A stretch of 64,000 bases of DNA from Promethearchaeota archaeon (GTDB lineage: Archaea; Asgardarchaeota; Lokiarchaeia; Sigyniarchaeales; SOKP01). The stretch is from positions 1-64,000 of the forward strand of contig JBHLNS010000014.1 in the NCBI GenBank assembly GCA_048941285.1, written 5' to 3'. The notes under the pieces are model-generated. The model was not told the origin of the DNA. It searched no databases and was given only the letters and a program-made list of their open reading frames with translations. Every line of letters starts with the position of its first letter. Position 1 is the stretch's first letter. Positions 1 to 64,000 of this stretch are shown here, one piece after another. A program made the translations under genes and the position numbers.

Positions 1-416
1 TAATTCGTTATTGTAAAGATTTGGGATCCTAATTTAAATTTAATGGCTTTTCCATCATAATATTTAACTCTTGCGCTACAAGCAAAAAGATTTTTATGTT
101 TTTCAAATATATTATATATTTTTTGTATGAAATATTCATCTATTAAAGTATCTGCGTCTAAAAATATGAGTAACTCACCAGAAGATTTTGGTACAACATA
201 ATTCAATTGAGCAGATTTACCTTTTTCTGGAGAGATATATACTTTAGCAAATTTTTCAGAAATAGAAACAGTATTATCAGAGCTTTGTCCATCAACGACT
301 ACAATTTCATAGGGAATGTTACATTTTTGTCTTTTGATTGCTATTAATGTATTTTTTATGTTAATTTCCTCATTATAAGTCGGGATGATAATAGATATCT
401 TTGGCTTGTGATTCAT
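1..416 (-). CDS. GT2 family glycosyltransferase (partial, runs off the window start)
   Basis: Not in ORF track. Minus strand from ATG at 416 reads MNHKPKISIIIPTYNEE...IVVVDGQSSD...LIFLDAD, the GT2 N-terminal motifs plus DxD. Confidence 0.88.
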   Translation of the reverse strand, partial: MNHKPKISIIIPTYNEEINIKNTLIAIKRQKCNIPYEIVVVDGQSSDNTVSISEKFAKVYISPEKGKSAQLNYVVPKSSGELLIFLDADTLIDEYFIQKIYNIFEKHKNLFACSARVKYYDGKAIKFKLGSQIFTITN

Positions 417-531
417 TTCTTTTCGAGGATAAATTGAAAACAGAAAATCTATATATTTTAGAAGATGATGTGTTATTATTCTATACAAGTATTAGATTTA
501 TTAAATAATTAATTGATTTAAAAATAAGACA

Positions 532-1647
532 ATGCCTAACAAATCGGGTAAAATGAAATTCTGGACAAAGGGTTTCATAATATCATTTCTTTTCTTAATT
601 TTAAGTGCAACTCTAATTATACTCGTAATAATAAATCATATTTTTCTGCCTATTCCTTTGATTGATTTATTATATGAATTTTTAAGACCGTGGCTGCTCT
701 TAATCTTCTATGATTATAATCTATTTATTTATGCAGGAATTTTCATTTCCTATTCCTTTTTGCTTGTACTATATGTTTTAGGATATAATATTGCAAAAGT
801 AAAACAGATGACTGGTTCAATAATATATGTTTTTAGTTTATTAGGATTTGTGTTAATAACTTTCATAGCTACTCAATATGCATATATTAGTGTTTTATTT
901 AATCAAGATATAACTCTTATATCAAGATTAATGTTGCTTTTACTCTTTTTGCCCATGAATTTTGCACTCAGTTTATTTCTGTTTTTAGTAAATGCAGATT
1001 TCTTAATTTTTTTTAAAGATTTAACAAAAGCTCGAAAAATTTGGAAGCATAAAAAACCTGAGTTTGAAATTGAAGTTAATGGTAAAATAACTAACATTAA
1101 TATAAAAACAGATGAACATATTTTCACTCCTGTACCAATGTTGATAATAGCACAATATCTTCAATCTAAAGGATTTTCGGTATCATGGTTTGTTAGAGGT
1201 GCTTTTAATCATTTAATCTCAATAATCATCACATATTTAACTGGGTGGCCACGAGCTAGAAATGTCTTATTTAGGTTTACAGGAATGAAGATTGGCCAGA
1301 ATTGTCATATTTCTCAAAAAGCGATACCCGATCCTCTACTACCTGAATTAATTGAATTTGAGGAAGGTAGTGGATGTGGTATTGGTGTAAAATTGTTGAC
1401 TCATAATGCGATGAATATACAACATGGGAGTTTTAGTTTTGGGCCAATTAAAGTATGCAAAAATGCTAGAATCGGAGCATATTCTGTTGTATTACCTGGA
1501 GTTACCATTGGAGAAGGCTCTATTATTGGAGCAAATTCATTAGTAAGTGAAGATATTCCACCATTTTCTATTGCCTTTGGGTCTCCCGCTAAAGTTATAC
1601 GTGAATTAACTGAAGACGAAAAAGACAACGTAAGTAAAGAGTATTAA
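532..1647 (+). CDS. Membrane protein with C-terminal hexapeptide-repeat (left-handed beta-helix) acyltransferase domain
   Basis: About 4 N-terminal TM segments; C-terminal repeats ARIGAYSVVLPGVTIGEGSIIGANSLVSEDIPPFSIAFGSPAKVIR. Confidence 0.85.
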   Translation: MPNKSGKMKFWTKGFIISFLFLILSATLIILVIINHIFLPIPLIDLLYEFLRPWLLLIFYDYNLFIYAGIFISYSFLLVLYVLGYNIAKVKQMTGSIIYVFSLLGFVLITFIATQYAYISVLFNQDITLISRLMLLLLFLPMNFALSLFLFLVNADFLIFFKDLTKARKIWKHKKPEFEIEVNGKITNINIKTDEHIFTPVPMLIIAQYLQSKGFSVSWFVRGAFNHLISIIITYLTGWPRARNVLFRFTGMKIGQNCHISQKAIPDPLLPELIEFEEGSGCGIGVKLLTHNAMNIQHGSFSFGPIKVCKNARIGAYSVVLPGVTIGEGSIIGANSLVSEDIPPFSIAFGSPAKVIRELTEDEKDNVSKEY

Positions 1648-1648
1648 C

Positions 1649-2431
1649 TTATTTTTTGATGAATTCTTCTATTGCTTTATTTACTAATACTTGGTTATCA
1701 AACATTACTCTGTGGGAACCATTTTCAATTATTAGTAATTCTGAATTAGGAATTAAATCGTTTAACTCATTAACCAATGGTTTTGAAATAATTTTATCTT
1801 CGGTTCCATATATTATAAGGGTTCGTTGAGGGAATTTTAAAAGTTCCTTTTTTAAAAAGAATTTGGAAGTCATATTCTTAAAAGTACTTAAGACGGTTTT
1901 TTTTGGAAGGTTTAAAGCATTTCTATATAATTTTTTAAATTCTCTACTTGCTTTTTTAGGTGAAATGATTTGTTTTATAATCTTTTTTAAAAAAGTTTTA
2001 TAAAATAATTTGAATAATGTATTTACCCAAAATATCGTGAATTTATCTTTCGTTGAGGGAGAAATGGCCGCAGTAGAACTAATCAGGATTAATTTTTTCA
2101 CTAATTTTGGTGTTTTGATAGTTATATTTTGTGCAATTAATCCACCTAAAGAATGTCCAATGAGAATTACATGATGATATCCAAGTAATTTAAGAAAATC
2201 TATTACTTGTTTAGTATAAAATTCAATAGAACAATTTATATTTGATTTATCTGATTCTCCAAAACCTGGTAAATCTAATATAATGATATGATGATTAAAA
2301 TTAAAATGAAATAATTGATAAGACCATTCGAGAGAACTTCCCAACCACCCATGTATGAATAATAGTGGAGTTCCTTCTAATTTATTATCATAATAAAAAA
2401 TTTTAAATTGATTTACATTAATAAATGGCAT
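1649..2431 (-). CDS. Alpha/beta hydrolase
   Basis: HGWLG oxyanion loop, DLPGFG, GHSLGG nucleophile elbow, catalytic D and H near the C-terminus. Confidence 0.92.
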   Translation of the reverse strand: MPFINVNQFKIFYYDNKLEGTPLLFIHGWLGSSLEWSYQLFHFNFNHHIIILDLPGFGESDKSNINCSIEFYTKQVIDFLKLLGYHHVILIGHSLGGLIAQNITIKTPKLVKKLILISSTAAISPSTKDKFTIFWVNTLFKLFYKTFLKKIIKQIISPKKASREFKKLYRNALNLPKKTVLSTFKNMTSKFFLKKELLKFPQRTLIIYGTEDKIISKPLVNELNDLIPNSELLIIENGSHRVMFDNQVLVNKAIEEFIKK

Positions 2432-2448
2432 TTTTTAACAAAAAATTT

Positions 2449-3480
2449 CTATTCAAATCTATATTTGTAAATAAAATTTCTTAGAGGATGTTTAACAAAA
2501 TTCGTAGGGTTCCAATAACAGGGTTTAAAACAATTACAATATTCAAATTTATATTTATTTATTTTTTTAACTCTCTCTTTATGTGGTAATCTGATAAAAT
2601 CGTTAAATCTAATCGAAGTTTTAACATCTTCACAAAGCATCACTGTTCCATCATTATTAACAGCGTAATATAAATCACCTGCATCACATTTCCAGAAATA
2701 TTTATTTTGATACCATTTATTCATAAAATAATAATAACTATTAGGCGACATTAGTTGAAATCCTTGTCTTTTCAAATTTTGGATTACTTCTCTTAATTTA
2801 TTCATTGTTGATCTCTTCAACAATAATTCAGGACAGTAACTTCTATATTGATATTGTTCACTACGCCTTTTTGACGAATGCACTGGATCTATTGAAAATC
2901 GACAATCTAATTTGGTTCTAATCTTTTTAATCAGAGGAATAAGCTCTTTGATATTATTTTTTGTGTTTATTATATGAAAACTATAATCTATGCTTTCAGG
3001 GTATTTTTGTTTTATGTCTTGAAGTAGATTAATTAATTCTGGGTCATATTTCTTTGGAGTATATTCTGAATCTTTAAAACTATCTATACTTATACCCAAA
3101 AGAAAATATCCATATGATGCAAATTCTTCTAGTAAGTCCTTATTTAAAAGAGCTCCATTTGTTACTACATGAGTAAACATACTTAATTCTATACAATGCT
3201 TCAAAAGTTCCCCTAAATCAGGTCGAATTGTTGGTTCTCCACCATATATAGTAATAAATCGACAACCCTGATTATAAATTTGGGTTACTATATTTTTCCA
3301 TTCCTTTACTGAAATATCAGATTCATATTGACCTTTTGAAGTAGCACAATAATAACAATCAAAATTACATTTTCTAGTAAAAAAAATACTAACAAATGTA
3401 GGGCCATTTATTACCTTAAATATCCTATTTATATAGCTTATTCCTAAATTTCTTAGTATTCTATTTTTTATATTACTCAT
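2449..3480 (-). CDS. Radical SAM protein with twitch/SPASM-like C-terminus
   Basis: CNFDCYYC (CX3CX2C), GGEP, TNG, and C-terminal CDAG...DGTVMLC...CNC..PC. Confidence 0.9.
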   Translation of the reverse strand: MSNIKNRILRNLGISYINRIFKVINGPTFVSIFFTRKCNFDCYYCATSKGQYESDISVKEWKNIVTQIYNQGCRFITIYGGEPTIRPDLGELLKHCIELSMFTHVVTNGALLNKDLLEEFASYGYFLLGISIDSFKDSEYTPKKYDPELINLLQDIKQKYPESIDYSFHIINTKNNIKELIPLIKKIRTKLDCRFSIDPVHSSKRRSEQYQYRSYCPELLLKRSTMNKLREVIQNLKRQGFQLMSPNSYYYFMNKWYQNKYFWKCDAGDLYYAVNNDGTVMLCEDVKTSIRFNDFIRLPHKERVKKINKYKFEYCNCFKPCYWNPTNFVKHPLRNFIYKYRFE

Positions 3481-3540
3481 ATTAGTTTTAAGCAGAATTA
3501 ACTGAACAAAACATTTTAAATCTTTATTTAATATTTAATT

Positions 3541-4551
3541 TTGGTATTAAAAACATTGACGATTTCTATTTTAAATCCAGTATCAATTATTGTTCCTATT
3601 AAGAATAGATGCAATCTTTTGCCTAATCTTATTAAGAATCTATCTAATTTAGATTACCCCAATTATGAAATAATAATTGTTGATGATTGTTCAACTGATA
3701 ATACAAAGGATATGCTAAATAATTATCCAGTTAAATCCATAACCTTGGAACAATCAGTTGGTTCAGCTGAAGCTAGAAATATCGGAATTAAACAATCAAA
3801 TTATGAAATTATTGCCTTAACTGATTCTGATTGTTTTGTTTCTAAAAATTGGTTAAAAAATTTGGTTCCATATTTAAACAGTTATGATGTAGTAGGAGGA
3901 AAAGTTGTATTTTGTGATGATACAGAAAAGAAATTAAATCCTTTCAATACAAACAACGAAACAATATTAACTAAGGATTCTTCAATTAATTTTCTTAATA
4001 CAAGTAATATGATATTTACAAAAGAGACATGGAAGAATTCTGGTGGATTTTTAAATTATAGGATTGAAGATTTGGAATATTCATGGAGATTATTGAAAAA
4101 AGGATTCAAATTAATATATTCTCCCAAAGGATATGTCATTCATCATGGTAATAGGACACCACTCCAAAACATTGCAAAGTATCTCCAATATGGCAAATCA
4201 TATTCCAAAATAGCATTTATACATAAAATGAGTTTCTCGTTTAAAACTGAACGAATTTTAGACAAAAGCACAATATATGATTCTCTAAAGCTGATTTCAC
4301 TTCCTTTTATTCTCCTTCTAGCGTCAATTATATTTAGTTTTATGGTTATTAATGTAATTTTAAATATCTCATTGAATTTTCTTTCTATTTCTCTTTGCAT
4401 TTATCTCATTTTTAGACTTCTAAGAAGAATTGATATTTTGTTCAAAATTTATAAATTGACTATTATTTTTGGTATTATAAATTATTCTTTGATTTATATT
4501 TTAAAAAAAAGCTATAGCAAGAACAAAAAAAATACAGAAATTATCACTTAA
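3541..4551 (+). CDS. GT2 glycosyltransferase with C-terminal TM helices
   Basis: VSIIVP, IIIVDDCSTD, ARNIG, TDSD, ED motif, hydrophobic C-terminus. Confidence 0.9.
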   Translation: MVLKTLTISILNPVSIIVPIKNRCNLLPNLIKNLSNLDYPNYEIIIVDDCSTDNTKDMLNNYPVKSITLEQSVGSAEARNIGIKQSNYEIIALTDSDCFVSKNWLKNLVPYLNSYDVVGGKVVFCDDTEKKLNPFNTNNETILTKDSSINFLNTSNMIFTKETWKNSGGFLNYRIEDLEYSWRLLKKGFKLIYSPKGYVIHHGNRTPLQNIAKYLQYGKSYSKIAFIHKMSFSFKTERILDKSTIYDSLKLISLPFILLLASIIFSFMVINVILNISLNFLSISLCIYLIFRLLRRIDILFKIYKLTIIFGIINYSLIYILKKSYSKNKKNTEIIT

Positions 4552-5696
4552 TATCCAAATCTTGAGGCAGTCTCTTCAGTAATCTTATTAATATCATAAA
4601 TTTCTTGTTTAGAAAAATCTGGAGTATAATACATAGGTTTATGCAAATGCTTAATATAATAATTTTTAGTATTCTTGAATTTTTCAACTGATAATTCAGT
4701 ATGATCAAGTATCTCATCTATTTTTTTTGAGGGTATTTCACATAAATCATCATATTTCAAAATTAAAGTTGCTTTTTTTAGAGGCTTAATTGTTTCAATT
4801 TGATTAGCAATAAACTCATAGATCGCTGACCAATAATACGCCCAACCTTTCACATATGTGTGCTTATTTTTCCATAATTTATGAATTTTCTTAATAAGTT
4901 CAGTATTACCAATATTAATACACATTTGATTACGACCAAACTCATTATGACCAACAATTTTCAACCAATCTGGAAGTAAGGGGTTTTCCTCTTCTAGTTT
5001 TATAAATAATCTCGTTTGTTTAACTAATGAGGCGATATGTTCTATAGGGTTGCGAATAATTAATAAAAGTTTTGAATCTGGAAAAATTCGAAGCAAATAA
5101 TCTAATCTCGAGACGAGATAATTATTTTTAGCTAAGTATCTTTCACTATTTTGACTGATTATGAGTTTTTTTATATGATTGCGATAAAATTTCTCAAATT
5201 TAGGGTTAGAGATATTTCTGCTAACTATGTTTGAAATCTTCTCATTATGAAGATTATTAAAAAATTTTTGCCAAAATATCTCTTCAACCGCTTCAGGACT
5301 CTCGCGAGTAACTAATATACCATCTCTATGGAGGCGTTCAAATGGCTTTGTATAAAAATTGAATTTATCTGCAATCTGACTAAACCAATCTGGTAGATAT
5401 GGCATAAGCACATTTTTGTATTTATGTGAAGCTAAGTCCGGATGTTTATCTAACATTTCTAAAACGATCGTTGTCCCAGCACGAGCTAGTCCTGTAATAT
5501 AGATTGGTCTGTCGATTTTTATATTATTTATCTCATTATGCATGAACAATGTCTCTATTTTATCAAAAATTAAGGAGAGAGTGTTAAATGATGTAAAAAA
5601 TTTAGTTATACCATATCCAGCATATCCTACAAGTGGAAATTTATATTCATTTTTATTCTTTGACTTCATTTCCTTTCTTTCCTTGAATTTTAGCAT
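4548..5696 (-). CDS. PAPS-dependent sulfotransferase
   Basis: PIYITGLARAGTT (5'-PSB loop), IIRNP...SL (3'-PB), LKYDDLCE.P. Confidence 0.88.
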   Translation of the reverse strand: MLKFKERKEMKSKNKNEYKFPLVGYAGYGITKFFTSFNTLSLIFDKIETLFMHNEINNIKIDRPIYITGLARAGTTIVLEMLDKHPDLASHKYKNVLMPYLPDWFSQIADKFNFYTKPFERLHRDGILVTRESPEAVEEIFWQKFFNNLHNEKISNIVSRNISNPKFEKFYRNHIKKLIISQNSERYLAKNNYLVSRLDYLLRIFPDSKLLLIIRNPIEHIASLVKQTRLFIKLEEENPLLPDWLKIVGHNEFGRNQMCINIGNTELIKKIHKLWKNKHTYVKGWAYYWSAIYEFIANQIETIKPLKKATLILKYDDLCEIPSKKIDEILDHTELSVEKFKNTKNYYIKHLHKPMYYTPDFSKQEIYDINKITEETASRFGY

Positions 5697-5870
5697 AAAT
5701 TTTACAATCTTAACCCATCAATTAGAAAAATTAATTAAATTAGTTCCATCTTAAATCAATTGTTTTTTGCTATTTTTTTTTCAAACAAAAAATTTCAACC
5801 AAAGTATCATATCTTTTCTTTAATATTTATTTAAATTGCTAAATAATATATAAACATCACAAAATTTAAC

Positions 5871-6758
5871 GTGTTAATTCTAAAAAATTTTAAAAAAAGA
5901 ACTATTATGTCTGTGAATAAAGAAAATCCATGGAAAAAATTGTTAGTTGTTCTAGCAATATTTATGATTATCATAATTCTGACAGCTGAGATAGATTGGG
6001 CTGCTATGAATCCAGGAGTGGGGATAACTTTTCGTCTTTTTTGGCTTATTACTTTATTATTTCTAGGTATATTATTGCCTATTGTATTTATGTATCTTGC
6101 GGGTAACAAAGAAAGCGAGAGAGGTGAATCAGATAAGAAATGGTTAATAATCGCCTTAATTCTATTCTTGGTTGCTAATGGAATCCCTATTGTGTTTTAT
6201 GTAATTCTTGGAATTTCACCTGGTTTTTTCTTATATCTACAATTAGCTTTGTTTGGCTTAATTCCCGCTTTTTTCCTTCAGCCTAAAAAACTTAATCTCC
6301 GAATTCTAATACTAGTAATTCTATTTGCTGTAATTATTATTCCTATTGGCATTCTAGTAAATTTTACAATTGATGATTTATGGGCGGGTGCTCCTGATAA
6401 TACAATATATTACTTGTCTTTTTGGGGTTTATTGATTACATTTTTTTATCTTATTCTAGCAATAGGATGGAAGTTGGGAGGAGGAACAAAGAGACAAAGT
6501 TGGAATCTTTTTATTGCTGGAACACTATTGCAGTTTAGCACTCTTGAAGATTTTTTATATCACTTCTTAAATGGAGAACCTCTGCCTGGAACATGGCCCT
6601 GGATGAGTAATTTTGTTATTAATTTAGAAGCACTATTTGGTCATATTCCTACTGATTTTGATCTCCTTGTTTTCTGTCTAATAATAAGTGCAATAGCGAT
6701 TTTCATACTTTTTGATGTTCATGGCTTTATATGGACAAAAATCAAGGAAAAAAAATAG
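5871..6758 (+). CDS. Polytopic membrane protein, unknown function (start possibly ATG 5907)
   Basis: About 8 hydrophobic segments; EDFLY..WPWM motif. Confidence 0.7.
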   Translation: MLILKNFKKRTIMSVNKENPWKKLLVVLAIFMIIIILTAEIDWAAMNPGVGITFRLFWLITLLFLGILLPIVFMYLAGNKESERGESDKKWLIIALILFLVANGIPIVFYVILGISPGFFLYLQLALFGLIPAFFLQPKKLNLRILILVILFAVIIIPIGILVNFTIDDLWAGAPDNTIYYLSFWGLLITFFYLILAIGWKLGGGTKRQSWNLFIAGTLLQFSTLEDFLYHFLNGEPLPGTWPWMSNFVINLEALFGHIPTDFDLLVFCLIISAIAIFILFDVHGFIWTKIKEKK

Positions 6759-6802
6759 TTTTTTTTTATTTTGAAACTGAATGACCATTAATGTAATGGC
6801 AT

Positions 6803-7324
6803 TTACATAAACACAATATCAGCTATTAGAAGTATTGAATTTATAATGAGTCCTATAATACCCAACGCAATTCCTGCTTTCAAAATAGAACTTTCAGGTT
6901 CTAAAGCTTTTGCTTTTCCACTACTTACTCGAGAAACAATACCAAATATTATTCCCACAACATGGACAATTGCTAAGCCGATAAATATTCTTGCAAAATA
7001 AAAAGGATATGGATATCCTATAAAAGTTGTTCCTACATTAAATGATATAACTCCAATAATAAGAGATACAATTCCAAATCCTAAAGCTCTTTTTGAATAA
7101 GGGCCTACTTTACCGGCTAGTGTAAATTTAGATGGATATTGTGGTACCGGTATTGGTTTAGTTGGTTTAACTTCTTGATCCATTCCAAAAGTTGTTGTTG
7201 GTGGTGTAGAAATATTTATTATTTCACTTCCACAATTCTGGCAAAACCTTTGATTCTCCATCTCCAATTTTTCCCCACAATTTTGACAAAACATCATTTT
7301 ACCTCCAACTTTCTTGAAGTTCAT
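6803..7324 (-). CDS. Zinc-ribbon domain membrane protein
   Basis: FCQNCG...FCQNCG double zinc knuckle, Pro-rich linker, 3 TM helices. Confidence 0.8.
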   Translation of the reverse strand: MNFKKVGGKMMFCQNCGEKLEMENQRFCQNCGSEIINISTPPTTTFGMDQEVKPTKPIPVPQYPSKFTLAGKVGPYSKRALGFGIVSLIIGVISFNVGTTFIGYPYPFYFARIFIGLAIVHVVGIIFGIVSRVSSGKAKALEPESSILKAGIALGIIGLIINSILLIADIVFM

Positions 7325-7441
7325 AATATATATTATTATTTAATATAATTACAATCTTAAAAATAAATACTTGCTATATTTTGAGAATGTTTCAATATTT
7401 CTTTATTATGATACGCAAGATTTGACTTTTAAAAAAAACTT

Positions 7442-8743
7442 TTAATAAACCCAATTAATTATGGAAGAGCAACTCTTCCCTTGGGCATTTCTTAAACGGC
7501 CCAAGACTCTAAATGTAGCACCTTCGTATCCACACTCTGGACATTTGTTTTTTGAAATAAACTCAACAATATCATCAACTAGCACAGCTTGATTTATACT
7601 ACCATTTACTCCGTATGGTGTAATTACTTCGAGTAACCCTTCCATACCCTCACCAACGGATTCTAAATTCTCTAAATCTCTTACAATAATTCGAGAAGTA
7701 TCAGGGCAATGCAATAAGAAATCTTGGTATTTTTCAGACCAATGGCCACCAAAAAGAGTTGGTCCCTCTGTAAACGCATAAATATCCACAATATCTTTTC
7801 GTTTAATATTAAACACGTTTTCATAATATTCTATAAATCTAGCTTTATTTACCTTACCCATTTTTGCTTCACCTTTCACACCGTCCCATCCACCACCACC
7901 ACACCCTACAAAAGAGATCTCTTCAAGATCATAAAATATATTTTCTTTTAACAATCTCTTTTCAAACATATTATTCATTAGGAGTGCACTTCCCCCAAAT
8001 ATTATTTTACTAATCTCAAGATCTTTCCAAAAACCTCTCTCTTTAACTCTTTTAATCATTTTCAACATTTTGGAGATATCTAAAACAAAACCTCCTTTTA
8101 ATGAAAAAGTAGATAAAATTGCCCATATCGTCTTTAAAATTTTCATTTTTACTAAATATTCCTCACATCCATAATATTCCCAAGGTTTATTCATACATGC
8201 GGTAAAATACCGTGTTTTATCAACATATTCAAATCCTTTAGCGCTCCTTTTTGCCATTACTGACATGAACAGACGATCTGGTGAGAAATTAAAAACAAGA
8301 CATCTTTTCGTTCCTATCTTTAACTTTTTCCATTGAAAAAATTCTGTAAATACTTTAATTGAATTATATTGTAATTGATCAAAATCTTCTAATGTTCGAG
8401 GTACAATTGAAGGGTCTCCTGTTGTAGAAGATGAGCATGAGAATAGAGCAATTTTATCATTTGGTACTTTTAATAATTTTAAAGTTCTGTTTCCTGACTT
8501 TTTATATATATCTGAGGGTACATATGGGATCTTGTCTAATTTATCAGTAGATAGATCATCAGGAATCATAAAATCGAACTTTTTACAAATTTTATTTTTA
8601 TAATAATCACATTTATTATAGGATAAGTTAATTTCTCTTAACAAATCTTTACAAAATTTATCATCTGAGTAATTATAGGGCTCAAAGTCAAAGTATTTCG
8701 TTTTTAATTCTTCTGGTAAAAGTTCATGAAATTTAAGGAACAA
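7442..8743 (-). CDS. LuxE-like acyl-protein synthetase (adenylate-forming)
   Basis: SSSTTGDPS P-loop, GGGWDG, DIYAFTE, C-terminal FRVLGRLRNAQGKSCS with the putative acyl-accepting Cys. Confidence 0.8.
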   Translation of the reverse strand: MFLKFHELLPEELKTKYFDFEPYNYSDDKFCKDLLREINLSYNKCDYYKNKICKKFDFMIPDDLSTDKLDKIPYVPSDIYKKSGNRTLKLLKVPNDKIALFSCSSSTTGDPSIVPRTLEDFDQLQYNSIKVFTEFFQWKKLKIGTKRCLVFNFSPDRLFMSVMAKRSAKGFEYVDKTRYFTACMNKPWEYYGCEEYLVKMKILKTIWAILSTFSLKGGFVLDISKMLKMIKRVKERGFWKDLEISKIIFGGSALLMNNMFEKRLLKENIFYDLEEISFVGCGGGGWDGVKGEAKMGKVNKARFIEYYENVFNIKRKDIVDIYAFTEGPTLFGGHWSEKYQDFLLHCPDTSRIIVRDLENLESVGEGMEGLLEVITPYGVNGSINQAVLVDDIVEFISKNKCPECGYEGATFRVLGRLRNAQGKSCSSIINWVY

Positions 8744-8839
8744 AATAGAAACCTCAAAAAATTAGTATAATTTTCAATTCTAGTTCAAATAAAATAGATT
8801 GCTATATAAATATTGGATAAATAATTAATAAAAAAGTAA

Positions 8840-10192
8840 TTATATATTTGATAAGGCTATTATTTCTGCTTCTTCGCGTTCTAAAAGCATTGGTGTTTTT
8901 TCCCAACTTATTTCTTTAGGAAGTTTAAATTGACGTAGAAACATATAAAGATGAATAAATCCACTTATTGGCCAATAAAATATAAGACTGTAATGTTTGT
9001 CGCAGTATTTTCTTATAGTGTTGATTAAGAACCCAAATTGGAAAAATATACAGGATAGAGTCCAAATTAGTAAATAATATTCTCCAATGAGAAACTGAAA
9101 TATTGCAAATGCAATTTCAATGGGAATCCATGTGTCCATATTTGCTAAAACCATCATTGTCATGTTTCTAGCAATTATTAATTTTTTTCCATCTTTATAT
9201 TCACTTTTCATTTTCATTAATTGGGGCATATCGCCTATAAATCCTGCTAGCCAACGTGTACGCTGTTTCACTAAAATCTCCCAACTGCTAGGTACGTATT
9301 CATATATTTTAGCTTTAGGGGAGAATCTAATGATAACACCATCTAAATTTAAAAGTGCTGAGAGATATAGATCTTCTGTCATCGAATCTTCATTAAAGCC
9401 TCCGTATTTTTGGAGATAACTTGTTCTAACAGCAAAATTTCTTCCAAATGAATAGGCAGAAGAACCTAATCTATTTTTAACTTCAAAGAGCAAACCTCCC
9501 CCCGAAACGATACCATAATCAAGAAAAATTCCCTTAGTGAGTTTATTATCTTTCCAGTTTTTAACTAGAACTGGACCTATAACTGCATCAATGTATTCAC
9601 GTTGAAAAGGAGATATCAAATTTGTAAGACTATTAGACTTTAAAATGCACCCTGAATCATAAAGCACAACAATTTCGTTTTTTACGTGTTCTAAACCATA
9701 ATTGAGCGCTGCTGGTTTTCCTTTTTTAGGCAAATCTTTTGATAAGATTTTTATATCGAGATCGGTATGTTCTCTTGCAAAATTATTTGAATATTCCGTT
9801 GTATCATCTGTAGATCCACTTGTTATTATAATTACTTGAATCTTTTCTTTAGGATAGTCTGATTTAACTATAGAATCTAAAGTTCTCTCTAATAATATTT
9901 TTTCATTTTTTGAAGCAATCAAGATGCTAATTTCTTCGTAGTATAGTGTTTTTGGTTTATAGCCACTCCCAAAAGACGCAAGAAAATGTATTCCATAATA
10001 AAGTACAAATCCTAATAGCATAATTAAACCAATTAGAGGAAATATAAACCACCAATATGTTAGAGGCGCAACCAAAAATGTATCAATGGCTTCTTTTACA
10101 CCCGAAGACCATAAAGCTGGAAAATACATGTGTATCAAAACAAAAAAAACTAGCCATATAGCACCATATAATAAATATCTGTACAATTTCAT
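8840..10192 (-). CDS. Membrane-bound processive-type GT2 glycosyltransferase
   Basis: KGKPAALNYG, TED and QRTRW (QxxRW) motifs; TM helices at both ends. Confidence 0.9.
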   Translation of the reverse strand: MKLYRYLLYGAIWLVFFVLIHMYFPALWSSGVKEAIDTFLVAPLTYWWFIFPLIGLIMLLGFVLYYGIHFLASFGSGYKPKTLYYEEISILIASKNEKILLERTLDSIVKSDYPKEKIQVIIITSGSTDDTTEYSNNFAREHTDLDIKILSKDLPKKGKPAALNYGLEHVKNEIVVLYDSGCILKSNSLTNLISPFQREYIDAVIGPVLVKNWKDNKLTKGIFLDYGIVSGGGLLFEVKNRLGSSAYSFGRNFAVRTSYLQKYGGFNEDSMTEDLYLSALLNLDGVIIRFSPKAKIYEYVPSSWEILVKQRTRWLAGFIGDMPQLMKMKSEYKDGKKLIIARNMTMMVLANMDTWIPIEIAFAIFQFLIGEYYLLIWTLSCIFFQFGFLINTIRKYCDKHYSLIFYWPISGFIHLYMFLRQFKLPKEISWEKTPMLLEREEAEIIALSNI

Positions 10193-10219
10193 TGTTTTTA
10201 ATCACTTATATACTATTTT

Positions 10220-11155
10220 TTAATCCAAATCAACAACTTCAATTTTTTTTAGGTTTTTCCATATAAATTTGCCAAATAGAATTATCGAAAGGATCATAAT
10301 AACTAATAAACTAATTTGATAAATTAGCATAGTCCATGTCACTATCCAAGTGTGTGAAGCATACCATATTGTAGCAGAAGGATTAATTAGGTTGGTTATT
10401 AAGGTTGCAAGACTCGAAACACCATACATTACAAAAAATGTAGTAATAACTAATACTCGTGTTATTCTCTCACCTATGAATGGTTTTGTTTCATGTAAAC
10501 CCAAACCTTCATGTCTTGCTCTCATATACTCATAAATGAAAATAAGGTATATATTTGTCCAAACTATCCATCTAAAATCAACCCCTGGAAAAATCAATAA
10601 ACTGGTAGGAACCAAACAAACTAACATTAGAATATCACTTACTCTATCAATTACATTATCCAGCCAAGCACCCGTTTTTGATTTAATATCTAAGAGCCTC
10701 GCGATTGCACCATCAATTCCGTCCACAATACCAGTAAATAAGACTAGTAATGCTAAAGCAAAGAACCATGATCCATATAAAGGTTGTTGACTAATTAAAT
10801 CAAGTGAATGACCTGCACTAGCCATTATCACTCCCCAAAATATGAGAAATGATAAAATTAAATTTATAACTGATACCATATTTGGACTTAATCCCAATTT
10901 TATGAAAAGTTTTGCCCCACCATACGTTATTGGCATATAAAGTTTTCCCGCAGGATCTTTTTTCATTTGGTTGAATTGTTCTTCCAATTTATGAGCTTGT
11001 CCGTGATCTTTAAGCCAATCTTTTATGAATTCATCACAAGTCATAAATTCTTGTTTCGGTCTTCTCTTGGGTATTCCATAAAGGATAATAATAATTAGAA
11101 GTACAACGAGAATTAGAGGAAACACTAACGTAAATAATAAACTAAAAGTTGACAT
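10220..11155 (-). CDS. CDP-alcohol phosphatidyltransferase
   Basis: Signature DGIDGAIAR...GAWLDNVIDRVSD; SPNMVS; multiple TM segments. Confidence 0.93.
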   Translation of the reverse strand: MSTFSLLFTLVFPLILVVLLIIIILYGIPKRRPKQEFMTCDEFIKDWLKDHGQAHKLEEQFNQMKKDPAGKLYMPITYGGAKLFIKLGLSPNMVSVINLILSFLIFWGVIMASAGHSLDLISQQPLYGSWFFALALLVLFTGIVDGIDGAIARLLDIKSKTGAWLDNVIDRVSDILMLVCLVPTSLLIFPGVDFRWIVWTNIYLIFIYEYMRARHEGLGLHETKPFIGERITRVLVITTFFVMYGVSSLATLITNLINPSATIWYASHTWIVTWTMLIYQISLLVIMILSIILFGKFIWKNLKKIEVVDLD

Positions 11156-11409
11156 CTTGTTCGCCTGAAATATGTATTTATTTTTTTCTTTAAATATTTT
11201 TGAAAATGTAATTTTAATTAGAATTTAAAATATTTTAAATTTATTTAATTTTAGTCCATCCACTTATTTATTTAAAGAGACAAAAATAGGCGATAATTTT
11301 TTGTCTTAATATATATAATTTTGTTTTGAAAATTGGACTCCTAAAAATATATATAAATAGGTATGGTTATAATACTAAAAAATCAATCTAATTAAAAGTG
11401 AATTAATAA

Positions 11410-12216
11410 ATGATAAATTCTAACCTAGAAATGAACTGGATTAAATTTGTTAAGAGCCTTCGAAGTGTAGGAGTCTTATTAATTTTTGTATTCATTCCCT
11501 ATTTAGCATTCGTGATAATTCCTATTCAATTTATTTTAACAATGATCGCAATTAGAGATATTAAAAACATGAATTATGAGTTAAATAACTCATTTCTTAA
11601 TAAGTTCTATTCAAAATACTTAACTGCGAGTATTGTTAAGTTTATTGGCTCAATAATAGTTCATATAGGTGCTGCAATGGTAGCTGCTGTTATAGCATTT
11701 GGTCCTATATTTTATCCTCTTTTCATATTCCCATTTCCGGGTTTGCCTCCTGCAATTACATTATTGGTAATTGGATTTATAATAATGATCATTGGTAGTA
11801 GTGTTGAAGTAGGAGCCTGGGATAATTTAAAGTATTTTATTCAAGATAATAAAGATTTATTTCCAGCCAGAATTCTCAATGATAGCGTGACTAGTGTAGA
11901 AAACCTACGAACTGGAGCTTTTTTATGGGCACTTGGTTTTTTAATAATTCCTATTATAATAGGTTGGATATTTCAATTAGTAGGATATTTTGGATTGAGT
12001 AATGTTGCCAAATGGGGAATGAAAACTGAACCAATTACTCCAGTTACTCATAGTTATCAACCAATTTCTCCTCCAACTCAAGAATTTCAACCAGTTTCCA
12101 CACCTACTCTAGAACCACAACCTGAAGATATTATTAAGTTTTGTCCTATGTGCGGAGCCAAAATAGCTGAAGGAGCAAAGTTTTGTGGAGAATGTGGTGT
12201 AAAATTAGTAGGTTGA
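11410..12216 (+). CDS. Membrane protein with C-terminal zinc ribbon
   Basis: 4-5 TM segments, Pro/Thr linker, FCPMCG...FCGECG. Confidence 0.8.
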   Translation: MINSNLEMNWIKFVKSLRSVGVLLIFVFIPYLAFVIIPIQFILTMIAIRDIKNMNYELNNSFLNKFYSKYLTASIVKFIGSIIVHIGAAMVAAVIAFGPIFYPLFIFPFPGLPPAITLLVIGFIIMIIGSSVEVGAWDNLKYFIQDNKDLFPARILNDSVTSVENLRTGAFLWALGFLIIPIIIGWIFQLVGYFGLSNVAKWGMKTEPITPVTHSYQPISPPTQEFQPVSTPTLEPQPEDIIKFCPMCGAKIAEGAKFCGECGVKLVG

Positions 12217-12256
12217 TAAGACTAACAAATACTTTTTAAAATTATTTTTTAATATT

Positions 12257-13390
12257 TTAAATTGCGTTATATGCTTCCTTAATCGCTGAGCAACCTCCGC
12301 ATTTTACACAACCAGCTTTATTCTTTAAAGGATTAACACCATATTCCTTCATTAGTTTTGCACTACTCTTATAAATTTCTAATAAATCACTATGATTGGT
12401 TAGTGGTAGGTCTTTTTTACCTGGAATAGACCTCACTGGTGTTATATAAGGGATTACACCAACTGAAATAATCTTTTCTACATTTTTTATAAAATCAACC
12501 TTTGATTCCCCAAATCCAGTTAATATATAACTGCTTACTTGATTTTTTCCAAAAATTTCAAGTGCATGCATCCAATTCTTTTCAAAAAGTTCATAGGAAA
12601 TATTGAATTTGCCCGGTGTAATCTCTTGTCTTAATGATTCACCCAAAACTTCAATGTGAATTCCAATAGAGTCAGCTCCTGCTTCTTTCAATTTGTTAAT
12701 ATAACTTAAATCTTCTAAAGCTTCAATTTGGACGTGTATTGGAATTTCAGGATGATCAACTTTAATTCCGTTTAACAACTCAATATACCGATTTGCGCCT
12801 TTATCGATGCTTTCATCTGTTCCACTAGTTAATGTCATATGGGAGCATCTCCCTTCTTTCTTTGCTGCTATGATTACTTCAGACATTTGCTTTGCTGTTT
12901 TTTCTTCAATAGTGGTATCATATTGAAGACTTAATTCAATACCGCAAAACTTACAAGGTTCACCACATGCCCAATAAACACATTTCTGATAAATTGTACT
13001 AGCTAGACAATCAATTCCATGTACTAAAGCTATTTTTTTCATTTCTATTCCTTCTTTTGTTTTCTGGGAGTAAAACTTAGGATTTTCAACAAGTTTTAAA
13101 TTACTAAATCTTCGAGCAGTTCTATTATTGTATACTTCAAAAAAGTCTTTCTTTTTGGCTCCTAAAAGTAAGCTTGTTTTTTCTTTATTATCCCATAAGG
13201 CGACATTTACCAAAGTTTTATTATCATCTAATATAAAATATCTGCCACCAAGTGGTCCAGCCCCGCCTTTTCTTCCAAAATCAATTTCGATTCCTTGCTC
13301 TCTATATTTATTAATCAGTTCTTTATCAAGATACAACCCTTTACACAGTAATTCAGTCTTCTGAACTAATGCCTCTTCTGCATCGATCAT
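12257..13390 (-). CDS. Radical SAM protein, MSMEG_0568-like family
   Basis: KIALVHG..LASTIYQKCVYW....CKFCGIE, GAGP motif, and C-terminal AGCVKCGGCSA, as I recall for this family. Confidence 0.75.
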   Translation of the reverse strand: MIDAEEALVQKTELLCKGLYLDKELINKYREQGIEIDFGRKGGAGPLGGRYFILDDNKTLVNVALWDNKEKTSLLLGAKKKDFFEVYNNRTARRFSNLKLVENPKFYSQKTKEGIEMKKIALVHGIDCLASTIYQKCVYWACGEPCKFCGIELSLQYDTTIEEKTAKQMSEVIIAAKKEGRCSHMTLTSGTDESIDKGANRYIELLNGIKVDHPEIPIHVQIEALEDLSYINKLKEAGADSIGIHIEVLGESLRQEITPGKFNISYELFEKNWMHALEIFGKNQVSSYILTGFGESKVDFIKNVEKIISVGVIPYITPVRSIPGKKDLPLTNHSDLLEIYKSSAKLMKEYGVNPLKNKAGCVKCGGCSAIKEAYNAI

Positions 13391-13591
13391 AATTTTTAAA
13401 AAAACTTTAGTTATTTTTAATTTTGTTTTGAATTGACTTTTGTTGTTTTTTTTCTATAGAATTTAAATGTGGAGCTTATTTAATTTTGTTTCTTATTGAA
13501 AATAAAAAATTAAATAAAAATGTTTAATAACAACCTTATCCAAACTTATTTCACATTAAAAAAAAAAAGAAATTCAAATGGTGATAATTAA

Positions 13592-14005
13592 ATGCCTAAA
13601 TTAGAAAGAAAAGTTGATATTGCTGCGTCTCAAGAAACAATTTGGAAAATTATAGATGATGATGATAATTATCCTAAATGGAATATTGTTGTAAATGAAG
13701 TTAAAAAACTTGGCGAAGGTAATTATTTTTTCAAAACAAATGTTGGAGATATTACTTCCACACGTTTAGAAACTAATCCCCCTAATAGTTTATCTGCAAC
13801 TCAAGAAGGAAGTCCGATGACGAGTTTAGGGTACAATTTAAAACCCAAAGGAGATGCTGTAGAAGCTACAATCTGGGCAGAGTTTGATGAAGCGGGGCAA
13901 GAACCTATTTTGGGAATTGCTGGAGAAATGCTTTTAAAAAGTTTACAAAAATATGCAGAATATCTCGAATCTGGTGGAGATCCGGATAAATTTAATAAAA
14001 AATAA
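13592..14005 (+). CDS. SRPBCC/START-like (polyketide cyclase-like) protein
   Basis: VDIAASQETIWKII.D...YPKWN pattern; C-terminal helix LKSLQKYAE. Confidence 0.8.
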   Translation: MPKLERKVDIAASQETIWKIIDDDDNYPKWNIVVNEVKKLGEGNYFFKTNVGDITSTRLETNPPNSLSATQEGSPMTSLGYNLKPKGDAVEATIWAEFDEAGQEPILGIAGEMLLKSLQKYAEYLESGGDPDKFNKK

Positions 14006-14186
14006 CTATTTTTTAAACAATTTTTTTTTTTAATTTTCTAAAAAATTATAAAAACTCCAATTGTTTCTATTTCACATTCTGCTTCAGTTATGATAAAACT
14101 TATTAGAAATAACAAATTTTAAACATTTACTAATTAATTAATTTTTTATATCGTTATATAGAAAACAGTGAAATAAGTGAATTAAA

Positions 14187-14828
14187 ATGGCTCATAAGCG
14201 TCCCTGGCATTGTTATAGCAAATGGAGTAGAAGGCCTTTTCAATATAAGAGATCAGCAAACCGTAGGCGTGAATATGCTAGAGGTGGTGCTCAGTCAAAA
14301 ATACAGAGATATTGGGGGGGGAATAAAGAAGCTCCTTGGGAAAATTTTGACCTTGTGGTTGGACTCAAGGTAAACAACCAAATTCAAATATCATCAAATG
14401 CTTTGGAAGCGATTAGAATCACTATTAATGGAGCACTTCAAAAGTATCTTGGAAGACAAAACTATCGTCTTCGTATACGGCCAAAACCTTTCCAGAAATA
14501 CAGAGAGAATAGAATGTTAGCCTTTGCAGGGGCTGATCGAGTACAATCAGGGATGAGAAATTCTTTTGGAAGATCTACGGGTGTATGTGCTAGAGTTAAA
14601 GCCGGTCAAATCATTGCTGAAGTGGGGACTAATCTTCGAAATCTGTCGTTAGTAAGAGATAGGATGAGAGTTGCTTCTATGAAAATTTCAAGTGCTTGTC
14701 AAATTGTTGTCTTGAAATATAAAACTCCAGAACTACTGAAAAAATCAGGCTTACCCTTATATGATGATAAAAAAAGAAAAGAGATACCTCTTTACGAATT
14801 AGAGTTAGTTTCTGCTGAGATAGAATAA
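14187..14828 (+). CDS. rpl10e: Large ribosomal subunit protein uL16 (L10e type)
   Basis: RPWHCY, QISSNALEAIR, RENRMLAFAGADRVQSGMRNSFG are archaeal/eukaryotic L10e signatures. Confidence 0.96.
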   Translation: MAHKRPWHCYSKWSRRPFQYKRSANRRREYARGGAQSKIQRYWGGNKEAPWENFDLVVGLKVNNQIQISSNALEAIRITINGALQKYLGRQNYRLRIRPKPFQKYRENRMLAFAGADRVQSGMRNSFGRSTGVCARVKAGQIIAEVGTNLRNLSLVRDRMRVASMKISSACQIVVLKYKTPELLKKSGLPLYDDKKRKEIPLYELELVSAEIE

Positions 14829-14838
14829 CTTTTTGGAT

Positions 14839-15714
14839 TTATACGGTATTACTTTTTTTCTCTATGTTTTGCTTTTTTTTGAATATATTCATTAAGAAGA
14901 CTCCAATAATGATTATTATTATTGATAAGATTATTCCTAAAGAAACTCGAGCTCCTTTTACAATTATTAATTCAAAAAGAACAGGTGCAGAAATATACAA
15001 AGAATTGTACATAGGAACTAATCGTGAAGCATCAGCTCCCTTTGCAAATCCTATCTGAGTAATAATCAAAGCAAAAAAACCCGCGAGGAAACTAAATAGG
15101 AAAATAAAGCTATCAATGTCTAATCTAAAGAGCCCTGCTAAAGCATCAATAAAATTACTTTCCGATAATCCTATTCGTTTTAAAACATTATCTGTTCCAC
15201 CTAATGTTCCTGCAACAGCGCCGAAAATAAAAGCTACTGCAATTTTCTTCTTCCAAGAAAAGCCTATAAGAGTAGAAAATAGTATTACCATTATTATTAT
15301 CAGGATAAAGAAGTTTACATAATTTATTTCAGGTAAAGTTAATTCGGGTTCAATAATAAAAAAAATCCCAACCATAGTCGTTCCAATGATAATTAATATG
15401 GCTCCTATTAGTTCTATGTTCATTATTTCTTCATGTAATATATATCGAGAATATAACATCAATAATATTAATCCCAATCCAAATACGCTAGAAAAAACAG
15501 TAGCAGATGGGTATAAACTAATGCCTATTATCTGCCAGATTATAATGGTATTATTAAGAATAAAACCAATAATGTAAATTAGAGGCTTTTTACCTTTTTC
15601 CTTAAAAGATTTCTTTCTAGAAAAAATTTCAATACCATGTCTTTCCATTGCCTTCGCAAGATGCAAAACTAATGTACTAATTATTCCAAATAACAATCCT
15701 AAAACAACTGACAT
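14839..15714 (-). CDS. DMT superfamily / NIPA-like transporter
   Basis: About 9 TM segments; LHEEI..ELIGAILIIIG and QIGFAKGADASRLVPMY patterns. Confidence 0.7.
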   Translation of the reverse strand: MSVVLGLLFGIISTLVLHLAKAMERHGIEIFSRKKSFKEKGKKPLIYIIGFILNNTIIIWQIIGISLYPSATVFSSVFGLGLILLMLYSRYILHEEIMNIELIGAILIIIGTTMVGIFFIIEPELTLPEINYVNFFILIIIMVILFSTLIGFSWKKKIAVAFIFGAVAGTLGGTDNVLKRIGLSESNFIDALAGLFRLDIDSFIFLFSFLAGFFALIITQIGFAKGADASRLVPMYNSLYISAPVLFELIIVKGARVSLGIILSIIIIIIGVFLMNIFKKKQNIEKKSNTV

Positions 15715-15821
15715 TATAGGAAACCAATAGTTTCTTTTATTTATAGATTATCTGAAATACTTAAATAAATCTAGTTAAATTATAAAATATTATATACTGT
15801 TAATAAAAATATTAAAATCAT

Positions 15822-17183
15822 TTGAATCTAAATTTGAGAAATCTCGAACCATTCTTTAATCCTAAGAGTATCTTAATAGTTGGTGTTTCAAGGAAAGCCT
15901 ATACTTTTAGTTATACAATACTTAAGAATCTATTAGAAATCTTTTATCGTGGAAATGTATATATTCTAAATCCAAATGCTGATGAGATTCTTGGTATCCA
16001 ATCTTATCATTCTTTAGAGGAGTTGCCAGAGATACCTGAACTTGCCGTAATTGTATTAGGTAAGAAGATTGCTGAAATATTTGAAAAATTAGCGAAATTT
16101 GGGGTTAAAAACATCGCTATTGAATCAGAACTAAGAATAGAAATAGAAGATCCTATCCTGATAGCAAATTTGCAAGAAATTAGCGAACAATACGGAGTAT
16201 CATTTATGGGACCTTCAATGTTAGGGATTATTAATTTTAATAATAATTTTACAACTTCAATAATTCCAGTAAGACAATACCTAATGCAAAAACATAAAAA
16301 AATAAAGGAAGGTATTAGTTTTATTGCTCAATCAGGAGGATTAGCTGGAGCAATGGGCTGGTGGGCGCCCTCTCAAGATTTACCAATCTCTAAAGTAATC
16401 CATTTAGGATATGGATTTGATATAAATGATGCAGATGTCTTAGAGTATTTTAGAGAAGATGAAACGACTATGGTTATCTCGCTTTTTTTAAGGGAAATCA
16501 CTGATGACATAATTTCTGCTGTGGAAAAATTAGCACCGACTAAACCAGTTTTATTCTTTTATGTAGGAAAAGATGATGAGAGAGAAAGAAAATTAATTCA
16601 AGTCGGTGGAATTAGTGTTGTAAACTATATCGAGCTTTTTGATATTGCAAAAATATTTTTATGGTGCCCAGAGCCAAAAGGGCCTAATTTAGGGATAATA
16701 GGACCTAGTTCTGGAGCAATTTATTTAATTGTTAAGGAAATGAGAAAACACGAATTATCACTAGCAAAAGTGACTCAAGAACATAGGGAAATTATTCTTG
16801 ATAAAGTTGGAGGATCAACCTGCAAATTAGGAAATCCAGTAGATTATTGGCCACCTGAAAGATTTGTCGGAACTAAAATTTGTGAAATTTATAATACTTC
16901 TTCTAAAACTCTATTAAAGGACAAAGCAGTGGATGGCTTAATATTAGCTTTAGAATTCTTTATTGAAATTGAATTTGATTTTATTATATTTGATAAAATT
17001 AAAAAAACATTTCCAAATAAACCAATTATTACAATATTAATTCAAGCTGAACATGAAGGAGCAAAAAGAGTTGTCAAAGCAGCATCAAATCTTAGGATCC
17101 CTGTTTTTGAAAATGAAATAGAGCGGGCTGTTAGAGGATATAAACTACTTTACGATTGGTATTCAAAAATAAAAAAAAAATAA
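15822..17183 (+). CDS. ADP-forming acyl-CoA synthetase alpha-like CoA-binding protein (phospho-His loop apparently absent)
   Basis: FFNPKSILIVGVS, MGPSMLG, IAQSGG, GNPVD motifs; no SHTG motif. Confidence 0.8.
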   Translation: MNLNLRNLEPFFNPKSILIVGVSRKAYTFSYTILKNLLEIFYRGNVYILNPNADEILGIQSYHSLEELPEIPELAVIVLGKKIAEIFEKLAKFGVKNIAIESELRIEIEDPILIANLQEISEQYGVSFMGPSMLGIINFNNNFTTSIIPVRQYLMQKHKKIKEGISFIAQSGGLAGAMGWWAPSQDLPISKVIHLGYGFDINDADVLEYFREDETTMVISLFLREITDDIISAVEKLAPTKPVLFFYVGKDDERERKLIQVGGISVVNYIELFDIAKIFLWCPEPKGPNLGIIGPSSGAIYLIVKEMRKHELSLAKVTQEHREIILDKVGGSTCKLGNPVDYWPPERFVGTKICEIYNTSSKTLLKDKAVDGLILALEFFIEIEFDFIIFDKIKKTFPNKPIITILIQAEHEGAKRVVKAASNLRIPVFENEIERAVRGYKLLYDWYSKIKKK

Positions 17184-17203
17184 GAAAAAAAAGTTAAATA
17201 TTT

Positions 17204-18508
17204 TTAGAAATAGAAATAGTTATATTTAGTTTTTTTATTTTGATTCTTTTTGACAAATGACTTCTTTCCAAGTACAACTATTACACAAATTAATGATATG
17301 ATTAAAAAAATCAAATAATAATTTCCAAATGGAATGATTTGGTCACTTCCTCGTATATTTTTGAACAAATAAAAACAATTATCTCCTGTGGCTGCTATAT
17401 ATTTACCATTATCAGATATTGCAATCGGGTCGTTATTATTAATCCCATCTCCATCTAATTTATACCTCCAATATGGATTAGAACTATACTTCCTATACAA
17501 ATGAAGATATCCCGTTATTGATTCCATTGCAATAATACTACCATTATAACTAGTTACTACTGACAAAGGCTGATTTCCTACACTCATACCTTTTGTCCAT
17601 AAAGGTGTAGATTTAAAAGAATTAAAGAAATATAGATAACTATGATCTCCTGCAATAATATATTTACCATCTTGAGAAAGATCCAACGAAATAATTTCAT
17701 TTGATGTCGCATAACTCCATATTGGAACATTACTACTTCTATTAAAAAAATAAAGCTCATTACCATTTTCTTGTAATCCTACAGCAATAAAATTCCCATC
17801 TGAAGATATTGAGACTTTGGAAGGGTCTTCGTCTGATGGCTTTGTAAAGGCCCAAATTGGAGTAGAACTTGATCTATGGAATAAATAACAGTGTCCATCA
17901 TTAGCTCCTGAAACTAAATAATTCCCGGCAGAATCCATGTCTACATCTAAATAAAGTTCGCCACCCCCAATATTAAAGCCCCATTGGGGTGTAGAGCTTC
18001 CATTATTTAATAATTCTGTTTCTCCACCCCCCGCAACCATATAAGTTCCATTGGAAGAAATGTCAACTGAATATACCCATGATCCAATATCATTACTCCA
18101 AATTGGAGTTGAACTGGACCGATCAAAATAAAAAACAGAACCATCATGTGCACTGACAATAAAGCTGGAACCATCAGAAGTCATTTCAACGTCAGCCAAG
18201 TAATCACTATGTGTGAAAGTCCATAAAGGTATTTTTGTGGAGGATGGGCTATTATCAAATAGATAAACCTTATTATCTCCCCCTAAAGCAACAATATAAT
18301 TCCCATCAGCCGATATTGTGATTGCAGCTGTATGATCATTACCAATACAGTAAGACCATACCATCGTGGTTTTATAATTCGCTTGAGACATTTTCAAATT
18401 ATCATATATTGGATTTTGAGTGTTTGTTAAGATCAATCCCAGAAATGCAGAGACTGTACTAGAAATTAAAAGAGAACATATTAGTAGAATTTTTAAACGG
18501 ATTTTCAT
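17204..18508 (-). CDS. Secreted beta-propeller (WD40/PQQ-like) protein with C-terminal membrane anchor
   Basis: Signal peptide, repeats of the form VDISSNG.Y.VAG...YLF..SSSTPIW, C-terminal IPFGNYY + TM + basic tail (Loki-CTERM-like). Confidence 0.85.
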   Translation of the reverse strand: MKIRLKILLICSLLISSTVSAFLGLILTNTQNPIYDNLKMSQANYKTTMVWSYCIGNDHTAAITISADGNYIVALGGDNKVYLFDNSPSSTKIPLWTFTHSDYLADVEMTSDGSSFIVSAHDGSVFYFDRSSSTPIWSNDIGSWVYSVDISSNGTYMVAGGGETELLNNGSSTPQWGFNIGGGELYLDVDMDSAGNYLVSGANDGHCYLFHRSSSTPIWAFTKPSDEDPSKVSISSDGNFIAVGLQENGNELYFFNRSSNVPIWSYATSNEIISLDLSQDGKYIIAGDHSYLYFFNSFKSTPLWTKGMSVGNQPLSVVTSYNGSIIAMESITGYLHLYRKYSSNPYWRYKLDGDGINNNDPIAISDNGKYIAATGDNCFYLFKNIRGSDQIIPFGNYYLIFLIISLICVIVVLGKKSFVKKNQNKKTKYNYFYF

Positions 18509-18706
18509 AATTTCTCATCATTTAGAATCTTTTCATTTCTCTATATCTCTTGTATATAAATTAGAACTTAACACAAAATAAAAAAATGCTCTTTTAAAAA
18601 TTATATTTTCAATATTAATTTAGATATAGTTCAAAGGTGTAAAAAAGTTTGCTCGCATACAAATTACTCTAAGTTGGTGAGCCAAAAATAAAAAAGAAAT
18701 AAAAAA

Positions 18707-19960
18707 TTAACTTATAAAAATCTCTTTCAATTCATCTGGTATTTCTGCCGATTCATCCATTAATGAAAGAGCATAGACCTTATCTCCACAATTACACTTT
18801 TTCCCTTCAAATAAATAGAATTTGAGCTGATCTTTCCAATTACATATCTGAACGCTCTTAATTTCAGCAACATCACCACATACACAATAAATTGCCATTT
18901 CTTCTGAATAATTCGGCATTATGATAGAGAAATCATTTGGTGCTTTGCTAAATTCAGAGTTATTCAACATTTCATTAATTTGATCGGCAAATTTATCTTT
19001 AAGCACCGGTTCAAAATAATTTATAATTCCATCACGGCCTTTTATATTTGTAAGAACAATAAAGTTCTTCTCCATCTTCTCAGCAGTCATTTTTTCAGAA
19101 ATTGTAGGTTCTTGGTATTGCTGAAGCTGCTCTGGTACGGGAATTGGTTCCACACCAGAAGGATATTCAAAAGTATAAATGTATTGCATCGTACCTCTTA
19201 TGTTCCTTTGGGATATTAGGTTTAAATTCTGATAATCCTGACTATGGAGAACAAATTTTATTAATTGCAGAGGAACTCTTAATTCAATTAGTCTTGTTCG
19301 AATATTTTCTAATAATTCACCCGCAAAGTTCTTTAATATCATAATATCGCCTCTATAATCAGAATATATTTGATTTTTATATTCATCTTTGAAAGCAAAC
19401 CATTTTTTCACAACACTACTTCTAATTAATTGAGGAGCCATGCAAAACACACATAATACAGGAAGTACAAAATAGGTTAATTCAGGCCAAATAAATGCTA
19501 CTACTACAGGAATAAACATAGGTAACATGAGAAGTAATGACATTTTTCGCAGACGTTTTTCAACTGATGATTTAATACCTTTACTCATAGCAAGCTCTTC
19601 TGCTTTTATCTTTAATTTATTAATAATGTCAAGTATCTCTCTGGATTCAAAGGATTGCTTCAAAAGTAAATCTTCTTCACTTTCCAAGCTGTTTAAATGG
19701 GTTGTCGTTTCTTTTATATATTGATTTAAAGTGCTATCCTTGAAGATGAATTGTAATGTCTCTTCTGAATAAAAATCCAAAAAACGAACAATAAAAAGTT
19801 TTTTCTCAATATCCTTAATATCGGTTTCATTCAAACCAAGAGCTTCTTGAATCATTTGACCCTGTGTTTTTCTAGGTTGTCTTCCCAATTTCTTCCTTTT
19901 TTTCTCTATAGTTTGTGAACTTTCAGAGCTAACTCTTTCATCATTCTCAGTGTTAGTCAT
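18707..19960 (-). CDS. Hypothetical 2-TM protein with Cys-containing C-terminal domain
   Basis: Long ORF, central hydrophobic hairpin, CVCG and CNCG near the C-terminus. Confidence 0.7.
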   Translation of the reverse strand: MTNTENDERVSSESSQTIEKKRKKLGRQPRKTQGQMIQEALGLNETDIKDIEKKLFIVRFLDFYSEETLQFIFKDSTLNQYIKETTTHLNSLESEEDLLLKQSFESREILDIINKLKIKAEELAMSKGIKSSVEKRLRKMSLLLMLPMFIPVVVAFIWPELTYFVLPVLCVFCMAPQLIRSSVVKKWFAFKDEYKNQIYSDYRGDIMILKNFAGELLENIRTRLIELRVPLQLIKFVLHSQDYQNLNLISQRNIRGTMQYIYTFEYPSGVEPIPVPEQLQQYQEPTISEKMTAEKMEKNFIVLTNIKGRDGIINYFEPVLKDKFADQINEMLNNSEFSKAPNDFSIIMPNYSEEMAIYCVCGDVAEIKSVQICNWKDQLKFYLFEGKKCNCGDKVYALSLMDESAEIPDELKEIFIS

Positions 19961-20092
19961 AATTTATAAAAAAATTAATGTTTTAATAGTTAAGCTAAGT
20001 AATTATTAGCGGTAAATTAACTTTTGGAAAAATGAAAAAGAAATTAAAAAGAAAAGTAGTATAATCAAAAAACTATGACTTAATATTTTAAA

Positions 20093-20332
20093 TTAATATG
20101 GAACAGCAACAACTTCTTTAATTTCTGGAACAAATTGTTTTATTGCTCTTTCAATCCCGAATTTAATTGTTTGTTGTGCATGCATACACCCAGCGCAGTG
20201 CCCCATTAGTCGAACCTTTACAGTTCCATCATCCTCAACTGATATAAGCTCTACATCTCCACCATCCATTTGAAGCTGAGGTCTAATTTTTTCGATTACT
20301 TGTTTAACTTTATCTTTATCCATTTGTTTCAC
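20093..20332 (-). CDS. NifU-C/Nfu-type Fe-S carrier protein
   Basis: IRPQLQMDGGDVELI...VRLMGHCAGC..AQQTIKFGIE. Confidence 0.93.
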   Translation of the reverse strand: MKQMDKDKVKQVIEKIRPQLQMDGGDVELISVEDDGTVKVRLMGHCAGCMHAQQTIKFGIERAIKQFVPEIKEVVAVPY

Positions 20333-20473
20333 TTTAAAATATAATATTCTTTAATATAGAAAAGAACAATTACCTTTTAAAAGATTCTTTTTATTTTTTA
20401 TTAATCTTTCGTCCTAATGATTATAATTTCGCAAGAGTTTATCACGCAAAATTAATATCCTAAAAAAAAATTT

Positions 20474-21271
20474 TTAACTAACTTTCTTAAATACCATAAC
20501 TAGGATATCTGGATAAAATCCGCATCCAAATTGTTTAATCTTAATACCATATTTATTCCATACATCTTGAAATTTTCTCGCTTTAACATTATATAATTTA
20601 AATAATTTAGGAGCTTCTTCACAGGCAAATGAAATTTCTTCTCTTGTCTGTTCCATATTCATTTTCTTAAACGTTTTTAGTATAAATTTATGCTCTAATC
20701 GGAATCCAATTCTAGAAAGATACTTGATATAAAATTTAGGAGGATAAAAAATACTATTTAATCCAATGTACTCCCATATCCTCCAATTTAACATACTTGA
20801 AGGTTCATTTCCTTTTACCATTATAGCAATTTCTATAATTCCTTTATTTTTTATAATTCGTCCTAGTTCTAGAAGGGTTAAAATAACTCCATTTTTACCA
20901 AGAGTCATATTTATATCTTCCAATCCTAAAAAATTAACAATGCAATCAAAAGTTTGATCTCTAAAGGCAGTTATTGATGAATCCATTATAATATACTGGA
21001 TATTTTGAGAAATTTCATTCTTTTTAGCACTGGTTCTTTTAAATGAATCAAAATCATTTACTAAACCAATATCTACTATTTTTCCATTAAAACCTTGATC
21101 AATTATAGCGAAAGAGAGAAAACCATGACCAGCGGCTAAATCCATAATGAATTTACTTTTTAATAAATCAAATTTGAGCAAATATGCTACAATTTTTTGC
21201 CGAAAAGAACAAAAATCTCTAAAAATCTCTTTATATTCCTCTTCAGTTAAGAATTTAATATCTTGTTCCAT
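20474..21271 (-). CDS. Class I SAM-dependent methyltransferase
   Basis: IMDLAAGHG motif I, FRDQTFDCIV, RIIKNKG. Confidence 0.85.
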   Translation of the reverse strand: MEQDIKFLTEEEYKEIFRDFCSFRQKIVAYLLKFDLLKSKFIMDLAAGHGFLSFAIIDQGFNGKIVDIGLVNDFDSFKRTSAKKNEISQNIQYIIMDSSITAFRDQTFDCIVNFLGLEDINMTLGKNGVILTLLELGRIIKNKGIIEIAIMVKGNEPSSMLNWRIWEYIGLNSIFYPPKFYIKYLSRIGFRLEHKFILKTFKKMNMEQTREEISFACEEAPKLFKLYNVKARKFQDVWNKYGIKIKQFGCGFYPDILVMVFKKVS

Positions 21272-21405
21272 ATTTTATCCTAGTCTTCATATCTTTATTT
21301 TATTAAATTTTAATTATACCTTATTAACAAAAATTATAAAATCTTGAAGAGAGCAGATACTAAAACAATTCATAGAAAAGATAAAATAGAAGAAATATAA
21401 GTTAT

Positions 21406-21972
21406 TCATCTTATTTGATAAAAGGCAGTTTTAATACTGCTTAAATTAAAAATAGTTGTATCAAACATAAGATATGATGTAAATTGTTCATTTAAAAGAG
21501 GTTCTACCTTATCCAAAAATTTTAATTTTAGGTTTTTCACATGAGGGTCATAACCAGGGTCCATTTTATGAAAAATGAATATTAATTTAGCATCTGGACT
21601 ATATTTTTTAATTTTATTAAAAACACCAGTAAAATACATTACAGAAGGGATAAGTCTATAATAGTCTTGAATATCTATCACATAATAAAAGAATTCGATA
21701 GCATGAAAAAATTTTTCTGGATTCGCCAAATATTCATTACGATAAGTTTCTTGGCCCCCAAAATCCCAAATTATAATTTTTTTATTAAATAAAGTTACAG
21801 GATTTCTTACGACACCTTTAGTTGGGGTCATGATAGGTGGTTTATTTGGAACTTCATCAGATTCTTGGGTAAGTATATTTAAAATAGTGGTTTTACCAGC
21901 ATTTTCCATTCCCATAATTACAATTTTAATTTGTTTATCATCATTTTCTGTATATTCCATTCCTCTTATCAT
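21406..21972 (-). CDS. Small GTPase, Rag/Arf-like (G domain only)
   Basis: G1 GMENAGKTT, G2 PT, G3 WDFGGQ, G4 HKMD (His-type G4 as in Rag/Gtr). Confidence 0.9.
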   Translation of the reverse strand: MIRGMEYTENDDKQIKIVIMGMENAGKTTILNILTQESDEVPNKPPIMTPTKGVVRNPVTLFNKKIIIWDFGGQETYRNEYLANPEKFFHAIEFFYYVIDIQDYYRLIPSVMYFTGVFNKIKKYSPDAKLIFIFHKMDPGYDPHVKNLKLKFLDKVEPLLNEQFTSYLMFDTTIFNLSSIKTAFYQIR

Positions 21973-21993
21973 CTCTAATTTTTAATTTATACC

Positions 21994-22917
21994 TTATATA
22001 AATGAGGATGATTTAATTATACTTGCGATTTTGTTCCAAAATTCTTCTTTATCCCAGCTCTTTTGTTCTTTATATATAGCTGACAATTCAATAAAAATTT
22101 GCTTAACTTTTAAAGATTGAAAATATGTAATCTTTGGGGCAATAACAGCAATCATAAAGTCTTTATTACCACCTCTATACGATTTATCGGGATAGGAGTC
22201 AAAAAACACGTATGCCATGAAATTAAAATTATTTACATTTATTAAAAGGCCCTCAGCACGAGTTATATACTCTTGTCCATATATAGAAGATACTGCATCG
22301 TAAAGTTGACTACTAACTTTTTCAATTGGAATATTTAATTTAATATTTCTAGGAAAATAATCGTCCAATTTTGGTCCAACAACATCATCCCAACTCACTT
22401 CAATTAATACTATTAAATCTTTAAAACTTTCAGAAATTAATCCCGTTTCAATCTCATTTGATAAATAAATCTCACTAATTTTCTCATTAATGATATTAAT
22501 AGTTTTACTACGTTTAAGTTTTCCAAATATCGTTGCGACTAAATCATCTTCATTTATTGGGATTGTGAGATAATCATCTACACCAAGCATTTTTCCAAAT
22601 CGAATATCTTCTGGTGAGTCGAGATTAGAAATAAAAATAAAGGGTATATGACTGAAAGTTGGGCTATTAGAAATTGCATTAAAAAAGGTATAACCATTCA
22701 TTTCTGGCATCATAATGTCGCTAATAATCAGATCAGGATATACTTTTTGCTCTGAAAGAATTTTTAGTGCTTCCTTTCCGTTTTTAGCAGTTATCACTTG
22801 ACATTCGTTAAATTCTAATATTCTCTTTATATCTTTAGTAATACTTGGATCATCTTCGACTATAAGTATCAATGGTTTCAGTTTATATCCCTCCAATGGG
22901 AAAACAATATCTAACAA
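21994..22917 (-). CDS. Response-regulator receiver domain fused to a longin/uDENN-like domain
   Basis: N-terminal ILIVEDD...DLIISDIMMPEMNG. C-terminal IEVSWDDVVGPKL..FP resembles the longin/uDENN beta-hairpin motif, followed by RGG..FMIAV. Confidence 0.75.
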   Translation of the reverse strand: MLDIVFPLEGYKLKPLILIVEDDPSITKDIKRILEFNECQVITAKNGKEALKILSEQKVYPDLIISDIMMPEMNGYTFFNAISNSPTFSHIPFIFISNLDSPEDIRFGKMLGVDDYLTIPINEDDLVATIFGKLKRSKTINIINEKISEIYLSNEIETGLISESFKDLIVLIEVSWDDVVGPKLDDYFPRNIKLNIPIEKVSSQLYDAVSSIYGQEYITRAEGLLINVNNFNFMAYVFFDSYPDKSYRGGNKDFMIAVIAPKITYFQSLKVKQIFIELSAIYKEQKSWDKEEFWNKIASIIKSSSFI

Positions 22918-23002
22918 AAAGCAATTAATATTTATGATTTCCTAAATTTAAATTTAATATTTCAAAATTCAAAAGAGAATTAAAAGAAAAAAATGAATTA
23001 AA

Positions 23003-23386
23003 ATGGATACACAGGAATTTATGAAACATCTAAATAAAATTCAAGAATTGATGGAACGAGAAGATTATAAAAAGGCAATAAATTTAATTGAAAAATTAAA
23101 AAAGGTTGAAAAAGAAGCTGAATTTGGCTATAACCTCACTCATAGGCTATATCAGTTAGATTCTAACTCCCATTCACTTTATAATCAACAAATAATTCTT
23201 GTATATGTCAAAGATTTATCTAAAAAGAAAAATACTATTAGTTTTCAAGAATTAAATCAAATTGTAGCAGCCAAAAAGGAAATTACCCTTTCTGAAGATA
23301 TCCTTAGAAGAGAAATTGAGCTTTTAATATTAAGAAACCAATTACCTTGGAAAATTGAAAAAGACACAATTATTTTAAATTCCTGA
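23003..23386 (+). CDS. Hypothetical helical protein, possible PCI/winged-helix C-terminus
   Basis: ISFQELNQ...LRREIELLILRNQLPWKIEKDTI resembles a wHTH/PCI end. Confidence 0.55.
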   Translation: MDTQEFMKHLNKIQELMEREDYKKAINLIEKLKKVEKEAEFGYNLTHRLYQLDSNSHSLYNQQIILVYVKDLSKKKNTISFQELNQIVAAKKEITLSEDILRREIELLILRNQLPWKIEKDTIILNS

Positions 23387-23398
23387 TAAATTTAAGAA

Positions 23399-25330
23399 CT
23401 ATTGATCTGAAAGTAATGACTCTCTTTTTTCGTTAATCTCCGCAAGAAAAAGGTCCGCAAGTTTTAACCATTTGTTTTTTGATTCTAAATCGCTTATAAT
23501 TTTCCTTGTTAATTCCTTACCTCTCTGAAGATTTTGAATTGCTAATTCAATATTTTCAAGTGCTGTATAGCAAATTCCAATTTTAATATAAGTCTGGTGG
23601 ATAAACCACTCATTAGGATCAATTTCTATTGCTTTTTGGAATTCATTTATTGCTTTTTCATACTCTTTAAAGGTTATTAAAAGTTCTCCGTATGTGTCAT
23701 GATAAATTCCTTTTTCTGGTTCACTCTTTAAAAGTTCGCCAAGAATTTTCAAAGCTTCTTGTTTTTTACCTAAATAAGATAACCAATAAGCTTTATAATT
23801 ATGAAGAGAATTGTCTTCAGGATATTTTTCAACTAATTTTTCTATGATTTTTAATCCTGCTTCGAGATTTTTATCTTTTTTAAGTGTATATGCCTTTTTA
23901 ATCAAGATATCAATTTCTTTTTCAGGAAAGAGTGTTATCATATTTTCTAATACTTCTATTACATCTTTATATTGGTTGAAATAGAGTAGAATTCTAATTT
24001 TTGAATAATACAATTCATAATTATTTGGATTTAAGTTGATTTCGCGATTAATTTCTTTAATTTTTTCATTGTATTGAGATTCTAACATTTCAGCATCCTC
24101 TGATTGTATAATCTCTGCTATGTTCTGCCAAATTATTCCTTCTAGTTTATCATAAGCCTCTGTTAATTCCTTTTTTATCTCTATTTTATATGCTAAATAT
24201 TTTATATATTGAGGTAAAAATTCTCTCAATGATTCTTTGAAATCACCATGGAATAACACTTTACAAAGTTCTTCAAGAATCCCATCTATAATAGAATTTA
24301 AGCTCCCTGACTTTCCAAATTTCTCCAAATATTTGTTTGATGCAATATGCTCTTCGGTAATTGCTCTAAGTATCCTCTCTAATTTTTCATCTGAATGAAA
24401 ATAATAATATTTATTTGAAGAAATATCTAATTTAAAAAACTTTAAATCGTATAAGTCGCTTTCTACGATTTCATTTACCCAAAAATCAAGTATCCTCTTT
24501 TTAATATTAAAAAATCTCGAAAAATCTTCAAAAGACAGATAATCTGGATAAAAATTAGGATGATTCATTGATAAAAAAAGTAAAATTTTATGAAAATCCT
24601 CTTCATCTTTTAATATTGCGCTAACCTTTGAATAGTCTAATTTTAGCACATTATTCAAAAATCTAAATTTTACATGATCATCCGTTATGTTAAACTTATT
24701 AAAAAACTGTGAAGTTTTTGTGGTAATAGCATCAATTCTTTTTTTTTCCTCCTCCAATATTGTTTGTCTGTCCAAATTATATTGTTGTAGAATCCTTGAA
24801 TATTCTGATTTTCCTGATTGAGTTATTATGTATCTTTTATTTTCTTTGGTGAGAAATCCTTTTTGAATTAACATATTTAGGCTTTTTGATAATGAGGATT
24901 GATTAATTGAGAAGGGTTCTTCAAGAAAATCAGATCTTTTGCAAAAACCATTATTATAAACCATCCATAGAATCCAATGAGAATAATTCCTGCCCCTTTT
25001 CAAAATGACTTGAGGGGGATAACTTAATTTTCGTTTCTTTTTGCTTTCTTTTGATAGTACATGAAATCTCTGTTTTCCTTTCGGGGTTATTCTGTATTGT
25101 CCCCTAGAAAATTTCTCAATATATCCTTTGAGGATTAATTTTGTAAAATGACGCGATAATGTGGCAATAGGAATTTCAATAGGCTTTTGCTCAAAATCAG
25201 ACCATTCACAACTTTCATTATTAGCTAACATCCAGAGAATTATATGCTCGTAATTCCTTCTTTGTAGCTTCGAGGGGTTAAGAATCTCTTCTACCGGATA
25301 ATTTAACTGTCCCATTCTATATGAAAACAA
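23399..25330 (-). CDS. Tandem winged-helix plus TPR protein, putative transcriptional regulator
   Basis: Two repeats (RNY.H.ILWM...C..SDF...P..I....LS....L..KG......Y.IT..GK); C-terminal TPRs (YHDTYGELL, EFQKAIEIDP). Confidence 0.85.
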   Translation of the reverse strand: MFSYRMGQLNYPVEEILNPSKLQRRNYEHIILWMLANNESCEWSDFEQKPIEIPIATLSRHFTKLILKGYIEKFSRGQYRITPKGKQRFHVLSKESKKKRKLSYPPQVILKRGRNYSHWILWMVYNNGFCKRSDFLEEPFSINQSSLSKSLNMLIQKGFLTKENKRYIITQSGKSEYSRILQQYNLDRQTILEEEKKRIDAITTKTSQFFNKFNITDDHVKFRFLNNVLKLDYSKVSAILKDEEDFHKILLFLSMNHPNFYPDYLSFEDFSRFFNIKKRILDFWVNEIVESDLYDLKFFKLDISSNKYYYFHSDEKLERILRAITEEHIASNKYLEKFGKSGSLNSIIDGILEELCKVLFHGDFKESLREFLPQYIKYLAYKIEIKKELTEAYDKLEGIIWQNIAEIIQSEDAEMLESQYNEKIKEINREINLNPNNYELYYSKIRILLYFNQYKDVIEVLENMITLFPEKEIDILIKKAYTLKKDKNLEAGLKIIEKLVEKYPEDNSLHNYKAYWLSYLGKKQEALKILGELLKSEPEKGIYHDTYGELLITFKEYEKAINEFQKAIEIDPNEWFIHQTYIKIGICYTALENIELAIQNLQRGKELTRKIISDLESKNKWLKLADLFLAEINEKRESLLSDQ

Positions 25331-25522
25331 AAATTAAATTTCAATAGGTATAAATTGGGAACATTTCTATATATATCTATTTTTCAAAACTTTCACAAAT
25401 CTTCGGAATTTCCAAGGAACTGCCGAAAGTGGAACTATAAATGGATGGAAATCTACATTTTTCATTGATCATCATCTTGATGATAAAAATACAAAAAAAA
25501 ACGACTGAAATATCAAAACGAG

Positions 25523-25927
25523 TTGATAGAAATGAGTGATCTTAAATTAATAACCAAAATTACCCTATTCTGGTATGGGATTGCTGGAATCATATTTGCT
25601 GCCATGTACATTTTTCTAACAGATTTATACATCGCAATGGTAATGTGGCCATTCTACGATCCTTTTCTTATGTGGATAGCAGGAGCTAACATGTTGGCTT
25701 TAGGAATTGTCTCTCTTTTTGCGCTATTTTCAAAGAAAGACTGGCAAGACATAAAGATTTTAATTTTTCTTTTTGTAATTTATCTTGTTGTGATGCTCAT
25801 CACGACTATTGCAGGCATAGTAGTGCTATTGCCGGTAGCCGGAGTTCCGTCCCAGACAATGAATGCAGTAATCCTGGTACTCAACTTAATCTTAGGATTA
25901 GCCAGTTGGTTCCTGCAAAAAAGATAA
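25523..25927 (+). CDS. 4-TM membrane protein (start probably ATG 25532)
   Basis: Four hydrophobic helices; followed by a T-tract. Confidence 0.75.
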   Translation: MIEMSDLKLITKITLFWYGIAGIIFAAMYIFLTDLYIAMVMWPFYDPFLMWIAGANMLALGIVSLFALFSKKDWQDIKILIFLFVIYLVVMLITTIAGIVVLLPVAGVPSQTMNAVILVLNLILGLASWFLQKR

Positions 25928-25935
25928 TTCTAAAT

Positions 25936-25953
25936 CTTCCTTTTTTTTTTCTT
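25936..25953 (+). terminator. Oligo-T archaeal-type terminator
   Basis: cttcctttttttttt immediately after the stop at 25927. Confidence 0.5.
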
Positions 25954-25956
25954 ATA

Positions 25957-26131
25957 TTCATAAGGTTAAATCCTAATTTATTAAAATTATGTCTCACACA
26001 AAGTGAAATTAACTATAAAAACAGGTTAAATTCAAAATTTCTTTTCTTCACATTAAATTTAAAATGATAATTAGCTTAGTATTTTCATAAGGTTATAACC
26101 CAAATCTAGTAAATTAATGTCTCACGCAGAG
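25957..26131 (+). repeat. Imperfect direct repeat (~47 bp) of the upstream region and first codons of the TPR-longin gene
   Basis: 25957-26003 ttcataaggttaaatcctaatttattaaaattATGtctcacacaaag vs 26084-26131 ttcataaggttataacccaaatctagtaaattaATGtctcacgcagag. Confidence 0.8.
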
Positions 26132-28060
26132 CTAAACCAATTAACGAAAGCGGAATACTTTTTTAATACTTGCAAGATTGATGAGGCTCTTGAACTATTA
26201 AACGATGATAGTTTGTATGAGGGACTTGATCTTGAGCAGAAAAGATACTTTCAATTCCTTAAGGGCTTAATTCTTTTATATCGACATGATATCGAAGAAG
26301 CTATTCAGGTAGGTGAACAAATGCTAAAAGAAGGCCAAAAATATAATGATAATGTCTACTCGTTTGATGGACTATTTCTTATTATTGATGGACTGGTTAT
26401 AACTTATAAATTTGAGGAAGCAAAAATAAAAATTGAAGAAGCTGAAAATGTATTAGAACTTATTTCCACTAAATCTAGAAAAATTTTAATGCTAAGAGAG
26501 GTTCGTTTAGATTTATTAAGAGCTGCGATGAATATTGAGCTAAACAATTTTGATATAGCAGAAATGTACTTAAAAAAACTTTTTGAATCTCAAAAAGAAC
26601 TTGGAAATAGATGTGAATTTGCTAGGGCAAATTTGATACTGGCAAGGATTATGATGTGGGGAAAAAGTAGATTCGATCTTGCTTTGGACTGTTCTAAAAA
26701 AATATTATCAATAGCAAAGGAAATCAAATTTAACCATTACTGGATCGCTGTAGGTAATGCTGTTGCGGCGGTATCATATCAAAGCATTGGGGAGTTAGAG
26801 GATAGCTTAGAACATTGTATGAAAGTTGATGAAATTATTAAAAAATTTAAAAGTAATTTATATATTGCGGGTACATTAAATAATATAGGAAATCTCCATG
26901 CTGAGCTTGGCGATTATGAAATGGCTTTGCAATATTTAGAGGAAAGTTTAAAATTTTGGGAGCTCGATCCTTTACGAATAGAAGGTTGTATTGACAGTAT
27001 AATAGCTGTAGCTCTTAAAAAGGGAGATATTGTTCTTGCTCAAAAGTATTTCCAACGCTTAGAAAATATCTATAATCAAGCACCCAATAGTCAATACTGC
27101 GAATTTGTTTACAACTATAATAAAGCTTTAATTTTGAAAAATAGTTCTCGAATCAGAGATAAAGCTAAAGCTGAAAAATTATTTAAACGTATATTAAAGA
27201 CAGAAACTACAATTGCTGACATAAAAATTAACTCATATATTCATCTTTGCGATTTATTTTTTGCTGAATACCGTGTGAATAAGAATGATGAAGTTCTTGA
27301 AGATATTAATCAAAATATTTCTCAATTATTAGCTATTGCTGAGAAATCAAAGTCATATATAGTTTTCTGCGAAACTTTCATATTACAAGCTAAATTGGCT
27401 TTATTAACTTTTAATGTAAAAGCTGCCCGACGCTTTTTGACCCAAGCACAGAAGATTGCAGAATCATACGGGTTAAAACGACTAGTAATGAAAATTTCAA
27501 TAGAACATGATTACTTACTAAAAGAATTGCATAAATGGGAAATCTTTAGTGAATCCAATGCAAGTCTGACGGAGCGCATTGAATTAGCTCGAATAGATGA
27601 TCAAATGACAGACATGCTAAAAAAGCGATCAATGAAACTACCAATGATTTCACAAGAAGATCCTGTTATGATTTTAATCTTAACAGAGGGAGGCAATCTT
27701 TTGTTCTCTAAAAAATTTAAAATGGATTTTTCTTTTGAAGATGATATTTTAGGAGGTTTCCTAACTACTGTAAATTACGTTATTAATGAGGTATTTTCTG
27801 AAAGTCTTGATAGGGCGGTTTTTGGTCAATACACGCTTCTTATGATGCCCCTTAAACCATTTTTAGTGTGTTATGTCTTTAAGGGGGCTTCATATTACGC
27901 TTACCATAAGATTAAAAATTTTCTTGATTCAATTCAGAAGGATAATCTTATTTGGCAATCTTTGCAGAATTTTTTCCAAGAGAGTAAATCAGTTGAATTA
28001 CATAATATTCCAAAACTTGATTCGTTAATAAAAGAAATCTTTGTTGAGGAAAAAAATTAG
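26117..28060 (+). CDS. TPR-repeat protein with C-terminal longin-like domain
   Basis: TPRs (TLNNIGNLHAELGDYEMALQYLEESL); C-terminal MILILTEGGNLLFSK...DDILGGFLTTV longin-like fold. Confidence 0.82.
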   Translation: MSHAELNQLTKAEYFFNTCKIDEALELLNDDSLYEGLDLEQKRYFQFLKGLILLYRHDIEEAIQVGEQMLKEGQKYNDNVYSFDGLFLIIDGLVITYKFEEAKIKIEEAENVLELISTKSRKILMLREVRLDLLRAAMNIELNNFDIAEMYLKKLFESQKELGNRCEFARANLILARIMMWGKSRFDLALDCSKKILSIAKEIKFNHYWIAVGNAVAAVSYQSIGELEDSLEHCMKVDEIIKKFKSNLYIAGTLNNIGNLHAELGDYEMALQYLEESLKFWELDPLRIEGCIDSIIAVALKKGDIVLAQKYFQRLENIYNQAPNSQYCEFVYNYNKALILKNSSRIRDKAKAEKLFKRILKTETTIADIKINSYIHLCDLFFAEYRVNKNDEVLEDINQNISQLLAIAEKSKSYIVFCETFILQAKLALLTFNVKAARRFLTQAQKIAESYGLKRLVMKISIEHDYLLKELHKWEIFSESNASLTERIELARIDDQMTDMLKKRSMKLPMISQEDPVMILILTEGGNLLFSKKFKMDFSFEDDILGGFLTTVNYVINEVFSESLDRAVFGQYTLLMMPLKPFLVCYVFKGASYYAYHKIKNFLDSIQKDNLIWQSLQNFFQESKSVELHNIPKLDSLIKEIFVEEKN

Positions 28061-28165
28061 AAGAATTATATCATTCATTTGCTCCTATTCACCAAAATTT
28101 TATATTAAACTAAACCTAGTCTAACATTAAAAAGAATTTTATTTTCATTAAGACATAGAAATCTA

Positions 28166-28708
28166 ATGAAGAATTCTGAGACATTTCGGTTTAAGATAGT
28201 AGTTGTTGGAGATGGTGCAGTAGGAAAAACGTCCTTAATTAAGAAATTCACAAAAGGAACATTTGAAAAGGATTATGTAAAAACGATTGGTGCTCAATTT
28301 TCAAAATATAACAAGGAATTTAATGGAGATACGGTTAAATTAGTATTTTGGGATATAGCAGGACAAGATGATTTCAATTTTTTACATCACCTATTTTATA
28401 AAGAGAGCAAAGCAGCGATCATAGTATATAGCCTTGAACAAAATGAACTTGGTCAAAATAGCTTTGCTCATATAAAGAATTGGTTTGAAGTAATAGATAA
28501 AAATTGTGGAACTATTCCGATTGTTTTATTTGTCAATAAAGTTGATTTAGTGGATGAAAAATGTATAAATACATCAAAAATCCAAAGACTTGTTGATGAT
28601 CATAATTTTTTAAAATTTTTTTTCACATCAGCTAAAACAGGACAAGGGGTAGTTGAGGCATTCAATGCAATTATAGAGCAGTTATATTTAAAGTTCAAAA
28701 CTTTTTAA
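28166..28708 (+). CDS. Rab-like small GTPase
   Basis: GDGAVGKTS, TIG, WDIAGQ, NKVD, SAKTG; no C-terminal prenylation Cys. Confidence 0.95.
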   Translation: MKNSETFRFKIVVVGDGAVGKTSLIKKFTKGTFEKDYVKTIGAQFSKYNKEFNGDTVKLVFWDIAGQDDFNFLHHLFYKESKAAIIVYSLEQNELGQNSFAHIKNWFEVIDKNCGTIPIVLFVNKVDLVDEKCINTSKIQRLVDDHNFLKFFFTSAKTGQGVVEAFNAIIEQLYLKFKTF

Positions 28709-28844
28709 CAACACTTTTAATCTCATTTCTTTTTTAATGAGAACTTAGGGATAACGCTGTTTATATGACTGATATAAAAAAATATTGGTTTTTTTAAATC
28801 TACTTTTAAACTATCACTTAAATAGATAATGCGTTGATTTTTTA

Positions 28845-29465
28845 TTGATTATTGATCACTGTCAAAAAACAATTAGCCTAAAAATTGTATATTTTGGGCC
28901 TGCTCTTTCAGGTAAGACTACTTCAATTAAAGCTTTATTCTCTCAATTTGGAAAAGAAAAAGAAATATTGAGTATTAAGAGTACGGTAGATAGAACTTTA
29001 TTTTTTGATTATGGGACGGTTACATTTCAAAACCAAGAATGGGGGTTAAAAATCCATATCTACACTACCACAGGACAAGATTTCTATTTTGTAACCCGTC
29101 CTATTACTTTAAGGGCTGTCGATGGTGTAATTTTTGTTATTGACTCTCAAGACGAAGTTTTCGACAGGAATCTAATCTCTTGGCAAGAATTAATCTCCTA
29201 CTTTAATAATTCATTCGATGATCTTCCAATCCTTATAGCTTTTAATAAACGGGATCTAGAAGATTTATTTAACCCAATAGAATTCCTAAGTGCAATCAAA
29301 TATCATAAATATAAGAATATAGGTACAAGATATACTAGTGCAAAAAGAGGTGAAGGAATCTTAAATTGTTTTGAAGATATTTTAAGATTAGTATTTAGTA
29401 AATATTATAATAATAAGTTGGTTTCAACTATAAATCAAAGAAGTATCAATCTAAGTAATTTTTAA
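28845..29465 (+). CDS. MglA-like small GTPase
   Basis: KIVYFGPALSGKTT, DRTLFFD, YTTTGQ (T replaces D in G3), NKRD, SA..GEG. Confidence 0.88.
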   Translation: MIIDHCQKTISLKIVYFGPALSGKTTSIKALFSQFGKEKEILSIKSTVDRTLFFDYGTVTFQNQEWGLKIHIYTTTGQDFYFVTRPITLRAVDGVIFVIDSQDEVFDRNLISWQELISYFNNSFDDLPILIAFNKRDLEDLFNPIEFLSAIKYHKYKNIGTRYTSAKRGEGILNCFEDILRLVFSKYYNNKLVSTINQRSINLSNF

Positions 29466-30670
29466 AAGAAGCTTGCTTCAGCAACAGGGGATTGTATTCT
29501 AATTTTTTGCTGTGTATTATCTTCTAAAATACTTATTAAAGCTGTGATATTTTGCTTTGTCTTATAAATAATTTCTTTCTCTTCTCCTTTTCTCCAATTA
29601 TTAAAGCCAGTTAAGTGTGATGCTGTTTCGAATAATCCTTCCTGTAATCCTGTAATTACAGCGGTCACACCATATAAATCTTTATTTGAAATATTTTTTA
29701 TTTTTAAAATATATTTATCAATATCAGAATCTATTGATACAACTTTATAGATCTTTTGAAATTTCGAAATACCATCAAATAAAGATGAAGCTGCGGCGGT
29801 TCCTTCTGAAAATAAATCTACACCTAATTTTTCTTTAGATATTTGGCCCGTTGTTATAGTAATTGGAATTTCCAATTTGACTGGTTCTTGTCCAAATTCT
29901 GGTCTCTTTTTTCCTATAATTAAAAGAGACCATTTCGTATATGCCCCATAACGAAAACCAAACATCTCTTTCTCTGAAGGTGACCAAAAATAATTATGAC
30001 TCGGTTCTGCAACTTCAGGAACTTTTAATAGAACAAAATCTTTTTCAAAATTTTGAGTCTTTACATCTCCAGCAATTGCAGGAGGAAGTTCTTCAACTTT
30101 TCGACAACTTTGCCCATAAGCTTCACAATAGCAGACTAAATTTGAATTTTGGAGTAATCTGATTTCAAGTTGCTTAAGTTCTTCCGAAGCGTACCCAATC
30201 TTTATTGTTTCTCCAGGTTTAAACACATCTTTAGTAAGAAGAACATTTAATCCTGAAATTGAAAATGAAATTGGTTTTGGTACTTTCGTGAACCCAGAAT
30301 TTCTTGATTTTATCTTAATATCATGAGTTTTGTTAATAACTAAATCATCTTCAGGATTAATTGGATTGGGTTGTCTTAAAATTAGTTTTAAAGAATAATT
30401 TAGATTTCTATTGCTTATTGTCGGAACCACATTACTTTTAATTAAAAGAGAGCGTTCTCTGATATACTCTCCTGGCTCAAAATGTCCTTTTGAAAAAATT
30501 TCTTCTTTTGAAACTTGTAATTCTTTCAAACAAGGTGGATTGGTTATTAATCTCACACCACTCCACAAAATATCAGTCTCTTCTTCAAATTTGAACTTAA
30601 CAAGAACATTTAATTTGTCCCCAATAAAGACAGAACCTTTATTTAAATCAGCTAACTCTAATTTTACCAA
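29462..30670 (-). CDS. Arrestin/Vps26-fold-like protein with an extra C-terminal beta domain
   Basis: Beta-rich; FEPGEYIRE..LI...VVPT....LNYSLKLILRQP resembles arrestin-N; second sandwich begins KDVFKPGETIKI. Confidence 0.6.
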   Translation of the reverse strand: MVKLELADLNKGSVFIGDKLNVLVKFKFEEETDILWSGVRLITNPPCLKELQVSKEEIFSKGHFEPGEYIRERSLLIKSNVVPTISNRNLNYSLKLILRQPNPINPEDDLVINKTHDIKIKSRNSGFTKVPKPISFSISGLNVLLTKDVFKPGETIKIGYASEELKQLEIRLLQNSNLVCYCEAYGQSCRKVEELPPAIAGDVKTQNFEKDFVLLKVPEVAEPSHNYFWSPSEKEMFGFRYGAYTKWSLLIIGKKRPEFGQEPVKLEIPITITTGQISKEKLGVDLFSEGTAAASSLFDGISKFQKIYKVVSIDSDIDKYILKIKNISNKDLYGVTAVITGLQEGLFETASHLTGFNNWRKGEEKEIIYKTKQNITALISILEDNTQQKIRIQSPVAEASFF

Positions 30671-30902
30671 TCCAAACAGATATAATGATGATTGTTATAT
30701 TAATTGTATAAAAAGATAGAATTTTATAAAAACTTTTTATTATTAAATAAGAAGTATGTAAATAGTTAATCTCTTTTTTTGGTATTTGTTAATTTGTTCA
30801 AGATTATCGACTTTTTTGTTGAAATTATGAAGCTAAAAAGTATATATAATTATTCACTTTCAATAATAAAGAAAAGAAGAAAAGTTTTACTAACTTTAAG
30901 CA

Positions 30903-31619
30903 ATGAAAAAAAAGTTTGACGGTAAAATTAAAGCAATCCTTTTTGACTTAGATAATACTTTGCTAGATATTGATTTAGATAAATTTATCCCAGAATATTT
31001 AAATCTATTAGCCCAAAGCGTAGCTCATTTAATCCCACCAAAGAGATTTATTTCTAAAATATTGAAAGCTTCCAAAGCTATAGAAGAAAATAATGGTGGA
31101 AAAATAAATGAAGAAGTATATGCCGATACATTTTTCCCATTAGAGGGATATACGAGGGAAGAAATTAAACCTTTTTTCGATAAATTCTATAATCAAGAGT
31201 TTTCAAAGCTAAAACAATATACCCGAAAAAAACCTGAGGCTAGAGCTGTTGTTCAAAAAGCTTTCGATAAAGGATATGATGTTATTATTGCTACAACACC
31301 CCTACTTCCGGCAACCGCTATTGAGCAACGATTGAAATGGGCGGGCGTGGATGATTTTCCATATCGTTTAATAACAACTATAGAAAACAGCCGTGCTACT
31401 AAATCATTAACTCATTTACTTTACTACGATCAAATTTTAGATAAAATTGGATATCCTGCTGATGCTTGCTTGATGGTAGGTGATGATGATAAGGATTTAG
31501 TTGCTAAGCGATGCGGAATAAAAACCTTTCTGATTGAACAAAAAAATAAAAAATTTGGTCCTGAAATACCCGAACCCACCTATAAGGGTTCTTTATCTGA
31601 TTTAAAATCTTTACTTTAA
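30903..31619 (+). CDS. HAD-superfamily hydrolase
   Basis: FDLDNTL motif I; MVGDDDKD motif IV. Confidence 0.92.
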   Translation: MKKKFDGKIKAILFDLDNTLLDIDLDKFIPEYLNLLAQSVAHLIPPKRFISKILKASKAIEENNGGKINEEVYADTFFPLEGYTREEIKPFFDKFYNQEFSKLKQYTRKKPEARAVVQKAFDKGYDVIIATTPLLPATAIEQRLKWAGVDDFPYRLITTIENSRATKSLTHLLYYDQILDKIGYPADACLMVGDDDKDLVAKRCGIKTFLIEQKNKKFGPEIPEPTYKGSLSDLKSLL

Positions 31620-31645
31620 TAATTTCTTTTTGCATTATTCATTAG

Positions 31646-31804
31646 TCAAGTATATGCTAATTGGCTTATATTATAAATCGGTGGAGGGGAATCTTCTAAC
31701 AAAATTTTTCCAAGGCAGCTTGCGTATAAATTTATTTCTTTATTTTTTTCTTTAAAGAAACACATATACAAATTTTCATGATTAAGACATCCCTCGCACC
31801 TCAT
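31646..31804 (-). CDS. Putative small Cys-rich protein (52 aa)
   Basis: Below ORF-track cutoff: MRCEGCLNHENLYMCFFKEKNKEINLYASCLGKILLEDSPPPIYNISQLAYT, with N-terminal CxxC. Confidence 0.5.
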   Translation of the reverse strand: MRCEGCLNHENLYMCFFKEKNKEINLYASCLGKILLEDSPPPIYNISQLAYT

Positions 31805-32013
31805 AATTTATCTTAAAATCTCTCAGAAAAGAATAAAAATATTATTATTAAATACTCAATACCCTCTTATCCAAACCAAAATTTAATATTTAAAGTTCTA
31901 ATAAAAGAGAAAAGATTATATACAAAATCTATTATAATTTTCATTAATAAAAATATAATTTTTATTCTTTTACATTTGCCATTTATAGTAATATTTATTT
32001 CTGAGGGATTAAA

Positions 32014-32376
32014 ATAGCTAAAATCTTAATTGTGGATGACGATGTTGACATTGTTAACCTTTTTGACCAGTTCTTAAAATTCAAGGGGCATGAAATAGTA
32101 GCAAAAGCCTACAATGGTCAAGAAGCATTAGAATTTTGCAAAAACTCTCAAAATACTCCAGATATAATTATAATGGATGATAGAATGCCTAATAAAAATG
32201 GGATAGAAACCATAAAGGAGATTCTAATTATAAATCCTACCTGTAAAATAATTTTTGCTAGTGCTGATTATAGTGTTAGAGATCAAGCTTTAAAGGTTGG
32301 TGCAATTGATTTTTTGGAAAAACCAATAGACTTTAGCACTTTATTTAGAATGATTGAAAAATACAGTTCCCAATGA
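32014..32376 (+). CDS. Single-domain response regulator (CheY-like); start probably ATA 32014
   Basis: (M)AKILIVDDD...DIIIMDDRMP.KNG...FASAD...FLEKP. Beta-strand 1 lies upstream of the tracked GTG start; in-frame TGA at 32002. Confidence 0.88.
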   Translation: MAKILIVDDDVDIVNLFDQFLKFKGHEIVAKAYNGQEALEFCKNSQNTPDIIIMDDRMPNKNGIETIKEILIINPTCKIIFASADYSVRDQALKVGAIDFLEKPIDFSTLFRMIEKYSSQ

Positions 32377-32398
32377 GTTAAGATCTATTAATAAATGA

Positions 32399-32992
32399 TT
32401 ATTTGCCACTTGCTTCATTAAGTTCCTTATACCTAAAACAATCTATTACATGATCGTTAACCATCCCTACAGCTTGCATAAATGCATAACATATAGTTGG
32501 TCCAACAAATTTAAATCCTCTTTTCTTTAAATCTTTACTCATCTGTTCTGATTGCTCAGTCTGAGAAGGAAGATCTGACAATTCCTTGAACTTATTATCA
32601 ATTTGTTTATAATTCACAAATTTCCATAAATATTTATCAAATGAACTGAATTCTTTTTGAATATTCAATAAAGCTTTAGCATTTATAATCGTTGCTTCAA
32701 TTTTACGCCTATTCCTTATAATACCCTCATTATCCATTAATTCTTTTATCTTTTGTTCAGAATATTGTGCAATTTTATTGTAATCAAAGTTATCAAAGGC
32801 AATCCTATAATTTTCGCGTTTTTTAAGAATTGTACTCCAACTTAAGCCTGCTTGAGATCCTTCTAATATTAAGAATTCGAAAAGAAGCTGATCATCGTGA
32901 ATGGGAGTACCCCACTCAAAATCATGATAGGAAATCATTTCTCCTTCATTTCCTGCCCATTTGCATCTATTAACCATTTTATATTGCTCCAA
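32399..32992 (-). CDS. tag: DNA-3-methyladenine glycosylase I
   Basis: RCKW, YHD.EWG, LEGSQAGLSW.TILKKRE, GFKFVGPTICYAFMQAVGMVNDH...C. Confidence 0.96.
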   Translation of the reverse strand: MEQYKMVNRCKWAGNEGEMISYHDFEWGTPIHDDQLLFEFLILEGSQAGLSWSTILKKRENYRIAFDNFDYNKIAQYSEQKIKELMDNEGIIRNRRKIEATIINAKALLNIQKEFSSFDKYLWKFVNYKQIDNKFKELSDLPSQTEQSEQMSKDLKKRGFKFVGPTICYAFMQAVGMVNDHVIDCFRYKELNEASGK

Positions 32993-33185
32993 TTAATCTT
33001 TTAAAGAAAAAGATATTTTTTAATAAAAATAATTCAAACATTATTAATTAATAGACTAAGCTGTTTTTTATTAAAAAAGATAGAGATTTATTAACAGGAG
33101 AGTTTTAAAAAATCGTCTTTAATAACATGACAATTTATTCTGATTAATGAAAAAGTTAAAAGGAAAAAAATAACTATGCTAACTT

Positions 33186-33455
33186 ATGATTAGATCAGCA
33201 ATTGTTAGTCTAATTTTAATGAGTATTTTTATAGTAATAGGTATATTATTTTATTATATTGGCGTTGCGGTTATTGCGACTAATATGAGTATAATGTACT
33301 TTGTTTATGTTTCAATAATGTTTTGGGTATTAGCTATTCTTATGTTCGCTACTTTTATACATAACTTAGTTCATAAGGAATTTAAAGTAAAAAAAGCAAA
33401 CGATCTAGATCGAATATTGGATGATACTTTTAGAAAATTTGCAGATAAGGATTAA
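33186..33455 (+). CDS. Small 2-TM membrane protein
   Basis: Two hydrophobic helices with a charged tail. Confidence 0.65.
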   Translation: MIRSAIVSLILMSIFIVIGILFYYIGVAVIATNMSIMYFVYVSIMFWVLAILMFATFIHNLVHKEFKVKKANDLDRILDDTFRKFADKD

Positions 33456-33619
33456 TCTGTTTATTCTACTTTTATTTGAGGATTTATTATTAATTTAAGA
33501 GCCCAAAAAATATCCTAATTTTTCTAAAAAATTCTGTAATTAAAAAAGAATTAGTTAAAAATCTAATTCTTTAATTAATATGTGATGATATTAATAGAAT
33601 AGTACTTAGTTTCATCTAT

Positions 33620-34504
33620 TTAATAAGCCCAGGAGGCATTTTCTACGAATGCTTTTAATACTTGTGGCCATACTTCAATTGGTAAACTGTGCCCCATTCC
33701 TTCAATTATGAGTAATTCTGACCCAGGTATCGCTTCTGCAGTATCTTTACCAGCTTCAACTGGAACAAGTGGATCATTTTTTCCATGAATTACTAATGTT
33801 GGTACTTTTATTGAACCTAAAGCTGGCTTACGATTTCCCGTAGCCATAATTGCAACCATTTGACGGGCAAAACCAGGGCGATAATTTGAGCGATCATATG
33901 ATGCCTCAACCAATACACGCGCTTTATCCTCATCAAATGGGAATCCAGAACCATGAATAATTCTCATACGGCTAACACCATCTTCAATAATTGCATCCCG
34001 TCCTTCAGGCACAGGTTTTATAAGGACTTGCAAAGCTTGTGGCTTTGGTTGAGGTAAATCTGGATTCCCAGTACTGCTCATAATTGATGTAAGGGATATA
34101 ACACGAGATGAGTGTCTATAAGCAATAACTTGAGCAATCATTCCTCCCATCGAAACGCCACATATATGAGCTTTTTCAATATTTAAGGCATCTAAAAGGC
34201 CCACAGCATCATCAGCCATATCATTTAATGTATACGGCGCATCTATTTTTCCTCCGCTTTGGACTGTCATCAACAATTTCATCAAATCTGGTTCACCAGC
34301 TTCATCAAATTTGGTTGACAACCCAACATCTCGATTATCAAATCTGATTACATAAAACCCATGTTCTACGAGTTTTTCACACATTTCTACATCCCATCTG
34401 ATCATTTGCGCTCCAAGGCCCATAATTAAAAGTAATGGCTTTGAGGCAGGATCACCAAATGTATCATACTCAATTTCAATATTATTAGCTTTAGCTTTCG
34501 GCAT
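33620..34504 (-). CDS. Alpha/beta hydrolase (esterase/lipase-like)
   Basis: LLIMGLGAQ, RFDNRDVGLS, GVSMGG, HG.NDPLVP, GMGH. Confidence 0.93.
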   Translation of the reverse strand: MPKAKANNIEIEYDTFGDPASKPLLLIMGLGAQMIRWDVEMCEKLVEHGFYVIRFDNRDVGLSTKFDEAGEPDLMKLLMTVQSGGKIDAPYTLNDMADDAVGLLDALNIEKAHICGVSMGGMIAQVIAYRHSSRVISLTSIMSSTGNPDLPQPKPQALQVLIKPVPEGRDAIIEDGVSRMRIIHGSGFPFDEDKARVLVEASYDRSNYRPGFARQMVAIMATGNRKPALGSIKVPTLVIHGKNDPLVPVEAGKDTAEAIPGSELLIIEGMGHSLPIEVWPQVLKAFVENASWAY

Positions 34505-34589
34505 AATATTATTCCTTTTATTTATCTTAATTATTTAAAATTTGAATGAAAAAAAGATATAAATAAAATAATGTTTATTATTTCGAGTT

Positions 34590-35498
34590 TTAATCCGTAT
34601 GTGCAGATATTATTAAATCTGCAAATAATTTCATATCATTTAATAACATATTTAACTTGTCTTGAGATGCTCTGTCTAGTTCTCCAGATTTCATTACAAG
34701 TACAGAAATGATATATTTAAAGATATGGAGTTCAATTTCCTTACCATCTCCATCTCGGCCCCAGAATTTAGAAGAATCTGCCATAAAAATGTTCTCTCGA
34801 ACTGTATTACATGCATTAATGAAGTCTCTTAAATCCCCTCTTAATGTTAAACCGCTACTAACTCCTTGAACATTATGTACTATAACATTTCCAGAAATGT
34901 CTGCGATTATAACTTTAGCTTTAATTTCATCCAATTGTTTTTCGGCTTTTTCTACGTGGGCTTTTAATTCAGCGTATTCTGATATCAATACATCTCTGAA
35001 AACTTTTGCTAATTTGTCTTCTTCATAAATACTTGTAAGCATATAATCAAAATCATAATCCTTAAATATATCTAGGAAGAGATCTTTTGCCTTTTTCACG
35101 TTAGTATCAAGGAGTTCTTTCTGATAATCCTCAGTATCATACTTATGAAGAAATAAAAAGATCTTAGGTTTTTCATTATTTTTACGATACAAATCTAATA
35201 GATTAATGAAATAATCTTTTGCCTCTTGAAATGTTTTTGGGTCATGTAAATCAACAATAGGAATAAGTATGTCAGTTCCGCGAAAGATTTCAGGTTTTTC
35301 CATATATTCTTTCCTAAATTGTTCCTGACCTCCAAAATCAAAGATACCAACTTGAAGTCCAAGGAAAGGATGCCTTCGAGTCTCATATAAAATTGTGGGT
35401 GCTAATCCCTTTGTTTCTTCTGGGCGTTTAGCGGCAAAAGCAACTGAATAGACGCTTGTTTTACCGCAACCTGATAAGCCTACGAGTGAAATTTTCAA
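34590..35498 (-). CDS. Rag/Gtr-like GTPase with C-terminal roadblock-like domain
   Basis: GLSGCGKTS, APTI, FLG, DFGGQ, HKYD, TSI; about 110-aa C-terminal domain (VIIADISGNVI). Confidence 0.85.
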   Translation of the reverse strand: MKISLVGLSGCGKTSVYSVAFAAKRPEETKGLAPTILYETRRHPFLGLQVGIFDFGGQEQFRKEYMEKPEIFRGTDILIPIVDLHDPKTFQEAKDYFINLLDLYRKNNEKPKIFLFLHKYDTEDYQKELLDTNVKKAKDLFLDIFKDYDFDYMLTSIYEEDKLAKVFRDVLISEYAELKAHVEKAEKQLDEIKAKVIIADISGNVIVHNVQGVSSGLTLRGDLRDFINACNTVRENIFMADSSKFWGRDGDGKEIELHIFKYIISVLVMKSGELDRASQDKLNMLLNDMKLFADLIISAHTD

Positions 35499-35581
35499 CT
35501 TTCTTCTACTCCTTTATTTTTTATTGTTTTTTATAATAATTTATTTCATTTAACTTTTTTAATAAAATTTGATTTAGATTT

Positions 35582-37072
35582 TTATTCTTTTGACGCTATT
35601 TTTAAAGATCTGGAAAAAATTTTTCCAAATGCTTCAGTTGAAGCCTCAACTAATACGTTTGCGTTAATAATTTCGCCATCTGGTATATCCATAGGATATC
35701 CAATTTCAATTGTTTCAAATGGGAATAATTCTCTTATAGTTGTAATCCACGGATTTTTCTCAAAAAGTTCTTCAACTCTAACAATTCTAATTTTCAAGTC
35801 CTCTAAAACATAACCTATTGTATTAGTTAAAGATATATGCAGAATTTTGTCATCTTCATTTAAATCTTTTGAAACACTAAGAAATTTTCTTGTTCCTAAG
35901 GGGGGAGTAACTTCTACTTGTTCTTCTTCAGGTTTTGTTTCAATTCGGGGAACTTCTTTTTCTTCAGAATCTCTTACTATAAAGACCTTCCTTTTTTGTA
36001 CAGTGTATTGAGATACTTTCTTTAGTTTTGCTAAATATAATACAGCATTCAAGTTAATAGCATTAAATGGTTCTACTTTTATATAACCCTTTTTGGCAGC
36101 ATCTTCCATGATCTCGGTGCCAATACCACTTCTAGCAAATACAGTATTCTTATTTGCTCCACTACCCACTGAACCAACAGAAATGTCAGCATTTTCAGCT
36201 GTTAAATCTGTACAAAAATTACAACTTGAGGATTTAAACTTGTCTAATTGCTTAATCGTGTATGATTTTACTGGTTCTCCCTGTAGTTCATAATACAAGT
36301 GAAATTTTCCCTTATTGATATCCATTTTTTGAACTTTTGACAGATCTATCCCTTCTTTCTCGAAGAATGGATAGATAGCCTCAGGTGCAAACGAATCCAT
36401 GCAGAATAGACCAATTTTAAGTACATTACATCTCATAAAATACTTTAACATACCAGTGGGGCTATCAAACATCTTTGCAACAGCATCAATATTACACGGA
36501 GTACCAACGAACGCTATAGATCTAAAATCTTGTCTAACAGCATCCATAAGTGCTTCAACTGTTTGAGAGTGGCTATAAATAGAACCTGAAGACTTAATGG
36601 CATCGTCTTTGTTAGTAATAATTTGAGCTACCGGATGCCAAGGTTTATTTGGATCTTTCATTGTAACTACAGCAGCATCAATTAGATGTTCATCAAATAG
36701 ATAGCATAATAAACTTGTAACGGTACCTCCATCCTGCCCTCCAATTACTTCTGGGATGTTAGTATTTGCCACGTAGCCTGTTTTAAATTCTCCCATTAAT
36801 TGATATGGATCTGTGATTGTTCGTGGGCACTGATTATAGCAGATTCCACATCCAGTACATTTCCCTATTAATTTTGGTTGACCTGCTAGATCATCCCATT
36901 CTAGTACCGGACACACAGCTGCACACGTACCACACTGAGTACAGATACCAGTTCGAATGATTTCTTTTGTAAGCAATCCAAAACTGTCTTTAGCACCTTC
37001 TAACTTTTTTTGAATATATTCAAAAGAATATTCGTATGGAGTTTCGGTTTGATTAGGTTTATCTTCTGTCAT
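35582..37072 (-). CDS. FrhB-family F420-binding oxidoreductase subunit with C-terminal beta-domain extension
   Basis: 2x CxxCxxCxxxCP, QDGGTVT, VGTPC, IGLFCM, C..C.DLTAE.ADISVGSVGS; extra ~130 aa tail. Confidence 0.9.
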   Translation of the reverse strand: MTEDKPNQTETPYEYSFEYIQKKLEGAKDSFGLLTKEIIRTGICTQCGTCAAVCPVLEWDDLAGQPKLIGKCTGCGICYNQCPRTITDPYQLMGEFKTGYVANTNIPEVIGGQDGGTVTSLLCYLFDEHLIDAAVVTMKDPNKPWHPVAQIITNKDDAIKSSGSIYSHSQTVEALMDAVRQDFRSIAFVGTPCNIDAVAKMFDSPTGMLKYFMRCNVLKIGLFCMDSFAPEAIYPFFEKEGIDLSKVQKMDINKGKFHLYYELQGEPVKSYTIKQLDKFKSSSCNFCTDLTAENADISVGSVGSGANKNTVFARSGIGTEIMEDAAKKGYIKVEPFNAINLNAVLYLAKLKKVSQYTVQKRKVFIVRDSEEKEVPRIETKPEEEQVEVTPPLGTRKFLSVSKDLNEDDKILHISLTNTIGYVLEDLKIRIVRVEELFEKNPWITTIRELFPFETIEIGYPMDIPDGEIINANVLVEASTEAFGKIFSRSLKIASKE

Positions 37073-37292
37073 GATATTTTATTAAAACACTGAATTGAAT
37101 ATTAAATAATTCAAAGTTCAATTAAGTAAATAGGCTTTGTAAAAAAAATATTATCAAATTGAAAACCAATCAACTAGTCCTTTTTGAAATTTAAGTCAAA
37201 AAAAGTTAGAATTATAAAACTTATTACCTACGTTTTGCGTTTTCTGGGAACTTGCAGAAAATAATTTGACTAGTTTAGTTTATGATTTCTGA

Positions 37293-37934
37293 TTAATATT
37301 GTATTTTTTCACTCTCAGCAAGTTTAAGCGCTAACTTTCCTCTTAATTCTGCTACTTTATTAGCCCTCTTCCGAATCTCTTGTTCGACTTCTATTATTTC
37401 ATTTCTAGCGTCATTTAATTCTTTTTGCTCATTTTTATATTGAGATTGAATATATTTAAATTTCTCTTCTTTCTTTCCAGCTTTTACGGCTTTAACAAAT
37501 GCCAGTTGCTTTTTAGAAATACTTATTCTTTTTTTACCTAGATTTAATTTCTCTTTGGCTAGATCTATTCGGTCTTCAGCCATTTTTCTTTCTTGCTGTG
37601 CAATTTCTTTATGTATTTGAGCGAGTTCTTTCTGAATTTTTGCTAATTTTTCATGAAATATCGTAAATTCTTGATCATGCTTTAAAGCTTCTTCAGAAGC
37701 GCCTATTAGATGTTTTGATTTTGTCTTATGTTCAACTACTTTTCTATTTTGTTCCGCAATATCTTTTCTGATATTTGCGACCGATAGTTGACTTTGCATC
37801 AACATTTCTCTTTTCTCTGCTTTCTTTAATTCTTCTTTTGCTAATCTTTTTAATTCACTGGCAAAAGATATTTCCTTTTTGCCTATAATTGAATTTTCGT
37901 GGCCTCTTAATTCAATATCTGTTAATTTTTCCAT
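37293..37934 (-). CDS. Coiled-coil protein
   Basis: K/E/Q-rich heptads throughout; no Pro. Confidence 0.75.
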   Translation of the reverse strand: MEKLTDIELRGHENSIIGKKEISFASELKRLAKEELKKAEKREMLMQSQLSVANIRKDIAEQNRKVVEHKTKSKHLIGASEEALKHDQEFTIFHEKLAKIQKELAQIHKEIAQQERKMAEDRIDLAKEKLNLGKKRISISKKQLAFVKAVKAGKKEEKFKYIQSQYKNEQKELNDARNEIIEVEQEIRKRANKVAELRGKLALKLAESEKIQY

Positions 37935-37988
37935 ATTATTAGTTAGGGATAGCTTTTTATTTTAAAATTTCTTACAGCATAAAAAATA

Positions 37989-39587
37989 TTAAGACGTGTC
38001 TAATTCTACTCTCTCCTCAATTTTCTTAATTGCATTTGAAGCATAAATTCGTACAACTCTGTGGAAATCATTAACTCTTTTTATCAATGCATTTAGGGCT
38101 GGTTCTCTTCCAAAATTTTCTAAAAGTTTAATTAAACTTAGTTTAACTTTGTAATTTTCATTTTCTCTTGTTCCCAAAAAATCTGTGAGAAGAGCTATGT
38201 GTTTATTTAATTCTCTTGAAATATCTTGCTCAACATCATTTATTTTATACCAATTATTTTGAAAAACGTTATATATAGCATCAATAGCCACTTTTTTTAT
38301 TAACCAATAAGCTTTATCATCCTCTATGATTTTTAACAATTCTCCTAAAGGTTCAATACTTCCAATTTTCCCTAACGCAATGATTGTATTTTTTCTTACA
38401 TCTAAGTTCTTAATTCCCAGTAATTTACATAATGGCTTAACAAATTCTTCTTGACCAAGCTCACCTAAAATAAAAGCTACACTTTCTCTAATAGTGTTAT
38501 TTTCTTTATCTAAATAGTTGAATAAATGGTCGTAAGATGCATTATTATTATATTGATAAATACTTTTTATTGCATCAATAATATAGAGCTTCATATCTAA
38601 ATCTGTATATTCGAAGCTAACATCTTCAATATCTAAAACATTTAAAAGTTCTGGAATTGCTGATAAATCCCCAATTTCTCCTAATGCCTCAATTGCAGCG
38701 ATGCTTACTTCATTATAAATATTATCTAAATTAGAAATTAATAACTCTACAGCGTTATTAAGTTTAAGTTTCCCACATAACAAGATAGCATTTTTTTTAA
38801 CTATAAAATCGTCCAACAAGAGTAATTTAATAATATCCTTTTCGACTTCTTTTCCTAATATTGTTAAAATAGTAAAGGCAGACTCCATTAAGCTAGAATC
38901 ATCTTCTTTTAAAATTTGCGTAATAACATCTAATATGTGATTTTTATTCTGAATTAATCCAGATAAAACTTCGGGATATTTTGTTTTAAGGTAACTTCTA
39001 TCCTCAAAAGAAACATTTATGCTTGAGATTTCATATCCCATTAGCTTTATTAATTCAGCTTTATGTCTCTTTGAAAATTTTTTATTATTTAATGATTCTA
39101 ATAACAAACCTATTAGTTTTCCTGGTTCTAGACTTAATAATTCAATTGAAGCATATTCTCTGATCGAAATAATGTTATTATTTAATTCATTTATAAACAA
39201 CTTTATTTCAGGATTTTCAAATCTTGTTTTTCTTATTGCTTTTAGAGCAGATAATTTAACATCATTATTAACGGGTTCTTGTTGTAATACCCATTTTAAT
39301 GGTTTCAATGCTTTTTCATCTTTTATTCTGCCTAAAGCTTTTGCTGCTTCACATTTAATATCAATGGTATCATCAGAAATTAAAAGATTCTCAAATGTCT
39401 GAAAACACTCATTCTTTAATTTTATTGAATTATTACTGACTAATCCTAAATATTTAATTGCCTCTCTTCGTTTGGAATTATCTTTTTCTTTCTCAATAAT
39501 TTCAGTTAACATGTTAGCTGAATTTTCTAATCCAAACTCTTCGCTTCTCTGATAAATTTCACGAGGTTGCAATTTTACTTTTAGCAT
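37989..39587 (-). CDS. HEAT/PBS-lyase repeat protein
   Basis: Repeats such as AAKALGRI.D..AL.PL, AIEALGEIGD..AIP.L, VRKNTIIALGKIG. Confidence 0.92.
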   Translation of the reverse strand: MLKVKLQPREIYQRSEEFGLENSANMLTEIIEKEKDNSKRREAIKYLGLVSNNSIKLKNECFQTFENLLISDDTIDIKCEAAKALGRIKDEKALKPLKWVLQQEPVNNDVKLSALKAIRKTRFENPEIKLFINELNNNIISIREYASIELLSLEPGKLIGLLLESLNNKKFSKRHKAELIKLMGYEISSINVSFEDRSYLKTKYPEVLSGLIQNKNHILDVITQILKEDDSSLMESAFTILTILGKEVEKDIIKLLLLDDFIVKKNAILLCGKLKLNNAVELLISNLDNIYNEVSIAAIEALGEIGDLSAIPELLNVLDIEDVSFEYTDLDMKLYIIDAIKSIYQYNNNASYDHLFNYLDKENNTIRESVAFILGELGQEEFVKPLCKLLGIKNLDVRKNTIIALGKIGSIEPLGELLKIIEDDKAYWLIKKVAIDAIYNVFQNNWYKINDVEQDISRELNKHIALLTDFLGTRENENYKVKLSLIKLLENFGREPALNALIKRVNDFHRVVRIYASNAIKKIEERVELDTS

Positions 39588-39978
39588 ATATAGATAGTTT
39601 TAGCTTGATTTTTTTAATTCTAACTTATTACCTTGTTTAATTATCAATTATTGATCAGCAATTATAAATATATTACTCAAATCAAGCATAAAGTTAGAAA
39701 TTGTCTATCAAAAACAATAAAAATATCCAATTATAGCAAAAAAGCAACTTAAAATTACCGATTTTAAGACTATTTTTAGTTTAATTTGAATTGCCCCGAA
39801 AGTTAAATTTATCTTCTGATTTCAGCCATTGAACTATTGTTTCTCAGCGTATATCTCACATTCTCTCCATAGCTTCCATTGCATTATCAAAAAGAGTTCA
39901 AATCTAGGAGGTGTATATTTAAATATGCAATTCTCTATAATTCTACATAACCTAAATATTTTCAAATAGGAAATCTCA

Positions 39979-41259
39979 ATGAAGAAGATTATTATATGTC
40001 TATTTTTAACTGCCTTTATTTTTTTTAGCTTTAATTCAATCTCGATATTTGTAAGGGCTGATACTGATTATTGGTATAGAGTATGGGGTGGAAACGGTCA
40101 TGATGAGTGTGTAGATATCGCATTAGATTCATCAAACAACATATACCTTGGAGGAATATTTGAAATGATTAGTGATTCTGGTAGTTATAGTACATTATGT
40201 CTTGTTAAATATGATAATACCGGTATTTATCAATGGAATAAGACCATTGGCAGCTCTTATAGAGGAGGTGTAATTACAATAGATTCATTTGATAATATTT
40301 TTTTAGCAGGTGAAATTTATAATCAAAACTCTAGCACTCATGATTTCATACTTGTAAAGTATGATCCTTCCGGAAATTACCAATGGAATAAAACCTGGGA
40401 TAGTGGAAACAATGATGTTTGTTACACTATTGCATTAGATTCGCTTGAAAATATTTACCTAGCAGGATCATCTATGACTGGACCAAATAATGAAGATTTT
40501 TGTCTCATTAAATATGATAATTTAGGAAATTATCAGTGGAATAGAACTTGGGGTGGACCTTCTAATGAAATATGCTGGGCTATTGCAATAGATTCATCAG
40601 ATAGTATTTATCTTGCAGGATATACTCAAAGTTACGGAGCAGGAAGTTCTGATATGTGTTTAGTGTCCTTTAATAGTACAGGAGATTTTCAATGGTATAA
40701 AACTTGGGGAAGCTATGAAGGGGATTCTTGTCAATCAATTGTAATTGATGCTTCAGAAAATATATACTTAGCAGGAAGTAGCTACAGCGAAGGATATTCA
40801 GATTTTTCTCTCGTCAAATATGATAAATTTGGGAATTATCAATGGAATAGAACTTGGGGTGGTAAAATATTAGATGAGGACTGCAACTCTATATTAATAG
40901 ATCCATCAGAAAATCTTTACCTTGCCGGAACTAAAGGTGTCCAATATTGCGTTGTTGTATATGATACCAATGGTACTTTTCATTGGGCTAAATCATTAAA
41001 ATTTTACCAGGGAGGTATTGCAACTGGAGTAGTTAGAGATCTAAATGGTAATATTTATGTAGGGGGGTTTATCTCTAAGAATTTAGCAAGTCGAGATGAT
41101 TTCTTACTGATTAAAAATCTACAGTTATTTCCTACCCAACAAATTAGTGGATATGGCATATTTATTCTAACAATGATAATCGGGATACTCTCATTTGTAA
41201 TTCTACTAAAAAGTAACCTTTTAAAAAATAAAAAAATAAAAAATAATTTAAACAATTAA
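39979..41259 (+). CDS. Secreted SBBP-type beta-propeller protein with Loki-CTERM-like anchor
   Basis: Signal peptide; repeats WNRTWGG...IAIDSS.NIYLAG...LVKYD..G; C-terminal ISGY + TM + Lys tail. Confidence 0.88.
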   Translation: MKKIIICLFLTAFIFFSFNSISIFVRADTDYWYRVWGGNGHDECVDIALDSSNNIYLGGIFEMISDSGSYSTLCLVKYDNTGIYQWNKTIGSSYRGGVITIDSFDNIFLAGEIYNQNSSTHDFILVKYDPSGNYQWNKTWDSGNNDVCYTIALDSLENIYLAGSSMTGPNNEDFCLIKYDNLGNYQWNRTWGGPSNEICWAIAIDSSDSIYLAGYTQSYGAGSSDMCLVSFNSTGDFQWYKTWGSYEGDSCQSIVIDASENIYLAGSSYSEGYSDFSLVKYDKFGNYQWNRTWGGKILDEDCNSILIDPSENLYLAGTKGVQYCVVVYDTNGTFHWAKSLKFYQGGIATGVVRDLNGNIYVGGFISKNLASRDDFLLIKNLQLFPTQQISGYGIFILTMIIGILSFVILLKSNLLKNKKIKNNLNN

Positions 41260-41337
41260 CATATCAGCTGAACTGTTTAATCCAAACTCTTCGCTTGTCT
41301 GATCAATTTCACAAGATTTGGCTTTTACTTTTAACAT
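41256..41337 (-). repeat. Degenerate copy of the first 82 nt of the HEAT-repeat gene (39506-39587)
   Basis: Ungapped hand alignment gives 68/82 identical. Translates MLKVKAKSCEIDQTSEEFGLNSSADMLIV* vs MLKVKLQPREIYQRSEEFGLENSANML. Confidence 0.85.
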
Positions 41338-41560
41338 AACCTATTTCTTAAGTCTAACGTTATAAAATAAAACATCTATTGAATTCTCAATTCCTCTCTG
41401 GATTATACCACTTACTATAATGATAATGAGAAAAGCAGAATTAAGACCAATTTAAAAACTATTAACCTTTTTTTTTAATAATTTTTTGCTGAAAAAAGAT
41501 AACTCAAATATAGTTATATTTATATTAGCTTGAATCAAATTTGATTTATCAAATTATTAA

Positions 41561-42307
41561 ATGAAAAGTATTATGACAATTCGTAATTCAATAAATAAAG
41601 CAAGGGCAAAAATGTATGAATTTGCTACTAACTTTAATGTTGTGAAAATTTCTGCTATGGTTGTGATGTTCGGATATATCTTATTACTCATTATTGGCGT
41701 GATTGTAGCAGCATTCCTTGATCCTGATGGATATACAATCTGGGATAACTGGATATCTGATCTTGGCTCAAATAATGATACTCCAGCTCCATACTTGTAT
41801 GATATAGCGTGTATTGTAGCAGGTTCTATGACTATCCCATTAACTTTCTATATGGAAAAATTACTTGCTCCATTACCCAAGAGAACTAAAATGAGAGGTG
41901 AACATTTTTCTCGATTGCGTTTTCGGTTAAGTAGTTATGCTTTCATTTTTAGCATTATTGGGAATTTTGGTTATATTGGGGTAGGAATCTTTAGTGCTGA
42001 TCGTGATTATGATTTCTTATCAGTTTTAGGAATGGGACCTCACGGCCTCATGTCATATCTCGCATTTGGTGGGTTTACTTTCGGAGCTTTCTTTATGGGT
42101 TGGTTAATTGTTTTATATGATACTAAAATTCCCAAAATATTGGGAATCTATGGAATATTTGGGCCTTTATTTGTTGCTATCTTAAATTTAATAGATAGTA
42201 CTCCTTTATTAGAATGGATGTTACTCTTTTCAATCCTAATATGGATAATTCCCCTTTCCCTCATTGTGTTAATGAAACCGGAGTTAATCCCCAAAAGAAC
42301 GGAATAA
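41561..42307 (+). CDS. DUF998-like membrane protein
   Basis: GYTIWDNWISDLG, GVGIFS, H, LEW; about 6 TM segments. Confidence 0.7.
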   Translation: MKSIMTIRNSINKARAKMYEFATNFNVVKISAMVVMFGYILLLIIGVIVAAFLDPDGYTIWDNWISDLGSNNDTPAPYLYDIACIVAGSMTIPLTFYMEKLLAPLPKRTKMRGEHFSRLRFRLSSYAFIFSIIGNFGYIGVGIFSADRDYDFLSVLGMGPHGLMSYLAFGGFTFGAFFMGWLIVLYDTKIPKILGIYGIFGPLFVAILNLIDSTPLLEWMLLFSILIWIIPLSLIVLMKPELIPKRTE

Positions 42308-42424
42308 AACAATAAAATTTTTCTATTTTTTTTTTACAATGAGATGTAAATTAATTTTAGTTGCTTTTTTCTTTATTGTAAAAGAAACTCTAAAAATTTA
42401 TTACAGAATTTGATATATCTATAA

Positions 42425-43042
42425 TTGATATTTATTTATTTTTTGAGTCAACTAGGTATTTTTAAGATGAGTAAGAAAAACAGTGAAAAAATTGACGTTA
42501 TTGCGGATGCAATTGAACAATCTATGAAAAAAGGCCATATTAGCACCTTAATATTATTAGCCTTGGAAAAGGGGCCTTCTCATGGTTATAGTTTAATGCA
42601 AACCATAACTGAGGATACATACGGAGTTTGGAATCCCACCGCTTCATCCTTATATCCACATCTTTCTTCCTTAACAGAAAAAGGGCTAATTGAGTTTACA
42701 ACAGAAATGGAAGGAAAAAGAGAGCGAAAAGTTTATGAAATTACTGAGAAAGGAAGAAAAACATTGAAGATGCTACTGGAAAGACAACAGAACATGCGGA
42801 AATCTCTACTTTCTATGATTATGTCAACTATCGGATTAACAAATTTAACCCTACCTAAGGATTTTGAAGATCTGTTTGGTCCAGATTTAATTGATGATGC
42901 AAGTTTAATTGGTAAGACTAAGGATGAAAAACTTAAGATTTTGTCGAAAAGAAAACTAGTTTTGGAAAAAATAGTCAATAAATTGGAAAATTTTGTAAAT
43001 GATCTTAATCAAAGAATTGAAAATTTAAAGTCCAAATATTAA
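42425..43042 (+). CDS. PadR-family transcriptional regulator (start likely ATG 42467)
   Basis: ILLALEKGPSHGYSLM...SLYPHL..L.EKGLI...RKVYEITEKG. Confidence 0.93.
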   Translation: MIFIYFLSQLGIFKMSKKNSEKIDVIADAIEQSMKKGHISTLILLALEKGPSHGYSLMQTITEDTYGVWNPTASSLYPHLSSLTEKGLIEFTTEMEGKRERKVYEITEKGRKTLKMLLERQQNMRKSLLSMIMSTIGLTNLTLPKDFEDLFGPDLIDDASLIGKTKDEKLKILSKRKLVLEKIVNKLENFVNDLNQRIENLKSKY

Positions 43043-43212
43043 ACTTAGTCCAATTCTTGACATTTCAATTAAAGAACTTCTTACATATTCATATTTATTT
43101 CTTTTTATTGGAAAAAATTTATATATCAGATTGTATATATATTTATTGTAGATATATAATCTAAGAATATATCAGTCACTTACATATTAAAAATTTGCTT
43201 TAGAATCATATT

Positions 43213-44244
43213 TTGTTAAAAATTAAGGTGATTAATCAATTGAAAGTTTTATTAACTGGAGCATTTGGCAATGTTGGTTTAAGTACTTTAAAAGAGTTGC
43301 TTAAGAGAAATCATGATATAAGAGTTTTTGACATTAGAACTAAAAAAAATAAAAGACTTGCTAACAAATATAAGAAAGAGATAGAAATTGTTTGGGGAGA
43401 TCTGAGAGATTATAGCTGTGTAGAAAAAGCTGTTTCTGACAGAGATGTGGTTATACATGTTGCTGCGATTATTCCTCCTCTTGCCGATAAAAAACCAAAA
43501 TTCGCAGAATCTATAAATGTGGGAGGTACCGCTAATATCATTGAAGCAATAGAAAAGCAACCTAAAAAACCAAAATTGATCTTTACATCTTCAATTGCAG
43601 TTTATGGAGATAGACTTGAAAATCCTCTGATAAGGCCGAAAGATTCACCAAATCCTAATTCAGATGACGAATATGCTAAACAAAAATTAAAATGTGAAGA
43701 ACTAATAAAAAAATCTAATTTGGAATGGGCAATCTTTAGATTAACTTATATTGTATCATTAAATAAACTGCAGATGGATCCTTTAATGTTTGAAATGCCA
43801 CTTAATACATCTATCGAAATTTGTGATACAAATGATGTTGGCTTAGCTCTTGCTAATGCTGTTAATTGTGAAGAAATCTGGGGAGAGATTTTGCATATTG
43901 CTGGTGGAGAAAGATGTCGCATTTCATATCGAGAATATCTTAATGAAATGCTCGATATTTTTGGTATTGGTTTTGAAGAATTACCTGAAGAAGCTTTCAG
44001 GCAAGATAGGGGTTTTCACTGCGGTTTCATGAATACAGATAAAAGTCAAGTACTTCTAAATTATCAAAGATATACGCTCGATGATTACTTCGCTGCAGTA
44101 AGGAAAAAAGTAGCATTTTCACGTTTTTTTACTACGATGTTTAAACCAATTGCTCAAAAGTTTCTATTAAACAAATCTCATTATTATAAAGAATCTCTAA
44201 ACAGTCATCTTTCAGAATCAAAAAATTACTTGAGGAAGCTTTAA
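43213..44244 (+). CDS. NAD-dependent epimerase/dehydratase (extended SDR; start likely TTG 43240)
   Basis: VLLTGAFGNVG, HVAA, SSIAVYG, YAKQK (YxxxK). Confidence 0.92.
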   Translation: MLKIKVINQLKVLLTGAFGNVGLSTLKELLKRNHDIRVFDIRTKKNKRLANKYKKEIEIVWGDLRDYSCVEKAVSDRDVVIHVAAIIPPLADKKPKFAESINVGGTANIIEAIEKQPKKPKLIFTSSIAVYGDRLENPLIRPKDSPNPNSDDEYAKQKLKCEELIKKSNLEWAIFRLTYIVSLNKLQMDPLMFEMPLNTSIEICDTNDVGLALANAVNCEEIWGEILHIAGGERCRISYREYLNEMLDIFGIGFEELPEEAFRQDRGFHCGFMNTDKSQVLLNYQRYTLDDYFAAVRKKVAFSRFFTTMFKPIAQKFLLNKSHYYKESLNSHLSESKNYLRKL

Positions 44245-44461
44245 AAGCAGTTAATAAAGAAATGGTTTATTACTCAGATATCGAGGGCTATAAAGGATCT
44301 ATTGAAGTTTGGAGTACCTGGCAAGAAGGATTTGAAGCTTTAGGTATACAAATTCCCGACTTATAATCCCAAAAAAATACAATAATAATTTAATATTTTT
44401 TTTTAATCTAATAACTTCATTTTTTAATATAAAAATCAAATTTCTAAACTAAAATGTTTAA

Positions 44462-44660
44462 GATCAATCACAAATGTATTGATCATTGACTTTTTCCAAA
44501 ATTAAATAGTCAAGAATCTTCAATCTGGTTAAAAATTGTTTGATGTTGTGACCGCTTTACAAATATTTGATTATATCGATTAACAGAAAGTATTAAAAAT
44601 ATTGAAAATGAATAAATTTTAAAAAAAAATATTTAAAATTGATCTTAACAAATAGATCAA
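44462..44660. promoter_or_regulatory. Two GATC-containing inverted repeats upstream of the hdr cluster
   Basis: GATCAAT-N9-ATTGATC at 44462-44484 and TTGATCT-N8-AGATCAA at 44639-44660. Confidence 0.4.
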
Positions 44661-44749
44661 TATTGGAAATTAAAAACCATTCAATAAAAATCTAAGAAAT
44701 TTATTAATATACAATAATGTAAAAGCTAGAGGTGGATGTGTAAGAATAG

Positions 44750-46693
44750 ATGAGTAATACTGAAAATCATCGGATTGGATACTATGCTTGTCAATGAGGT
44801 GTAAATATTAGAACGAAAGTTGATTGCGATGAATTAACTGAGTTCGTGAAAAATCTCGGTGATGAGATTATAATTTCAAAGAAAAATCCATTTCTTTGAA
44901 CTGATAATGCTCAGAATGAAATTATAGAAGATATCAAGGAAAAGAACTTAAATAGAATTGTGGCATCAGCTTGAACCCCACGTACACATGAAGTAATTTA
45001 TAGAGGTACTATTGCTAAAACAGATTTAAATCCATACTATTTTCAAATGGTAAATGTCCGTGAACACTGTTCATGGTGTACAGACAGCAAAGAAGAAGCC
45101 ACAAAAAAAGCGAAAATTCTAGTGAAAAGCGGTATCGAAAGAGTGAAGCGATTAGAGACAGTTCCCATCAAAACGGTCCCGGTTACTAAAGCTACATTAA
45201 TTGTAGGAGGTGGAATCGCAGGGATGAATGCAGCTTTAGATCTAGCAAATCAAGGTATTAAGGTTTATTTGGTTGAACAAAAAACCACTATAGGAGGAAG
45301 AATGTCTCAATTGGATAGAACTTTTCCAACAGATGACTGTGCAATATGAATTTGTGGTCCTAAAATGTTAGAGGTCAATAGAAATGAAAATATTGAATTA
45401 TTAAGTTTTAGTGAAGTAAAGAAAATTGAAGGATATGTTGGAAATTATAACGTAACAATCGAGAAGAAACCACGATATACAACAGACGAATGTAATGGGT
45501 GTGGAGCTTGTGCTGAAGTATGCCCTGTCTATACAACAAATTATTTCGACGAAAATTTAGGTGCTCGAAGAGCAATTGATATCCCCTTTGGTCAAGCAGT
45601 ACCATTTCTATACGATATAGATAGAAATGCATGTATAGAATGCTTCTCTTGTGTGGATGCTTGCGAATTAGATGCTATTGATTTTAGTCAAGAACCACAG
45701 GAACTAAATGCTGAGGTGGGAACAGTAATTATAGCAACAGGTTGGGATATATATGAACCTTTTGGTGAATACGGATATGGAGAATTCGAAAATGTTATCA
45801 CTCAAGTCCAGTTAGAACGAATATTGGCTCCAAATGGACCTCTTGAAGGTCATGTGCACCGAATTTCAGATAATAAGAAACCTAAGGAAATTGTATTTAT
45901 ACAATGTGTCGGAAGTCGTGAAACAGAAAGAACTTATTGTAGTGGTGTGTGTTGCATGCTTGCATTAAAAAATGGTCGATTGTTGCTAGAAGAATTTCCT
46001 GATGCAAACATTACAATTTGTTATATTGATATAAGAACTCCTGAAAAAGGATTCGAGGAGTATTATGATAGAGCTAAGGAAGCAGGTATTACTATGATTC
46101 GTGGAAAGGTGGGTGAGATCTCTGAAGATCCTGAAACTAAAAATGTGAAAGTACGTGTATATTCCTCTTTAACAGATAAGATTGTAATAATTGACGCAGA
46201 TTTAGTAGTATTGTCAACAGCAGCTCTTCCTTCTAAAGGTAGTCAGCAAATCATAGATATTTTAAATCTTGATACTAACGCATATGGATTTCTTACGGAA
46301 TCACATTTCGGTTTATTACCACAAGAAACAAAATCAAAAGGAATTTTTATAGCAGGGTTTGCTCAAGGTCCTAAAAACATTTCCTATTCTGTTTCTCAAG
46401 CTAGAGCAGCAGCTAGCAAAGTTGCTGAACTCACGGCGCCCGGAGAAATTGATATTGAACTCATCACTGCTGAAGTTGATAGTGAATTTTGTATTTCATG
46501 TCGACGATGTGAAAAACAATGCCCCAAAAATGCCATTAGGATTGAAAAAGAAACCGGAGCTTTTATTGATGAGATAAATTGCGATGGCTGTGGTATATGT
46601 GCTACATGCTGCCCTACTCAAGCTATTGATATAAGATACTATAGAGATTATCAGTTATTTGCAGAAATTGATGGTCTTTTAGGAGGTGATTAA
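44750..46693 (+). CDS. hdrA: Heterodisulfide reductase subunit A, selenoprotein with 4 in-frame UGA (647 aa)
   Basis: One frame from ATG 44750 (GAGGTGG upstream) through the tracked ORFs 45047 and 45365. TGA at 44795 (ACQ-U-G), 44897 (PFL-U-TD), 44972 (ASA-U-TPRTHE) and 45347 (DCAI-U-ICGPKM) align to Cys in paralogs (CHCG, NLYSCS, ASCTPRTHE, DCAICILAPK). Confidence 0.93.
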
Positions 46694-46699
46694 ACACAC

Positions 46700-47161
46700 A
46701 TGGTGTACAATTACAATTTAATTGTTTTTGCCTGTTTAAAGTGAGGATATAGTGCAGCTGATTTAGCAGGAGTTTCTCGATTAAAATATACTCCGGCGGT
46801 TAAAATCATAAAAGTAAGATGCACTGGTCGAGTTGATGTTAAACATATTTTCTATAGTATTCGTGCGGGAGCTGATGGAGTTATGGTTGTTGGTTGACGC
46901 CCAAACGAGTGTCAATTTAAAAATGGTAATTTCACGGCTCAAAGACATATAGATTTAGCAAACAGAATCTTGGAATCTCGTGGTTTCGGAGATCAAAGAA
47001 TAAACATGTATTGGTTAAGTGGAGCAGAGTCAGAGAAATTTGTGAAAAGTGTTGAAGATGCTTTAGGAAAGGTTGAGAAAGCTGGGCCAAATCCACTTAA
47101 CTTAGAAGAAACGTCACCAAAAATAAAACAAAAACAAGTAATAACTACCCCTGCAGAATGA
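46700..47161 (+). CDS. mvhD: MvhD/VhuD [2Fe-2S] subunit, selenoprotein with 2 in-frame UGA (153 aa)
   Basis: ATG 46700 after AGGAGGTGA; MVYNYNLIVFACLK-U-GYSAADLAG...RCTGRVD...VVG-U-RPNECQF. TGA at 46742 and 46895 match CNWCSY and GCHPGDC of the paralogs. Confidence 0.93.
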
Positions 47162-47214
47162 TTCTTATAAACAAATTCTAGTTATAAGAAGACTAACCTT
47201 GCAAAGGAAGGGGT
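47147..47214 (+). promoter_or_regulatory. Eukaryote-like SECIS element (AUGA...GA core)
   Basis: ATGA (47158-61), TTCTTATAA, loop ACAAATTCTAG, TTATAAGAA, GA (47191-92): perfect 9-bp stem with AAA in the loop. Possible lower stem ACCCCT (47147-52) / AGGGGT (47209-14). Confidence 0.85.
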
Positions 47215-47277
47215 TTTTAAATAGTATTCAATTAAAAGTTAAAATGTAATAAAAATGTAATCCAAAAGGGTGGAAAT

Positions 47278-48780
47278 ATGGTTCAGATTTCAAAAAATCA
47301 TAATTTTAATGGAATATCTCCAAAGATTTTGATGGATGCTACCTACAAAGCAGTTGAGAATTTTCAGATTAGAGCATTTTTTGAGGCAAAAGATGACATT
47401 TTGAATACTGGTAAATATTCTGAAGATGAATTTTATGAAATTCTGGATTCGATGATAGATGCTGAAACAGAACGTAAATTAGTGTTACAAACATTAACTG
47501 GTAAAGAACCGTTATTTTTAGATGAAATTGCTAGATTATTAAAAGATTTTCCTCAAGAAAACGCAATTCGAGATGTCATATATTTGAAAGAACAAGGATA
47601 TATTGAAGAACTAATCGAAGTAAAAAGTAAAACTGTCATTAAAAAAATCAAGGGAGAAGAGAAAGAAGTAGAGGAAAAAGAATATTTGTATAGATATCAA
47701 GTTAAGGATAAAGCTTATGATTTTATTGAGCATTTTTTTGAACCTGTTTCTATTGTGTTTGATTCTGAAGTATGTTGTCAGTGTGGTTGGTGCTCATCAA
47801 TTTGCCCAGTAAATGCAATTTCAGTGACAGCAGATACTTTAGAAATAGATGATGTAATTTGTATGAAATGTGGCTTATGTTATTCTGTTTGTCCGAGATC
47901 ATTTTCAATTGAACAAGCGGGCAAAAATATAAATAAACTTGATAAATCTTTAAAATTTTCAGAAGAAATTAACGGTTATATTAGTACTTATTCGGCTACA
48001 ACCATTAAGGATGAGATTAAAAAAGTAAGACAGGATGGAGGGATTGTAACGTCTCTCCTTGAATACCTCCTAAAAAATAAACTAGTTGATGCAATTGTAG
48101 CAGTACAACATTCAAAGGAATTATGGAAACCAGAGCCCATTATCATAGAAGATGTTAAAGATTTGTACAAAACTAGTGGAACAAAATATGCTAACGCCTC
48201 AACTTTAAGTATAATCGCTGATACTAAAAAGTACGAAAATATTGCGGTTGTAGGTGTTCCTTGCATGATGAACGCTCTCAAAAAGGGGATTTTATTCCCG
48301 AGCGGATTACCTTTTTTCAAGAACATTAGATATAGAATTGGGCTTTTTTGCATGGAATCCTTTCCCTATAACGGTGTTCTTAACTTAATTAAAGAACAAT
48401 TTAAAAAAGATTTTAATAAAGTTACAAAAATGGATATAAGTGGAGGTAAATTTATCATTTACTTAGATTCTGGCGAGGACTTAAACGTACCTTTAAAAGA
48501 AGTTAAATCATATGCTCGGCATAATTGCCATTATTGTGAGGATTTAACTGCTGACTATGCCGATATTTCTGTGGGATCAATTGGGTCCCCTAGCGGTTGG
48601 TCTACAGTAATTACTCGGAATAAAGAAGGTGAAAAAATCTATAAAGAAGCAATTGAGGCAGGGCTAATAGAATCTAAGAATTTAAAAGACGTTAAACCTG
48701 GACAACCTTTATTAGAAAGGATTGCTGGAACCAAAAGAAAAGATTGTAAACCTATTATATTGGAAAAAAAACAAGAATGA
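47278..48780 (+). CDS. FrhB-family F420-binding subunit with N-terminal winged-helix-like domain
   Basis: CCQCGWCSSICP, CMKCGLCYSVCP, QDGGIVT, VGVPC, IGLFCMESF, CHYCEDLTADYADISVGSIGS. Confidence 0.9.
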   Translation: MVQISKNHNFNGISPKILMDATYKAVENFQIRAFFEAKDDILNTGKYSEDEFYEILDSMIDAETERKLVLQTLTGKEPLFLDEIARLLKDFPQENAIRDVIYLKEQGYIEELIEVKSKTVIKKIKGEEKEVEEKEYLYRYQVKDKAYDFIEHFFEPVSIVFDSEVCCQCGWCSSICPVNAISVTADTLEIDDVICMKCGLCYSVCPRSFSIEQAGKNINKLDKSLKFSEEINGYISTYSATTIKDEIKKVRQDGGIVTSLLEYLLKNKLVDAIVAVQHSKELWKPEPIIIEDVKDLYKTSGTKYANASTLSIIADTKKYENIAVVGVPCMMNALKKGILFPSGLPFFKNIRYRIGLFCMESFPYNGVLNLIKEQFKKDFNKVTKMDISGGKFIIYLDSGEDLNVPLKEVKSYARHNCHYCEDLTADYADISVGSIGSPSGWSTVITRNKEGEKIYKEAIEAGLIESKNLKDVKPGQPLLERIAGTKRKDCKPIILEKKQE

Positions 48781-48791
48781 AATAATCCTAT

Positions 48792-50090
48792 TTGGATTTA
48801 ACTAAGGGAGTGAGATCTATAACAGAAACAGAAAAACAAAAAAAATCGAAACAAATTACTGAGGATACAGATTTTCTTATAAGAAAAATATATAAATCAG
48901 ATCTCAGAAATTTATTGAAAAAATGCTATCAATGTGCTCGTTGTTCTGGTGTATGTCAAATTAGTAAAGTTCAAAAATTTACTCCCAGTAGAATTATCCA
49001 GATGATCTTAGAAGGATTTGAAGATGATATAATTAAGAGCGGAGTGTTATGGGATTGTTTAATGTGCAATAGCTGCCTTCAAATGTGCCCCAAAGACATA
49101 AATTTTGCGGATATTGTACGAATTGCTAGATATAAAATGAGGATGCTAGATATTCAAAATCTTGATCGTTCTATTGCCCATAAAGGCATTTATACCATGA
49201 TGTCAGAATTAATGAGTCAAAATAATATTAAAATCGAAAGGCCTTTAGATTGGGTACTAAAAGGGTGCAAAATTTCAGAAAGAGGTAATATTTTATATTA
49301 TGTAGGGTGTTTACCCTTTTTTGGTTTTGAATTTGAAAATTCAACTTCTATAGCAGAAAGTACACTGAAACTTATTTATAAACTCGAGAAGGAGCCAATA
49401 GTAGTTCTTAAAGAAGAAACATGTTGTGGCCATGATTTGTATTGGGGTCAAGCAAAATTCGAAGCCTTTATTGACCTGGCTAAGAAAAATGTAAATAAGT
49501 TTGAAAAAGCAGGGGTTTCAACAATAATAACAGCATGCGCTGAATGTTATAGAACATTTAAAATTGATTATCCAAATTTATTTGAAGATTTTAATGATAA
49601 ATTTGAAGTTAAACATATTATTGAATATATTTTTGATAATTGGAAACAAGGTAAAGTTCAGTTTAAGAAACCAAATGAATCCAATGAGGCTATTCATTTC
49701 ACTTATCACGATCCTTGTAGATTAAGTAGGTATTTACCTAAAGAAAATAATATAATTGAAGAAGTTAGAGAACTATTTTATCATTTGGAAACAATAGGTT
49801 ACGTTTTTAAGGAAATGGAGCATAATAAAAAAAATTCATATTGTTGTGGAGTTAATTCTTGGATGAATTGTAATGAAAGATCCAAAGCTTTGCGATATAA
49901 GCGTCTTTCAGAAGCTAAAGCTGTTGGAACTAAATTGATCACCTCATGTCCGAAATGTAGAATGCATTTAAATTGCTTAAAAAAGGATTATGATGAGTTT
50001 GCTTCAATGGAAATAATAGATTTTTCAGATTTTCTATGCGATATAACAGATATAATAAATTCCGATAATAAGATTGAGGTTAAAGGATAA
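48792..50090 (+). CDS. HdrD-like Fe-S oxidoreductase (HdrC-like ferredoxin plus two CCG domains)
   Basis: CYQCARCSGVC, CLMCNSCLQMCP, YVGC, TCCG, TACAEC, YHDPC, YCCG, TSCPKC. Confidence 0.88.
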   Translation: MDLTKGVRSITETEKQKKSKQITEDTDFLIRKIYKSDLRNLLKKCYQCARCSGVCQISKVQKFTPSRIIQMILEGFEDDIIKSGVLWDCLMCNSCLQMCPKDINFADIVRIARYKMRMLDIQNLDRSIAHKGIYTMMSELMSQNNIKIERPLDWVLKGCKISERGNILYYVGCLPFFGFEFENSTSIAESTLKLIYKLEKEPIVVLKEETCCGHDLYWGQAKFEAFIDLAKKNVNKFEKAGVSTIITACAECYRTFKIDYPNLFEDFNDKFEVKHIIEYIFDNWKQGKVQFKKPNESNEAIHFTYHDPCRLSRYLPKENNIIEEVRELFYHLETIGYVFKEMEHNKKNSYCCGVNSWMNCNERSKALRYKRLSEAKAVGTKLITSCPKCRMHLNCLKKDYDEFASMEIIDFSDFLCDITDIINSDNKIEVKG

Positions 50091-53000
50091 TGGAGGGTTC
50101 TGTATTAGTTATTGGTGGTGGAATAGCTGGTATACAAACTTCTTTAGATTTAACTGAACTTGGTTTTAAAGTGTATTTAGTAGAAAAAACACCGTCAATA
50201 GGCGGCAGGATGGCTCAGCTCGATAAAACCTTTCCTACTTTAGATTGTAGCCTATGTATTCTTGCTCCTAAAATGGTGGAAGTGTTCAGAAATCCAAATA
50301 TTGAATTAATGACATATCATGAAATTAAGAAGGTTTCCGGAGATACAGGAAATTTTACTGTTTTAGTACTTAAAAAGCCTCGGTATATTGATGAAACAAA
50401 ATGTAAAGGTTGTGGGCAATGCAGTGAGAAATGTCCCAAAATAGAAGTACCTAATTATTTTGATATGAATTTAGGCAAAAGAAAATCTGTATACATCCCA
50501 TTTCCTCAAGCAGTACCTCCCGTATACTTAATCGATCCAGAATTATGCTTAAAGCTCACTAAAGGAGTTTGTGGTGTATGTGAGAAAGTTTGTAGCGCCG
50601 AAGCCATAGATTTCGAACAAAAGCCTCAAGAAATCGAATTAAATGTCGGAGCTATTGTAGTTGCTACTGGTTTTGATATGTTTGGAGAGGAACTAGCATC
50701 TCGATGGGGTTATAACTTCGAGAATGTGATAAATGGGTTAGAATATGAGAGAATTTTATGCGCATCTGGGCCATTTGATGGCCATGTTATACGCCCAAGT
50801 GATAAAAAGGAACCAGAAAACATTGCCTTTATTCAATGTGCCGGTTCAAGAGATTTACAGCAACGAGTTCCTTATTGTTCTAGTGTATGTTGCATGTATG
50901 CTGCTAAAGAAGCTATTATCACAAAAGAACACTCAGAGCATTCCAAATGTTTTGTTTTTAGACATGATATTAGAGCCTATGGGAAAAATTTCTATGAATT
51001 TACTCAAAAAGCTCAGGAAGAATATGGCGTAAAATACTTCCATACCAAAGTTAGTAAAATCATAGAAGATCCTGAAACAAATGATTTAATAATTCATTAT
51101 GAAGATTTACAATCTGGATTACTTAATAGTTTCCGTGCAAATTTAGTTGTTTTAGCAACACCGCTAGTTCCTTCTAATGGAACTAAAGTGTTAGCAAATA
51201 TCTTAGATATCAACTTAGACGAATATAATTTCTTTAAAGAAAAAAATCACTTTACAAAATCAATATCTTCAAAAAAAGGTATTTTCTTAGCTGGATTTTG
51301 TCAAGGTCCAATGGATATACCAGAAACTGTAGCAGATGCTAGTGGGGTAGCTTCCCAAGTAGCAGCTTTACTCAGCTCTGCAAAATACACCCAAATAAAA
51401 GAGAAAGTATTTGAAATACCAGAAAAAGAAGTTGATTTAACAGAAGAACCTAGAATTGGAGTACTGATCTGTCATTGTGGTATTAATATTGGTAAATATA
51501 TTGATATTCCTCAAGTTGTAGAAACTGTAAAATCATTGCCAAATGTAATTTTTTGTGAAGATAATTTATATTCATGCTCTAGTGATTCTCAAACAAGAAT
51601 TAAAGAAGTAATTAGTGAGTATAATTTAAATAGATTTATTGTGGCATCCTGTACACCAAGAACACATGAATCTTTATTTCAAGAAACTTGTCAAGAAGCT
51701 GGATTAAATAAATATCTTTTTGAAATGGCAAATATTCGCGATCAATGTTCCTGGGTTCACATGACAGAGAAGGATCTTGCTACTGAGAAAGCTATAGATT
51801 TAATTGAAATGACGGTTGCTAAATCAAGATTATTAAGATCGCAGCAAGAACCAAAATTATCAGTAATATCAGAGGCATTAATAATTGGTGGCGGTATCTC
51901 TGGAATGACTGCTGCACTGAATATTGCTAATCAAGGATATCCAGTTTATCTTGTAGAAAAAGAGAAGATTCTTGGAGGAATTTTAAATGATTTATATCTC
52001 TTATATCCAACTCAAGAAGATGCTTCAAACTTCTTAATAGAGACAATAGAAAATGTTGAGAAGAATAAAAAAATTCAAGTGTATTTAGAGTCTAGTGTAA
52101 AGGATGTAAAAGGATATCTTGGTAATTATCATGTCTCAATTATTAACTCCAAAAGCCAAGTAAATGAATTGAGTGTTGGAGTAATTATCGTTGCTACTGG
52201 GGCTCAAGAGTTAAAACCTCTAGGATTTAGTCAATACAATGATAATAACAACAATGTTATTACAGAAATGGAATTAGAAAAGCGATTGAATAATAAAGAT
52301 CACTCTTGGCTTGATAAAATTAAAAGAGTCACAACTATTTTATGTGTAAATGCGAGAGAAAAACAAGGAATTACATACTGTTCTAATATCTGTTGTGCAA
52401 CTGCCATTAAAAATATGAATATCTTAAAAGAGTTAAAATCAGATTTGGAAATGATTGTTCTTTATAGGGATTTTCAAATGGCTAAAAAAGAATTTGAAGA
52501 ATATCTTTTTGATAGAAGAAGAGATGCCATACTTCTAAGATACGATTTGACTAGACCACCAGAAATAAAAAAGATCAATAATAAATCTGAGAAATATGAG
52601 ATAAATGTATTTGATACGAATTTACAGGATATTATTACCTTTGAAACAGATCTAATTATTTTATCTCCACCCATGATTCCCTCAGACAATTCAGATTTAT
52701 TAGCAAAAATGCTTAAAGTACCTTTAGATAGACATGGTTTTTTCTTGGAGGCACATGCTAAATTACGACCAGTAGATTTTGCTACAGACGGAATATTTTT
52801 ATGTGGGTGTGCTCATTGGCCGAAGCATATTCAGGAATCAATCACGCAAGCAAATGGTGCTGCGGGGAGAGCGAGCAGATTTTTGAGCTCAAAGGATATT
52901 ATTTCCTCTGGGTTAGTAGCAGAAATTAATAGTGAATTATGCGTTGGATGTAAAGTATGTATGAAACTTTGTCCTTATAATGCTATATCTAAGAACGAGG

Positions 53001-53140
53001 ATAATATAGTAATTATAAATAAGTTGCTTTGTAAGGGATGTGGTGTGTGTGGTGCAAGTTGTCCGGAAAATGCTATAATTGTATATCATTTTACAAATGA
53101 GCAAATTCTATCAGAAATTATTGCTTATGGAGGAGAATAA
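50090..53140 (+). CDS. hdrA: Large HdrA-family flavoprotein with two FAD modules (Cys form)
   Basis: Two GGGIxG FAD motifs, DKTFPTLDCSLC, QCAGSR, CHCG, CTPRTHE, FFLEAH.KLRP, ferredoxin motifs. Confidence 0.92.
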   Translation: MEGSVLVIGGGIAGIQTSLDLTELGFKVYLVEKTPSIGGRMAQLDKTFPTLDCSLCILAPKMVEVFRNPNIELMTYHEIKKVSGDTGNFTVLVLKKPRYIDETKCKGCGQCSEKCPKIEVPNYFDMNLGKRKSVYIPFPQAVPPVYLIDPELCLKLTKGVCGVCEKVCSAEAIDFEQKPQEIELNVGAIVVATGFDMFGEELASRWGYNFENVINGLEYERILCASGPFDGHVIRPSDKKEPENIAFIQCAGSRDLQQRVPYCSSVCCMYAAKEAIITKEHSEHSKCFVFRHDIRAYGKNFYEFTQKAQEEYGVKYFHTKVSKIIEDPETNDLIIHYEDLQSGLLNSFRANLVVLATPLVPSNGTKVLANILDINLDEYNFFKEKNHFTKSISSKKGIFLAGFCQGPMDIPETVADASGVASQVAALLSSAKYTQIKEKVFEIPEKEVDLTEEPRIGVLICHCGINIGKYIDIPQVVETVKSLPNVIFCEDNLYSCSSDSQTRIKEVISEYNLNRFIVASCTPRTHESLFQETCQEAGLNKYLFEMANIRDQCSWVHMTEKDLATEKAIDLIEMTVAKSRLLRSQQEPKLSVISEALIIGGGISGMTAALNIANQGYPVYLVEKEKILGGILNDLYLLYPTQEDASNFLIETIENVEKNKKIQVYLESSVKDVKGYLGNYHVSIINSKSQVNELSVGVIIVATGAQELKPLGFSQYNDNNNNVITEMELEKRLNNKDHSWLDKIKRVTTILCVNAREKQGITYCSNICCATAIKNMNILKELKSDLEMIVLYRDFQMAKKEFEEYLFDRRRDAILLRYDLTRPPEIKKINNKSEKYEINVFDTNLQDIITFETDLIILSPPMIPSDNSDLLAKMLKVPLDRHGFFLEAHAKLRPVDFATDGIFLCGCAHWPKHIQESITQANGAAGRASRFLSSKDIISSGLVAEINSELCVGCKVCMKLCPYNAISKNEDNIVIINKLLCKGCGVCGASCPENAIIVYHFTNEQILSEIIAYGGE

Positions 53141-53918
53141 ACACTTGGTATTTAGACCGAAAATTTTAGGATTTTTATGTAATTGGTGTTCTTATGCTGG
53201 AGCTGATCTTGCTGGTGTTAGCAGAGTACAATATTCTCCTAATATTAGAATAATTAGGGTAATGTGCAGCGGTAGAGTTGATCCTATTTTTGTAGCTGAA
53301 GCTTTCTCAAAAGGAATTGATGGAGTACTTGTATTAGGTTGTCACCCTGGAGATTGCCACTATATTAGCGGCAATTATGAAGCAGAAATGAAAATGAATA
53401 TGTTAAGTAAATTATTAGATTATATTGGATTTTCTGAACGCTTTCGGTTAGATTGGGTCTCAGCATCCGAGGGAAATAGATTTGCCCAACTTGTAAATGA
53501 ATTTAATGAACTTATAATCAATTTAGGGCCTTCTCTAATTAATAATAAAAAATTAAAAAAACCGTTATCTGACGATTTTGATATAATTAAATCAGTATTA
53601 GCCGAGTCTAGAATTAGGACTTTAGTCAGTAGAGAAAGGATAATCACTACTGAGGGTAATGTATATAATGAAATAATATCAAAAGACGAATTTGAAGATA
53701 TTATTGATGATAGTCTATATAAAGAATTCATTCGTCATAAAATAATACAAAAAATTAAAAAAAAGAGCAAATCAGTTCCAGAAATATCTAAAGAGATACA
53801 AGTTAAGCCAAATGAAGTATTAAATCATATTATAACTCTAAGACAAAGAGGTTTAGTTGATCTTGATGAAATACATGAAGAAATTCCAACATTCAAATCA
53901 ATTAAGGAGGAAAAATAA
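53127..53918 (+). CDS. mvhD: MvhD-family subunit with C-terminal winged-helix extension (Cys form; ATG 53127 preferred to tracked start)
   Basis: LCNWCSYAGADLAG, VMCSGRVD, GCHPGDCHY, WVSASEG; C-terminal SVPEISKEI...LRQRGLV. Confidence 0.9.
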   Translation: MEENKHLVFRPKILGFLCNWCSYAGADLAGVSRVQYSPNIRIIRVMCSGRVDPIFVAEAFSKGIDGVLVLGCHPGDCHYISGNYEAEMKMNMLSKLLDYIGFSERFRLDWVSASEGNRFAQLVNEFNELIINLGPSLINNKKLKKPLSDDFDIIKSVLAESRIRTLVSRERIITTEGNVYNEIISKDEFEDIIDDSLYKEFIRHKIIQKIKKKSKSVPEISKEIQVKPNEVLNHIITLRQRGLVDLDEIHEEIPTFKSIKEEK

Positions 53919-56900
53919 TGGAAAAGGTTGGTGCTGTCTTAGTTGTAGGGGGAGGAATTGCTGGGATTCAATGTTCTATAGATTTAGCAGATTCAGGTTA
54001 TAAGGTTTATTTAGTCGAATCCACGACAAGTATAGGAGGTGTAATGTCTCAATTAGATAAGACATTTCCAACTAATGATTGCGCAATATGCATTCTTGCC
54101 CCAAAATTGGTACAAACAGGGCGCCATGAGAACATTGATATTTTGATAAATTCAACTATAAAAAAAATAGATGGAGAACCAGGCAATTTCATTATTGATT
54201 TAACTCAAAAAACACTATATTTGGATCAAGATAAATGTACTGGTTGTGGTCTTTGTGCTCAAAAATGTCCAATAGAAGCAATAGATACATTTAATAAAGG
54301 ACTTTCAAACAAAACAGCTATTTCTGTTAAATTCCCTCAAGCTGTTCCTTTAGTTTTTTCTATCAATAGAAATAAATGTATAGGTTGTGGTGTTTGCGAA
54401 GGGATATGTAAAGCTGAAGCAATAAATTATGCACTTAAAGATAAAGATATACGGCTTAATGTAGGGGCAGTCGTACTTGCAACTGGGTTTGATGAATACA
54501 ATCCAACTCCTCTAACTCAACTTGGTTATGGTAAACATTTAAATGTCATTACTAGTACTGAATTTGAACGGATATTGAGTGCAAGTGGACCACATGCAGG
54601 TTTAATACTCCGACCGTCTGATGGAATTATTCCAAGAAAAATAGCGTTCTTACAATGTATTGGTTCAAGAGATAAACAGTATGGTGTTGATTATTGTTCT
54701 TCTGTATGTTGCATGTATTCTACAAAAGAAGCAGTTATTGCTAAGGAACATATGAATATAGTAGAACCTACTATTTTTACTATGGATATTCGAGCATACG
54801 GAAAAGATTTTGATAAATATATTGAACGAGCAAGAGAAGAGTATGGTGTAAGATTTATAAGACGGAGAATATCTACAATTAAAGAGATTCCAGATTCTAA
54901 GGATCTAAGAGTATTTTACGAGACAGAAAATGGAAGAATTATTAATGAAACTTTTAACTTAGTAGTCTTATCAGTAGGAATGCGACCTAATAAAAAAGCA
55001 GAAGAAATAGCAAAAAAATTAAATATCGAATTAAATGAGTATGGTTTTTGTAAAACTAACCATTTTAATCCAGTAGAAACTTCGAGATCAGGAATTTATG
55101 TATGTGGAGCGTTTGCAGCACCAAAAGATATTCCAGAAACGGTTATCGAAGCTAGTGCAGCTGCAGGAAGTGTGAATGTTCTCCTTTCGGATGTGAGAAA
55201 TCAATTAATAGCTAGAAAACAACTTCCAGAAGAAATCGATGTATCTGATCAGCCACCTCGAATAGGTGTATTTATTTGTCATTGTGGAATAAATATAGGT
55301 GGAGTTGTCAACGTTCCTGAAGTGGTTGAATATGTTAAAACTTTGCCTAATGTAGTTTATGCCGAGCATAATTTATATACTTGTTCTGCAGACACTCAAA
55401 CTGGCATTAAAGAAAAGATAGAAATAAATAAATTGAATCGAGTTATAGTCGCTTCATGCACTCCAAGAACGCATGAACCTTTATTTCAAGAAACAATAAG
55501 AGAAGTTGGCTTAAACAAATATCTTTTTGAAATGGTTAACATTCGAGATCAATGTTCATGGGTTCACATGCATGAAGCTGAAAATGCGACTTTAAAAGCA
55601 AAAGATTTATTGAGAATGTCAGTAGCGAAGGCGAGACAACTAATTCCTTTACAAGAACAAGAAATTAATGTCATAAGTAAAGGTTTAGTTATAGGCGGAG
55701 GTGTATCTGGAATATCTGCTGCTTTAAATCTTGCTTCTCAAGGCTTTAAGGTCTTCTTAATTGAAAAGGAAGACTCTCTAGGAGGATTTGCTAAAAATAT
55801 TTATCGAACGCTTGAAGGTGACGATGTCCAAAAATATCTTAAGAATTTAATTGAAAAAGTTGAGAATAATCAACAAATTAAAGTCTTCAAAAATACTCGA
55901 ATTAATTCAATAACAGGATACATTGGAAATTTTACTACTAATATAAATTATGGAAAAAATAACGAAAATGTTGATCTTGAACATGGAATAATTATTGTAG
56001 CAACCGGAGCAGAAGAATATCACCCTAAAGAATATAATTATGGAAAGGATCATAGAATTATTCCCCAAACTGATTTTGAAAATCTTCTTTTCGCTACTCC
56101 AGATAAAATAAAAGAATTAAATTCAATAGTTATGATTCAATGTGTCGGCTCTAGAAATGAAGAACATCCCTATTGCAGTAGAATTTGTTGTTCCGAAGCT
56201 ATTAAAAATGCTTTAAAAGCAAAAGGAATTAATCCTAATTTAGAAATAATTATATTATATCGTGATATTAGAACCTATGGATTTAAAGAGAAATATTATA
56301 ATCAAGCAAGAGAAATTGGAGTATTATTCATTAGATTTGATGAAAAAAATCCTCCCGAATTAAATAGTAAAAATAAAAAGCTAAAGCTCTTAATAAATAA
56401 TCCTGATTTAGGAGAAATTGAGATAAATCCCGATATACTTATACTAAGCACAGGATTAATAGCACCTAGAAAAGAGAATGAAGATTTAGCAAAGATGCTA
56501 AAGGTGCCTCTTAATGAAGATAAATTCTTTTTAGAAGCCCACGTTAAATTAAGACCAATTGATTTTGCTACTGATGGTATTTTTTTATGTGGATGTGCTC
56601 ATTCACCTAAAAATATTAAAGAATCAATTACTCAGGCGAATGGAGCTGCAGCTCAGGCAGTCAAAATTCTTTGCTCTGAAAAGATTGTGACTTCTGGTCT
56701 TGTTGCTACTGTAATAGAAGAAAATTGCATCGGATGTGGAAGTTGTGTTGAGGTTTGCCAATTTAACGCTATAGAATTAATAGAGAAAGAAAGAACGTTT
56801 GAAGACTTTACTATTAAAATTAAGAAATCTCATGTTAATTCTGCTCTCTGTAAGGGATGTGGTACTTGTGGTGCTCAATGCCCTAATTCAACAATAGTTA

Positions 56901-56962
56901 TAAAACATTTTGGTTTTGAACAAATTAATGCAATGATTTCTGCTCTATTAGTCCAAAATTAG
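53918..56962 (+). CDS. hdrA: Large HdrA-family flavoprotein with two FAD modules (Cys form)
   Basis: Same architecture as 50090-53140: DKTFPTNDCAIC, QCIGSR, CHCG, CTPRTHE, QCVGSR. Confidence 0.93.
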   Translation: MEKVGAVLVVGGGIAGIQCSIDLADSGYKVYLVESTTSIGGVMSQLDKTFPTNDCAICILAPKLVQTGRHENIDILINSTIKKIDGEPGNFIIDLTQKTLYLDQDKCTGCGLCAQKCPIEAIDTFNKGLSNKTAISVKFPQAVPLVFSINRNKCIGCGVCEGICKAEAINYALKDKDIRLNVGAVVLATGFDEYNPTPLTQLGYGKHLNVITSTEFERILSASGPHAGLILRPSDGIIPRKIAFLQCIGSRDKQYGVDYCSSVCCMYSTKEAVIAKEHMNIVEPTIFTMDIRAYGKDFDKYIERAREEYGVRFIRRRISTIKEIPDSKDLRVFYETENGRIINETFNLVVLSVGMRPNKKAEEIAKKLNIELNEYGFCKTNHFNPVETSRSGIYVCGAFAAPKDIPETVIEASAAAGSVNVLLSDVRNQLIARKQLPEEIDVSDQPPRIGVFICHCGINIGGVVNVPEVVEYVKTLPNVVYAEHNLYTCSADTQTGIKEKIEINKLNRVIVASCTPRTHEPLFQETIREVGLNKYLFEMVNIRDQCSWVHMHEAENATLKAKDLLRMSVAKARQLIPLQEQEINVISKGLVIGGGVSGISAALNLASQGFKVFLIEKEDSLGGFAKNIYRTLEGDDVQKYLKNLIEKVENNQQIKVFKNTRINSITGYIGNFTTNINYGKNNENVDLEHGIIIVATGAEEYHPKEYNYGKDHRIIPQTDFENLLFATPDKIKELNSIVMIQCVGSRNEEHPYCSRICCSEAIKNALKAKGINPNLEIIILYRDIRTYGFKEKYYNQAREIGVLFIRFDEKNPPELNSKNKKLKLLINNPDLGEIEINPDILILSTGLIAPRKENEDLAKMLKVPLNEDKFFLEAHVKLRPIDFATDGIFLCGCAHSPKNIKESITQANGAAAQAVKILCSEKIVTSGLVATVIEENCIGCGSCVEVCQFNAIELIEKERTFEDFTIKIKKSHVNSALCKGCGTCGAQCPNSTIVIKHFGFEQINAMISALLVQN

Positions 56963-56991
56963 ATTAAAATTAATTAGAAAATTGAAAATCC

Positions 56992-57426
56992 ATGAAAAGT
57001 CAACTGAAAAAGAAGGAAAAAGTTGTAAAGTTTAACCCAAACATTTTATGCTTTTGTTGTAATTGGTGTAGTTACGCTGGAGCAGATTTGGCGGGAGTAT
57101 CACGGTTTCAATATCCTTCTACTATAAGAGTAGTAAGAGTAATGTGTTCTGGTAGAGTAGATCCAGCTTTCATTTTAGAGGCATTTAAAGATGGAATTGA
57201 TGGCGTCATTGTAACAGGATGTCACATAGGTGACTGTCATTATTTAAAAGGAAATGAGTTTACAAAGGATAGGTTTGAACGCTTTCGTGAAATATTAAAG
57301 ATTTTTAATCTTGATAAAAGATTTAGACTTGAATGGGTAAGTGCATCAGAAGGTAAACGATTTGCTGAGGTTATTACTGAATTTACAGATGAAATTAAAA
57401 AACTAGGGCCATTACAAACAATTTAA
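56992..57426 (+). CDS. mvhD: MvhD-family [2Fe-2S] subunit (Cys form)
   Basis: CCNWCSYAGADLAG, CSGRVD, GCHIGDCHY, WVSASEG. Confidence 0.94.
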   Translation: MKSQLKKKEKVVKFNPNILCFCCNWCSYAGADLAGVSRFQYPSTIRVVRVMCSGRVDPAFILEAFKDGIDGVIVTGCHIGDCHYLKGNEFTKDRFERFREILKIFNLDKRFRLEWVSASEGKRFAEVITEFTDEIKKLGPLQTI

Positions 57427-57934
57427 CATAAAATATTTATTGATTTGAAAAATACCATATTTATTTCTTAGTAACTATATATTATATTAATTCTTCTCAT
57501 TAGATATGTATGAAATGGTAAATTCAGAGTCTGATTTTAACAATAATTTAGAAAAAATCAGTATTAGATAATTTAAAATATCGTTCTTTGCAAATTAAAT
57601 GATAGAAAGATAATATATTTATAAAAATAATCATAAAAATTAAGGTAGAAGAAATAATTTTGGGTGAAATAAGGAACACTGCATGTAAAGCATCCTAATA
57701 GGTTAACTCTTTTAGAATAATTCACATATTTTTTATCCAATTCAACAAATTTGAATAAAGATAGTTTTTATAAAAATTGTTTAATTTTTGATTAAAAAAG
57801 GTTAAAAATAATTTAGATTTTAGGTGTTAACTTTATAAATTTCAACGAGAAATTAATTTTTAAAAACTAATATATCAAATTTTTTATAGATGGTTTTAAA
57901 TAGGCTGCAAAAAGTTTTATTTAAAATAAAATAA

Positions 57935-58513
57935 ATAAGGTGCACATTTATTTCAGTTTTTAATATAAGTAGTATAGGGTTTACAGAACAATTACCAGAT
58001 ATTAACATCAAAATTATTCTGGCCGATTTAGGGAAAAATGAGTTTCTTCAAAAACAAATAAAAAGTAAATTTGGCCTCAATTATAAATTATCAGTCGGTA
58101 TAGACATTTTAACAAAAGATATAACGTTTGACTCCGATTTAAGTGGAAATTTATCAATATGGGATATAAGTGGAGAGAATATATTCGAAATAGTTAAAGA
58201 TTTATATCGTAAAGAGGAGGGTATGGCATTTATAGTTTTTGATCTAACAAAACTAAAAACTTATAACCAAATGAACAAATATCTTTCAAAAATACAAGAA
58301 TTCAATTTGGAAAAATACCCATATATATTAATAGGAAATAAGCCTTGCTTTCTAAAGAAAGATGGTGTTTTTATATACTCAAATGATGCCAAACGGTTTG
58401 CAGAAGACAAAGGCTGCGTTTATCTAGAGGTTTCCTCTGAACTTAACTTTGATATTGATAAATTGTTTAATCGATTAGCAAAAAGAATCTTGAGTTCTAA
58501 GGTACAGGTATGA
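57935..58513 (+). CDS. Degenerate Rab-like GTPase (pseudo-GTPase); open frame extends far upstream of the tracked ATG, start uncertain
   Basis: Frame is open from 57935: ...NIKIILADLGKNEF...YKLSVGIDILTKDI...LSIWDISGE...AFIVFDLT...ILIGNKPC...YLEVSSE. Confidence 0.7.
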   Translation: MRCTFISVFNISSIGFTEQLPDINIKIILADLGKNEFLQKQIKSKFGLNYKLSVGIDILTKDITFDSDLSGNLSIWDISGENIFEIVKDLYRKEEGMAFIVFDLTKLKTYNQMNKYLSKIQEFNLEKYPYILIGNKPCFLKKDGVFIYSNDAKRFAEDKGCVYLEVSSELNFDIDKLFNRLAKRILSSKVQV

Positions 58514-58823
58514 TTATATGATAACCTAATAGCAATTTTTTACTATATATGCTACAGTAATACAGTTCTTTGAACAAAATTAACTGCCAAAAAATTTTGG
58601 TAAAATTTGAAGATTTAAATAAAGATTAGAGAGAATGTTTTGTATGGAAAATATATTATATTGGAAGGAACTTCGTGAATTTAGGAGACAATTAAAAAAA
58701 GTGATTATTCCTTTTGATAAATTTTTCAGATTAAATGAAAAAAATATCAAAAGTACAACAATTATAGACGATAGTTCCAAAATAGAAATATAGGATAATT
58801 TTTATATAAAAGGAGTTGGGGAT

Positions 58824-61703
58824 TTGAGTAGAAGGAATCATAATTTATGTAATTTCATAAAAATTAATAGATTTCTGAGAGTTTCAATAGTTCTATTGAT
58901 ATTAATAGCGTCCTTTACTCCACTTTATTCAACTATTTTAAAATCGTATCAAGAAACTAATATAATTAGAGAAAATAGTGATTTAAGAACAGCTTCTTCT
59001 AATGGTGGAGGGTATATCATGAATTATAGCGCAGCTTATTCATGGATAGAAATCTCGATATCAGGTACTCGTATGAATATTTCAAATGAAAATGATGGTT
59101 ATGAAGCAATTTCTTTTATTAGTGAAGGTTGGAATTTCACTTACTATGAGACCCAATATAATAATATTTATGTTAGCACAAATGGCTGGATGAGTTTTAC
59201 TAATTTAGGAGACACACAATCTATTTGTGCACCAATACCAGATTTAAGTGATAAGAATATAGACTGTGTTGCTTTACTCTGTAGTGATTTAAGTCCTATT
59301 AACGGAGGAGAGATATATTATGAATTTCGAGGGTCAGCGCCTAACAATTATCTAGTAATAGAATATCACAATATTTACAGTGATGATAATAATTATATAG
59401 GGAGTTTTGAAGTCATATTTCATCAAGCTGGAATGGTTAAATTCCAATATCAAAATATTAACTATTTAAGTCAATACCATACGATTGTGGGATTGGATCA
59501 TGGAGATCTAACAAATTACAATTATTATTCTGGTATTAATAAAAATAATTTACCATATATAAATAAAGCAATAGAATTCACATTTAATGAGATTTCTGAG
59601 ATTAATTATTCACTTAATGTCGCAATTGATAATGAATATACTTGGATTGTGGCAGAAGTAGATGATTATATTATGGGTAAGATTTTTGGATCTAATTGGG
59701 AACGTATTTATGGCTTTTTACCTGATCCTGAGAAATTTTCCAAATTTAAAGTGAACATAACCACAATTGCAGAGAATTCAACTCATTGGGATATAAATTA
59801 TTCCATATGGAATTGGACAAATAAAGATAACAATTTTAATATTACACCAGATGGAAATGATCTATTGGTATTTCGAAAGGAGCCATTAAATTATACATCT
59901 CCCCACAATTTAACACATATTTTTCCATTTTTCATACCAACTCCTATTTTTCATTATTTAAATAGATCAAATCTAACAGAATCTTATTCTAGAATAAGTA
60001 ATTATGGAAGTGATGGAGATTATGTCGAATTAGGAGACAATATTATGTCTTCGACTATAATAAATGGGCACAATATCGAATTTGGAAGAAATGCTCATTA
60101 CAATAAATATGGCCTCTTAGATTGGATGGATTTTTATTATTTAAATCAATCATGGGAAAATGCAGAAGAAAAATCAATTTTCACAATCTACAATTTTTAT
60201 GATGCACCTAAACCATTATTTATAGGTGTTAATGAATCTGATATTTATAATTACGGGGTTTTTTATAGTGAAAGAAATGCTCCCCAAATACCATTAAGAA
60301 ATTATAGTAAAATGCCTAACATCTTTAGTTTAAAAATTAATTTTATTGGTGGTTTTGACACCTACTTCAATCGTTCTTTAATTATTATTAATAATTCTCA
60401 GGCTATATCGATGATAAATCCTTTTTCTGCAGAAAAACACCCTGAAATATACTATTTACCTCAAAATTTAACTAGATTTACTTTATTAAATAGGATTATA
60501 TTACCAATGGATGTAAATTGGGCTACTCTTGATTTTATTCGCTCAGATATCATTTCCATTTCAAATGGTTTTATCATGAGTTTAACTATATTGGACGATA
60601 TCATCCAATTCGAGTATACATACACCTCAATTGGGTTATTAAATACTTATTCAGAATATAATAACGGAAAAGAATATTTTACAGTAAGATTCAATAATTT
60701 TACTTATCAAATTGATGATTCTGATCCGATAATCAACATTTTATCTCCACAAGATAATCAAACTTTTGGAAGAATCGCTCCTTCCTATAATATTTCTATT
60801 ATTGAACCTAACTTGGAAAAAATATGGTATACTCTAGATGGTGGTTTAAATAATGTTACAATAACAAATTTGAGTGGAAAAATTAATCAAATCTTATGGA
60901 ATGCTTTGCCTCAAGGTCCCTTAACTATTAGATTCTATGCGAATGATACTATGGGATATCTCAGTTATAAAGATGTTATAATAAATAAAAAATATGAACC
61001 TGATAAAGGTATTATAATAATTTTTATATTCATCTTATCAATTGCTTCCGTGGTTGCTGTATCAGGAACTTCATATTATTATTATCAGAAAATATATAAA
61101 ACTAAAACTAGAGAAATCCCACCCTTTTTTGAAACAGATGAAAAAGTTTATCAATCTTGGCTTGGACCTTCTGCCAAAGAAATTTTGAATACTCGTTCTA
61201 ACAAGAAATTATTATTTAGCATTGTTGACAAAGATACATTTACTGATAAAATATCCAAGGAAGAAAAAATACTGCTTACAACTATAAATAATGAATTTCT
61301 GAGAAAAATTGATGAATTAGGATTTGATGAAAATGAGAAACAAGAATTCGTAAAGGAAATGCTTGCTTTAAGTCCAAAAGAAAGGGATGAAATACTTGAA
61401 AATATTATGTCAAGACGATTTATAGGTACAGACCCATTTTCAAAAGAAATTCTCAGTAATTTGACTAATCGAGATTTATTACTTCAGATTTTTGATGAGA
61501 ATATAACAATAAAGAAGAGAACTTATCTAGAAAAAATAGAATTAACAATTGTATCAGAAAAATTTTTAAATAAGGTTGATGCAATAGGTTTGAAGGGAGA
61601 TATGAAAATCAAGTTCATTAAAGAAATGCTAGCATTAACTCCGAAAGAAAGGGATGAAATTATAAATAATATCTTGGATAAATTAGATAAAACCGAAATC
61701 TAA
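58824..61703 (+). CDS. Large single-pass surface protein with cytoplasmic tandem repeat
   Basis: N-terminal signal/TM; nidogen-like FTYY..YNNIYVSTNGWMSF; Ig-like P.INILSP...WYTLDGG...FYANDTMG; TM; two ~89-aa repeats ending KEMLAL(S/T)PKERDEI. Confidence 0.8.
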   Translation: MSRRNHNLCNFIKINRFLRVSIVLLILIASFTPLYSTILKSYQETNIIRENSDLRTASSNGGGYIMNYSAAYSWIEISISGTRMNISNENDGYEAISFISEGWNFTYYETQYNNIYVSTNGWMSFTNLGDTQSICAPIPDLSDKNIDCVALLCSDLSPINGGEIYYEFRGSAPNNYLVIEYHNIYSDDNNYIGSFEVIFHQAGMVKFQYQNINYLSQYHTIVGLDHGDLTNYNYYSGINKNNLPYINKAIEFTFNEISEINYSLNVAIDNEYTWIVAEVDDYIMGKIFGSNWERIYGFLPDPEKFSKFKVNITTIAENSTHWDINYSIWNWTNKDNNFNITPDGNDLLVFRKEPLNYTSPHNLTHIFPFFIPTPIFHYLNRSNLTESYSRISNYGSDGDYVELGDNIMSSTIINGHNIEFGRNAHYNKYGLLDWMDFYYLNQSWENAEEKSIFTIYNFYDAPKPLFIGVNESDIYNYGVFYSERNAPQIPLRNYSKMPNIFSLKINFIGGFDTYFNRSLIIINNSQAISMINPFSAEKHPEIYYLPQNLTRFTLLNRIILPMDVNWATLDFIRSDIISISNGFIMSLTILDDIIQFEYTYTSIGLLNTYSEYNNGKEYFTVRFNNFTYQIDDSDPIINILSPQDNQTFGRIAPSYNISIIEPNLEKIWYTLDGGLNNVTITNLSGKINQILWNALPQGPLTIRFYANDTMGYLSYKDVIINKKYEPDKGIIIIFIFILSIASVVAVSGTSYYYYQKIYKTKTREIPPFFETDEKVYQSWLGPSAKEILNTRSNKKLLFSIVDKDTFTDKISKEEKILLTTINNEFLRKIDELGFDENEKQEFVKEMLALSPKERDEILENIMSRRFIGTDPFSKEILSNLTNRDLLLQIFDENITIKKRTYLEKIELTIVSEKFLNKVDAIGLKGDMKIKFIKEMLALTPKERDEIINNILDKLDKTEI

Positions 61704-61746
61704 AATTAATAAAACAAAATAAGTAAGTTATCATAAAAGGGGAGAA

Positions 61747-62418
61747 ATAATTACTAGCTATGAACAAAGCGTCTTAGAAGTAATTAATGAATATTTGGAT
61801 AAGAATAGATTCTTCTGTGTAAATGACATTATCCCTTTTATAAGTTCAAGATTTGCTAAATCTGGCGTAAATATCAATATAAATGGTATCAGAACTATTT
61901 TAAAATCTCTTATAGAAAAAAATTTTGTAGTAGAAGGGTCAAAACTCACCAGAAATGAAATTTTTTCAAATATTAATAGAAAAAGAATTTATAAATATAT
62001 TCAAAAAAATCCTGGAGTTTATTTTTATAATATTGTATCTAATTTAGATCTAAATATTCCCGTAGTAGAATGGCATCTGAATATTTTAATCAAGTTTATG
62101 TATATTTGCAAAGAAAAAATTGAGAACAAAGAAATTTATTTCGATATCAATGTAAAATCTGAGGACAGAATGATAATTTATTTAATATCAAGAGATAAGT
62201 GCAAAGAAATAATAAACTTTCTAAAACAACATGAGGAAGGTATAACGAGGACTCAAATTTCAGAGCAATTAAATATGCATTCAACTACAGTTGCTAAATA
62301 TACTGACAAACTTCATGAAAATGGGATCTTATCTAAAAAGTCTCTAGCAAATAAGACTTTATATTTTCTAAATAATGAAAATTACAGCAAATTTAATCAA
62401 AATTCTAGTCTTTTTTAA
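61747..62418 (+). CDS. Multi-winged-helix DNA-binding protein (start probably ATA 61747)
   Basis: NRKRIYKYIQKNPGVYF...WHLNILIKF, second HTH GITRTQISEQLNMHSTTV. Frame is open 16 codons upstream of the tracked TTG, just after a GGGGAG motif. Confidence 0.85.
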   Translation: MITSYEQSVLEVINEYLDKNRFFCVNDIIPFISSRFAKSGVNININGIRTILKSLIEKNFVVEGSKLTRNEIFSNINRKRIYKYIQKNPGVYFYNIVSNLDLNIPVVEWHLNILIKFMYICKEKIENKEIYFDINVKSEDRMIIYLISRDKCKEIINFLKQHEEGITRTQISEQLNMHSTTVAKYTDKLHENGILSKKSLANKTLYFLNNENYSKFNQNSSLF

Positions 62419-62742
62419 TCTGCATATAATCGAATAATTACACTATGAGAAATTTTCTTTTTTTTCATGTGAATAAATTGAATTTTTCTAAATTTTCCAC
62501 CGACAAAAAAATATAATCCCCATAGCGAAACACTTGGATAAATATTAACCGGTTAACATTTAATTAAAAATCTCCCATCTTTTAAAAAACTGTTAAGTTT
62601 ATTCCAAATCTTTCGATTTTCTTTTCTATCATGTGAAAAAGTGGAAATCGGACAATTTACTTAATATTTAAATATGTAATAATTATCTTTTAACTTGCCG
62701 GATAGTAAGTGACAAAAATATCTAAACTAAGGTATATATTCT

Positions 62743-64000
62743 ATGAATAAAATTAATATCAAAATAATAATAACTTTGACCGCTACGTTTCTTTTCTTTA
62801 TTTTTGCGGCAGCTATCATAACTCAAGATAATTTTTTTACCTCTAAAATCAATAAAGAACCAACCAATAATTTATCAATTCTTAGGTTGAATGATGAGCT
62901 TCAAGAATCTGAAAATCTTTCGGCTTATCAAAAATTCCAAAAATTTTGGACAGATGTGTATGCCCAAGATGCTCTTAATTGGAGTTATTTAGATTGGCGA
63001 AATTATATAATCTTACAGATATATGGCAATTCTGAAAATAATTTAAATAATACAATTACAAATGATCCTCTTTTTGAAAATAATATTGATATATTCACTA
63101 TTTATGTTATGGGAAAGTATAATGATTCGTTAACAAGTGAAGACATTACTAACCTGAAAAGTCAGTTAATTCATAATACGGTTCATATTGGAGATATCAT
63201 GTATTTGAAACATCACGATGAACAATTAAAGTTATATATTAATATTGAGGTAGAATCATCCCCCTCTATGTGGTATGTGGCTGAGAATTTAGAAATCTAT
63301 TTAAAATCTAATAATTCTAGCGGAAAATGGTACAATAATTCAGTTAATCATTATGTCAAGGTATATGATATTTCCAATTTAGCATTATCTGATTTTATCC
63401 ATATAGATGGGAAATCTGAAAATCATATTGTCGGCCCCATAATAATTAATACCAATACTATTGAAAAAAACATATCTTTAATAGCTAAAGTAGAATATTT
63501 TCTTAATTTTCTATGGGATGAATATGTTGAAAAATTAGAATCTTTTAATCTGGTTGATGACGATGAATTATCACCTGAAATCTCATACATATATATAGGT
63601 AATTACACTGATGGAAATCCTGGGGAACTTATTGTTAATGCCTCAGATAGCTCAGGACTTTCTTACGATCCTAGTGGAATATATTGTGTTCCAAATAATT
63701 TAGGTCCCCATAAATTTGTCTTTACAGCAAGTGATGCGGATATTGATAGACTTGGCGATAAATTAAATACCACTATTACTGTTTGGATTAACATTACGGA
63801 TGATGATATTGTATCTCCACAGATTTCTTATATTTATACAGGCGATTATACTGATGGAAATCCTGGAGAACTTATTGTCAATGCTTCAGATAGTTCAGGT
63901 TTATCTTTAGATCCCAGTGGGATTTATCAAGTGCCTAGTGCTGTGGGAAGTCACAAATTTATCTTTACAGCAAGTGACGCGGATATTGATAGACTTGGCG
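62743..64000 (+). CDS. Secreted/surface protein with 81-aa acidic tandem repeats (partial, runs off the window end)
   Basis: Not in track. MNKINIKIIITLTATFLFLIFAAAII...; repeats DDD..SP.ISYIY.G.YTDGNPGELIVNASDSSGL...FTASDADIDRLG. Confidence 0.85.
   Translation, partial: MNKINIKIIITLTATFLFFIFAAAIITQDNFFTSKINKEPTNNLSILRLNDELQESENLSAYQKFQKFWTDVYAQDALNWSYLDWRNYIILQIYGNSENNLNNTITNDPLFENNIDIFTIYVMGKYNDSLTSEDITNLKSQLIHNTVHIGDIMYLKHHDEQLKLYINIEVESSPSMWYVAENLEIYLKSNNSSGKWYNNSVNHYVKVYDISNLALSDFIHIDGKSENHIVGPIIINTNTIEKNISLIAKVEYFLNFLWDEYVEKLESFNLVDDDELSPEISYIYIGNYTDGNPGELIVNASDSSGLSYDPSGIYCVPNNLGPHKFVFTASDADIDRLGDKLNTTITVWINITDDDIVSPQISYIYTGDYTDGNPGELIVNASDSSGLSLDPSGIYQVPSAVGSHKFIFTASDADIDRLG
63556..64000 (+). 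repeat. 243-bp coding tandem repeat (at least 2 copies)
   Basis: Units start at 63556 and 63799; e.g. tacactgatggaaatcctggggaacttattgttaatgc vs tatactgatggaaatcctggagaacttattgtcaatgc. Confidence 0.9.

Follow-up and report, generated by a model that had tools for sequence, protein, structure and literature searches.

A receiver-longin protein encoded beside a stand-alone Rag-like GTPase in an Asgard archaeon: a candidate two-gene relative of the eukaryotic longin GAPs

Why should an archaeon join a bacterial-type receiver domain to a longin domain, and encode the product next to a small GTPase that resembles the Rag proteins? Could such a pair of genes reflect how Rag GTPases were controlled before eukaryotes? 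The origin of Rag-type nutrient signalling is an open question in eukaryogenesis. We analysed a 64,000-nucleotide stretch of DNA from an Asgard (Loki-type) archaeon, here called the window, in which the genes for a receiver (REC)-longin protein and a small Rag-like GTPase lie in one small operon (Table 1). The original prediction had described this locus as a bacterial-type phosphorelay input wired to a eukaryote-type GTPase switch, a candidate proto-GATOR/FLCN module. Fold, Rag-like GTPase, conserved pairing and a modelled complex speak for that description, whereas the phosphorelay input is doubtful here and the type of fusion had been published before. We give about an even chance to the reading that the two genes make up a module in which an atypical response regulator, with a longin output of the NPRL2/FLCN/C9orf72-SMCR8 kind, acts on a bare Rag-like G domain.

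Table 1. Coordinates of the receiver-longin and GTPase features within the window.
Feature	Position	Strand	Basis
Receiver-longin protein gene (atypical response regulator), 307 aa, TTG start	21994..22917	-	ORF list
REC domain, residues 17-130	22528..22869	-	Pfam PF00072, E 8.5e-24; 70-homologue alignment
D67 codon of REC	22717-22719	-	70-homologue alignment
Ile119 codon (replaces conserved Lys of REC)	22561-22563	-	70-homologue alignment
Longin domain, residues about 170-302	22012..22410	-	AF2 model, Foldseek against PDB
WDDVVGP hairpin, W176-P182, between strands b1/b2; 'GP motif' and 'WD' pair	22372..22392	-	
Arg248 (domain R103), b4-b5 loop, candidate arginine finger	22174..22176	-	Conservation and complex model
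Intergenic spacer	21973..21993	-	21 nt to first ATG; 33 nt to conserved start 21960
Stand-alone Rag-like GTPase gene, 188-aa ORF (184 aa from conserved start)	21406..21972	-	
GTPase P-loop	21889-21912	-	GMENAGKT
GTPase DFGGQ	21751-21765	-	
GTPase HKMD	21559-21570	-	

The open reading frame list places both genes on the minus strand, co-oriented as had been proposed, and the predicted 21-nt gap is present between the stop at 21994 and the first in-frame ATG at 21972; homologues share the ATG at 21960, which sets the gap at 33 nt. Around the pair, the window encodes a 127-aa protein, a wHTH-TPR protein and a methyltransferase. A bacterial-type scan of positions 21200-23100 returned 7 promoter-like sites against 14.3 expected and 2 terminator-like sites against 0.5 expected, with no terminator-like site between the two genes, and is uninformative because its consensus is not archaeal. 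The C-terminal 147 residues of a TPR protein at 26117-28060 were considered as a second longin, given a b-b-a-b-b-b-a order recognised by eye only; hhalign against our longin-domain alignment A1 gave a probability of 0.3 and Pfam returned nothing, and so the segment is not called a longin.

The GTPase carries the motifs GMENAGKT, DFGGQ and HKMD, the first of which we take to be more Arl-like in look. Its best Pfam family is Gtr1_RagA (2.2e-18), only 8 bits over Arf (4.5e-16). Sequence comparison with PDB entries returned 8zla (2.3e-31), 8yl2 (6.7e-25) and Gtr1/RagA (about 2e-11), and Foldseek placed LokiRagO, Gtr1, RagA and RagD at the top; the YSPDAK...HKMD and TTIF/TSIW region is common to the window GTPase, Gtr1 and RagA. 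AF2 models the protein as a single G domain with nothing further attached (184 aa, pLDDT 89.7), a length of about 184 aa being usual among the homologues, and a C-terminal roadblock domain is absent from both the 188-aa ORF and the single-domain model. The protein is therefore Rag-like rather than a true Rag, in agreement with what had been predicted. LokiRagO (8yl2) and LokiRagM (8zla, 9m28), the closest solved G-domain relatives (Foldseek TMq 0.82 and 0.69), measure 342 and 385 aa and have extra C-terminal parts, whereas the window GTPase is a G domain alone. A literature search on the PDB entries 8zla, 8yl2, 8yqg and 9m28 found no relevant paper. NCBIfam assigned only generic response-regulator and small-GTPase models to the two proteins, all below their cut-offs except small_GTP.

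What, then, is the C-terminal half of the neighbouring protein? AF2 gives its last ~135 residues the longin topology b-b-a-b-b-b-a-a (pLDDT 79.5, pTM 0.77). With this model, Foldseek found 11 matches in the PDB at E<=1e-3. Heading this list are ~363-370-residue chains in GATOR1 entries (9v0j_A, 2.8e-5, TMq 0.51) and chains in SEAC entries. A chain of the FLCN-FNIP2-Rag-Ragulator entry (6ulg_N) and a Lokiarchaeal longin, 8yqg, come next at E 3.4e-4 each, ahead of DENND1A/B and the Lst4 longin. TM-scores in this fold search are moderate, at about 0.5. The modelled topology and the matches to GATOR1, SEAC and FLCN-FNIP2 chains bear out the longin assignment. The protein stops ~5 residues past the last longin helix, and neither a C-terminal DENN domain nor the C-terminal domain specific to NPRL2 is present.

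The domain contains IEVSWDDVVGPKLDDYFP, and the (F/W)DxxxGP hairpin expected there is found as WDDVVGP. The best PDB sequence match, at a non-significant E of 0.19, is the C9orf72 longin, whose W33-D34...G38-P39 aligns with the WD...GP of the window protein. WDDxxGP is invariant in alignment A1; among 150 cluster representatives the W is kept in 113/118, the G in 113/120 and the P in 111/120. Conservation of the motif across these representatives indicates, at the level of sequence, that the observed features are not chance. Arginine fingers are known from NPRL2 (R78), FLCN (R164) and SMCR8 (R147). In the window protein, Arg248 is the candidate: 69 of 70 homologues have R there (the other has Ile), as do 101/134 cluster representatives. 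The loop in which the known fingers lie is not stated in the accessible text of 10.1101/2020.04.15.042515 or PMC9473554. According to the part of PMC12290439 available, the GP motif is a mark of GAP longins, absent from other longins including those of DENND and TRAPP, and the accessible text of PMC8213707 reports that C9orf72 W33G/D34K abolishes ARF1 GAP activity.

Membership by sequence in the eukaryotic families was rejected. Pfam leaves the C-terminal half unassigned; NPR2, Folliculin and C9orf72-like did not match the window protein at E<=0.1, nor any of 14 aligned longin domains at E<=10. An Atlas feature search, taken for leads only, listed an archaeal cluster with NPR2 in 19% of its members (score 0.94).

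How close does the pair come to the eukaryotic systems? The longin GAPs of eukaryotes are GATOR1 NPRL2-NPRL3, acting on RagA/B, FLCN-FNIP2, acting on RagC/D, and C9orf72-SMCR8, acting on ARF1. The window protein shares with them its nearest longin fold, the GP hairpin between b1 and b2, the WD pair as in C9orf72 and a Rag-like putative target. It differs in several respects. They are heterodimers, whereas the window protein is presumed to be a homodimer and lacks the DENN or NPRL2 C-terminal domain; they have no counterpart of its N-terminal receiver; and it has no Pfam match over the longin half, with Arg248 as a candidate finger only. The target, moreover, is without the Rag roadblock, and the system is without TOR, Ragulator or lysosome components. 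Searches of the window's genome turned up only one copy of the longin domain, so that it offers no second, paralogous partner from this subfamily.

Longins generally dimerise. We modelled two longin copies with one GTPase, the homodimer being an assumption. The median ipSAE was 0.61 (runs 0.83, 0.61 and 0.29, the last falling below the mark) against 0.00 for the best of three controls, so that the 2:1 longin:GTPase model passed its controls; solved look-alike complexes exist, and the pass may reflect likeness to them rather than binding. The mark is reached by 58/80 solved complexes and 2/110 mismatched pairs, a calibration made on single-chain pairs with the tool's own alignments. Across runs, at least 75% of contacts agree, and partner pLDDT is at least 79. 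Residues 31-38, 58-72 and 103-104 of both longin copies face GTPase residues 10, 12, 19-20, 43-52, 63 and 70-87, which sets both GP hairpins and the conserved Arg loop on the P-loop/switch I/II face in the model. A GTPase seated atop two longins that touch switch I/II is also the arrangement of C9orf72-SMCR8-ARF1, as described in the accessible part of PMC8213707.

We thus envisage that two longin domains would dimerise and that the dimer would use its two WDDxxGP hairpins, the helix a1/YGQ region and the b4-b5 Arg248 loop to cup the GTPase face that bears the P-loop and switches I and II. To judge by the motifs, it would most likely stimulate GTP hydrolysis, as eukaryotic GP-motif longins do. 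Could a longin dimer on this same face instead be a GEF, or hold the GTPase in one nucleotide state? The modelled interface cannot separate GAP from GEF, because many longin and roadblock platforms that use this face are GEFs. Such platforms are in the main exchange factors, among them TRAPP, Mon1-Ccz1, DENN and Ragulator (PMC3747258 and PMC10933270, as far as their accessible text goes), and a GEF would account just as well for the modelled contacts to the P-loop and the two switches. The GEF domains of DENND1A/B also figure among the longin fold matches. Yet these come after GATOR1 and SEAC chains, which are not GEF longins and head the list; a conserved Arg lies within the modelled interface; and the GP motif is, by the part of PMC12290439 cited above, specific to GAP longins and not to those of DENND or TRAPP. 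We therefore regard exchange activity, or the holding of one state, as rather improbable.

A role outside the nucleotide cycle has also to be weighed, and we consider it fairly unlikely. The longin protein might be an effector or scaffold of the GTP-bound GTPase, or might supply in trans the dimerisation platform of a 'split Rag'. True Rag proteins carry for dimerisation precisely the C-terminal roadblock domain that this GTPase lacks; in the metagenomic proteins P0072 and P0125 the G domain precedes the longin, the order found in Rag proteins, and Rag-family GTPases fused to longin domains are mentioned in the accessible text of Liu et al. (10.1101/2020.10.19.343400). A precedent comes from Myxococcus, where the receiver protein complex RomRX is reported to serve MglA-GTP as an effector and not as a GEF (PMC13408092, accessible part). 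On the other side, the domain has the topology of a longin and not of a roadblock, its match to the Rag/Gtr chains 8fw5_D and 7t3b_D (TMq 0.36 and 0.34) is much weaker than that to GATOR1 chains, and the model sets it on the switch face rather than at the C terminus of the G domain. Conservation, too, is highest in the WD/GP/Arg set, with which GAP longins line their catalytic pocket.

Is the pairing of the two genes more than an accident of one genome? We surveyed 201 Asgard genomes, taking as the orthologous GTPase any protein scoring at least 291.9 bits (the next score being 165.5). This stand-alone GTPase occurs in 7/201 genomes and adjoins the orthologous REC-longin in 7/7, downstream on the same strand in six and convergent in one. 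Co-occurrence is 7/7 in both directions and extends across three genera, and the same arrangement recurs in 5/5 named loci, at least one of which duplicates an earlier locus. The conserved pairing foreseen at the outset thus holds within the orthologous clade; of the outcomes named as fatal to the original prediction, neither a C-terminal fold other than longin nor an unconserved pairing coupled with no detected interaction arose. The pair is patchy: among the 41 sampled genomes that belong to the window's family, 7 have it. One orthologous pair lies in the Promethearchaeota genome CP070831.1, where the GTPase is 86% identical.

Phylogenetically, all seven orthologous pairs fall in a single clade (support 100/99) and so count as one evolutionary event; to explain the remaining GTPase neighbours of REC-longins takes 5 to 7 changes on the tree. 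Our neighbourhood survey covered 60 longin ORFs in 58 loci. An immediate small-GTPase neighbour was seen for 14 of the 60, Rag/Arf-like by best or near-best Pfam family in 12 of these 14, and none for the other 46, which make up the majority of the REC-longin paralogues. In 7 further loci a paralogous REC-longin has some other small GTPase next to it. Fusion also occurs: in P0072 and P0125 the longin is joined C-terminally to a G domain, of the Ras family in the former and of the Arf family in the latter. That the genes are mere neighbours, with the REC-longin acting elsewhere and the adjacency inherited by descent, would fit the single clade of the seven pairs and the abundance of small GTPases in these genomes (77 of the 3263 ORFs of at least 100 aa are GTPase-like in the window's own). 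We hold this to be very improbable, given the strict co-occurrence in both directions, an adjacency kept even in one locus of inverted orientation, other REC-longin clades that independently adjoin other GTPases, two independent longin-GTPase gene fusions and a complex model that passed its controls. Liu et al. (10.1101/2020.10.19.343400) state that ESP genes for the most part lack conserved neighbourhoods, and, as a point against our main reading, Tran et al. (PMC10933270) note for MK-D1 that operons generally do not combine GTPase genes with those for longins or roadblocks, each to the extent of the text accessible.

What does the receiver contribute? Pfam Response_reg (PF00072) covers residues 17-130 over 110/111 profile positions, and at E<=0.001 the whole protein has 70 homologues, nearly all with a REC and about 295-300 aa long. 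DD22-23, D67 and S97 are retained and Ile119 stands at the conserved Lys site (YLTIP), just as the original prediction had read the acidic pocket, the phospho-Asp and the Lys-to-Ile exchange. The Lys is absent from 21/21 of the closest homologues, which have I or L at that site, and the phospho-Asp is gone in 7/19 of the closest relatives that cover it; orthologues with the Lys still in place exist as well. The five-residue active site (DD, D, T/S, K) is thus incomplete in the window REC. Because the conserved Lys is missing, the REC of the window and its clade is, on sequence criteria, a pseudo-receiver as defined in PMC12632262. No histidine kinase gene adjoins the window pair in a Pfam scan of its neighbours. 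Among paralogous REC-longin loci, 30/60 have a kinase directly upstream by H-box pattern, two of them confirmed by Pfam, and paralogues that combine an intact REC with an upstream kinase exist. The 'bacterial-type phosphorelay input' is therefore doubtful here, with the Lys lost, the Asp partly lost and no adjacent kinase. We suppose that the N-terminal receiver sets the formation or the action of the longin dimer, probably through phosphorylation in those paralogues that have kept the REC intact and lie downstream of a histidine kinase gene, and probably independently of phosphorylation, or with weak dependence on it, in the window's clade. Decay of the receiver active site while the longin motifs persist makes this a clean case of how a pseudo-receiver protein arises from a response regulator.

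The type of fusion is not new. Liu et al. (2020, bioRxiv 10.1101/2020.10.19.343400) have already described Asgard proteins in which an NPRL2-like longin is joined to two-component domains; these are the same kind of protein, with the same range of partners as in our family survey (REC, HK-REC, PAS, GAF and RsbRD_N). The accessible text of that report names no partner GTPase or operon, whereas here one clade, whose REC has decayed into a pseudo-receiver, is without exception encoded next to a particular stand-alone Rag-like GTPase. Asgard longins of FLCN/SMCR8 type with a GP motif and an arginine finger have been described as well (Traffic 2025, PMC12290439), with the same motifs and the same proposed GAP role that we suggest for the window protein. 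The accessible part of that paper asks whether the partners are ArfR or Rag/Gtr GTPases, has 0 occurrences of receiver domains and gives no gene neighbours; the window locus offers a concrete candidate answer, in that it proposes a partner. In Myxococcus xanthus, a small GTPase (MglA), a dimeric roadblock-superfamily platform (MglB) and a receiver protein (RomR, with RomX) likewise belong to one circuit (PMC9481161 and PMC13408092, accessible parts), with the differences that MglB is a roadblock unfused to a REC, RomR is a separate protein and MglA is not Rag-like.

Might the pair also be a forerunner, minimal and homodimeric, of GATOR1 and FLCN-FNIP, which are heterodimeric GAPs? Each of two identical GP-motif longins would then bring its own Arg loop to a bare Rag-like G domain, and the REC, its phosphorylation chemistry gone in this clade, would have been reused as a phosphorylation-independent dimerisation or ligand-gated switch. 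This proposal is tentative and, in our estimation, on the doubtful side. If it were true, the workings of longin GAPs could be studied in no simpler system than these proteins of 307 aa and 184 aa, which would also afford a view of Rag control before TOR and lysosomes. The locus in any case defines a candidate regulator-target pair, one clade always beside one stand-alone Rag-like GTPase; small GTPases of other kinds occur next to other REC-longin clades or fused to them, and the model sets the conserved motifs on the nucleotide pocket. Since both proteins are small and soluble-looking, binding and GAP/GEF assays should be straightforward. Finally, 13 'longest contig' values, the window's own included, are common to the REC-longin and GTPase match lists; as an indirect sign, which we do not count as evidence, they hint at more co-located pairs in metagenomes.

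The REC-longin gene, which joins a receiver (REC) domain to a C-terminal longin-like domain, and the stand-alone Rag-like GTPase gene lie side by side in a window of ~29% G+C (see table). The spacer is 21 nt when counted from the first ATG of the GTPase, and 33 nt with its ATG at 21960, the start common to homologues. The original prediction had described this pair correctly in each checkable detail. Named relatives of both genes all carry Asgard labels, mostly Promethearchaeota (Loki) and some from Odin-, Hermod-, Hod- and Thor-labelled MAGs, with one Nanopelagicaceae bacterium protein as the sole exception. The closest orthologous locus (L002) also has the divergent 127-aa protein found upstream of the pair; three others (L003, L004, L008) lack it.

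Features of the window, with coordinates and strand
Feature	Coordinates	Strand	Remarks
Repeat protein	17204-18508	-	434 aa
Rag-like GTPase gene	21406..21972	-	188-aa ORF, same orientation as REC-longin gene
REC-longin gene	21994..22917	-	307-aa ORF
Coiled-coil-like protein	23003-23386	+	127 aa, divergent; upstream of the pair
Winged-helix/TPR protein	23399-25330	-	643 aa, two winged-helix domains and TPR repeats; upstream of the pair
TPR protein	26117-28060	+	647 aa
Ras-family small GTPase	28166-28708	+	Pfam Ras 2.3e-42; 105 nt downstream of TPR protein
Longer Rag-like GTPase	34590-35498	-	302 aa; Gtr1_RagA E 1.1e-24, residues 2-190, plus ~110 further residues

What is the C-terminal half of the REC-longin protein? 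A Pfam scan yields no match outside the receiver domain. With residues 145-307 as query, 70 proteins were retrieved at E<=0.001, nearly all of 287-320 aa and equipped with a REC domain. AlphaFold2, run on an alignment (A1) of the window's C-terminal part with those of 13 diverse matches, returned a confident model (pLDDT 79.5, pTM 0.77) in which the elements follow the order b1-b2-a1-b3-b4-b5-a2-a3, the longin topology. Foldseek searches of the PDB with this model gave 11 matches at E<=1e-3. Among them are ~363-370-residue chains from three GATOR1-KICSTOR entries (best 2.8e-5, TMq 0.51) and chains from the yeast SEA complex; chain N of 6ulg (FLCN-FNIP2-Rag-Ragulator), a Lokiarchaeal longin domain solved by crystallography (8yqg), DENND1A/B and the Lst4 longin also match. 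The GATOR1 subunits are unnamed in the search output; judged from chain length alone, they are probably NPRL2. Topology and fold matches thus agree with the predicted longin-like domain.

The predicted GP hairpin of GAP longins was likewise recovered. When the A1 profile was compared with PDB sequences, the C9orf72 longin ranked first at a non-significant E of 0.19, and over 130 aligned residues the W-D...G-P of the query falls on W33-D34...G38-P39. The GP motif is described as common to C9orf72, SMCR8, FLCN and NPRL2 and missing in non-GAP longins (PMC12290439), and a C9orf72 W33G/D34K mutant is reported to lose GAP activity towards ARF1 (PMC8213707). Because none of the Pfam models of eukaryotic GAP-longin families matches the REC-longin protein or the aligned domains, the kinship with these proteins is one of fold and motif, without a sequence-family match.

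A set of 1.84 billion cluster representatives, searched by profile, contained 231 matching proteins at E<=0.001 and 153 at <=1e-10, most of ~295 aa. Among 150 listed representatives, W31 (113/118), G36 (113/120), P37 (111/120) and R103 (101/134; domain numbering, Arg248 of the protein) are conserved. The domain occurs in 50 of 201 sampled Asgard genomes and is concentrated in the window's family (34/40, window's genome excluded) and one other family (10/10). In a Pfam scan of 19 family proteins of unusual length, the longin lies C-terminal to a Ras-family G domain in P0072 and to an Arf-family G domain in P0125; in metagenomic proteins P0078, P0088, P0097, P0219, P0103, P0106 and P0203, a GP-motif longin follows RsbRD_N, DUF1638, PAS, GAF, a hybrid kinase-receiver (HisKA-HATPase-REC, two proteins) or HATPase alone. 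Four of the 19 are REC-longin proteins with a C-terminal extension, and five are short, with a longin and no other domain. Since it follows so many different domains, the longin behaves as a general output module of signalling proteins.

The partner gene encodes a GTPase for which the label 'Rag-like' is supported. Pfam assigns it to Gtr1_RagA (67 bits) and Arf (59 bits), and its best PDB sequence matches are Lokiarchaeal 'GTP-binding proteins' (8zla, 2.3e-31; 8yl2, 6.7e-25), followed by Gtr1 and RagA at ~2e-11 and then Arl3; alignments reveal a KYSPDAK(L/I)F...HKMD stretch common to the GTPase, Gtr1 and RagA. The AlphaFold2 model is a single G domain (pLDDT 89.7), with the RagA-like small GTPase of Asgard Lokiarchaeota (LokiRagO; 3e-14, TMq 0.82) as top fold match, further matches to Gtr1, RagA and RagD, and Arf6 and Arl1 close behind. 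It lacks the C-terminal roadblock domain that defines true Rags, as had been predicted, and so is not one of them; its homologues, of ~184 aa, are stand-alone as well. Several longer Rag-like proteins, of ~300-490 aa, are encoded in the window's genome.

Is the pairing conserved? Across the 201 genomes, an orthologous stand-alone GTPase (called at >=291.9 bits; next score 165.5) is found in 7, belonging to three genera, and adjoins a REC-longin gene in all seven. Six lie 21-155 nt downstream in the same orientation; at L005 the GTPase is inverted yet remains directly adjacent to the REC-longin gene. Among named genomes, a scan uncovered 5 loci with GTPases at least 64% identical, each with a REC-longin gene directly upstream, although at least one (L092) is the same locus as one of the seven (L008; identical scores). 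Viewed from the longin side, in 60 longin ORFs at 58 loci, a small GTPase is the immediate neighbour of 14, against a background of 77 GTPase-like ORFs among the 3263 that the window's genome has at >=100 aa, and 46 have no adjoining GTPase. Seven of the 14 are the orthologous pairs; five further GTPases are Rag/Arf-like by Pfam (L027, L044, L045, L046, L049) and two Ras-family (L012, L051). When 54 REC-longin proteins were placed in a maximum-likelihood tree, with six rows outside 270-320 aa left out (L002, L008, L047, the second ORF of L045, L050, L055), the orthologous-GTPase group forms one clade (support 100/99), and the seven pairs represent a single evolutionary event. The other GTPase neighbours require 5 to 7 changes, and therefore the link between longin and small GTPase was gained or retained on several occasions. 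The REC-longin protein of L021 is sister to the GTPase-linked clade; two small same-strand proteins follow it (298-783 and 991-1344 of that locus, both -), one matching MAPKK1_Int (LAMTOR3/MP1 family; 27.5 bits, cut-off 25) and Robl_LC7.

Complex prediction with two longin copies (A1) and the GTPase as partner (A2, 51 rows) scored 0.61 (runs 0.83, 0.61, 0.29), compared to 0.00 for the best of 3 controls. The pass mark is met by 58/80 solved complexes and 2/110 mismatched pairs, counts that are only approximate for this job, which relied on our own alignments and was not a single-chain pair. Runs share at least 75% of contacts, with a partner pLDDT of at least 79. The model supports, without demonstrating, binding of the longin to the GTPase, as predicted, though the pass may reflect likeness to the solved complexes of C9orf72-SMCR8-ARF1 (7mge), active FLCN (8dhb) and GATOR1 in GAP mode (7t3b). 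In the best run, the longin side of the interface comprises residues 31-38 (WDDVVGPK) and 103-104 (Arg-Gly) of both copies, this Arg being a candidate equivalent of the known arginine fingers, together with helix a1 and the YGQ turn (58-72); the GTPase contributes residues 19-20 of the P-loop, 43-52 of switch I around T47, and 70-87 of switch II, Q70 onwards. Like ARF1 on C9orf72-SMCR8 (described in PMC8213707), the GTPase sits atop two longin domains. The modelled arrangement is compatible with a GAP; a GEF platform would contact the same GTPase face.

The receiver domain is recognised by Pfam at residues 17-130 (E 8.5e-24). In the window's protein DD, D67 and S97 are kept and Ile119 occupies the conserved Lys site, just as predicted. 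A receiver lacking any one of five active-site residues is termed a pseudo-receiver in PMC12632262, which adds that phosphorylation can survive such substitutions; judged by its residues, the window's domain falls under this definition. Among the 21 closest of the 70 homologues (66-100% identical in the longin), the Lys is Ile/Leu in 21/21, the first acidic residue is replaced in 12/21, and the phospho-accepting Asp is Ala/Asn in 7/19 covering the site. The remaining homologues, G-domain fusion P0048 aside, all keep the phospho-accepting residue (one Glu), Ser/Thr and Lys. Throughout the 70, WDD..GP and the Arg are retained save for one R->I, one W->F, one GP->GA, two D->N and one fragment without the WDD residues. 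A histidine kinase lies directly upstream on the same strand of 30/60 longin ORFs (H-box pattern; two Pfam-confirmed), and Pfam detects no kinase gene adjoining the REC-longin gene in the window. The predicted phosphorelay input is thus doubtful for this copy, given a pseudo-receiver and no adjoining kinase. We propose that kinase followed by REC-longin, as at the 30 loci, would be the ancestral order and that the GTPase-linked clade became an orphan without its kinase; in the window's sub-clade, phosphorylation chemistry may be decaying while the GTPase-facing surface is still under selection.

In the kinase-linked clade, two enzyme genes follow the REC-longin gene on the opposite strand, one for a PLP-dependent enzyme (PALP 3.7e-71) and one for a hexapeptide transferase (L006, L007, L010, L011, L013-L016, L022-L024, L026, L037, L038 and others); judged by their motifs, they look like cysteine synthase and serine acetyltransferase. 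This looks like a recurring kinase/REC-longin/sulfur-amino-acid neighbourhood. A very divergent clade (~80-85 bits, long branch; L054, L056, L057, L058), from four genomes of the window's genus, has REC-longin between FAD_binding_4 and CCG/4Fe-4S genes on the same strand.

Fusions of NPRL2-like longins to two-component domains have been reported from Asgard archaea, whose growth regulation was proposed to centre on two-component systems with 'eukaryotic' regulators (Liu et al., bioRxiv 10.1101/2020.10.19.343400); both this type of fusion and the general idea are therefore already in print. GTPase genes of MK-D1 are reported to lie generally outside operons with longin or roadblock genes (Tran et al., PMC10933270). 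A census of archaeal response regulators lists, for Thaumarchaeota, a REC output akin to Roadblock/LC7, its main text being silent on an Asgard longin output (PMC5847659). In the literature searched, we found no published statement of an operon of REC-longin and stand-alone Rag-like GTPase, though figures or supplements may contain one. The observation behind the original prediction is confirmed, and its interpretation as a candidate proto-GATOR/FLCN module is supported in part. The locus is a well-defined member of an already known type, not a new principle, and its value is that it names one small regulator-target pair.

Some 4 kb from the first pair, the TPR protein and the Ras-family GTPase may constitute another regulator-GTPase pair. 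By eye, the C-terminal ~147 aa of the TPR protein read b-b-a-b-b-b-a; hhalign against the longin alignment gave a probability of 0.3 and Pfam nothing, and no longin assignment was made. The repeat protein, with hydrophobic segments N-terminal and C-terminal and about eight repeats ending S-S-(S/K)-T-P-(I/L)-W, looks like a membrane-anchored beta-propeller.

Follow-up and report, generated by a model that had tools for sequence, protein, structure and literature searches.

A probable hdrA-vhuD selenoprotein gene pair with six in-frame UGA codons in an Asgard archaeon

The hdrA-vhuD locus

The window analysed here, a 64,000-nucleotide stretch of DNA from a Promethearchaeota archaeon, carries on its forward strand an hdrA reading frame of 647 codons (44750-46693) with TGA at codons 16, 50, 75 and 200 and a TAA stop codon at 46691-46693. 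ORF calling with translation table 11 cuts this gene into two pieces, 45047-45349 and 45365-46693. The initial annotation had read across the split as a single frame with TGA at these four codons, and our translation agrees, with no TAA, TAG or frame break inside.

When translated with the UGA codons read through, the product matches solved HdrA structures over its full length, and the UGAs fall on Cys columns. The five best sequences in the PDB were all HdrA (E-values from 5.3e-201 to 2.3e-159, residues 3-646), among them 9sfi_A (5.3e-201, residues 7-645) and 5odc_A (5.4e-195, residues 5-644). The predicted layout comprises an N-terminal cluster domain, an FAD-binding thioredoxin-reductase-like domain, an inserted ferredoxin domain and a C-terminal ferredoxin domain. 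Cys14 of the N-terminal domain is followed by selenocysteine (Sec) positions 16, 50 and 75, and the DCxxC motif reads C197-A-I-U200. Residues 146-242 gave Pyr_redox_2, NAD_binding_8 and FAD_oxidored matches, and GGGIAG in this region represents the GxGxxG motif of the thioredoxin-reductase-like domain, whose cluster residues (Cys386, 397, 401 and 402) are invariant in 74 of 74 orthologs. The four ferredoxin CxxCxxCxxxC motifs comprise Cys 248/251/254/258, 295/298/301/305, 581/584/587/591 and 611/614/617/621. Scores against the NCBIfam equivalog models for CoB-CoM heterodisulfide reductase HdrA lie below their cut-offs (762.2 bits for a cut-off of 1100 with HdrA2; 603.7 and 603.5 bits for cut-offs of 1400 and 1300, respectively); of the 762-777 positions in these models, only about 1-650 are matched. 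Because of these scores, we file the protein as an HdrA-family bifurcating flavoprotein and not as a proven CoM-S-S-CoB reductase.

After a gap of 6 nt, hdrA is followed on the same strand by a vhuD/mvhD-like gene of the FlpD family (46700-47161, 153 codons). Its product matches PF02662 FlpD (E-value 4e-41; 140.3 bits against a gathering score of 22.3). The gene has UGA at codons 15 (46742-46744) and 66 (46895-46897) and terminates with UGA (47159-47161). The two internal UGAs, which would encode U15 and U66, sit 51 codons apart, and both are kept in every ortholog VhuD compared. BLASTP of the HdrA N-terminal domain against VhuD found no similarity (E-value 1.8), so we do not claim homology of U16 and U75 of HdrA with U15 and U66 of VhuD. 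A near-identical RNA-library contig (46441-46732, 2 differences) spans the junction from the end of hdrA to the beginning of vhuD and hints weakly at co-transcription; such contigs reach 15 and 18 of the 30 bins of the window, are short and could represent DNA carry-over. Within the covered bins, none at ≥99% identity lies over any hdrA UGA.

Further downstream, also on the forward strand, are a gene encoding a ferredoxin plus an FrhB/FdhB-like (F420-binding type) protein (47278-48780), an HdrC/HdrB-like fusion of a ferredoxin with two CCG domains (48792-50090), and two Cys-only fused double HdrAs, each followed by a Cys-type MvhD (FlpD). The first double HdrA (50090-53140, 1016 aa) has DCSLCI in module 1, and its MvhD (53079-53918) bears a C-terminal helix-turn-helix-like tail; the second (53918-56962, 1014 aa) has DCAICI in module 1 and precedes the MvhD at 56992-57426. 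The initial annotation had aligned each of the four UGAs with a Cys in these two paralogs. All of the quoted motifs are indeed present: C-Q-U-G pairs with CHCG, FL-U-TD with LYSCSS or LYTCSA, SA-U-TPRTHE with ASCTPRTHE, and DCAI-U-I with DCAICI (53918 paralog) or DCSLCI (50090 paralog). The paralogs are, however, fused double proteins in which these motifs are split between modules. In both, module 1 has DCxxC without the N-terminal domain, and module 2 has the three N-terminal Cys without the DCxxC Cys. ORFs 23399-25330 and 26117-28060 were considered as the Cys-only HdrA paralogs and rejected, as they are not HdrA (14-24% identity, poor alignment).

Conservation and decoding of the UGA codons

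We examined the four hdrA UGAs in 74 full-length orthologs (74-100% protein identity, the gene of this window counted in). UGA 16 (44795-44797, in C-Q-U-G) and UGA 75 (44972-44974, in S-A-U-T-P-R) are each Cys in five of five solved HdrAs and U in 74/74 orthologs. UGA 50 (44897-44899, in F-L-U-T-D) is likewise Cys in all five structures, with U in 54/74 orthologs and C in the other 20/74. UGA 200 (45347-45349, in D-C-A-I-U-I) is the canonical HdrA Sec site, equivalent to Cys197/Sec197 of methanogen HdrA (Sec197 is described in PMC13518236); it is Cys in 5odc_A, X (standing for Sec) in 9sfi_A and U in 74/74 orthologs. Thus, the four columns hold U or C and nothing else, and no ortholog in this set has a stop at a non-Cys column.

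In a second count, 24 congeneric genomes yielded 18 ortholog loci. All four U are present in 14, including one locus with a fifth; two loci have three U, and the remaining two are incomplete or broken. Both sets were drawn from one genome collection and share members (L036, for instance, is the L053 stretch), so the counts are not independent. Some relatives have an extra Sec within a CxxCxxCxxxC ferredoxin motif, at position 301 in 3/74, at 298 in 1/74 and at 614 in one locus (L045).

We give almost no credence to the reading that hdrA is a decaying pseudogene or that its TGAs are assembly or sequencing errors. The split of the frame under table 11 and an extra TAA in one ortholog (G019/L044) are what it has in its favor. 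Against it, all four TGAs fall on Cys columns in a frame otherwise free of stops and frameshifts, which, as the initial annotation had argued, is unlike random decay. By simple arithmetic, the chance that four independent UGAs would all do so is about 6e-6 (32 Cys/Sec columns among 647). A DNA contig from a different study (44770-45421, 5 differences) agrees, in that none of the differences listed falls on the four UGA codons; 107 further differences lie beyond those listed. It is the ortholog conservation that already contradicts this reading, as the TGAs at codons 16, 50, 75 and 200 are kept in 74/74, 54/74, 74/74 and 74/74 orthologs, from many separate assemblies and at identities down to 74%.

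We identified a candidate SECIS element of the lokiSECIS type on the forward strand at 47158-47198. It consists of AUGA, a 9-bp stem (47162-47170 with 47182-47190), an 11-nt apical loop (47171-47181, ACAAAUUCUAG) and GA, and the vhuD stop codon lies within the AUGA. By its sequence and predicted stem, it fits every published lokiSECIS feature. The fold has a z-score of -2.15. Of 22 loci, 21 have the motif at the corresponding site, and the AUGA before the stem (A7, T8, G9, A10) is invariant in all 21 sequences. All nine stem pairs form in the window. Loop length is 11 nt in 19/21 loci and 10 nt in 2/21; the loop reads ACAAA...AG in the window and starts with AAAAA in most orthologs, and its closing G (G30) is invariant. 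GA follows the stem in 17/21 loci, including the window, and AA in 4/21. Across the alignment 96.8% of cells are paired, a percentage biased towards structure because a candidate had to form 8 or more of the 9 pairs. The compensatory changes, seen in 7 of the 9 pairs, depend less on this choice, and 0 of 500 shuffles reach such values. Rfam at gathering thresholds gave no match in the window, and no model reached threshold at the lokiSECIS.

A bacterial-type hairpin immediately 3′ of codon 16 (66 nt folded; z-score -3.27; 1 of 200 shuffles as good) was rejected as a recoding element since orthologs do not preserve it. The other 75 sequences allow 9-16 of its 18 pairs, with a minimum free energy of -2.1 to -11.2 kcal/mol, compared with -15.5 kcal/mol here. 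Folds of the 66 nt after each of the other five UGAs were not strong (z-scores from -0.85 to +0.84).

The genome, which is 94% complete, encodes Sec machinery. SepSecS (472.6 bits) is over its cut-off, as is a tRNA-Sec located 72 nt from it (59.4 bits; anticodon tca). Two tandem SelD genes, also over their cut-offs, each contain one TGA as a Sec codon. An EFSec-like gene about 4 kb away (239.7 bits) and a PSTK-like gene (153.9 bits) fall under the NCBIfam cut-offs of 242.25 and 290.5, respectively.

In the decoding that we propose, all six UGAs, four in hdrA and two in vhuD, would be read as Sec, using the genome's own tRNA-Sec(UCA), PSTK, SepSecS, SelD and EFSec for supply and delivery. The two genes would share one transcript and be served by the single eukaryote-like SECIS hairpin, which starts at the vhuD stop, 2,363 nt 3′ of the first UGA. 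The UGAs lie 0.26-2.4 kb upstream of this hairpin, across two cistrons. The hdrA stop is UAA and is therefore not read through. The vhuD stop is UGA and lies inside the SECIS core, therefore too close for recoding, by the argument of Mariotti et al. (2016; PMC4989117). In the account given there, no SECIS-binding protein is known from Asgard archaea.

It is very improbable, in our view, that UGA instead has a new meaning throughout the genome or is decoded by a near-cognate Cys or Trp tRNA. TGA is rare as a stop, ending 2 of the 40 ORFs of ≥200 aa in the window, and Cys at the UGAs would yield a working protein. Nevertheless, UGA still terminates genes, vhuD among them, and the in-frame UGAs are confined to Cys columns of known selenoprotein families. 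The genome has a dedicated tRNA-Sec, SepSecS and SelD, and a conserved SECIS would be purposeless under reassignment.

Sec decoding is supported by the alignment of the UGAs with Cys, the columns restricted to U or C in 74 orthologs, the covarying SECIS and the Sec machinery, and the multi-selenocysteine HdrA put forward in the initial annotation is upheld. We conclude with high confidence, on the strength of these genomic data, that hdrA and vhuD at this locus form a functional pair of selenoprotein genes in a Promethearchaeota/Lokiarchaeia-type Asgard archaeon, with six UGAs as Sec; 44750-46693 is a real, full-length HdrA gene with four of these UGAs.

The predicted selenols around the N-terminal cluster

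By alignment, five invariant Cys positions surround the N-terminal [4Fe-4S] cluster of HdrA, and four of them (16, 50, 75 and 200) are predicted to be Sec here. This is the point at which our analysis goes beyond Mariotti et al. (2016), and in the literature searched, we found no statement tying the Lokiarchaeota multi-Sec sites to this cluster. The cluster belongs to the low-potential branch that leads away from the bifurcating FAD, where the selenols could act as cluster ligands, as a selenylsulfide relay, or both. Two structural papers of 2026 favor redox activity of a Cys-Sec or Cys-Cys pair in the DCxxC/U motif (PMC13518236; bioRxiv 10.64898/2026.04.10.717634), and the authors of the 2026 structure call the role of Sec197 in HdrA unresolved (PMC13518236).

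The initial annotation had supposed, reasonably, a largely selenolate-ligated Fe-S centre. Stated fully, this reading makes the selenols static ligands that form three or more Fe-Se(Cys) bonds to the N-terminal [4Fe-4S] cubane and tune the potential of the low-potential branch; we regard it as a tentative possibility. The only N-terminal Cys invariant in five of five solved HdrAs are the equivalents of residues 14, 16, 50 and 75, and the cluster is described as bound by Cys of the N-terminal domain together with Cys197 of the other HdrA (PMC9012536), a second-hand statement that is the sole wording on these ligands that we found. Were three of these four N-terminal residues ligands, at least two of the three would be Sec, and with U200 the count would be at least three. 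The extra Sec of relatives at 301, 298 and 614 lie inside canonical CxxCxxCxxxC motifs, and thus this lineage puts Sec at undoubted cluster-ligand positions. Weighing against static ligation, the 2026 cryo-EM structure of Methanococcus maripaludis HdrA has Sec197 bonded to Cys, and the residue is not described as a ligand as far as PMC13518236 treats that state. Mariotti et al. (2016; PMC4989117), writing before any structure, held that these positions are not cluster ligands.

Alternatively, C197-x-x-U200, and perhaps C14-x-U16, may cycle between selenol/thiol and selenylsulfide beside the N-terminal cluster, carrying electrons between it and FAD much as ferredoxin:thioredoxin reductase does; this, too, we can entertain only with reserve. 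Two of the Sec motifs here form CxxU and CxU pairs. Density joining Sec197 and Cys between the cluster and FAD of M. maripaludis HdrA has been interpreted as a selenylsulfide (PMC13518236), and the HdrA-like BamE has a Cys59-Cys62 disulfide 3.4 Å from the equivalent cluster, with a Sec beside the [2Fe-2S] cluster of the MvhD-like BamF (bioRxiv 10.64898/2026.04.10.717634). "Multiple catalytic Cys residues" were also proposed by Mariotti et al. (2016; PMC4989117). On the other hand, no partner Cys is near U50 or U75 in the sequence, and the preprint's own distances preclude direct exchange (bioRxiv 10.64898/2026.04.10.717634). Relay and ligation are not exclusive, as a residue may be a ligand in one state and Cys-bonded in another.

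Allowing for both, the N-terminal cluster might have a near-complete selenium shell, as a naturally occurring cubane held by three or more Fe-Se(Cys) bonds that may give way to selenylsulfide in turnover. We offer this as a conjecture, supported by the fact that relatives also put Sec in ferredoxin CxxCxxCxxxC motifs, making five-Sec HdrAs. If it is true, electrons entering the low-potential branch of flavin-based bifurcation would, in this HdrA clade, first meet a cluster almost fully surrounded by selenolates. The remaining interest of the locus is chemical: a naturally occurring HdrA in which Sec takes the place of four of five Cys around the cluster would be a ready probe of the role of Sec197 in HdrA.

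Comparison with known systems

The class II benzoyl-CoA reductase of Geobacter metallireducens likewise combines an HdrA-type bifurcating module (BamE) with a Sec-bearing MvhD-like adaptor (BamF), and BamE has a CxxC pair next to its N-terminal-type cluster (bioRxiv 10.64898/2026.04.10.717634). The Bam system differs in being bacterial, and BamE, as a fused double HdrA, resembles the Cys-only paralogs at 50090-53140 and 53918-56962 and not the gene at 44750-46693. In that preprint, Sec of the Bam system is described in BamF and not multiply in the HdrA-like subunit.

Among methanogens, the HdrABC-MvhAGD complex of Methanothermococcus thermolithotrophicus (PDB 5odc) has an all-Cys HdrA, with Cys at all four Sec positions; as relayed by PMC9012536, Cys197 of the partner subunit is a ligand of its N-terminal cluster. 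M. maripaludis HdrA (PDB 9sfi; Nature 2026, PMC13518236) shares the four domains, the DCxxU Sec and an adjacent two-Sec VhuD with the pair reported here, and its N-terminal [4Fe-4S] cluster is named A3 (PMC13518236). It differs in having one Sec, the three N-terminal positions being Cys in the 9sfi alignment, and in using an archaeal GAA_A-type SECIS (PMC4989117, PMC13518236). It reduces CoM-S-S-CoB; for Asgard archaea this substrate is not established.

The closest known system is that of Lokiarchaeota. The initial annotation named no described HdrA with this many Sec, but Mariotti et al. published the arrangement in 2016 in Mol Biol Evol, reporting five Sec positions in HdrA, of which up to four are used together (PMC4989117), and a later catalogue covers the family in Asgard archaea (PMC11227280). 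At the gene level, our finding repeats theirs and is already known; nor do we claim the five-Sec variants of relatives as new. The locus illustrates, cleanly and with good conservation, the most Sec-dense redox enzyme pair known from prokaryotes. It also exemplifies the longest-range SECIS action proposed outside eukaryotes, on six UGAs up to 2.4 kb upstream in two cistrons, by a form of SECIS held to be ancestral to that of eukaryotes.

In Lokiarchaeota, the multi-Sec HdrA always adjoins VhuD, and the tandem has a single SECIS common to both genes for up to six UGAs over about 2 kb (PMC4989117). As in the published HdrA.n-VhuD.n pairs, the HdrA here has multiple Sec on columns that align with Cys, the canonical site near 200 being among them in every case, and a two-Sec VhuD lies directly 3′ on the same strand after a very short intergenic space (PMC4989117). 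The published VhuD Sec are "50 codons apart," compared with U15 and U66 here, and the published HdrA stops are UAA or UAG, compared with UAA here (PMC4989117). The single SECIS after vhuD has the lokiSECIS form, with AUGA, a 9-bp stem, an 11-nt loop whose first five bases are A-rich and whose final G mostly follows an A, and GA (or AA) after the stem (PMC4989117). The paper's statement that the positions are not cluster-coordinating predates the HdrA structures. The overlap of AUGA with the stop codon is at vhuD here and was reported for VhuU.1 in PMC4989117; otherwise, nothing essential differs between the two.

Reading frame and Sec machinery of the four-UGA hdrA

The hdrA gene lies at positions 44750-46693 (+) of the window. 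Translation gave a single frame of 647 codons that ends in TAA and contains TGA at codons 16, 50, 75 and 200 (44795-7, 44897-9, 44972-4 and 45347-9, + strand; Sec codons U16, U50, U75 and U200) and zero other stops. ORF calling with table 11 splits the gene into 45047-45349 and 45365-46693, in agreement with the initial annotation, which had described one frame with these four TGA codons, no other stop and a split ORF track. Because the window is AT-rich (29.5% G+C), TAA and TAG are common by chance, and their absence across 647 codons indicates that the frame is coding. TGA ends 2 of the 40 window ORFs of ≥200 aa (33 end in TAA and 5 in TAG), and thus the genetic code is not reassigned.

With Sec residues entered as Cys in the homology programs, the product matched solved HdrA chains across its whole length, and the best five PDB sequences were all HdrA (9sfi_A, 5.3e-201; 5odc_A, 5.4e-195; 8rvu_a, 8rvv_A and 7bkb_A). 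Pfam identified an FAD/Rossmann domain and two ferredoxin-type regions. The top-ranked NCBIfam models were likewise HdrA models; their equivalog cut-offs were not reached (762 vs 1100 bits and lower), the models being 762-777 positions long and matched by the product only at about positions 1-650. The product is therefore assigned to the HdrA structural family and not to the proven CoM-S-S-CoB reductases.

The initial annotation had suggested looking for Sec machinery, and SepSecS (472.6 bits, above cut-off), tRNA-Sec and SelD were found in the same genome, whereas PSTK- and EFSec-like genes matched below cut-off (153.9 bits for PSTK; 239.7 vs 242.25 bits, just below, for EFSec). The tRNA-Sec (59.4 bits; tRNA-SeC with anticodon tca according to ARAGORN) is 72 nt from SepSecS, and the EFSec-like gene follows on that contig after another ~4 kb, the three forming a small Sec-machinery cluster within ~6.5 kb (C52:86888-93350). 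Two tandem selD genes (C39:20541-22670) have one in-frame TGA each, as in Sec-containing SelD. Huang et al. (2024; PMC11227280) describe multiple copies as unusual in prokaryotes but frequent among Loki- and Thorarchaeia.

Positions 44770-45421 are covered, with 5 differences, by a DNA contig drawn from a different study than the best holder of this sequence; no listed difference falls at the four UGA codons, with 107 differences not displayed. Two metatranscriptomic runs from one study contain near-identical contigs over parts of the locus. One of these (46441-46732, 2 differences) spans the hdrA stop and the start of the adjacent vhuD, which hints weakly at co-transcription.

Conservation of the Sec positions in relatives

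The genome (3.55 Mb, 101 contigs, 94% complete) encodes seven full-length HdrA genes, one with four TGA codons (hdrA), two with two and four with none, and further holds several fused HdrA forms. At E ≤ 1e-150, hdrA was matched in 40 of 41 genomes (its own and forty relatives). Among the 24 other genomes of the genus, 14 have a four-TGA ortholog with 87-93% identity (one adds a TAA), one has a five-TGA gene, two have three-TGA genes (80% identity), one has a partial gene, and in six the best match is only a paralog (~50% identity). The TGAs of orthologs occupy the same four columns, the three-TGA genes having Cys at position 50, and paralogs at ~52% identity retain Sec at 16 and 200 only. A scan of public genome contigs revealed 80 loci at 74-92% identity; most are labelled as MAGs of Promethearchaeota or Promethearchaeia, and the set overlaps with the relatives. 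In the 74 full-length sequences, the window's own included, positions 16, 75 and 200 are U in all 74, and position 50 has U in 54 sequences and C in the other 20. The count of Sec sites in orthologs proposed at the outset thus returned U or C and no other residue in these columns.

One paralog with 52% identity to the hdrA product (G002:C2:318050-319981) also has four TGA codons, and therefore four-Sec states may have evolved more than once among HdrA lineages. In a single ortholog (L059), extra AT-rich sequence directly follows the U16-G-I codons, and the open frame exceeds its alignable portion by ~49 codons; an insertion, a small intervening element or a misassembly may account for this.

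Five-Sec HdrAs exist in the hdrA clade, as an extra Sec lies inside ferredoxin motifs at position 301 in three of the 74 sequences (L070, L092 and L104), at 298 in one (L129) and at 614 in the L045 HdrA. The extra UGA replaces a Cys of the canonical CxxCxxCxxxC motif in the inserted or C-terminal domain, and these are undoubted [4Fe-4S] ligand positions. The excerpted account of Mariotti et al. (2016; PMC4989117) gives a maximum of four Sec per HdrA gene; five-Sec HdrAs may already be listed in supplements of later papers.

Placement and possible roles of the selenols

U200 is the canonical HdrA Sec site, opposite Cys in 5odc_A and opposite X in 9sfi_A. The latter chain is from M. maripaludis, and PMC13518236 describes its Sec197. 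U16, U50 and U75 have Cys at the matching place in all five solved HdrAs. Exactly four N-terminal-domain Cys are invariant across these structures (equivalents of 14, 16, 50 and 75); the equivalents of C107 and C26 are Cys in one and two of the five, respectively.

Alignment also upheld every motif comparison that the initial annotation had made with the window's two Cys-only paralogs. These are fused double HdrAs (50090-53140 and 53918-56962) with the same complementary layout, module 1 having DCSLCI or DCAICI without an N-terminal domain and module 2 having the N-terminal Cys without the DCxxC Cys. Each has a Cys-type MvhD gene 3′ of it (53079-53918, with a helix-turn-helix-like tail, and 56992-57426). 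The layout is that described for fused or tandem HdrAs of ANME and Moorella by Chadwick et al. (2022; PMC9012536), who attributed it to coordination of one unit's N-terminal cluster by Cys197 of the other unit.

Before any HdrA structure, Mariotti et al. held that the Sec sites do not ligate clusters, and proposed that several Cys are catalytic. Later work, relayed second-hand in PMC9012536, showed that the N-terminal domain contains a [4Fe-4S] cluster bound by N-terminal Cys and the partner subunit's Cys197. It is quite possible, if somewhat short of probable, that the selenols are static ligands of this cluster: three of the four invariant N-terminal Cys are Sec in the hdrA product, which, on this second-hand ligand information, would make no fewer than two of its three N-terminal ligands selenolates, and no fewer than three of all four once residue 200 is counted. 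Two 2026 reports speak against selenols that are static only. Cryo-EM of M. maripaludis HdrA found Sec197 bonded to a Cys, the pair lying between FAD and cluster A3 (PMC13518236, whose authors call its role unresolved). A BCRII preprint places a CxxC disulfide 3.4 Å from the corresponding cluster and, in an MvhD-like subunit, a Sec next to the [2Fe-2S] cluster. A redox-active relay through a selenylsulfide is a serious candidate to which we give the same weight, slightly less than even, and the ligand and relay roles need not exclude each other.

The vhuD partner, the SECIS element and published systems

The FlpD-family gene vhuD (VhuD/MvhD type; 46700-47161, +; 153 codons; PF02662, E 4e-41) starts six bases 3′ of the hdrA stop. 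Codons 15 and 66 of vhuD are in-frame UGAs, and its stop is the UGA within the AUGA that opens a SECIS element (47158-47198) with a 9-bp stem (UUCUUAUAA with UUAUAAGAA), an 11-nt loop (ACAAAUUCUAG) and GA. The stem is present in the minimum-free-energy fold (z -2.15), and the first hdrA UGA is 2,363 nt 5′ of the element. Of 22 loci examined, 21 have a SECIS-shaped motif at the corresponding position, and the remaining one has only 350 nt of downstream sequence. In the 21-sequence alignment 96.8% of cells are paired, a percentage inflated by choosing candidates at ≥8/9 pairs, and 7 of 9 pairs changed on both sides, compensatory changes being less affected by that choice. Examples from orthologs and paralogs are pair 1 (U-A/A-U/C-G) and pair 6 (A-U to G-C). 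These values were reached by 0 of 500 shuffles, and sliding the partner by 1-3 columns lowers pairing to 44-63%.

Just 3′ of the element, an FrhB-like gene (47278-48780) is one of the two long window ORFs ending in TGA, with the next in-frame stop 6 codons on. Elsewhere in this genome, a two-UGA hdrA (L024, C67:1411-3456, -) has a lokiSECIS-shaped element (~1359-1405, -) 11 nt after its own stop; vhuD is absent downstream, where a convergent FrhB-like gene ends instead. As hdrA and vhuD/frhD are stated to be always adjacent (PMC4989117; PMC11227280), this locus looks like an exception.

Mariotti et al. described Lokiarchaeota HdrA in which Sec can occupy as many as four of five possible positions per gene, all opposite conserved Cys and always including the site near residue 200. 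Its stop is always UAA or UAG, a two-Sec VhuD is always directly downstream, and the SECIS AUGA can serve as a stop codon as well. A wider census by Huang et al. covers 227 Asgard genomes that use Sec and again notes hdrA-frhD pairs with one common SECIS. The excerpted text of a 2026 review (PMC13188914) refers to families that have "2-3 Sec residues" and leaves the four-Sec HdrA unmentioned, which may explain why this feature is easily missed. The four-Sec hdrA is real, functional-looking, strongly conserved and already described, and the hdrA-vhuD-SECIS arrangement is therefore a correct rediscovery. What remains of interest is how the Sec positions are to be read structurally, together with the five-Sec variants; published supplements may already cover both. 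The UGAs of hdrA and vhuD would be decoded as in the published Mariotti model (PMC4989117): the SECIS element has every lokiSECIS feature in that excerpted account, and the window agrees with the model in every tested respect.

Follow-up and report, generated by a model that had tools for sequence, protein, structure and literature searches.

Gene pairs of HdrA and VhuD with a single lokiSECIS, placed after VhuD, were described by Mariotti et al. (2016; Mol Biol Evol, PMC4989117), and in the passages of that paper drawn on here the shared element is assigned to “up to six UGA codons” over ~2 kb. The same passages state that HdrA stop codons are never UGA, that VhuD stop codons include UGA, that proximity to the element precludes recoding of such stops, and that the AUGA doubles as a stop codon in VhuU.1; the lokiSECIS is also reported there to be matched by none of the eukaryotic, archaeal, or bacterial SECIS tools. 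The lokiSECIS type was later extended to hundreds of Asgard genomes, in which overlap of a UGA stop with AUGA is frequent (Huang et al., 2024; ISME J, PMC11227280). When placed in Methanococcus maripaludis, a lokiarchaeal SECIS was reported to be non-functional (Peiter et al., 2025; PMC11881835). The shared hdrA-vhuD SECIS represents the most extreme long-range recoding so far proposed, with many UGAs in two ORFs attributed to one element, and it constitutes the main evidence linking archaeal and eukaryotic Sec decoding.

Kink-turns are motifs in which tandem sheared G.A pairs kink a helix, which is bound by a protein of the L7Ae family. Eukaryotic type I SECIS elements share with the element analyzed here the AUGA/GA quartet of a kink-turn, unpaired A residues in the loop, a helix I below an internal loop, and a long-range 3′ position. 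They differ from it in stem length, the 9-bp stem found here being shorter than the eukaryotic one (Mariotti et al., 2016), and in the involvement of SBP2, which the sources cited here do not record from Archaea, whereas the present element has an additional internal-loop hairpin and overlaps coding sequence. The VhuD SECIS of Methanococcales and Methanopyrus resembles it in its gene, its 3′ position, and its AUGA facing GAC or AAC in the segment that separates an additional lower stem from the main one, but retains the GAA_A bulge and the GC-rich upper stem of euryarchaeal elements (Mariotti et al., 2016); among the 95 elements aligned in the present study, GAC or AAC occupies the 3′ side in 82. 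Decoding of several UGAs over a long range from the 3′ end is also known for Selenoprotein P and other multi-Sec mRNAs (Mariotti et al., 2016), although Selenoprotein P employs two SECIS elements within one ORF, while here one element is proposed to serve two ORFs.

The locus described below was found in a 64-kb stretch of DNA, referred to in full as the window. Its shared hdrA-vhuD SECIS is an arrangement that was described in 2016, with an extension in 2024; the observation is thus a rediscovery, and the window provides one more well-documented instance of a published system, not a discovery. What this analysis contributes is a clean comparative test, in which the element was the sole one found, covaried, and kept its overlap with the stop codon. 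Modest additions include a predicted three-helix junction supported by covariation, with its lower helix partly inside vhuD and an NGNRA mini-hairpin, as well as strong conservation of the overlap between the vhuD stop and the SECIS core and relatives with seven UGAs per gene pair. The element is likely a lokiSECIS with a eukaryote-like AUGA/GA kink-turn core, located at the 3′ end of a bicistronic hdrA-vhuD mRNA and serving the UGAs upstream of it.

The hdrA-vhuD Locus

The hdrA selenoprotein gene occupies positions 44750–46693 of the forward strand, on which vhuD and the parts of the element are also located, and encodes 647 amino acids when TGA is read as U, ending at a UAA stop codon (46691–46693). 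Its four in-frame UGAs, the predicted Sec codons 16, 50, 75, and 200, lie at 44795–44797, 44897–44899, 44972–44974, and 45347–45349. The vhuD gene, also termed mvhD, begins 6 nt downstream (gap 46694–46699), a spacing that agrees with the initial annotation. It extends from 46700 to 47161, encodes 153 amino acids, and contains predicted Sec codons 15 (46742–46744) and 66 (46895–46897) before terminating at a UGA (47159–47161). A Shine-Dalgarno-like site, GGAGGTGA / GGAGGUGA, was read directly within the last codons of hdrA (46682–46689), and this GGAGGTGA would serve as the ribosome-binding site of vhuD. The distance from the first hdrA UGA to the AUGA of the element is 2363 nt in the window.

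Pfam searches assigned the vhuD ORF to PF02662 (FlpD/MvhD, 140 bits) and found FAD/NAD-binding and Fer4 domains in the hdrA ORF. Alignment with a Cys-type HdrA paralogue encoded in the same window (53918–56959) placed all four U residues of HdrA at Cys positions, and both U residues of VhuD likewise match Cys in a paralogue at 53079–53915. Domain content and Sec at conserved Cys sites are those of the HdrA and MvhD (VhuD) selenoproteins, and the genome encodes machinery for Sec, namely tRNA-Sec and SepSecS, the latter at 376 bits. In the locus, hdrA precedes vhuD on one strand with very little space between them, and several Sec residues occupy Cys positions, which is the organization described for the HdrA-VhuD pairs that carry a lokiSECIS (Mariotti et al., 2016). 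Placement of hdrA and frhD/vhuD as constant neighbors with one common element is also reported for the eSECIS-like type I elements of Asgard archaea (Huang et al., 2024). The two genes that follow vhuD encode an FrhB/FdhB-like protein and then an HdrD-like protein with a CCG domain, according to Pfam.

Anatomy of the Element at the End of vhuD

The 5′ half of the core GA/AG quartet is an AUGA at 47158–47161, the UGA of which is the vhuD stop codon. It is followed by helix II, in which 47162–47170 (TTCTTATAA) and 47182–47190 (TTATAAGAA) form nine of nine possible Watson-Crick pairs, and helix II is capped by an 11-nt apical loop, ACAAATTCTAG / ACAAAUUCUAG (47171–47181), that starts with an A-rich ACAAA and ends with AG. 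The 3′ half of the quartet is provided by GA(C) at 47191–47193, with the GA itself at 47191–47192. These parts could be read directly from the DNA, and the AUGA, perfect 9-bp stem, AAA-containing loop, and GA that had been placed at the end of mvhD are all as originally given. An AUGA 5′ of the stem, a stem of 9 bp, a loop of 11 nt whose first five bases are A-rich and whose last two are AG, a GA 3′ of the stem, and a location at the stop codon of a gene with UGA at Cys sites, only after vhuD, are the features by which the lokiSECIS is characterized in the available text of Mariotti et al. (2016). The resemblance of Lokiarchaeota SECIS elements to the eukaryotic AUGA/GA type, which the initial annotation took as established, thus extends to the element found here, with the kink-turn itself being predicted from the sequence motif.

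Two further helices were obtained with RNAalifold. In helix I, the 5′ strand CCCCU (47148–47152), which falls in Thr-Pro codons at the end of vhuD, pairs with the 3′ strand AGGGG (47209–47213). Helix III is a mini-hairpin (CCU, loop UGCAA, AGG; 47197–47207) that was predicted independently on two alignments. A run of five U residues (47214–47218) directly follows the 3′ strand of helix I and is likely an archaeal transcription stop. A second in-frame stop codon, UAA at 47168–47170, lies two codons past the core UGA (TTC TTA TAA) and at the same time forms the top of helix II, where it pairs with UUA.

The hairpin by itself is weak evidence, because its bare pattern is no more frequent in the genome than in shuffled controls and its folding energy is only moderately low. 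Single-sequence folding yielded an energy z of −2.0, with 7 of 200 shuffled sequences being equally good, and the pattern consisting of ATGA, 9 bp with at most one mismatch, 11 nt, and GA matched the genome 10 times, compared with 9–17 matches in five Markov-shuffled genomes. It is the comparison of loci that lifts the element above chance. The minimum free energy structure of the single sequence, which pairs CUGCAG with UUGCAA, was rejected, as the alignments favor helices I and III. Another match to the bare pattern, at 53668–53707, was judged to have arisen by chance; it lies inside a Cys-type MvhD-fusion ORF that has no TGA, and neither covariance model described below gave it a score.

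Conservation and Covariation

When 154 genomes from the same order were searched for VhuD, the best 30 loci each had two in-frame TGA codons, and the element was present in 30/30 of them, although the compared genomes are close kin and these and the following counts overstate the independent support. The strict pattern was matched in 28 loci, the other two having loops of 12 or 10 nt, and all 30 element sequences differ from one another. RNAalifold predicted three helices from the alignment of the 30 orthologues. Their alignment had 95.6% of cells paired vs. 89.9% after shuffling, a value that 0/500 shuffles reached, and pairing fell to 47–66% when the partners were slid relative to each other. 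Changes on both sides were seen in 8/16 pairs, including 2/4 in helix I and 5/9 in helix II. Conservation and covariation of the hairpin, the check that had been proposed for it, thus gave a positive outcome.

A second set of 65 paralogous elements, which were absent from the training set of the orthologue model and were aligned independently with MAFFT, led RNAalifold to the same three helices. Here, 90.0% of cells were paired vs. 71.7% in shuffled alignments, again with 0/500 shuffles as high, and compensatory pairs numbered 16/18, being distributed as 5/5 in helix I, 9/9 in helix II, and 2/4 in helix III, where the remaining two pairs are invariant C-G. The pair adjoining the GA/AG quartet is non-canonical in 25/65 paralogous elements, which would fit the non-canonical stem of a kink-turn.

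When all 95 aligned elements are considered, the 5′ core reads AUGA in 93 and GUGA in 2, and the 3′ core reads GAC in 75, GAU in 13, and AAC in 7 (GA 88, AA 7). The apical loop is 11 nt long in 90 elements, has at least four A residues among its first five bases in 90, and ends in G in 92, with A as the penultimate base in 93. For the loop of helix III, a length of 5 nt was counted in 82 elements and a GNRA end in 78. The overall layout is that of a 4–5-bp helix I that closes the structure, with GA-C, a short linker, the mini-hairpin, and 1–3 bases preceding the 3′ strand of helix I. Helix I, the internal loop, the quartet, helix II, and the A-rich loop of the eukaryotic SECIS layout are therefore all represented, and all covary. 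A lower stem, an internal loop, an AUGA_GA (or AUGA_AA) core, and an apical loop are likewise the components of the Asgard eSECIS-like type I (Huang et al., 2024).

Uniqueness of the Element in the Window and in Orthologous Loci

A covariance model built from the 30 orthologues (R1) was used to scan the 64-kb window with filters off. The sole significant match was 47142–47226 (110.4 bits, E 9e-27), and the runner-up reached 15.1 bits (E 0.34) and lacked the core. Across 26 genomes of the genus, R1 gave 3–10 matches per genome. A broader model (R2) was then available from 95 aligned matches, whose input included 60 non-orthologous elements from the genus and 6 from the genome under study. With filters off, R2 likewise gave one match in the window (96 bits), followed by a runner-up of 16.9 bits (E 0.19) at 250–335 on the other strand. 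Neither model, both of which detect lokiSECIS-like elements only, produced a match within 44750–47141 with filters off.

The same result was obtained in relatives. In a scan of 32 orthologous loci, which comprised 97.8 kb, was run with filters off, and reached ~500 nt upstream of hdrA in each locus, R2 found one match in each of the 32, always after vhuD, and the only other match had an E of 0.78. The earlier statement that no other SECIS hairpin occurs nearby is borne out for lokiSECIS-like elements by these scans, both inside hdrA and upstream of it. R2 gave no match in 5/5 genomes from three other families of the order, in a run that had no positive control in those families. The hdrA genes of four relatives carry insertions of 34–39 nt, which were considered as internal SECIS elements, bulge-helix-bulge introns, or bypass sites; none of these fitted by eye, and R2 did not match them.

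Rfam, which presumably contains SECIS models, was also searched, and its SECIS families had no match at E ≤ 10 in 40000–52000 or in 47120–47240 alone, in agreement with the lack of matches from SECIS tools reported for the lokiSECIS (Mariotti et al., 2016). Other Rfam matches (RybB, snoRNAs, U4, mir-208, and others) were far under the gathering scores and were treated as noise.

In the genome as a whole, R2 identified seven elements at E ≤ 1e-4, each of which belongs to an ORF that contains in-frame TGA and lies either 4–37 nt past the end of that ORF or overlaps it. The genes that precede them are the hdrA-vhuD pair, a second vhuD, a stand-alone hdrA, a peroxiredoxin-like gene, and three small ORFs that have no Pfam match. 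In a homologue search, a 77-aa candidate selenoprotein retrieved nothing but a truncated 48-aa form of itself.

Overlap of the vhuD Stop Codon With the SECIS Core

The dual role of the UGA at 47159–47161, as the mvhD stop codon and part of the AUGA, and the UAA two codons further on had been noted at the outset; both were verified by direct reading, and the overlap was found to be kept in most of the loci compared. Forty-one loci were examined, consisting of the window and 40 relatives, and 40 were counted, one being truncated at its end. In 33/40 loci, vhuD terminates at the UGA of the AUGA (GUGA in one). Two loci had no core according to the scan, but by eye an AUGA begins right after their UGA stop; in three others the core lies 3–18 nt past the vhuD stop, and in two distant loci no core was seen. 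Whereas the text of Mariotti et al. (2016) names VhuU.1 as the gene in which AUGA acts as a stop, it is vhuD that has this property here.

The stop codon of hdrA is UAA or UAG in 39/40 loci, the exception being a distant, unclear fragment. Gaps between hdrA and vhuD in the relatives range from 2 to 22 nt, or the genes overlap, and the first hdrA UGA is separated from the AUGA by 2345–2452 nt in full-length cases. Up to five UGAs occur in hdrA, and gene pairs of three relatives (L113, L130, and L134) thus have seven, compared with the maximum of six given in the 2016 description. A stop codon exactly two codons after the core UGA is found in 28/33 overlap loci (27 UAA, 1 UGA; read by hand), and in the remaining ones it is located three codons on in two and farther in three. 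Because the UAA at this distance also forms the top of helix II, selection for a backup stop is not required to explain it.

Proposed Mechanism and Alternative Explanations

A single 3′ element serving six UGAs in two cistrons, as originally suggested, is supported by the computational tests, in which the element was the only one found, covaried, and followed genes with U at Cys positions, and it is probable that this one element serves all six UGAs of hdrA and vhuD. In the proposed mechanism, the folded element would recruit the Sec-specific elongation factor with Sec-tRNA-Sec, either directly or via a kink-turn-binding protein, and would supply them to every ribosome that pauses at one of the UGAs of that mRNA, including those beyond the cistron boundary and as far as 2363 nt upstream. 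The core UGA would nevertheless be read as a stop, because a ribosome arriving there has unwound helix I and covers helix II, leaving no folded SECIS, in keeping with the minimal-distance rule set out in the text of Mariotti et al. (2016). Any readthrough would be caught by the UAA two codons later, and the U-run after helix I would end the transcript. Termination at 47159–47161 might in addition melt the element and so gate recoding, as the initial annotation had supposed; a terminating ribosome must open helix I and would cover helix II, which makes this physically plausible.

Several other explanations of the locus deserve consideration. The core UGA could be partly or mainly decoded, by Sec insertion or near-cognate readthrough, in which case the UAA at 47168–47170 would be the true stop and VhuD would end in Sec-Phe-Leu. 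The constant two-codon distance in most overlap loci does have the appearance of a maintained backup, but the UAA can be explained by RNA constraint through its pairing with UUA, and the two intervening codons vary along with helix II covariation (F/I/L/V/S, then L) without sign of protein constraint. A ribosome with the core UGA in its A site has, moreover, already unwound the element, and a precedent is found in the minimal UGA-SECIS spacing of eukaryotes that is cited by Mariotti et al. (2016), so that we consider this reading unlikely. An arrangement in which the 3′ element serves vhuD only, while recoding of the four hdrA UGAs depends on hdrA-internal signals of a type other than lokiSECIS, such as bacterial-style hairpins 3′ of each UGA or euryarchaeal SECIS of the GAA_A type, would escape R1 and R2, given their restriction to lokiSECIS-like elements. 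The stand-alone hdrA (C67) found elsewhere in the genome is followed, immediately past its stop codon, by a SECIS of its own, indicating that an hdrA can own one. Opposing this arrangement are the lack of an Rfam SECIS-family match around the locus, the absence of a second R2 match from all 32 orthologous loci, and the report that no further conserved structure was detected with RNAz (Mariotti et al., 2016). The first three hdrA UGAs, which fall within 180 nt, also showed no evident common hairpin in an informal look, and internal signals of this kind appear quite improbable.

Alternatively, hdrA and vhuD might be expressed as separate transcripts, with an hdrA mRNA that lacks a SECIS, a truncated or non-functional product, and an apparent sharing that reflects adjacency only. 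Promoters inside hdrA are conceivable, and a sigma-70 promoter and intrinsic-terminator scan, which flagged nothing at the element, is unsuited to archaea. The 6-nt gap and the Shine-Dalgarno-like site inside hdrA argue otherwise, as does the retention of the same four hdrA UGA positions in most orthologues, at ~90% protein identity. The near-universal UAA or UAG stop of hdrA is also what would be expected if a UGA at that place were recoded. On the transcript itself, which had been named as a point to check, the contigs of four metatranscriptomic runs, all belonging to a single study, included one 292-nt RNA-library contig (2 differences) that spans 46441–46732 and bridges the hdrA-vhuD junction; with 47147–47400, including the SECIS, and most of hdrA uncovered and DNA carry-over possible, this contig is a weak hint of co-transcription. 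Separate transcripts are considered very improbable. A hairpin devoid of any role in Sec insertion, acting solely in transcription termination, in mRNA stability, or as a generic kink-turn (L7Ae) site, is hardly credible. The U5 run directly after helix I, a corresponding run of at least four T residues in 26/30 orthologues, and the many uses of kink-turns could be cited in favor of this reading, yet such a run follows only 10/65 paralogous elements, while all seven elements of the genome follow ORFs that contain TGA. The invariant AUGA and GA, the fixed geometry of 9 bp and 11 nt, and the A-rich loop are, furthermore, not features of a terminator. The evidence as a whole favors a lokiSECIS shared by hdrA and vhuD on one mRNA.

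A Three-Helix Model of the lokiSECIS

Three helices of the element are supported by the alignments. A further-reaching and tentative reading, which we hold to be less than probable, treats the lokiSECIS of this lineage as a three-way junction and not as a simple kink-turn hairpin. In such a model, the third arm, 3–4 bp long and capped by NGNRA, could brace the kink-turn through a tertiary contact or dock an Asgard SECIS-binding factor, which might explain both the reach of the element, over up to seven UGAs, two cistrons, and 2.4 kb, and the failure of Loki SECIS in Methanococcus; with the vhuD stop lying in the core, each terminating ribosome would then reset the complex. A minimal hairpin that omits helices I and III may, speculatively, be one reason for the failure of the Loki element in a heterologous host. 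By including coding sequence, the three-helix model offers a fuller secondary structure that is relevant to the design of reporter and structural constructs.

A literature search for SECIS elements with a three-way junction, tetraloop, or GNRA motif returned nothing relevant among the matches listed. The main text of Mariotti et al. (2016), as distinct from its figures and supplements, makes no mention of the lower helix and 3′ mini-hairpin, and an internal-loop hairpin is mentioned in neither that main text nor the main text of Huang et al. (2024), to which the search was confined. [quoted passage not shown]

Stop Codons Within SECIS Elements and UGA Number

The placement of a stop codon within a SECIS element is not peculiar to vhuD of the window. 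In a paralogous VhuD-like family (L038, L040, L058, L063, and eight others), the protein ends in ...KKKTE and the stop codon is a UAG located within the conserved sequence UAGAAUGA, just 5′ of the SECIS core at offset −4. Stop embedding in the SECIS is thus shared by several gene families here. In the stand-alone hdrA gene of the same genome (L037:329-2362, minus strand; 678 amino acids, two UGAs), the gene's own SECIS, of the AUGA...AA type (contig C67 of this genome, G000:C67:9242-9327), lies 14 nt past the stop codon, with no vhuD in between. Three hdrA-vhuD pairs (L113, L130, and L134) contain seven in-frame UGAs each (5 + 2), exceeding by one the "up to six" given by Mariotti et al. (2016; PMC4989117).

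Small UGA-Containing ORFs and Sec Machinery

Many SECIS elements of the genus are preceded by small ORFs that contain one in-frame UGA each and lack a Pfam match. Those of the same genome are located at L036:271-501 (minus strand), L034:942-1154 (plus strand), and L033:304-639 (minus strand), and those of relatives occur at loci within L039-L094. One group encodes a K/R-rich N-terminal segment and one membrane helix, followed by a Gly/Asp-rich linker, after which U (Sec) adjoins C or G, e.g., GGxUGC; in a second group, U sits between two membrane helices. One ORF of 112 amino acids contains two adjacent UGAs. A homologue search with a small candidate selenoprotein returned its own truncated sequence as the sole match. 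None of these ORFs is included among the seven selenoprotein families listed for Asgard by Huang et al. (2024; PMC11227280), and they may represent new selenoprotein families. Elsewhere in the genome, the genes for SepSecS (G000:C52:86888-88045) and tRNA-Sec (G000:C52:88257-88349), both on the complementary strand, are about 200 nt apart (G000:C52:86888-88349).

Insertions in hdrA Orthologues

The hdrA orthologues of four relatives (L099, L101, L104, and L105), otherwise roughly 90% identical, carry related insertions of 34-39 nt at two closely spaced sites around codons 100-108 (approximately window 45055-45075), which introduce a stop codon in L101 and L105 and a frameshift in L099 and L104. 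Each contains a small hairpin and ends in CAAAAU, or CAAUAU in L105. By eye, the insertions bear no likeness to a SECIS and show no obvious bulge-helix-bulge intron.

Downstream Sequence and Redox Cluster

Just past the U-run, window 47219-47240 (AAATAGTATTCAAT...) appears by inspection near-identical across many same-genus orthologues, even though the coding regions on either side of it differ by about 20%. This segment may be the promoter of the frhB-like gene at 47278. A large redox cluster begins with hdrA-vhuD and continues across window 47278-56962 with genes for an FrhB/FdhB-like protein (47278-48780), an HdrD-like CCG protein (48792-50090), a Cys-type double-HdrA fusion of roughly 1015 amino acids (50090-53140), a Cys-type MvhD fusion (53079-53918), and a second Cys-type double-HdrA fusion, also of roughly 1015 amino acids (53918-56962).

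Follow-up and report, generated by a model that had tools for sequence, protein, structure and literature searches.

An hdrA-vhuD pair with six in-frame UGA codons and one lokiSECIS in an Asgard archaeon

The hdrA-vhuD pair and its gene neighbourhood

The gene considered here, vhuD (mvhD), lies at positions 46700..47161 on the forward strand of the window, the term used for the whole 64-kb stretch of DNA that was analysed; the window is contig C4 of a 3.55-Mb assembly (G000) in 101 contigs, with a G+C content of 29.7% and a completeness of 94%. The gene encodes 153 amino acid residues followed by a TGA stop. Readthrough of the frame gives TGA at codon 15 (U15, 46742-46744), codon 66 (U66, 46895-46897) and codon 154 (47159-47161), the last being the stop, and the frame is free of TAA stops, TAG stops and frameshifts. 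The sole ORF that table 11 yields in this frame is 46970-47161, which starts with TTG and encodes 63 residues.

The upstream neighbour on the same strand is hdrA (44750..46693), which encodes a protein of 647 residues with FAD/NAD-binding and ferredoxin domains. Its four in-frame TGA codons, at 44795, 44897, 44972 and 45347, correspond to residues 16, 50, 75 and 200, and its stop is TAA (46691-46693). The six nucleotides ACACAC (46694-46699) separate this stop from the ATG of vhuD at 46700. A Shine-Dalgarno-like sequence, AGGAGGTGA, is located within the 3′ end of hdrA at 46681..46689 on the forward strand, 11-19 nt ahead of the ATG. The preliminary description of this DNA had given the same ATG and the same 6-nt gap, and had seen that an open reading frame track displays only the last 63 residues of the product; the strong motif that it placed upstream of the ATG is present, one base to the left of where a count from its wording would put it.

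The pair is followed on the forward strand by a row of genes without in-frame TGA: an FrhB/FdhB-like protein (47278-48780), an HdrD-like CCG/ferredoxin protein (48792-50090) and two double HdrA-like proteins of about 1015 residues (50090-53140 and 53918-56962). Each of the two double HdrA-like proteins is succeeded by a Cys-type MvhD paralog, also on the forward strand, at 53079-53918 (FlpD, E 6.6e-53) and 56992-57426 (FlpD, E 2.4e-53). The first paralog has a C-terminal extension of about 130 residues, and its ORF overlaps the preceding gene. The product of the Sec-type vhuD is 33-34% identical to these Cys paralogs.

The readthrough product of vhuD matches the Pfam FlpD model (PF02662) with 140.3 bits (cut-off 22.3) and an E value of 4e-41, with residues 8-129 covering model positions 2-123 of 123; the profile check proposed in the preliminary description thus comes out in favour of the gene over the length of the model. 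Five Cys/Sec positions are conserved in the product, C12, C/U15, C41, C/U66 and C71, and all are invariant with respect to the two Cys paralogs of the window; the same five positions also align in 5ODC_D and 9SFI_K. In the three-way alignment with the window paralogs, U15 takes the place of the second Cys of CNWC and U66 that of the first Cys of GCHPGDC or GCHIGDC. The placement of both TGA codons on Cys columns, as originally described, is borne out by the readthrough and by this alignment. The paralog motifs given at that time need one correction: CNWCSY occurs in both paralogs, but GCHPGDC occurs in the first only, its counterpart in the second being GCHIGDC. The best solved relative of the product is the VhuD in the Hdr-Vhu-Fwd model of M. 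maripaludis (9SFI, chain K), which aligns with residues 7-134 at an E value of 1.2e-35. An X is printed in this chain at both TGA columns, and both X residues are read here as Sec.

In HdrA, residues U16, U50, U75 and U200 are all opposite Cys in the HdrA chain of 5ODC. The HdrA chain of 9SFI has Cys opposite U16, U50 and U75 and a residue printed X opposite U200, and the paper that describes 9SFI names a selenocysteine, Sec197, in HdrA (PMC13518236). If the [4Fe-4S] cluster of the mobile N-terminal domain has the Cys residues opposite U16, U50 and U75 as ligands, the HdrA described here would have a largely selenium-ligated cluster.

Conservation of the pair and of the SECIS element

A scan of one genome per prokaryotic species for relatives of vhuD returned 48 loci, with identities of 67-91% over the best segment and 67-88% for gene-spanning matches. 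The record titles are mostly Asgard (Promethearchaeota, Promethearchaeia and so on); some read ‘uncultured archaeon’ and one is a Sumerlaeota bacterium. TGA is found at the first site in all 46 loci that cover it and at the second site in all 45 that cover it. Since the FlpD match is full-length and TGA is kept in every covering relative, the TGA pattern goes beyond chance, and the evidence supports a real, full-length VhuD/MvhD gene with two Sec codons at 46700-47161. The hidden two-Sec gene proposed in the preliminary description is thereby upheld, the X columns of 9SFI_K agreeing with it. Incorporation of Sec at U15 and U66 is predicted, and binding of a [2Fe-2S] cluster and docking to HdrA would be expected of the product from its homology to the solved complexes and from the adjacency of hdrA.

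The upstream gene is conserved as well. A full-length hdrA is present in 36 loci and has four Sec codons in 32 of them, three in two and five in two. In loci L015, L018 and L019 the open hdrA frame reaches back only some 550 codons from its stop, despite more DNA upstream; a split or interrupted N-terminal domain is possible there. An upstream hdrA ORF is present in 44 loci. In every one of them it stops with TAA or TAG and never with TGA, and 4-11 nt separate it from vhuD (44/44). The sequence GGAGG occurs at the same place inside the 3′ end of hdrA in the printed rows of loci with an upstream hdrA.

The lokiSECIS core is located at 47158..47192 on the forward strand, directly at the end of vhuD. 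It consists of AUGA (47158-47161), a 9-bp helix (47162-47170 paired with 47182-47190), an 11-nt loop, ACAAAUUCUAG (47171-47181), and GA (47191-47192), and the stop codon of vhuD (TGA, 47159-47161) is contained in the AUGA. These dimensions are exactly those given in the lokiSECIS description of Mariotti et al. 2016 (PMC4989117). An outer, lower helix around the core spans 47147..47214 on the same strand, with ACCCCU (47147-47152) pairing with AGGGGU (47209-47214). It is followed by a run of five T (47214..47218, forward strand), a possible archaeal transcription stop; the consensus of the 47 sequences at the run is GGGGTTTTT.

The pattern of AUGA, nine base-pairs, 11-nt loop and GA is found behind vhuD in 46 of the 48 loci, and the other two end before the site. 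The sequence extends to the 3′ end in 46 loci, and in 44 of these the frame beyond Sec66 is first closed by the UGA within the SECIS AUGA; the remaining two have TAG or TAA as the vhuD stop, 5 or 17 nt earlier. Over 47 sequences, 95.5% of the upper helix is paired and both sides change in six of its nine pairs; the observed covariation score was reached by none of 500 shuffles. When the 3′ partners are slid by one to three columns, pairing of the whole tested structure falls from 89-91% to 43-61%. The outer helix has weaker support than the upper one, with 83% of cells paired and changes on both sides in three of six pairs. For the lower part of the element there are two alternatives, GCAG/UUGC and a small CCUU/AAGG hairpin, neither of which is preferred because their support is similar and modest. 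The alignment of 47 orthologous elements gives clean covariation support and shows, for these orthologs, that the SECIS core includes the stop codon.

Rfam searches of 44000-48000 at E values up to 10 found no match to a SECIS family. The matches that did appear, to RybB, snoRNAs and others, were far below their gathering scores and are taken as chance. The element is one that works like the eukaryotic SECIS but is, by the Rfam test, a non-member.

One signal for two genes

A covariance model (R1) was built from the 47 SECIS cores, the window sequence included. With filters off, R1 gives one strong match in the whole 64-kb window, at 47155-47196 with 68.9 bits, as expected because the model was built from this sequence. 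The next best match in the window scores 15.4 bits (E 0.27) and the best within hdrA 9.1 bits (E 7.7), so by R1 there is no second SECIS in the window and no SECIS-like element in hdrA. Permissive pattern scans likewise detect no SECIS-like match in 44750-47157 and no second one elsewhere in the window, both methods being blind to any hdrA recoding signal of a different shape. Distances from the UGA codons to the SECIS are about 2363, 2261, 2186 and 1811 nt for hdrA and 416 and 263 nt for vhuD.

Parts of the stretch are contained in four sediment metatranscriptome runs from one study. The junction between hdrA and vhuD is bridged by one contig of 292 nt (record 3, run X1, two differences), which spans 46441-46732 and reaches 33 nt into vhuD. 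Other contigs cover 46742-46892 and 46966-47146. Together the contigs cover hdrA and vhuD piecewise, with none over 46116-46418 or past 47146; the SECIS is uncovered for the latter reason, and these gaps speak neither for nor against a common transcript. Since this is a metatranscriptome from one study in which DNA carry-over is possible, the two-gene contig is compatible with a common transcript and is no proof of one. A promoter and terminator scan with a bacterial model found 11 promoter-like sites, fewer than the mean of 14.3 in shuffled sequences; such a model is inapplicable to an archaeal host, and the result carries no weight here.

We infer that hdrA and vhuD are carried on one mRNA. 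The suggestion made at the outset that the two genes are co-transcribed, so that six UGA codons would have to be recoded on one message, is supported by the gap of 4-11 nt, the non-TGA stop of hdrA, the presence of one SECIS per pair and the junction contig. The short gap and the hdrA stop that is never TGA are what selection on a shared downstream SECIS predicts.

It is unlikely, though conceivable, that the gene is real and uses Sec while the signal is not shared, hdrA having an element of its own with another shape, or vhuD a promoter inside hdrA. The same genome contains, on the reverse strand of contig C67 (roughly 9330-11370), a solo hdrA with two Sec codons and its own SECIS (9275-9316) directly behind the stop. 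There is no vhuD after this gene, which is an exception to the rule that hdrA is always in tandem, and because it has its own SECIS, sharing of the element is not obligatory. The first UGA of the hdrA in the window is also about 2.36 kb from the SECIS, a distance for which there is no tested precedent in the available text of PMC4989117, and RNA contigs cover the region in pieces only. Against this explanation stand the lack of any SECIS-like match in 44750-47157 by pattern or by the covariance model with filters off, the constancy of the stop and gap in 44 of 44 loci, and the one RNA-library contig that bridges the junction. The reading in which hdrA and vhuD share the downstream lokiSECIS is preferred.

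Selenocysteine machinery and other candidates in the genome

The genome encodes the components needed to supply Sec. A tRNA-Sec is located at C52:88257-88349 and adjoins a gene for SepSecS (472.6 bits, above the cut-off), while the window itself has no tRNA according to ARAGORN. An EFSec-like GTPase on contig C52 scores 239.7 bits against a bacterial SelB cut-off of 242.25 and matches model positions 1-296 of 581 only, and a PSTK-like kinase scores 153.9 bits, below its cut-off of 290.5; both identities are probable. Two tandem SelD genes (contig C39:20541-22670, forward strand), each with one in-frame TGA, score above the cut-off.

TGA is in regular use as a stop. Among stop-to-stop frames of 200 codons or more, it closes 296 of 2221 genome-wide and two of 40 in the window, where the other in-frame TGA codons of ORFs occur at ORF ends only. 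An altered code, in which TGA would specify a standard amino acid everywhere and no Sec would be involved, could draw on a single database protein of the unrelated UU family considered below, which prints WW (HADWWAD) where that family has two adjacent TGA codons; this WW is taken as the result of gene calling under a table with TGA as Trp. Given the use of TGA as a stop and the presence of tRNA-Sec and SepSecS, an altered code is extremely improbable.

Equally remote is the explanation that the vhuD frame is a decaying mvhD pseudogene with TGA codons that arose as nonsense mutations. The genome contains 14 FlpD-like stretches, so the family is redundant, and one FlpD copy, a Cys-type remnant at C78:1909-2250 on the forward strand (L075:524-769), is truly decayed. 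That pseudogene is unlike vhuD, since its TGA replaces a residue other than Cys, and the match is reported to contain a TAA as well. In vhuD both TGA codons are exactly on Cys columns and are kept in 46/46 and 45/45 loci, the frame is intact, and a conserved SECIS lies behind the gene. For annotation, this means that vhuD and its neighbour hdrA are intact genes and that calling them as fragments (63 residues in the case of vhuD) or as pseudogenes is wrong.

In the same genome R1 detects at least four further sites of 40-46 bits, outside its training set and each just behind an ORF with an in-frame TGA, among the 150 of about 12,000 first-look candidates that were scored. A second tandem, with an hdrA (two Sec) and a vhuD (two Sec) that share a SECIS, is found on contig C43. 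Contig C88 has an ORF of 49 residues (19917-20066, forward strand) with the sequence ..FDCULSC.. and no Pfam match; it is taken as VhuU-like from its size and motif, and its TGA stop is again the UGA of a SECIS AUGA. A Prx-like protein with NWUSHC is encoded on the forward strand of contig C1 (87601-88131; AhpC-TSA, E 3e-22).

One candidate has two adjacent TGA codons. This ORF (C24:5603-6076, corresponding to L072:304-777, reverse strand) encodes 158 residues (..ITIVVHADUUADVMRERL..) with a lokiSECIS-like hairpin right behind it, and the protein has no Pfam match. Relatives that make up this UU family are present in 65 of 301 genomes of the phylum (58 of 68 within the same taxonomic family), and 87 of 88 matches contain two or more TGA codons; the exception covers residues 2-80 only. 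An R1 SECIS is located just behind six of ten fetched homologs, and one more is behind a second copy in L079. Among 1.84 billion representative proteins, 20 matched. Most of these stop at the UU site or slightly short of it; three continue past it and print W in that region, one of them reading HADWWAD exactly at UU, and no Cys-Cys form is among the 20. The structure predicted from ten close homologs has a mean pLDDT of 46.7, too poor for a fold search. The family looks distinct from PrxL, the known two-Sec Loki family, because PrxL has UxxU. It is outside the five or seven families named in the available text of the published Asgard work (PMC4989117, PMC11227280), and a literature search on Asgard selenoproteins listed no paper with the phrase ‘adjacent selenocysteine’. 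The UU proteins are possibly a family of Sec-Sec selenoproteins that the published Asgard catalogues lack, and this family looks more novel than the vhuD locus.

Two smaller ORFs are predicted membrane proteins. The first (C65:271-501, L070, reverse strand) encodes 77 residues with one TGA (..GGDGUGCLV..) and has a SECIS behind it (R1, 41.6 bits) and no Pfam match. Of the 101 genomes of the order, the present one included, 14 contain a match; within the genus, the count is 12 of 27 genomes besides the present one. One TGA is present in 13 of the 14 matches, and the protein is a candidate small selenoprotein. The second (C36:38441-38653, L071:1254-1466, forward strand) encodes 71 residues with one TGA (..IIAUGHIL..) and has a SECIS-like element after it (R1, 40.4 bits). 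It is doubtful because, used as a query, it found no relative in 100 other genomes of the order.

Proposed decoding and comparison with known systems

The locus is best explained by an intact VhuD/MvhD-type gene that shares its transcript with hdrA, the six UGA codons being read as Sec by means of one lokiSECIS 3′ of vhuD (probability about 0.88). One transcript would carry both genes, and its six internal UGA codons, four in hdrA and two in vhuD, would be decoded as Sec by tRNA-Sec and an archaeal EFSec. Decoding would be directed by a single kink-turn, eukaryote-like SECIS that directly follows vhuD. Translation would terminate at the seventh UGA, the stop of vhuD inside the AUGA, most likely because this codon is too near the element for recoding; this accords with the minimal distance that the lokiSECIS seems to need (PMC4989117).

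In the methanogen complexes, the [2Fe-2S] cluster of MvhD/VhuD is described as receiving electrons from the hydrogenase or formate dehydrogenase module and handing them on in the direction of the bifurcating FAD in HdrA. MvhD Cys16 is described as an additional conserved cysteine that lies, with HdrA Cys202 and Cys205, between this cluster and the FAD. With an alignment offset of +1, U15 appears to occupy the position of Cys16 of 5ODC MvhD, and U66 that of Cys67, presumably a cluster ligand; R67 and E70 of the vhuD product would be at the positions of His68 and Asp71. By motif, C197 and U200 of HdrA would correspond to Cys202 and Cys205.

A further proposal, which goes beyond the preferred reading and is regarded as rather doubtful, is that the location of the vhuD stop inside the SECIS is a mechanism and not an accident, combined with a selenol/diselenide relay between Sec15 and Sec200 across the subunit interface. 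The terminating ribosome would melt the element that licensed the six upstream UGA codons, and UGA codons for Sec and for stop would be told apart by position alone on a two-cistron message. Sec15 of VhuD and Sec200 of HdrA would face each other where electrons enter the bifurcating flavin.

The finding is correct but already known, and the system is not of a new kind, because the configuration was published by Mariotti et al. 2016 and Huang et al. 2024. The former described HdrA-VhuD tandems of Lokiarchaeota with a shared lokiSECIS (PMC4989117), and the latter extended the survey to 1439 selenoproteins in 227 Sec-using Asgard genomes (PMC11227280). Three short motifs had no match in the alignments and trees available from Supplementary data 2 of Huang et al. 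2024. In the published tandems, vhuD follows hdrA on the same strand after a very short gap, and hdrA never stops with UGA. VhuD has about 150 residues and two Sec, and HdrA has at most four, among them the canonical Sec close to residue 200; one SECIS (AUGA, 9-bp stem, 11-nt A-rich loop, GA) stands behind vhuD, and the six UGA codons extend over about 2 kb. From these accounts, nothing essential is different in the locus described here. The overlap of stop codon and AUGA is explicit only for VhuU.1 in the available text of PMC4989117, where VhuD stops are said to vary, whereas the overlap is found here in 44 of 46 loci.

The VhuD of Methanococcales (9SFI and 9T1S, the Hdr-Vhu-Fwd and Hdr-Vhu-Fdh complexes of M. 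maripaludis; PMC13518236) belongs to the same family and has the same two X columns. The accompanying HdrA chain has X only at the canonical position and Cys at the other three, while the HdrA here has four Sec. The methanogen SECIS is of the archaeal type and has only the AUGA_GA motif in common with the lokiSECIS (PMC4989117, PMC11227280). The hosts also differ, since the present one is an Asgard archaeon, a group treated in the literature as non-methanogens. Cys-type MvhD, as in chain D of 5ODC from M. thermolithotrophicus and in the window paralogs, has the same fold family and the same five conserved Cys/Sec positions but Cys at both positions where vhuD has Sec. In the window, the Cys paralogs follow the double HdrA-like proteins, whereas the Sec-type vhuD follows the shorter HdrA of 647 residues.

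With the eukaryotic SECIS (Rfam SECIS_1) the element shares the AUGA...GA core beside a helix with an A-rich apical loop, and its location in the 3′ region. As in selenoprotein P, one element is associated with several distant UGA codons. The helix is shorter (9 bp) than in the eukaryotic SECIS, however, the message is polycistronic and the element is outside the Rfam SECIS families; unlike the eukaryotic system, Asgard archaea have no SBP2 reported in the available text of PMC4989117. The locus adds a well-preserved Asgard case to those where six UGA codons, spread across two cistrons and 2.4 kb, appear to be served by a single eukaryote-like SECIS.
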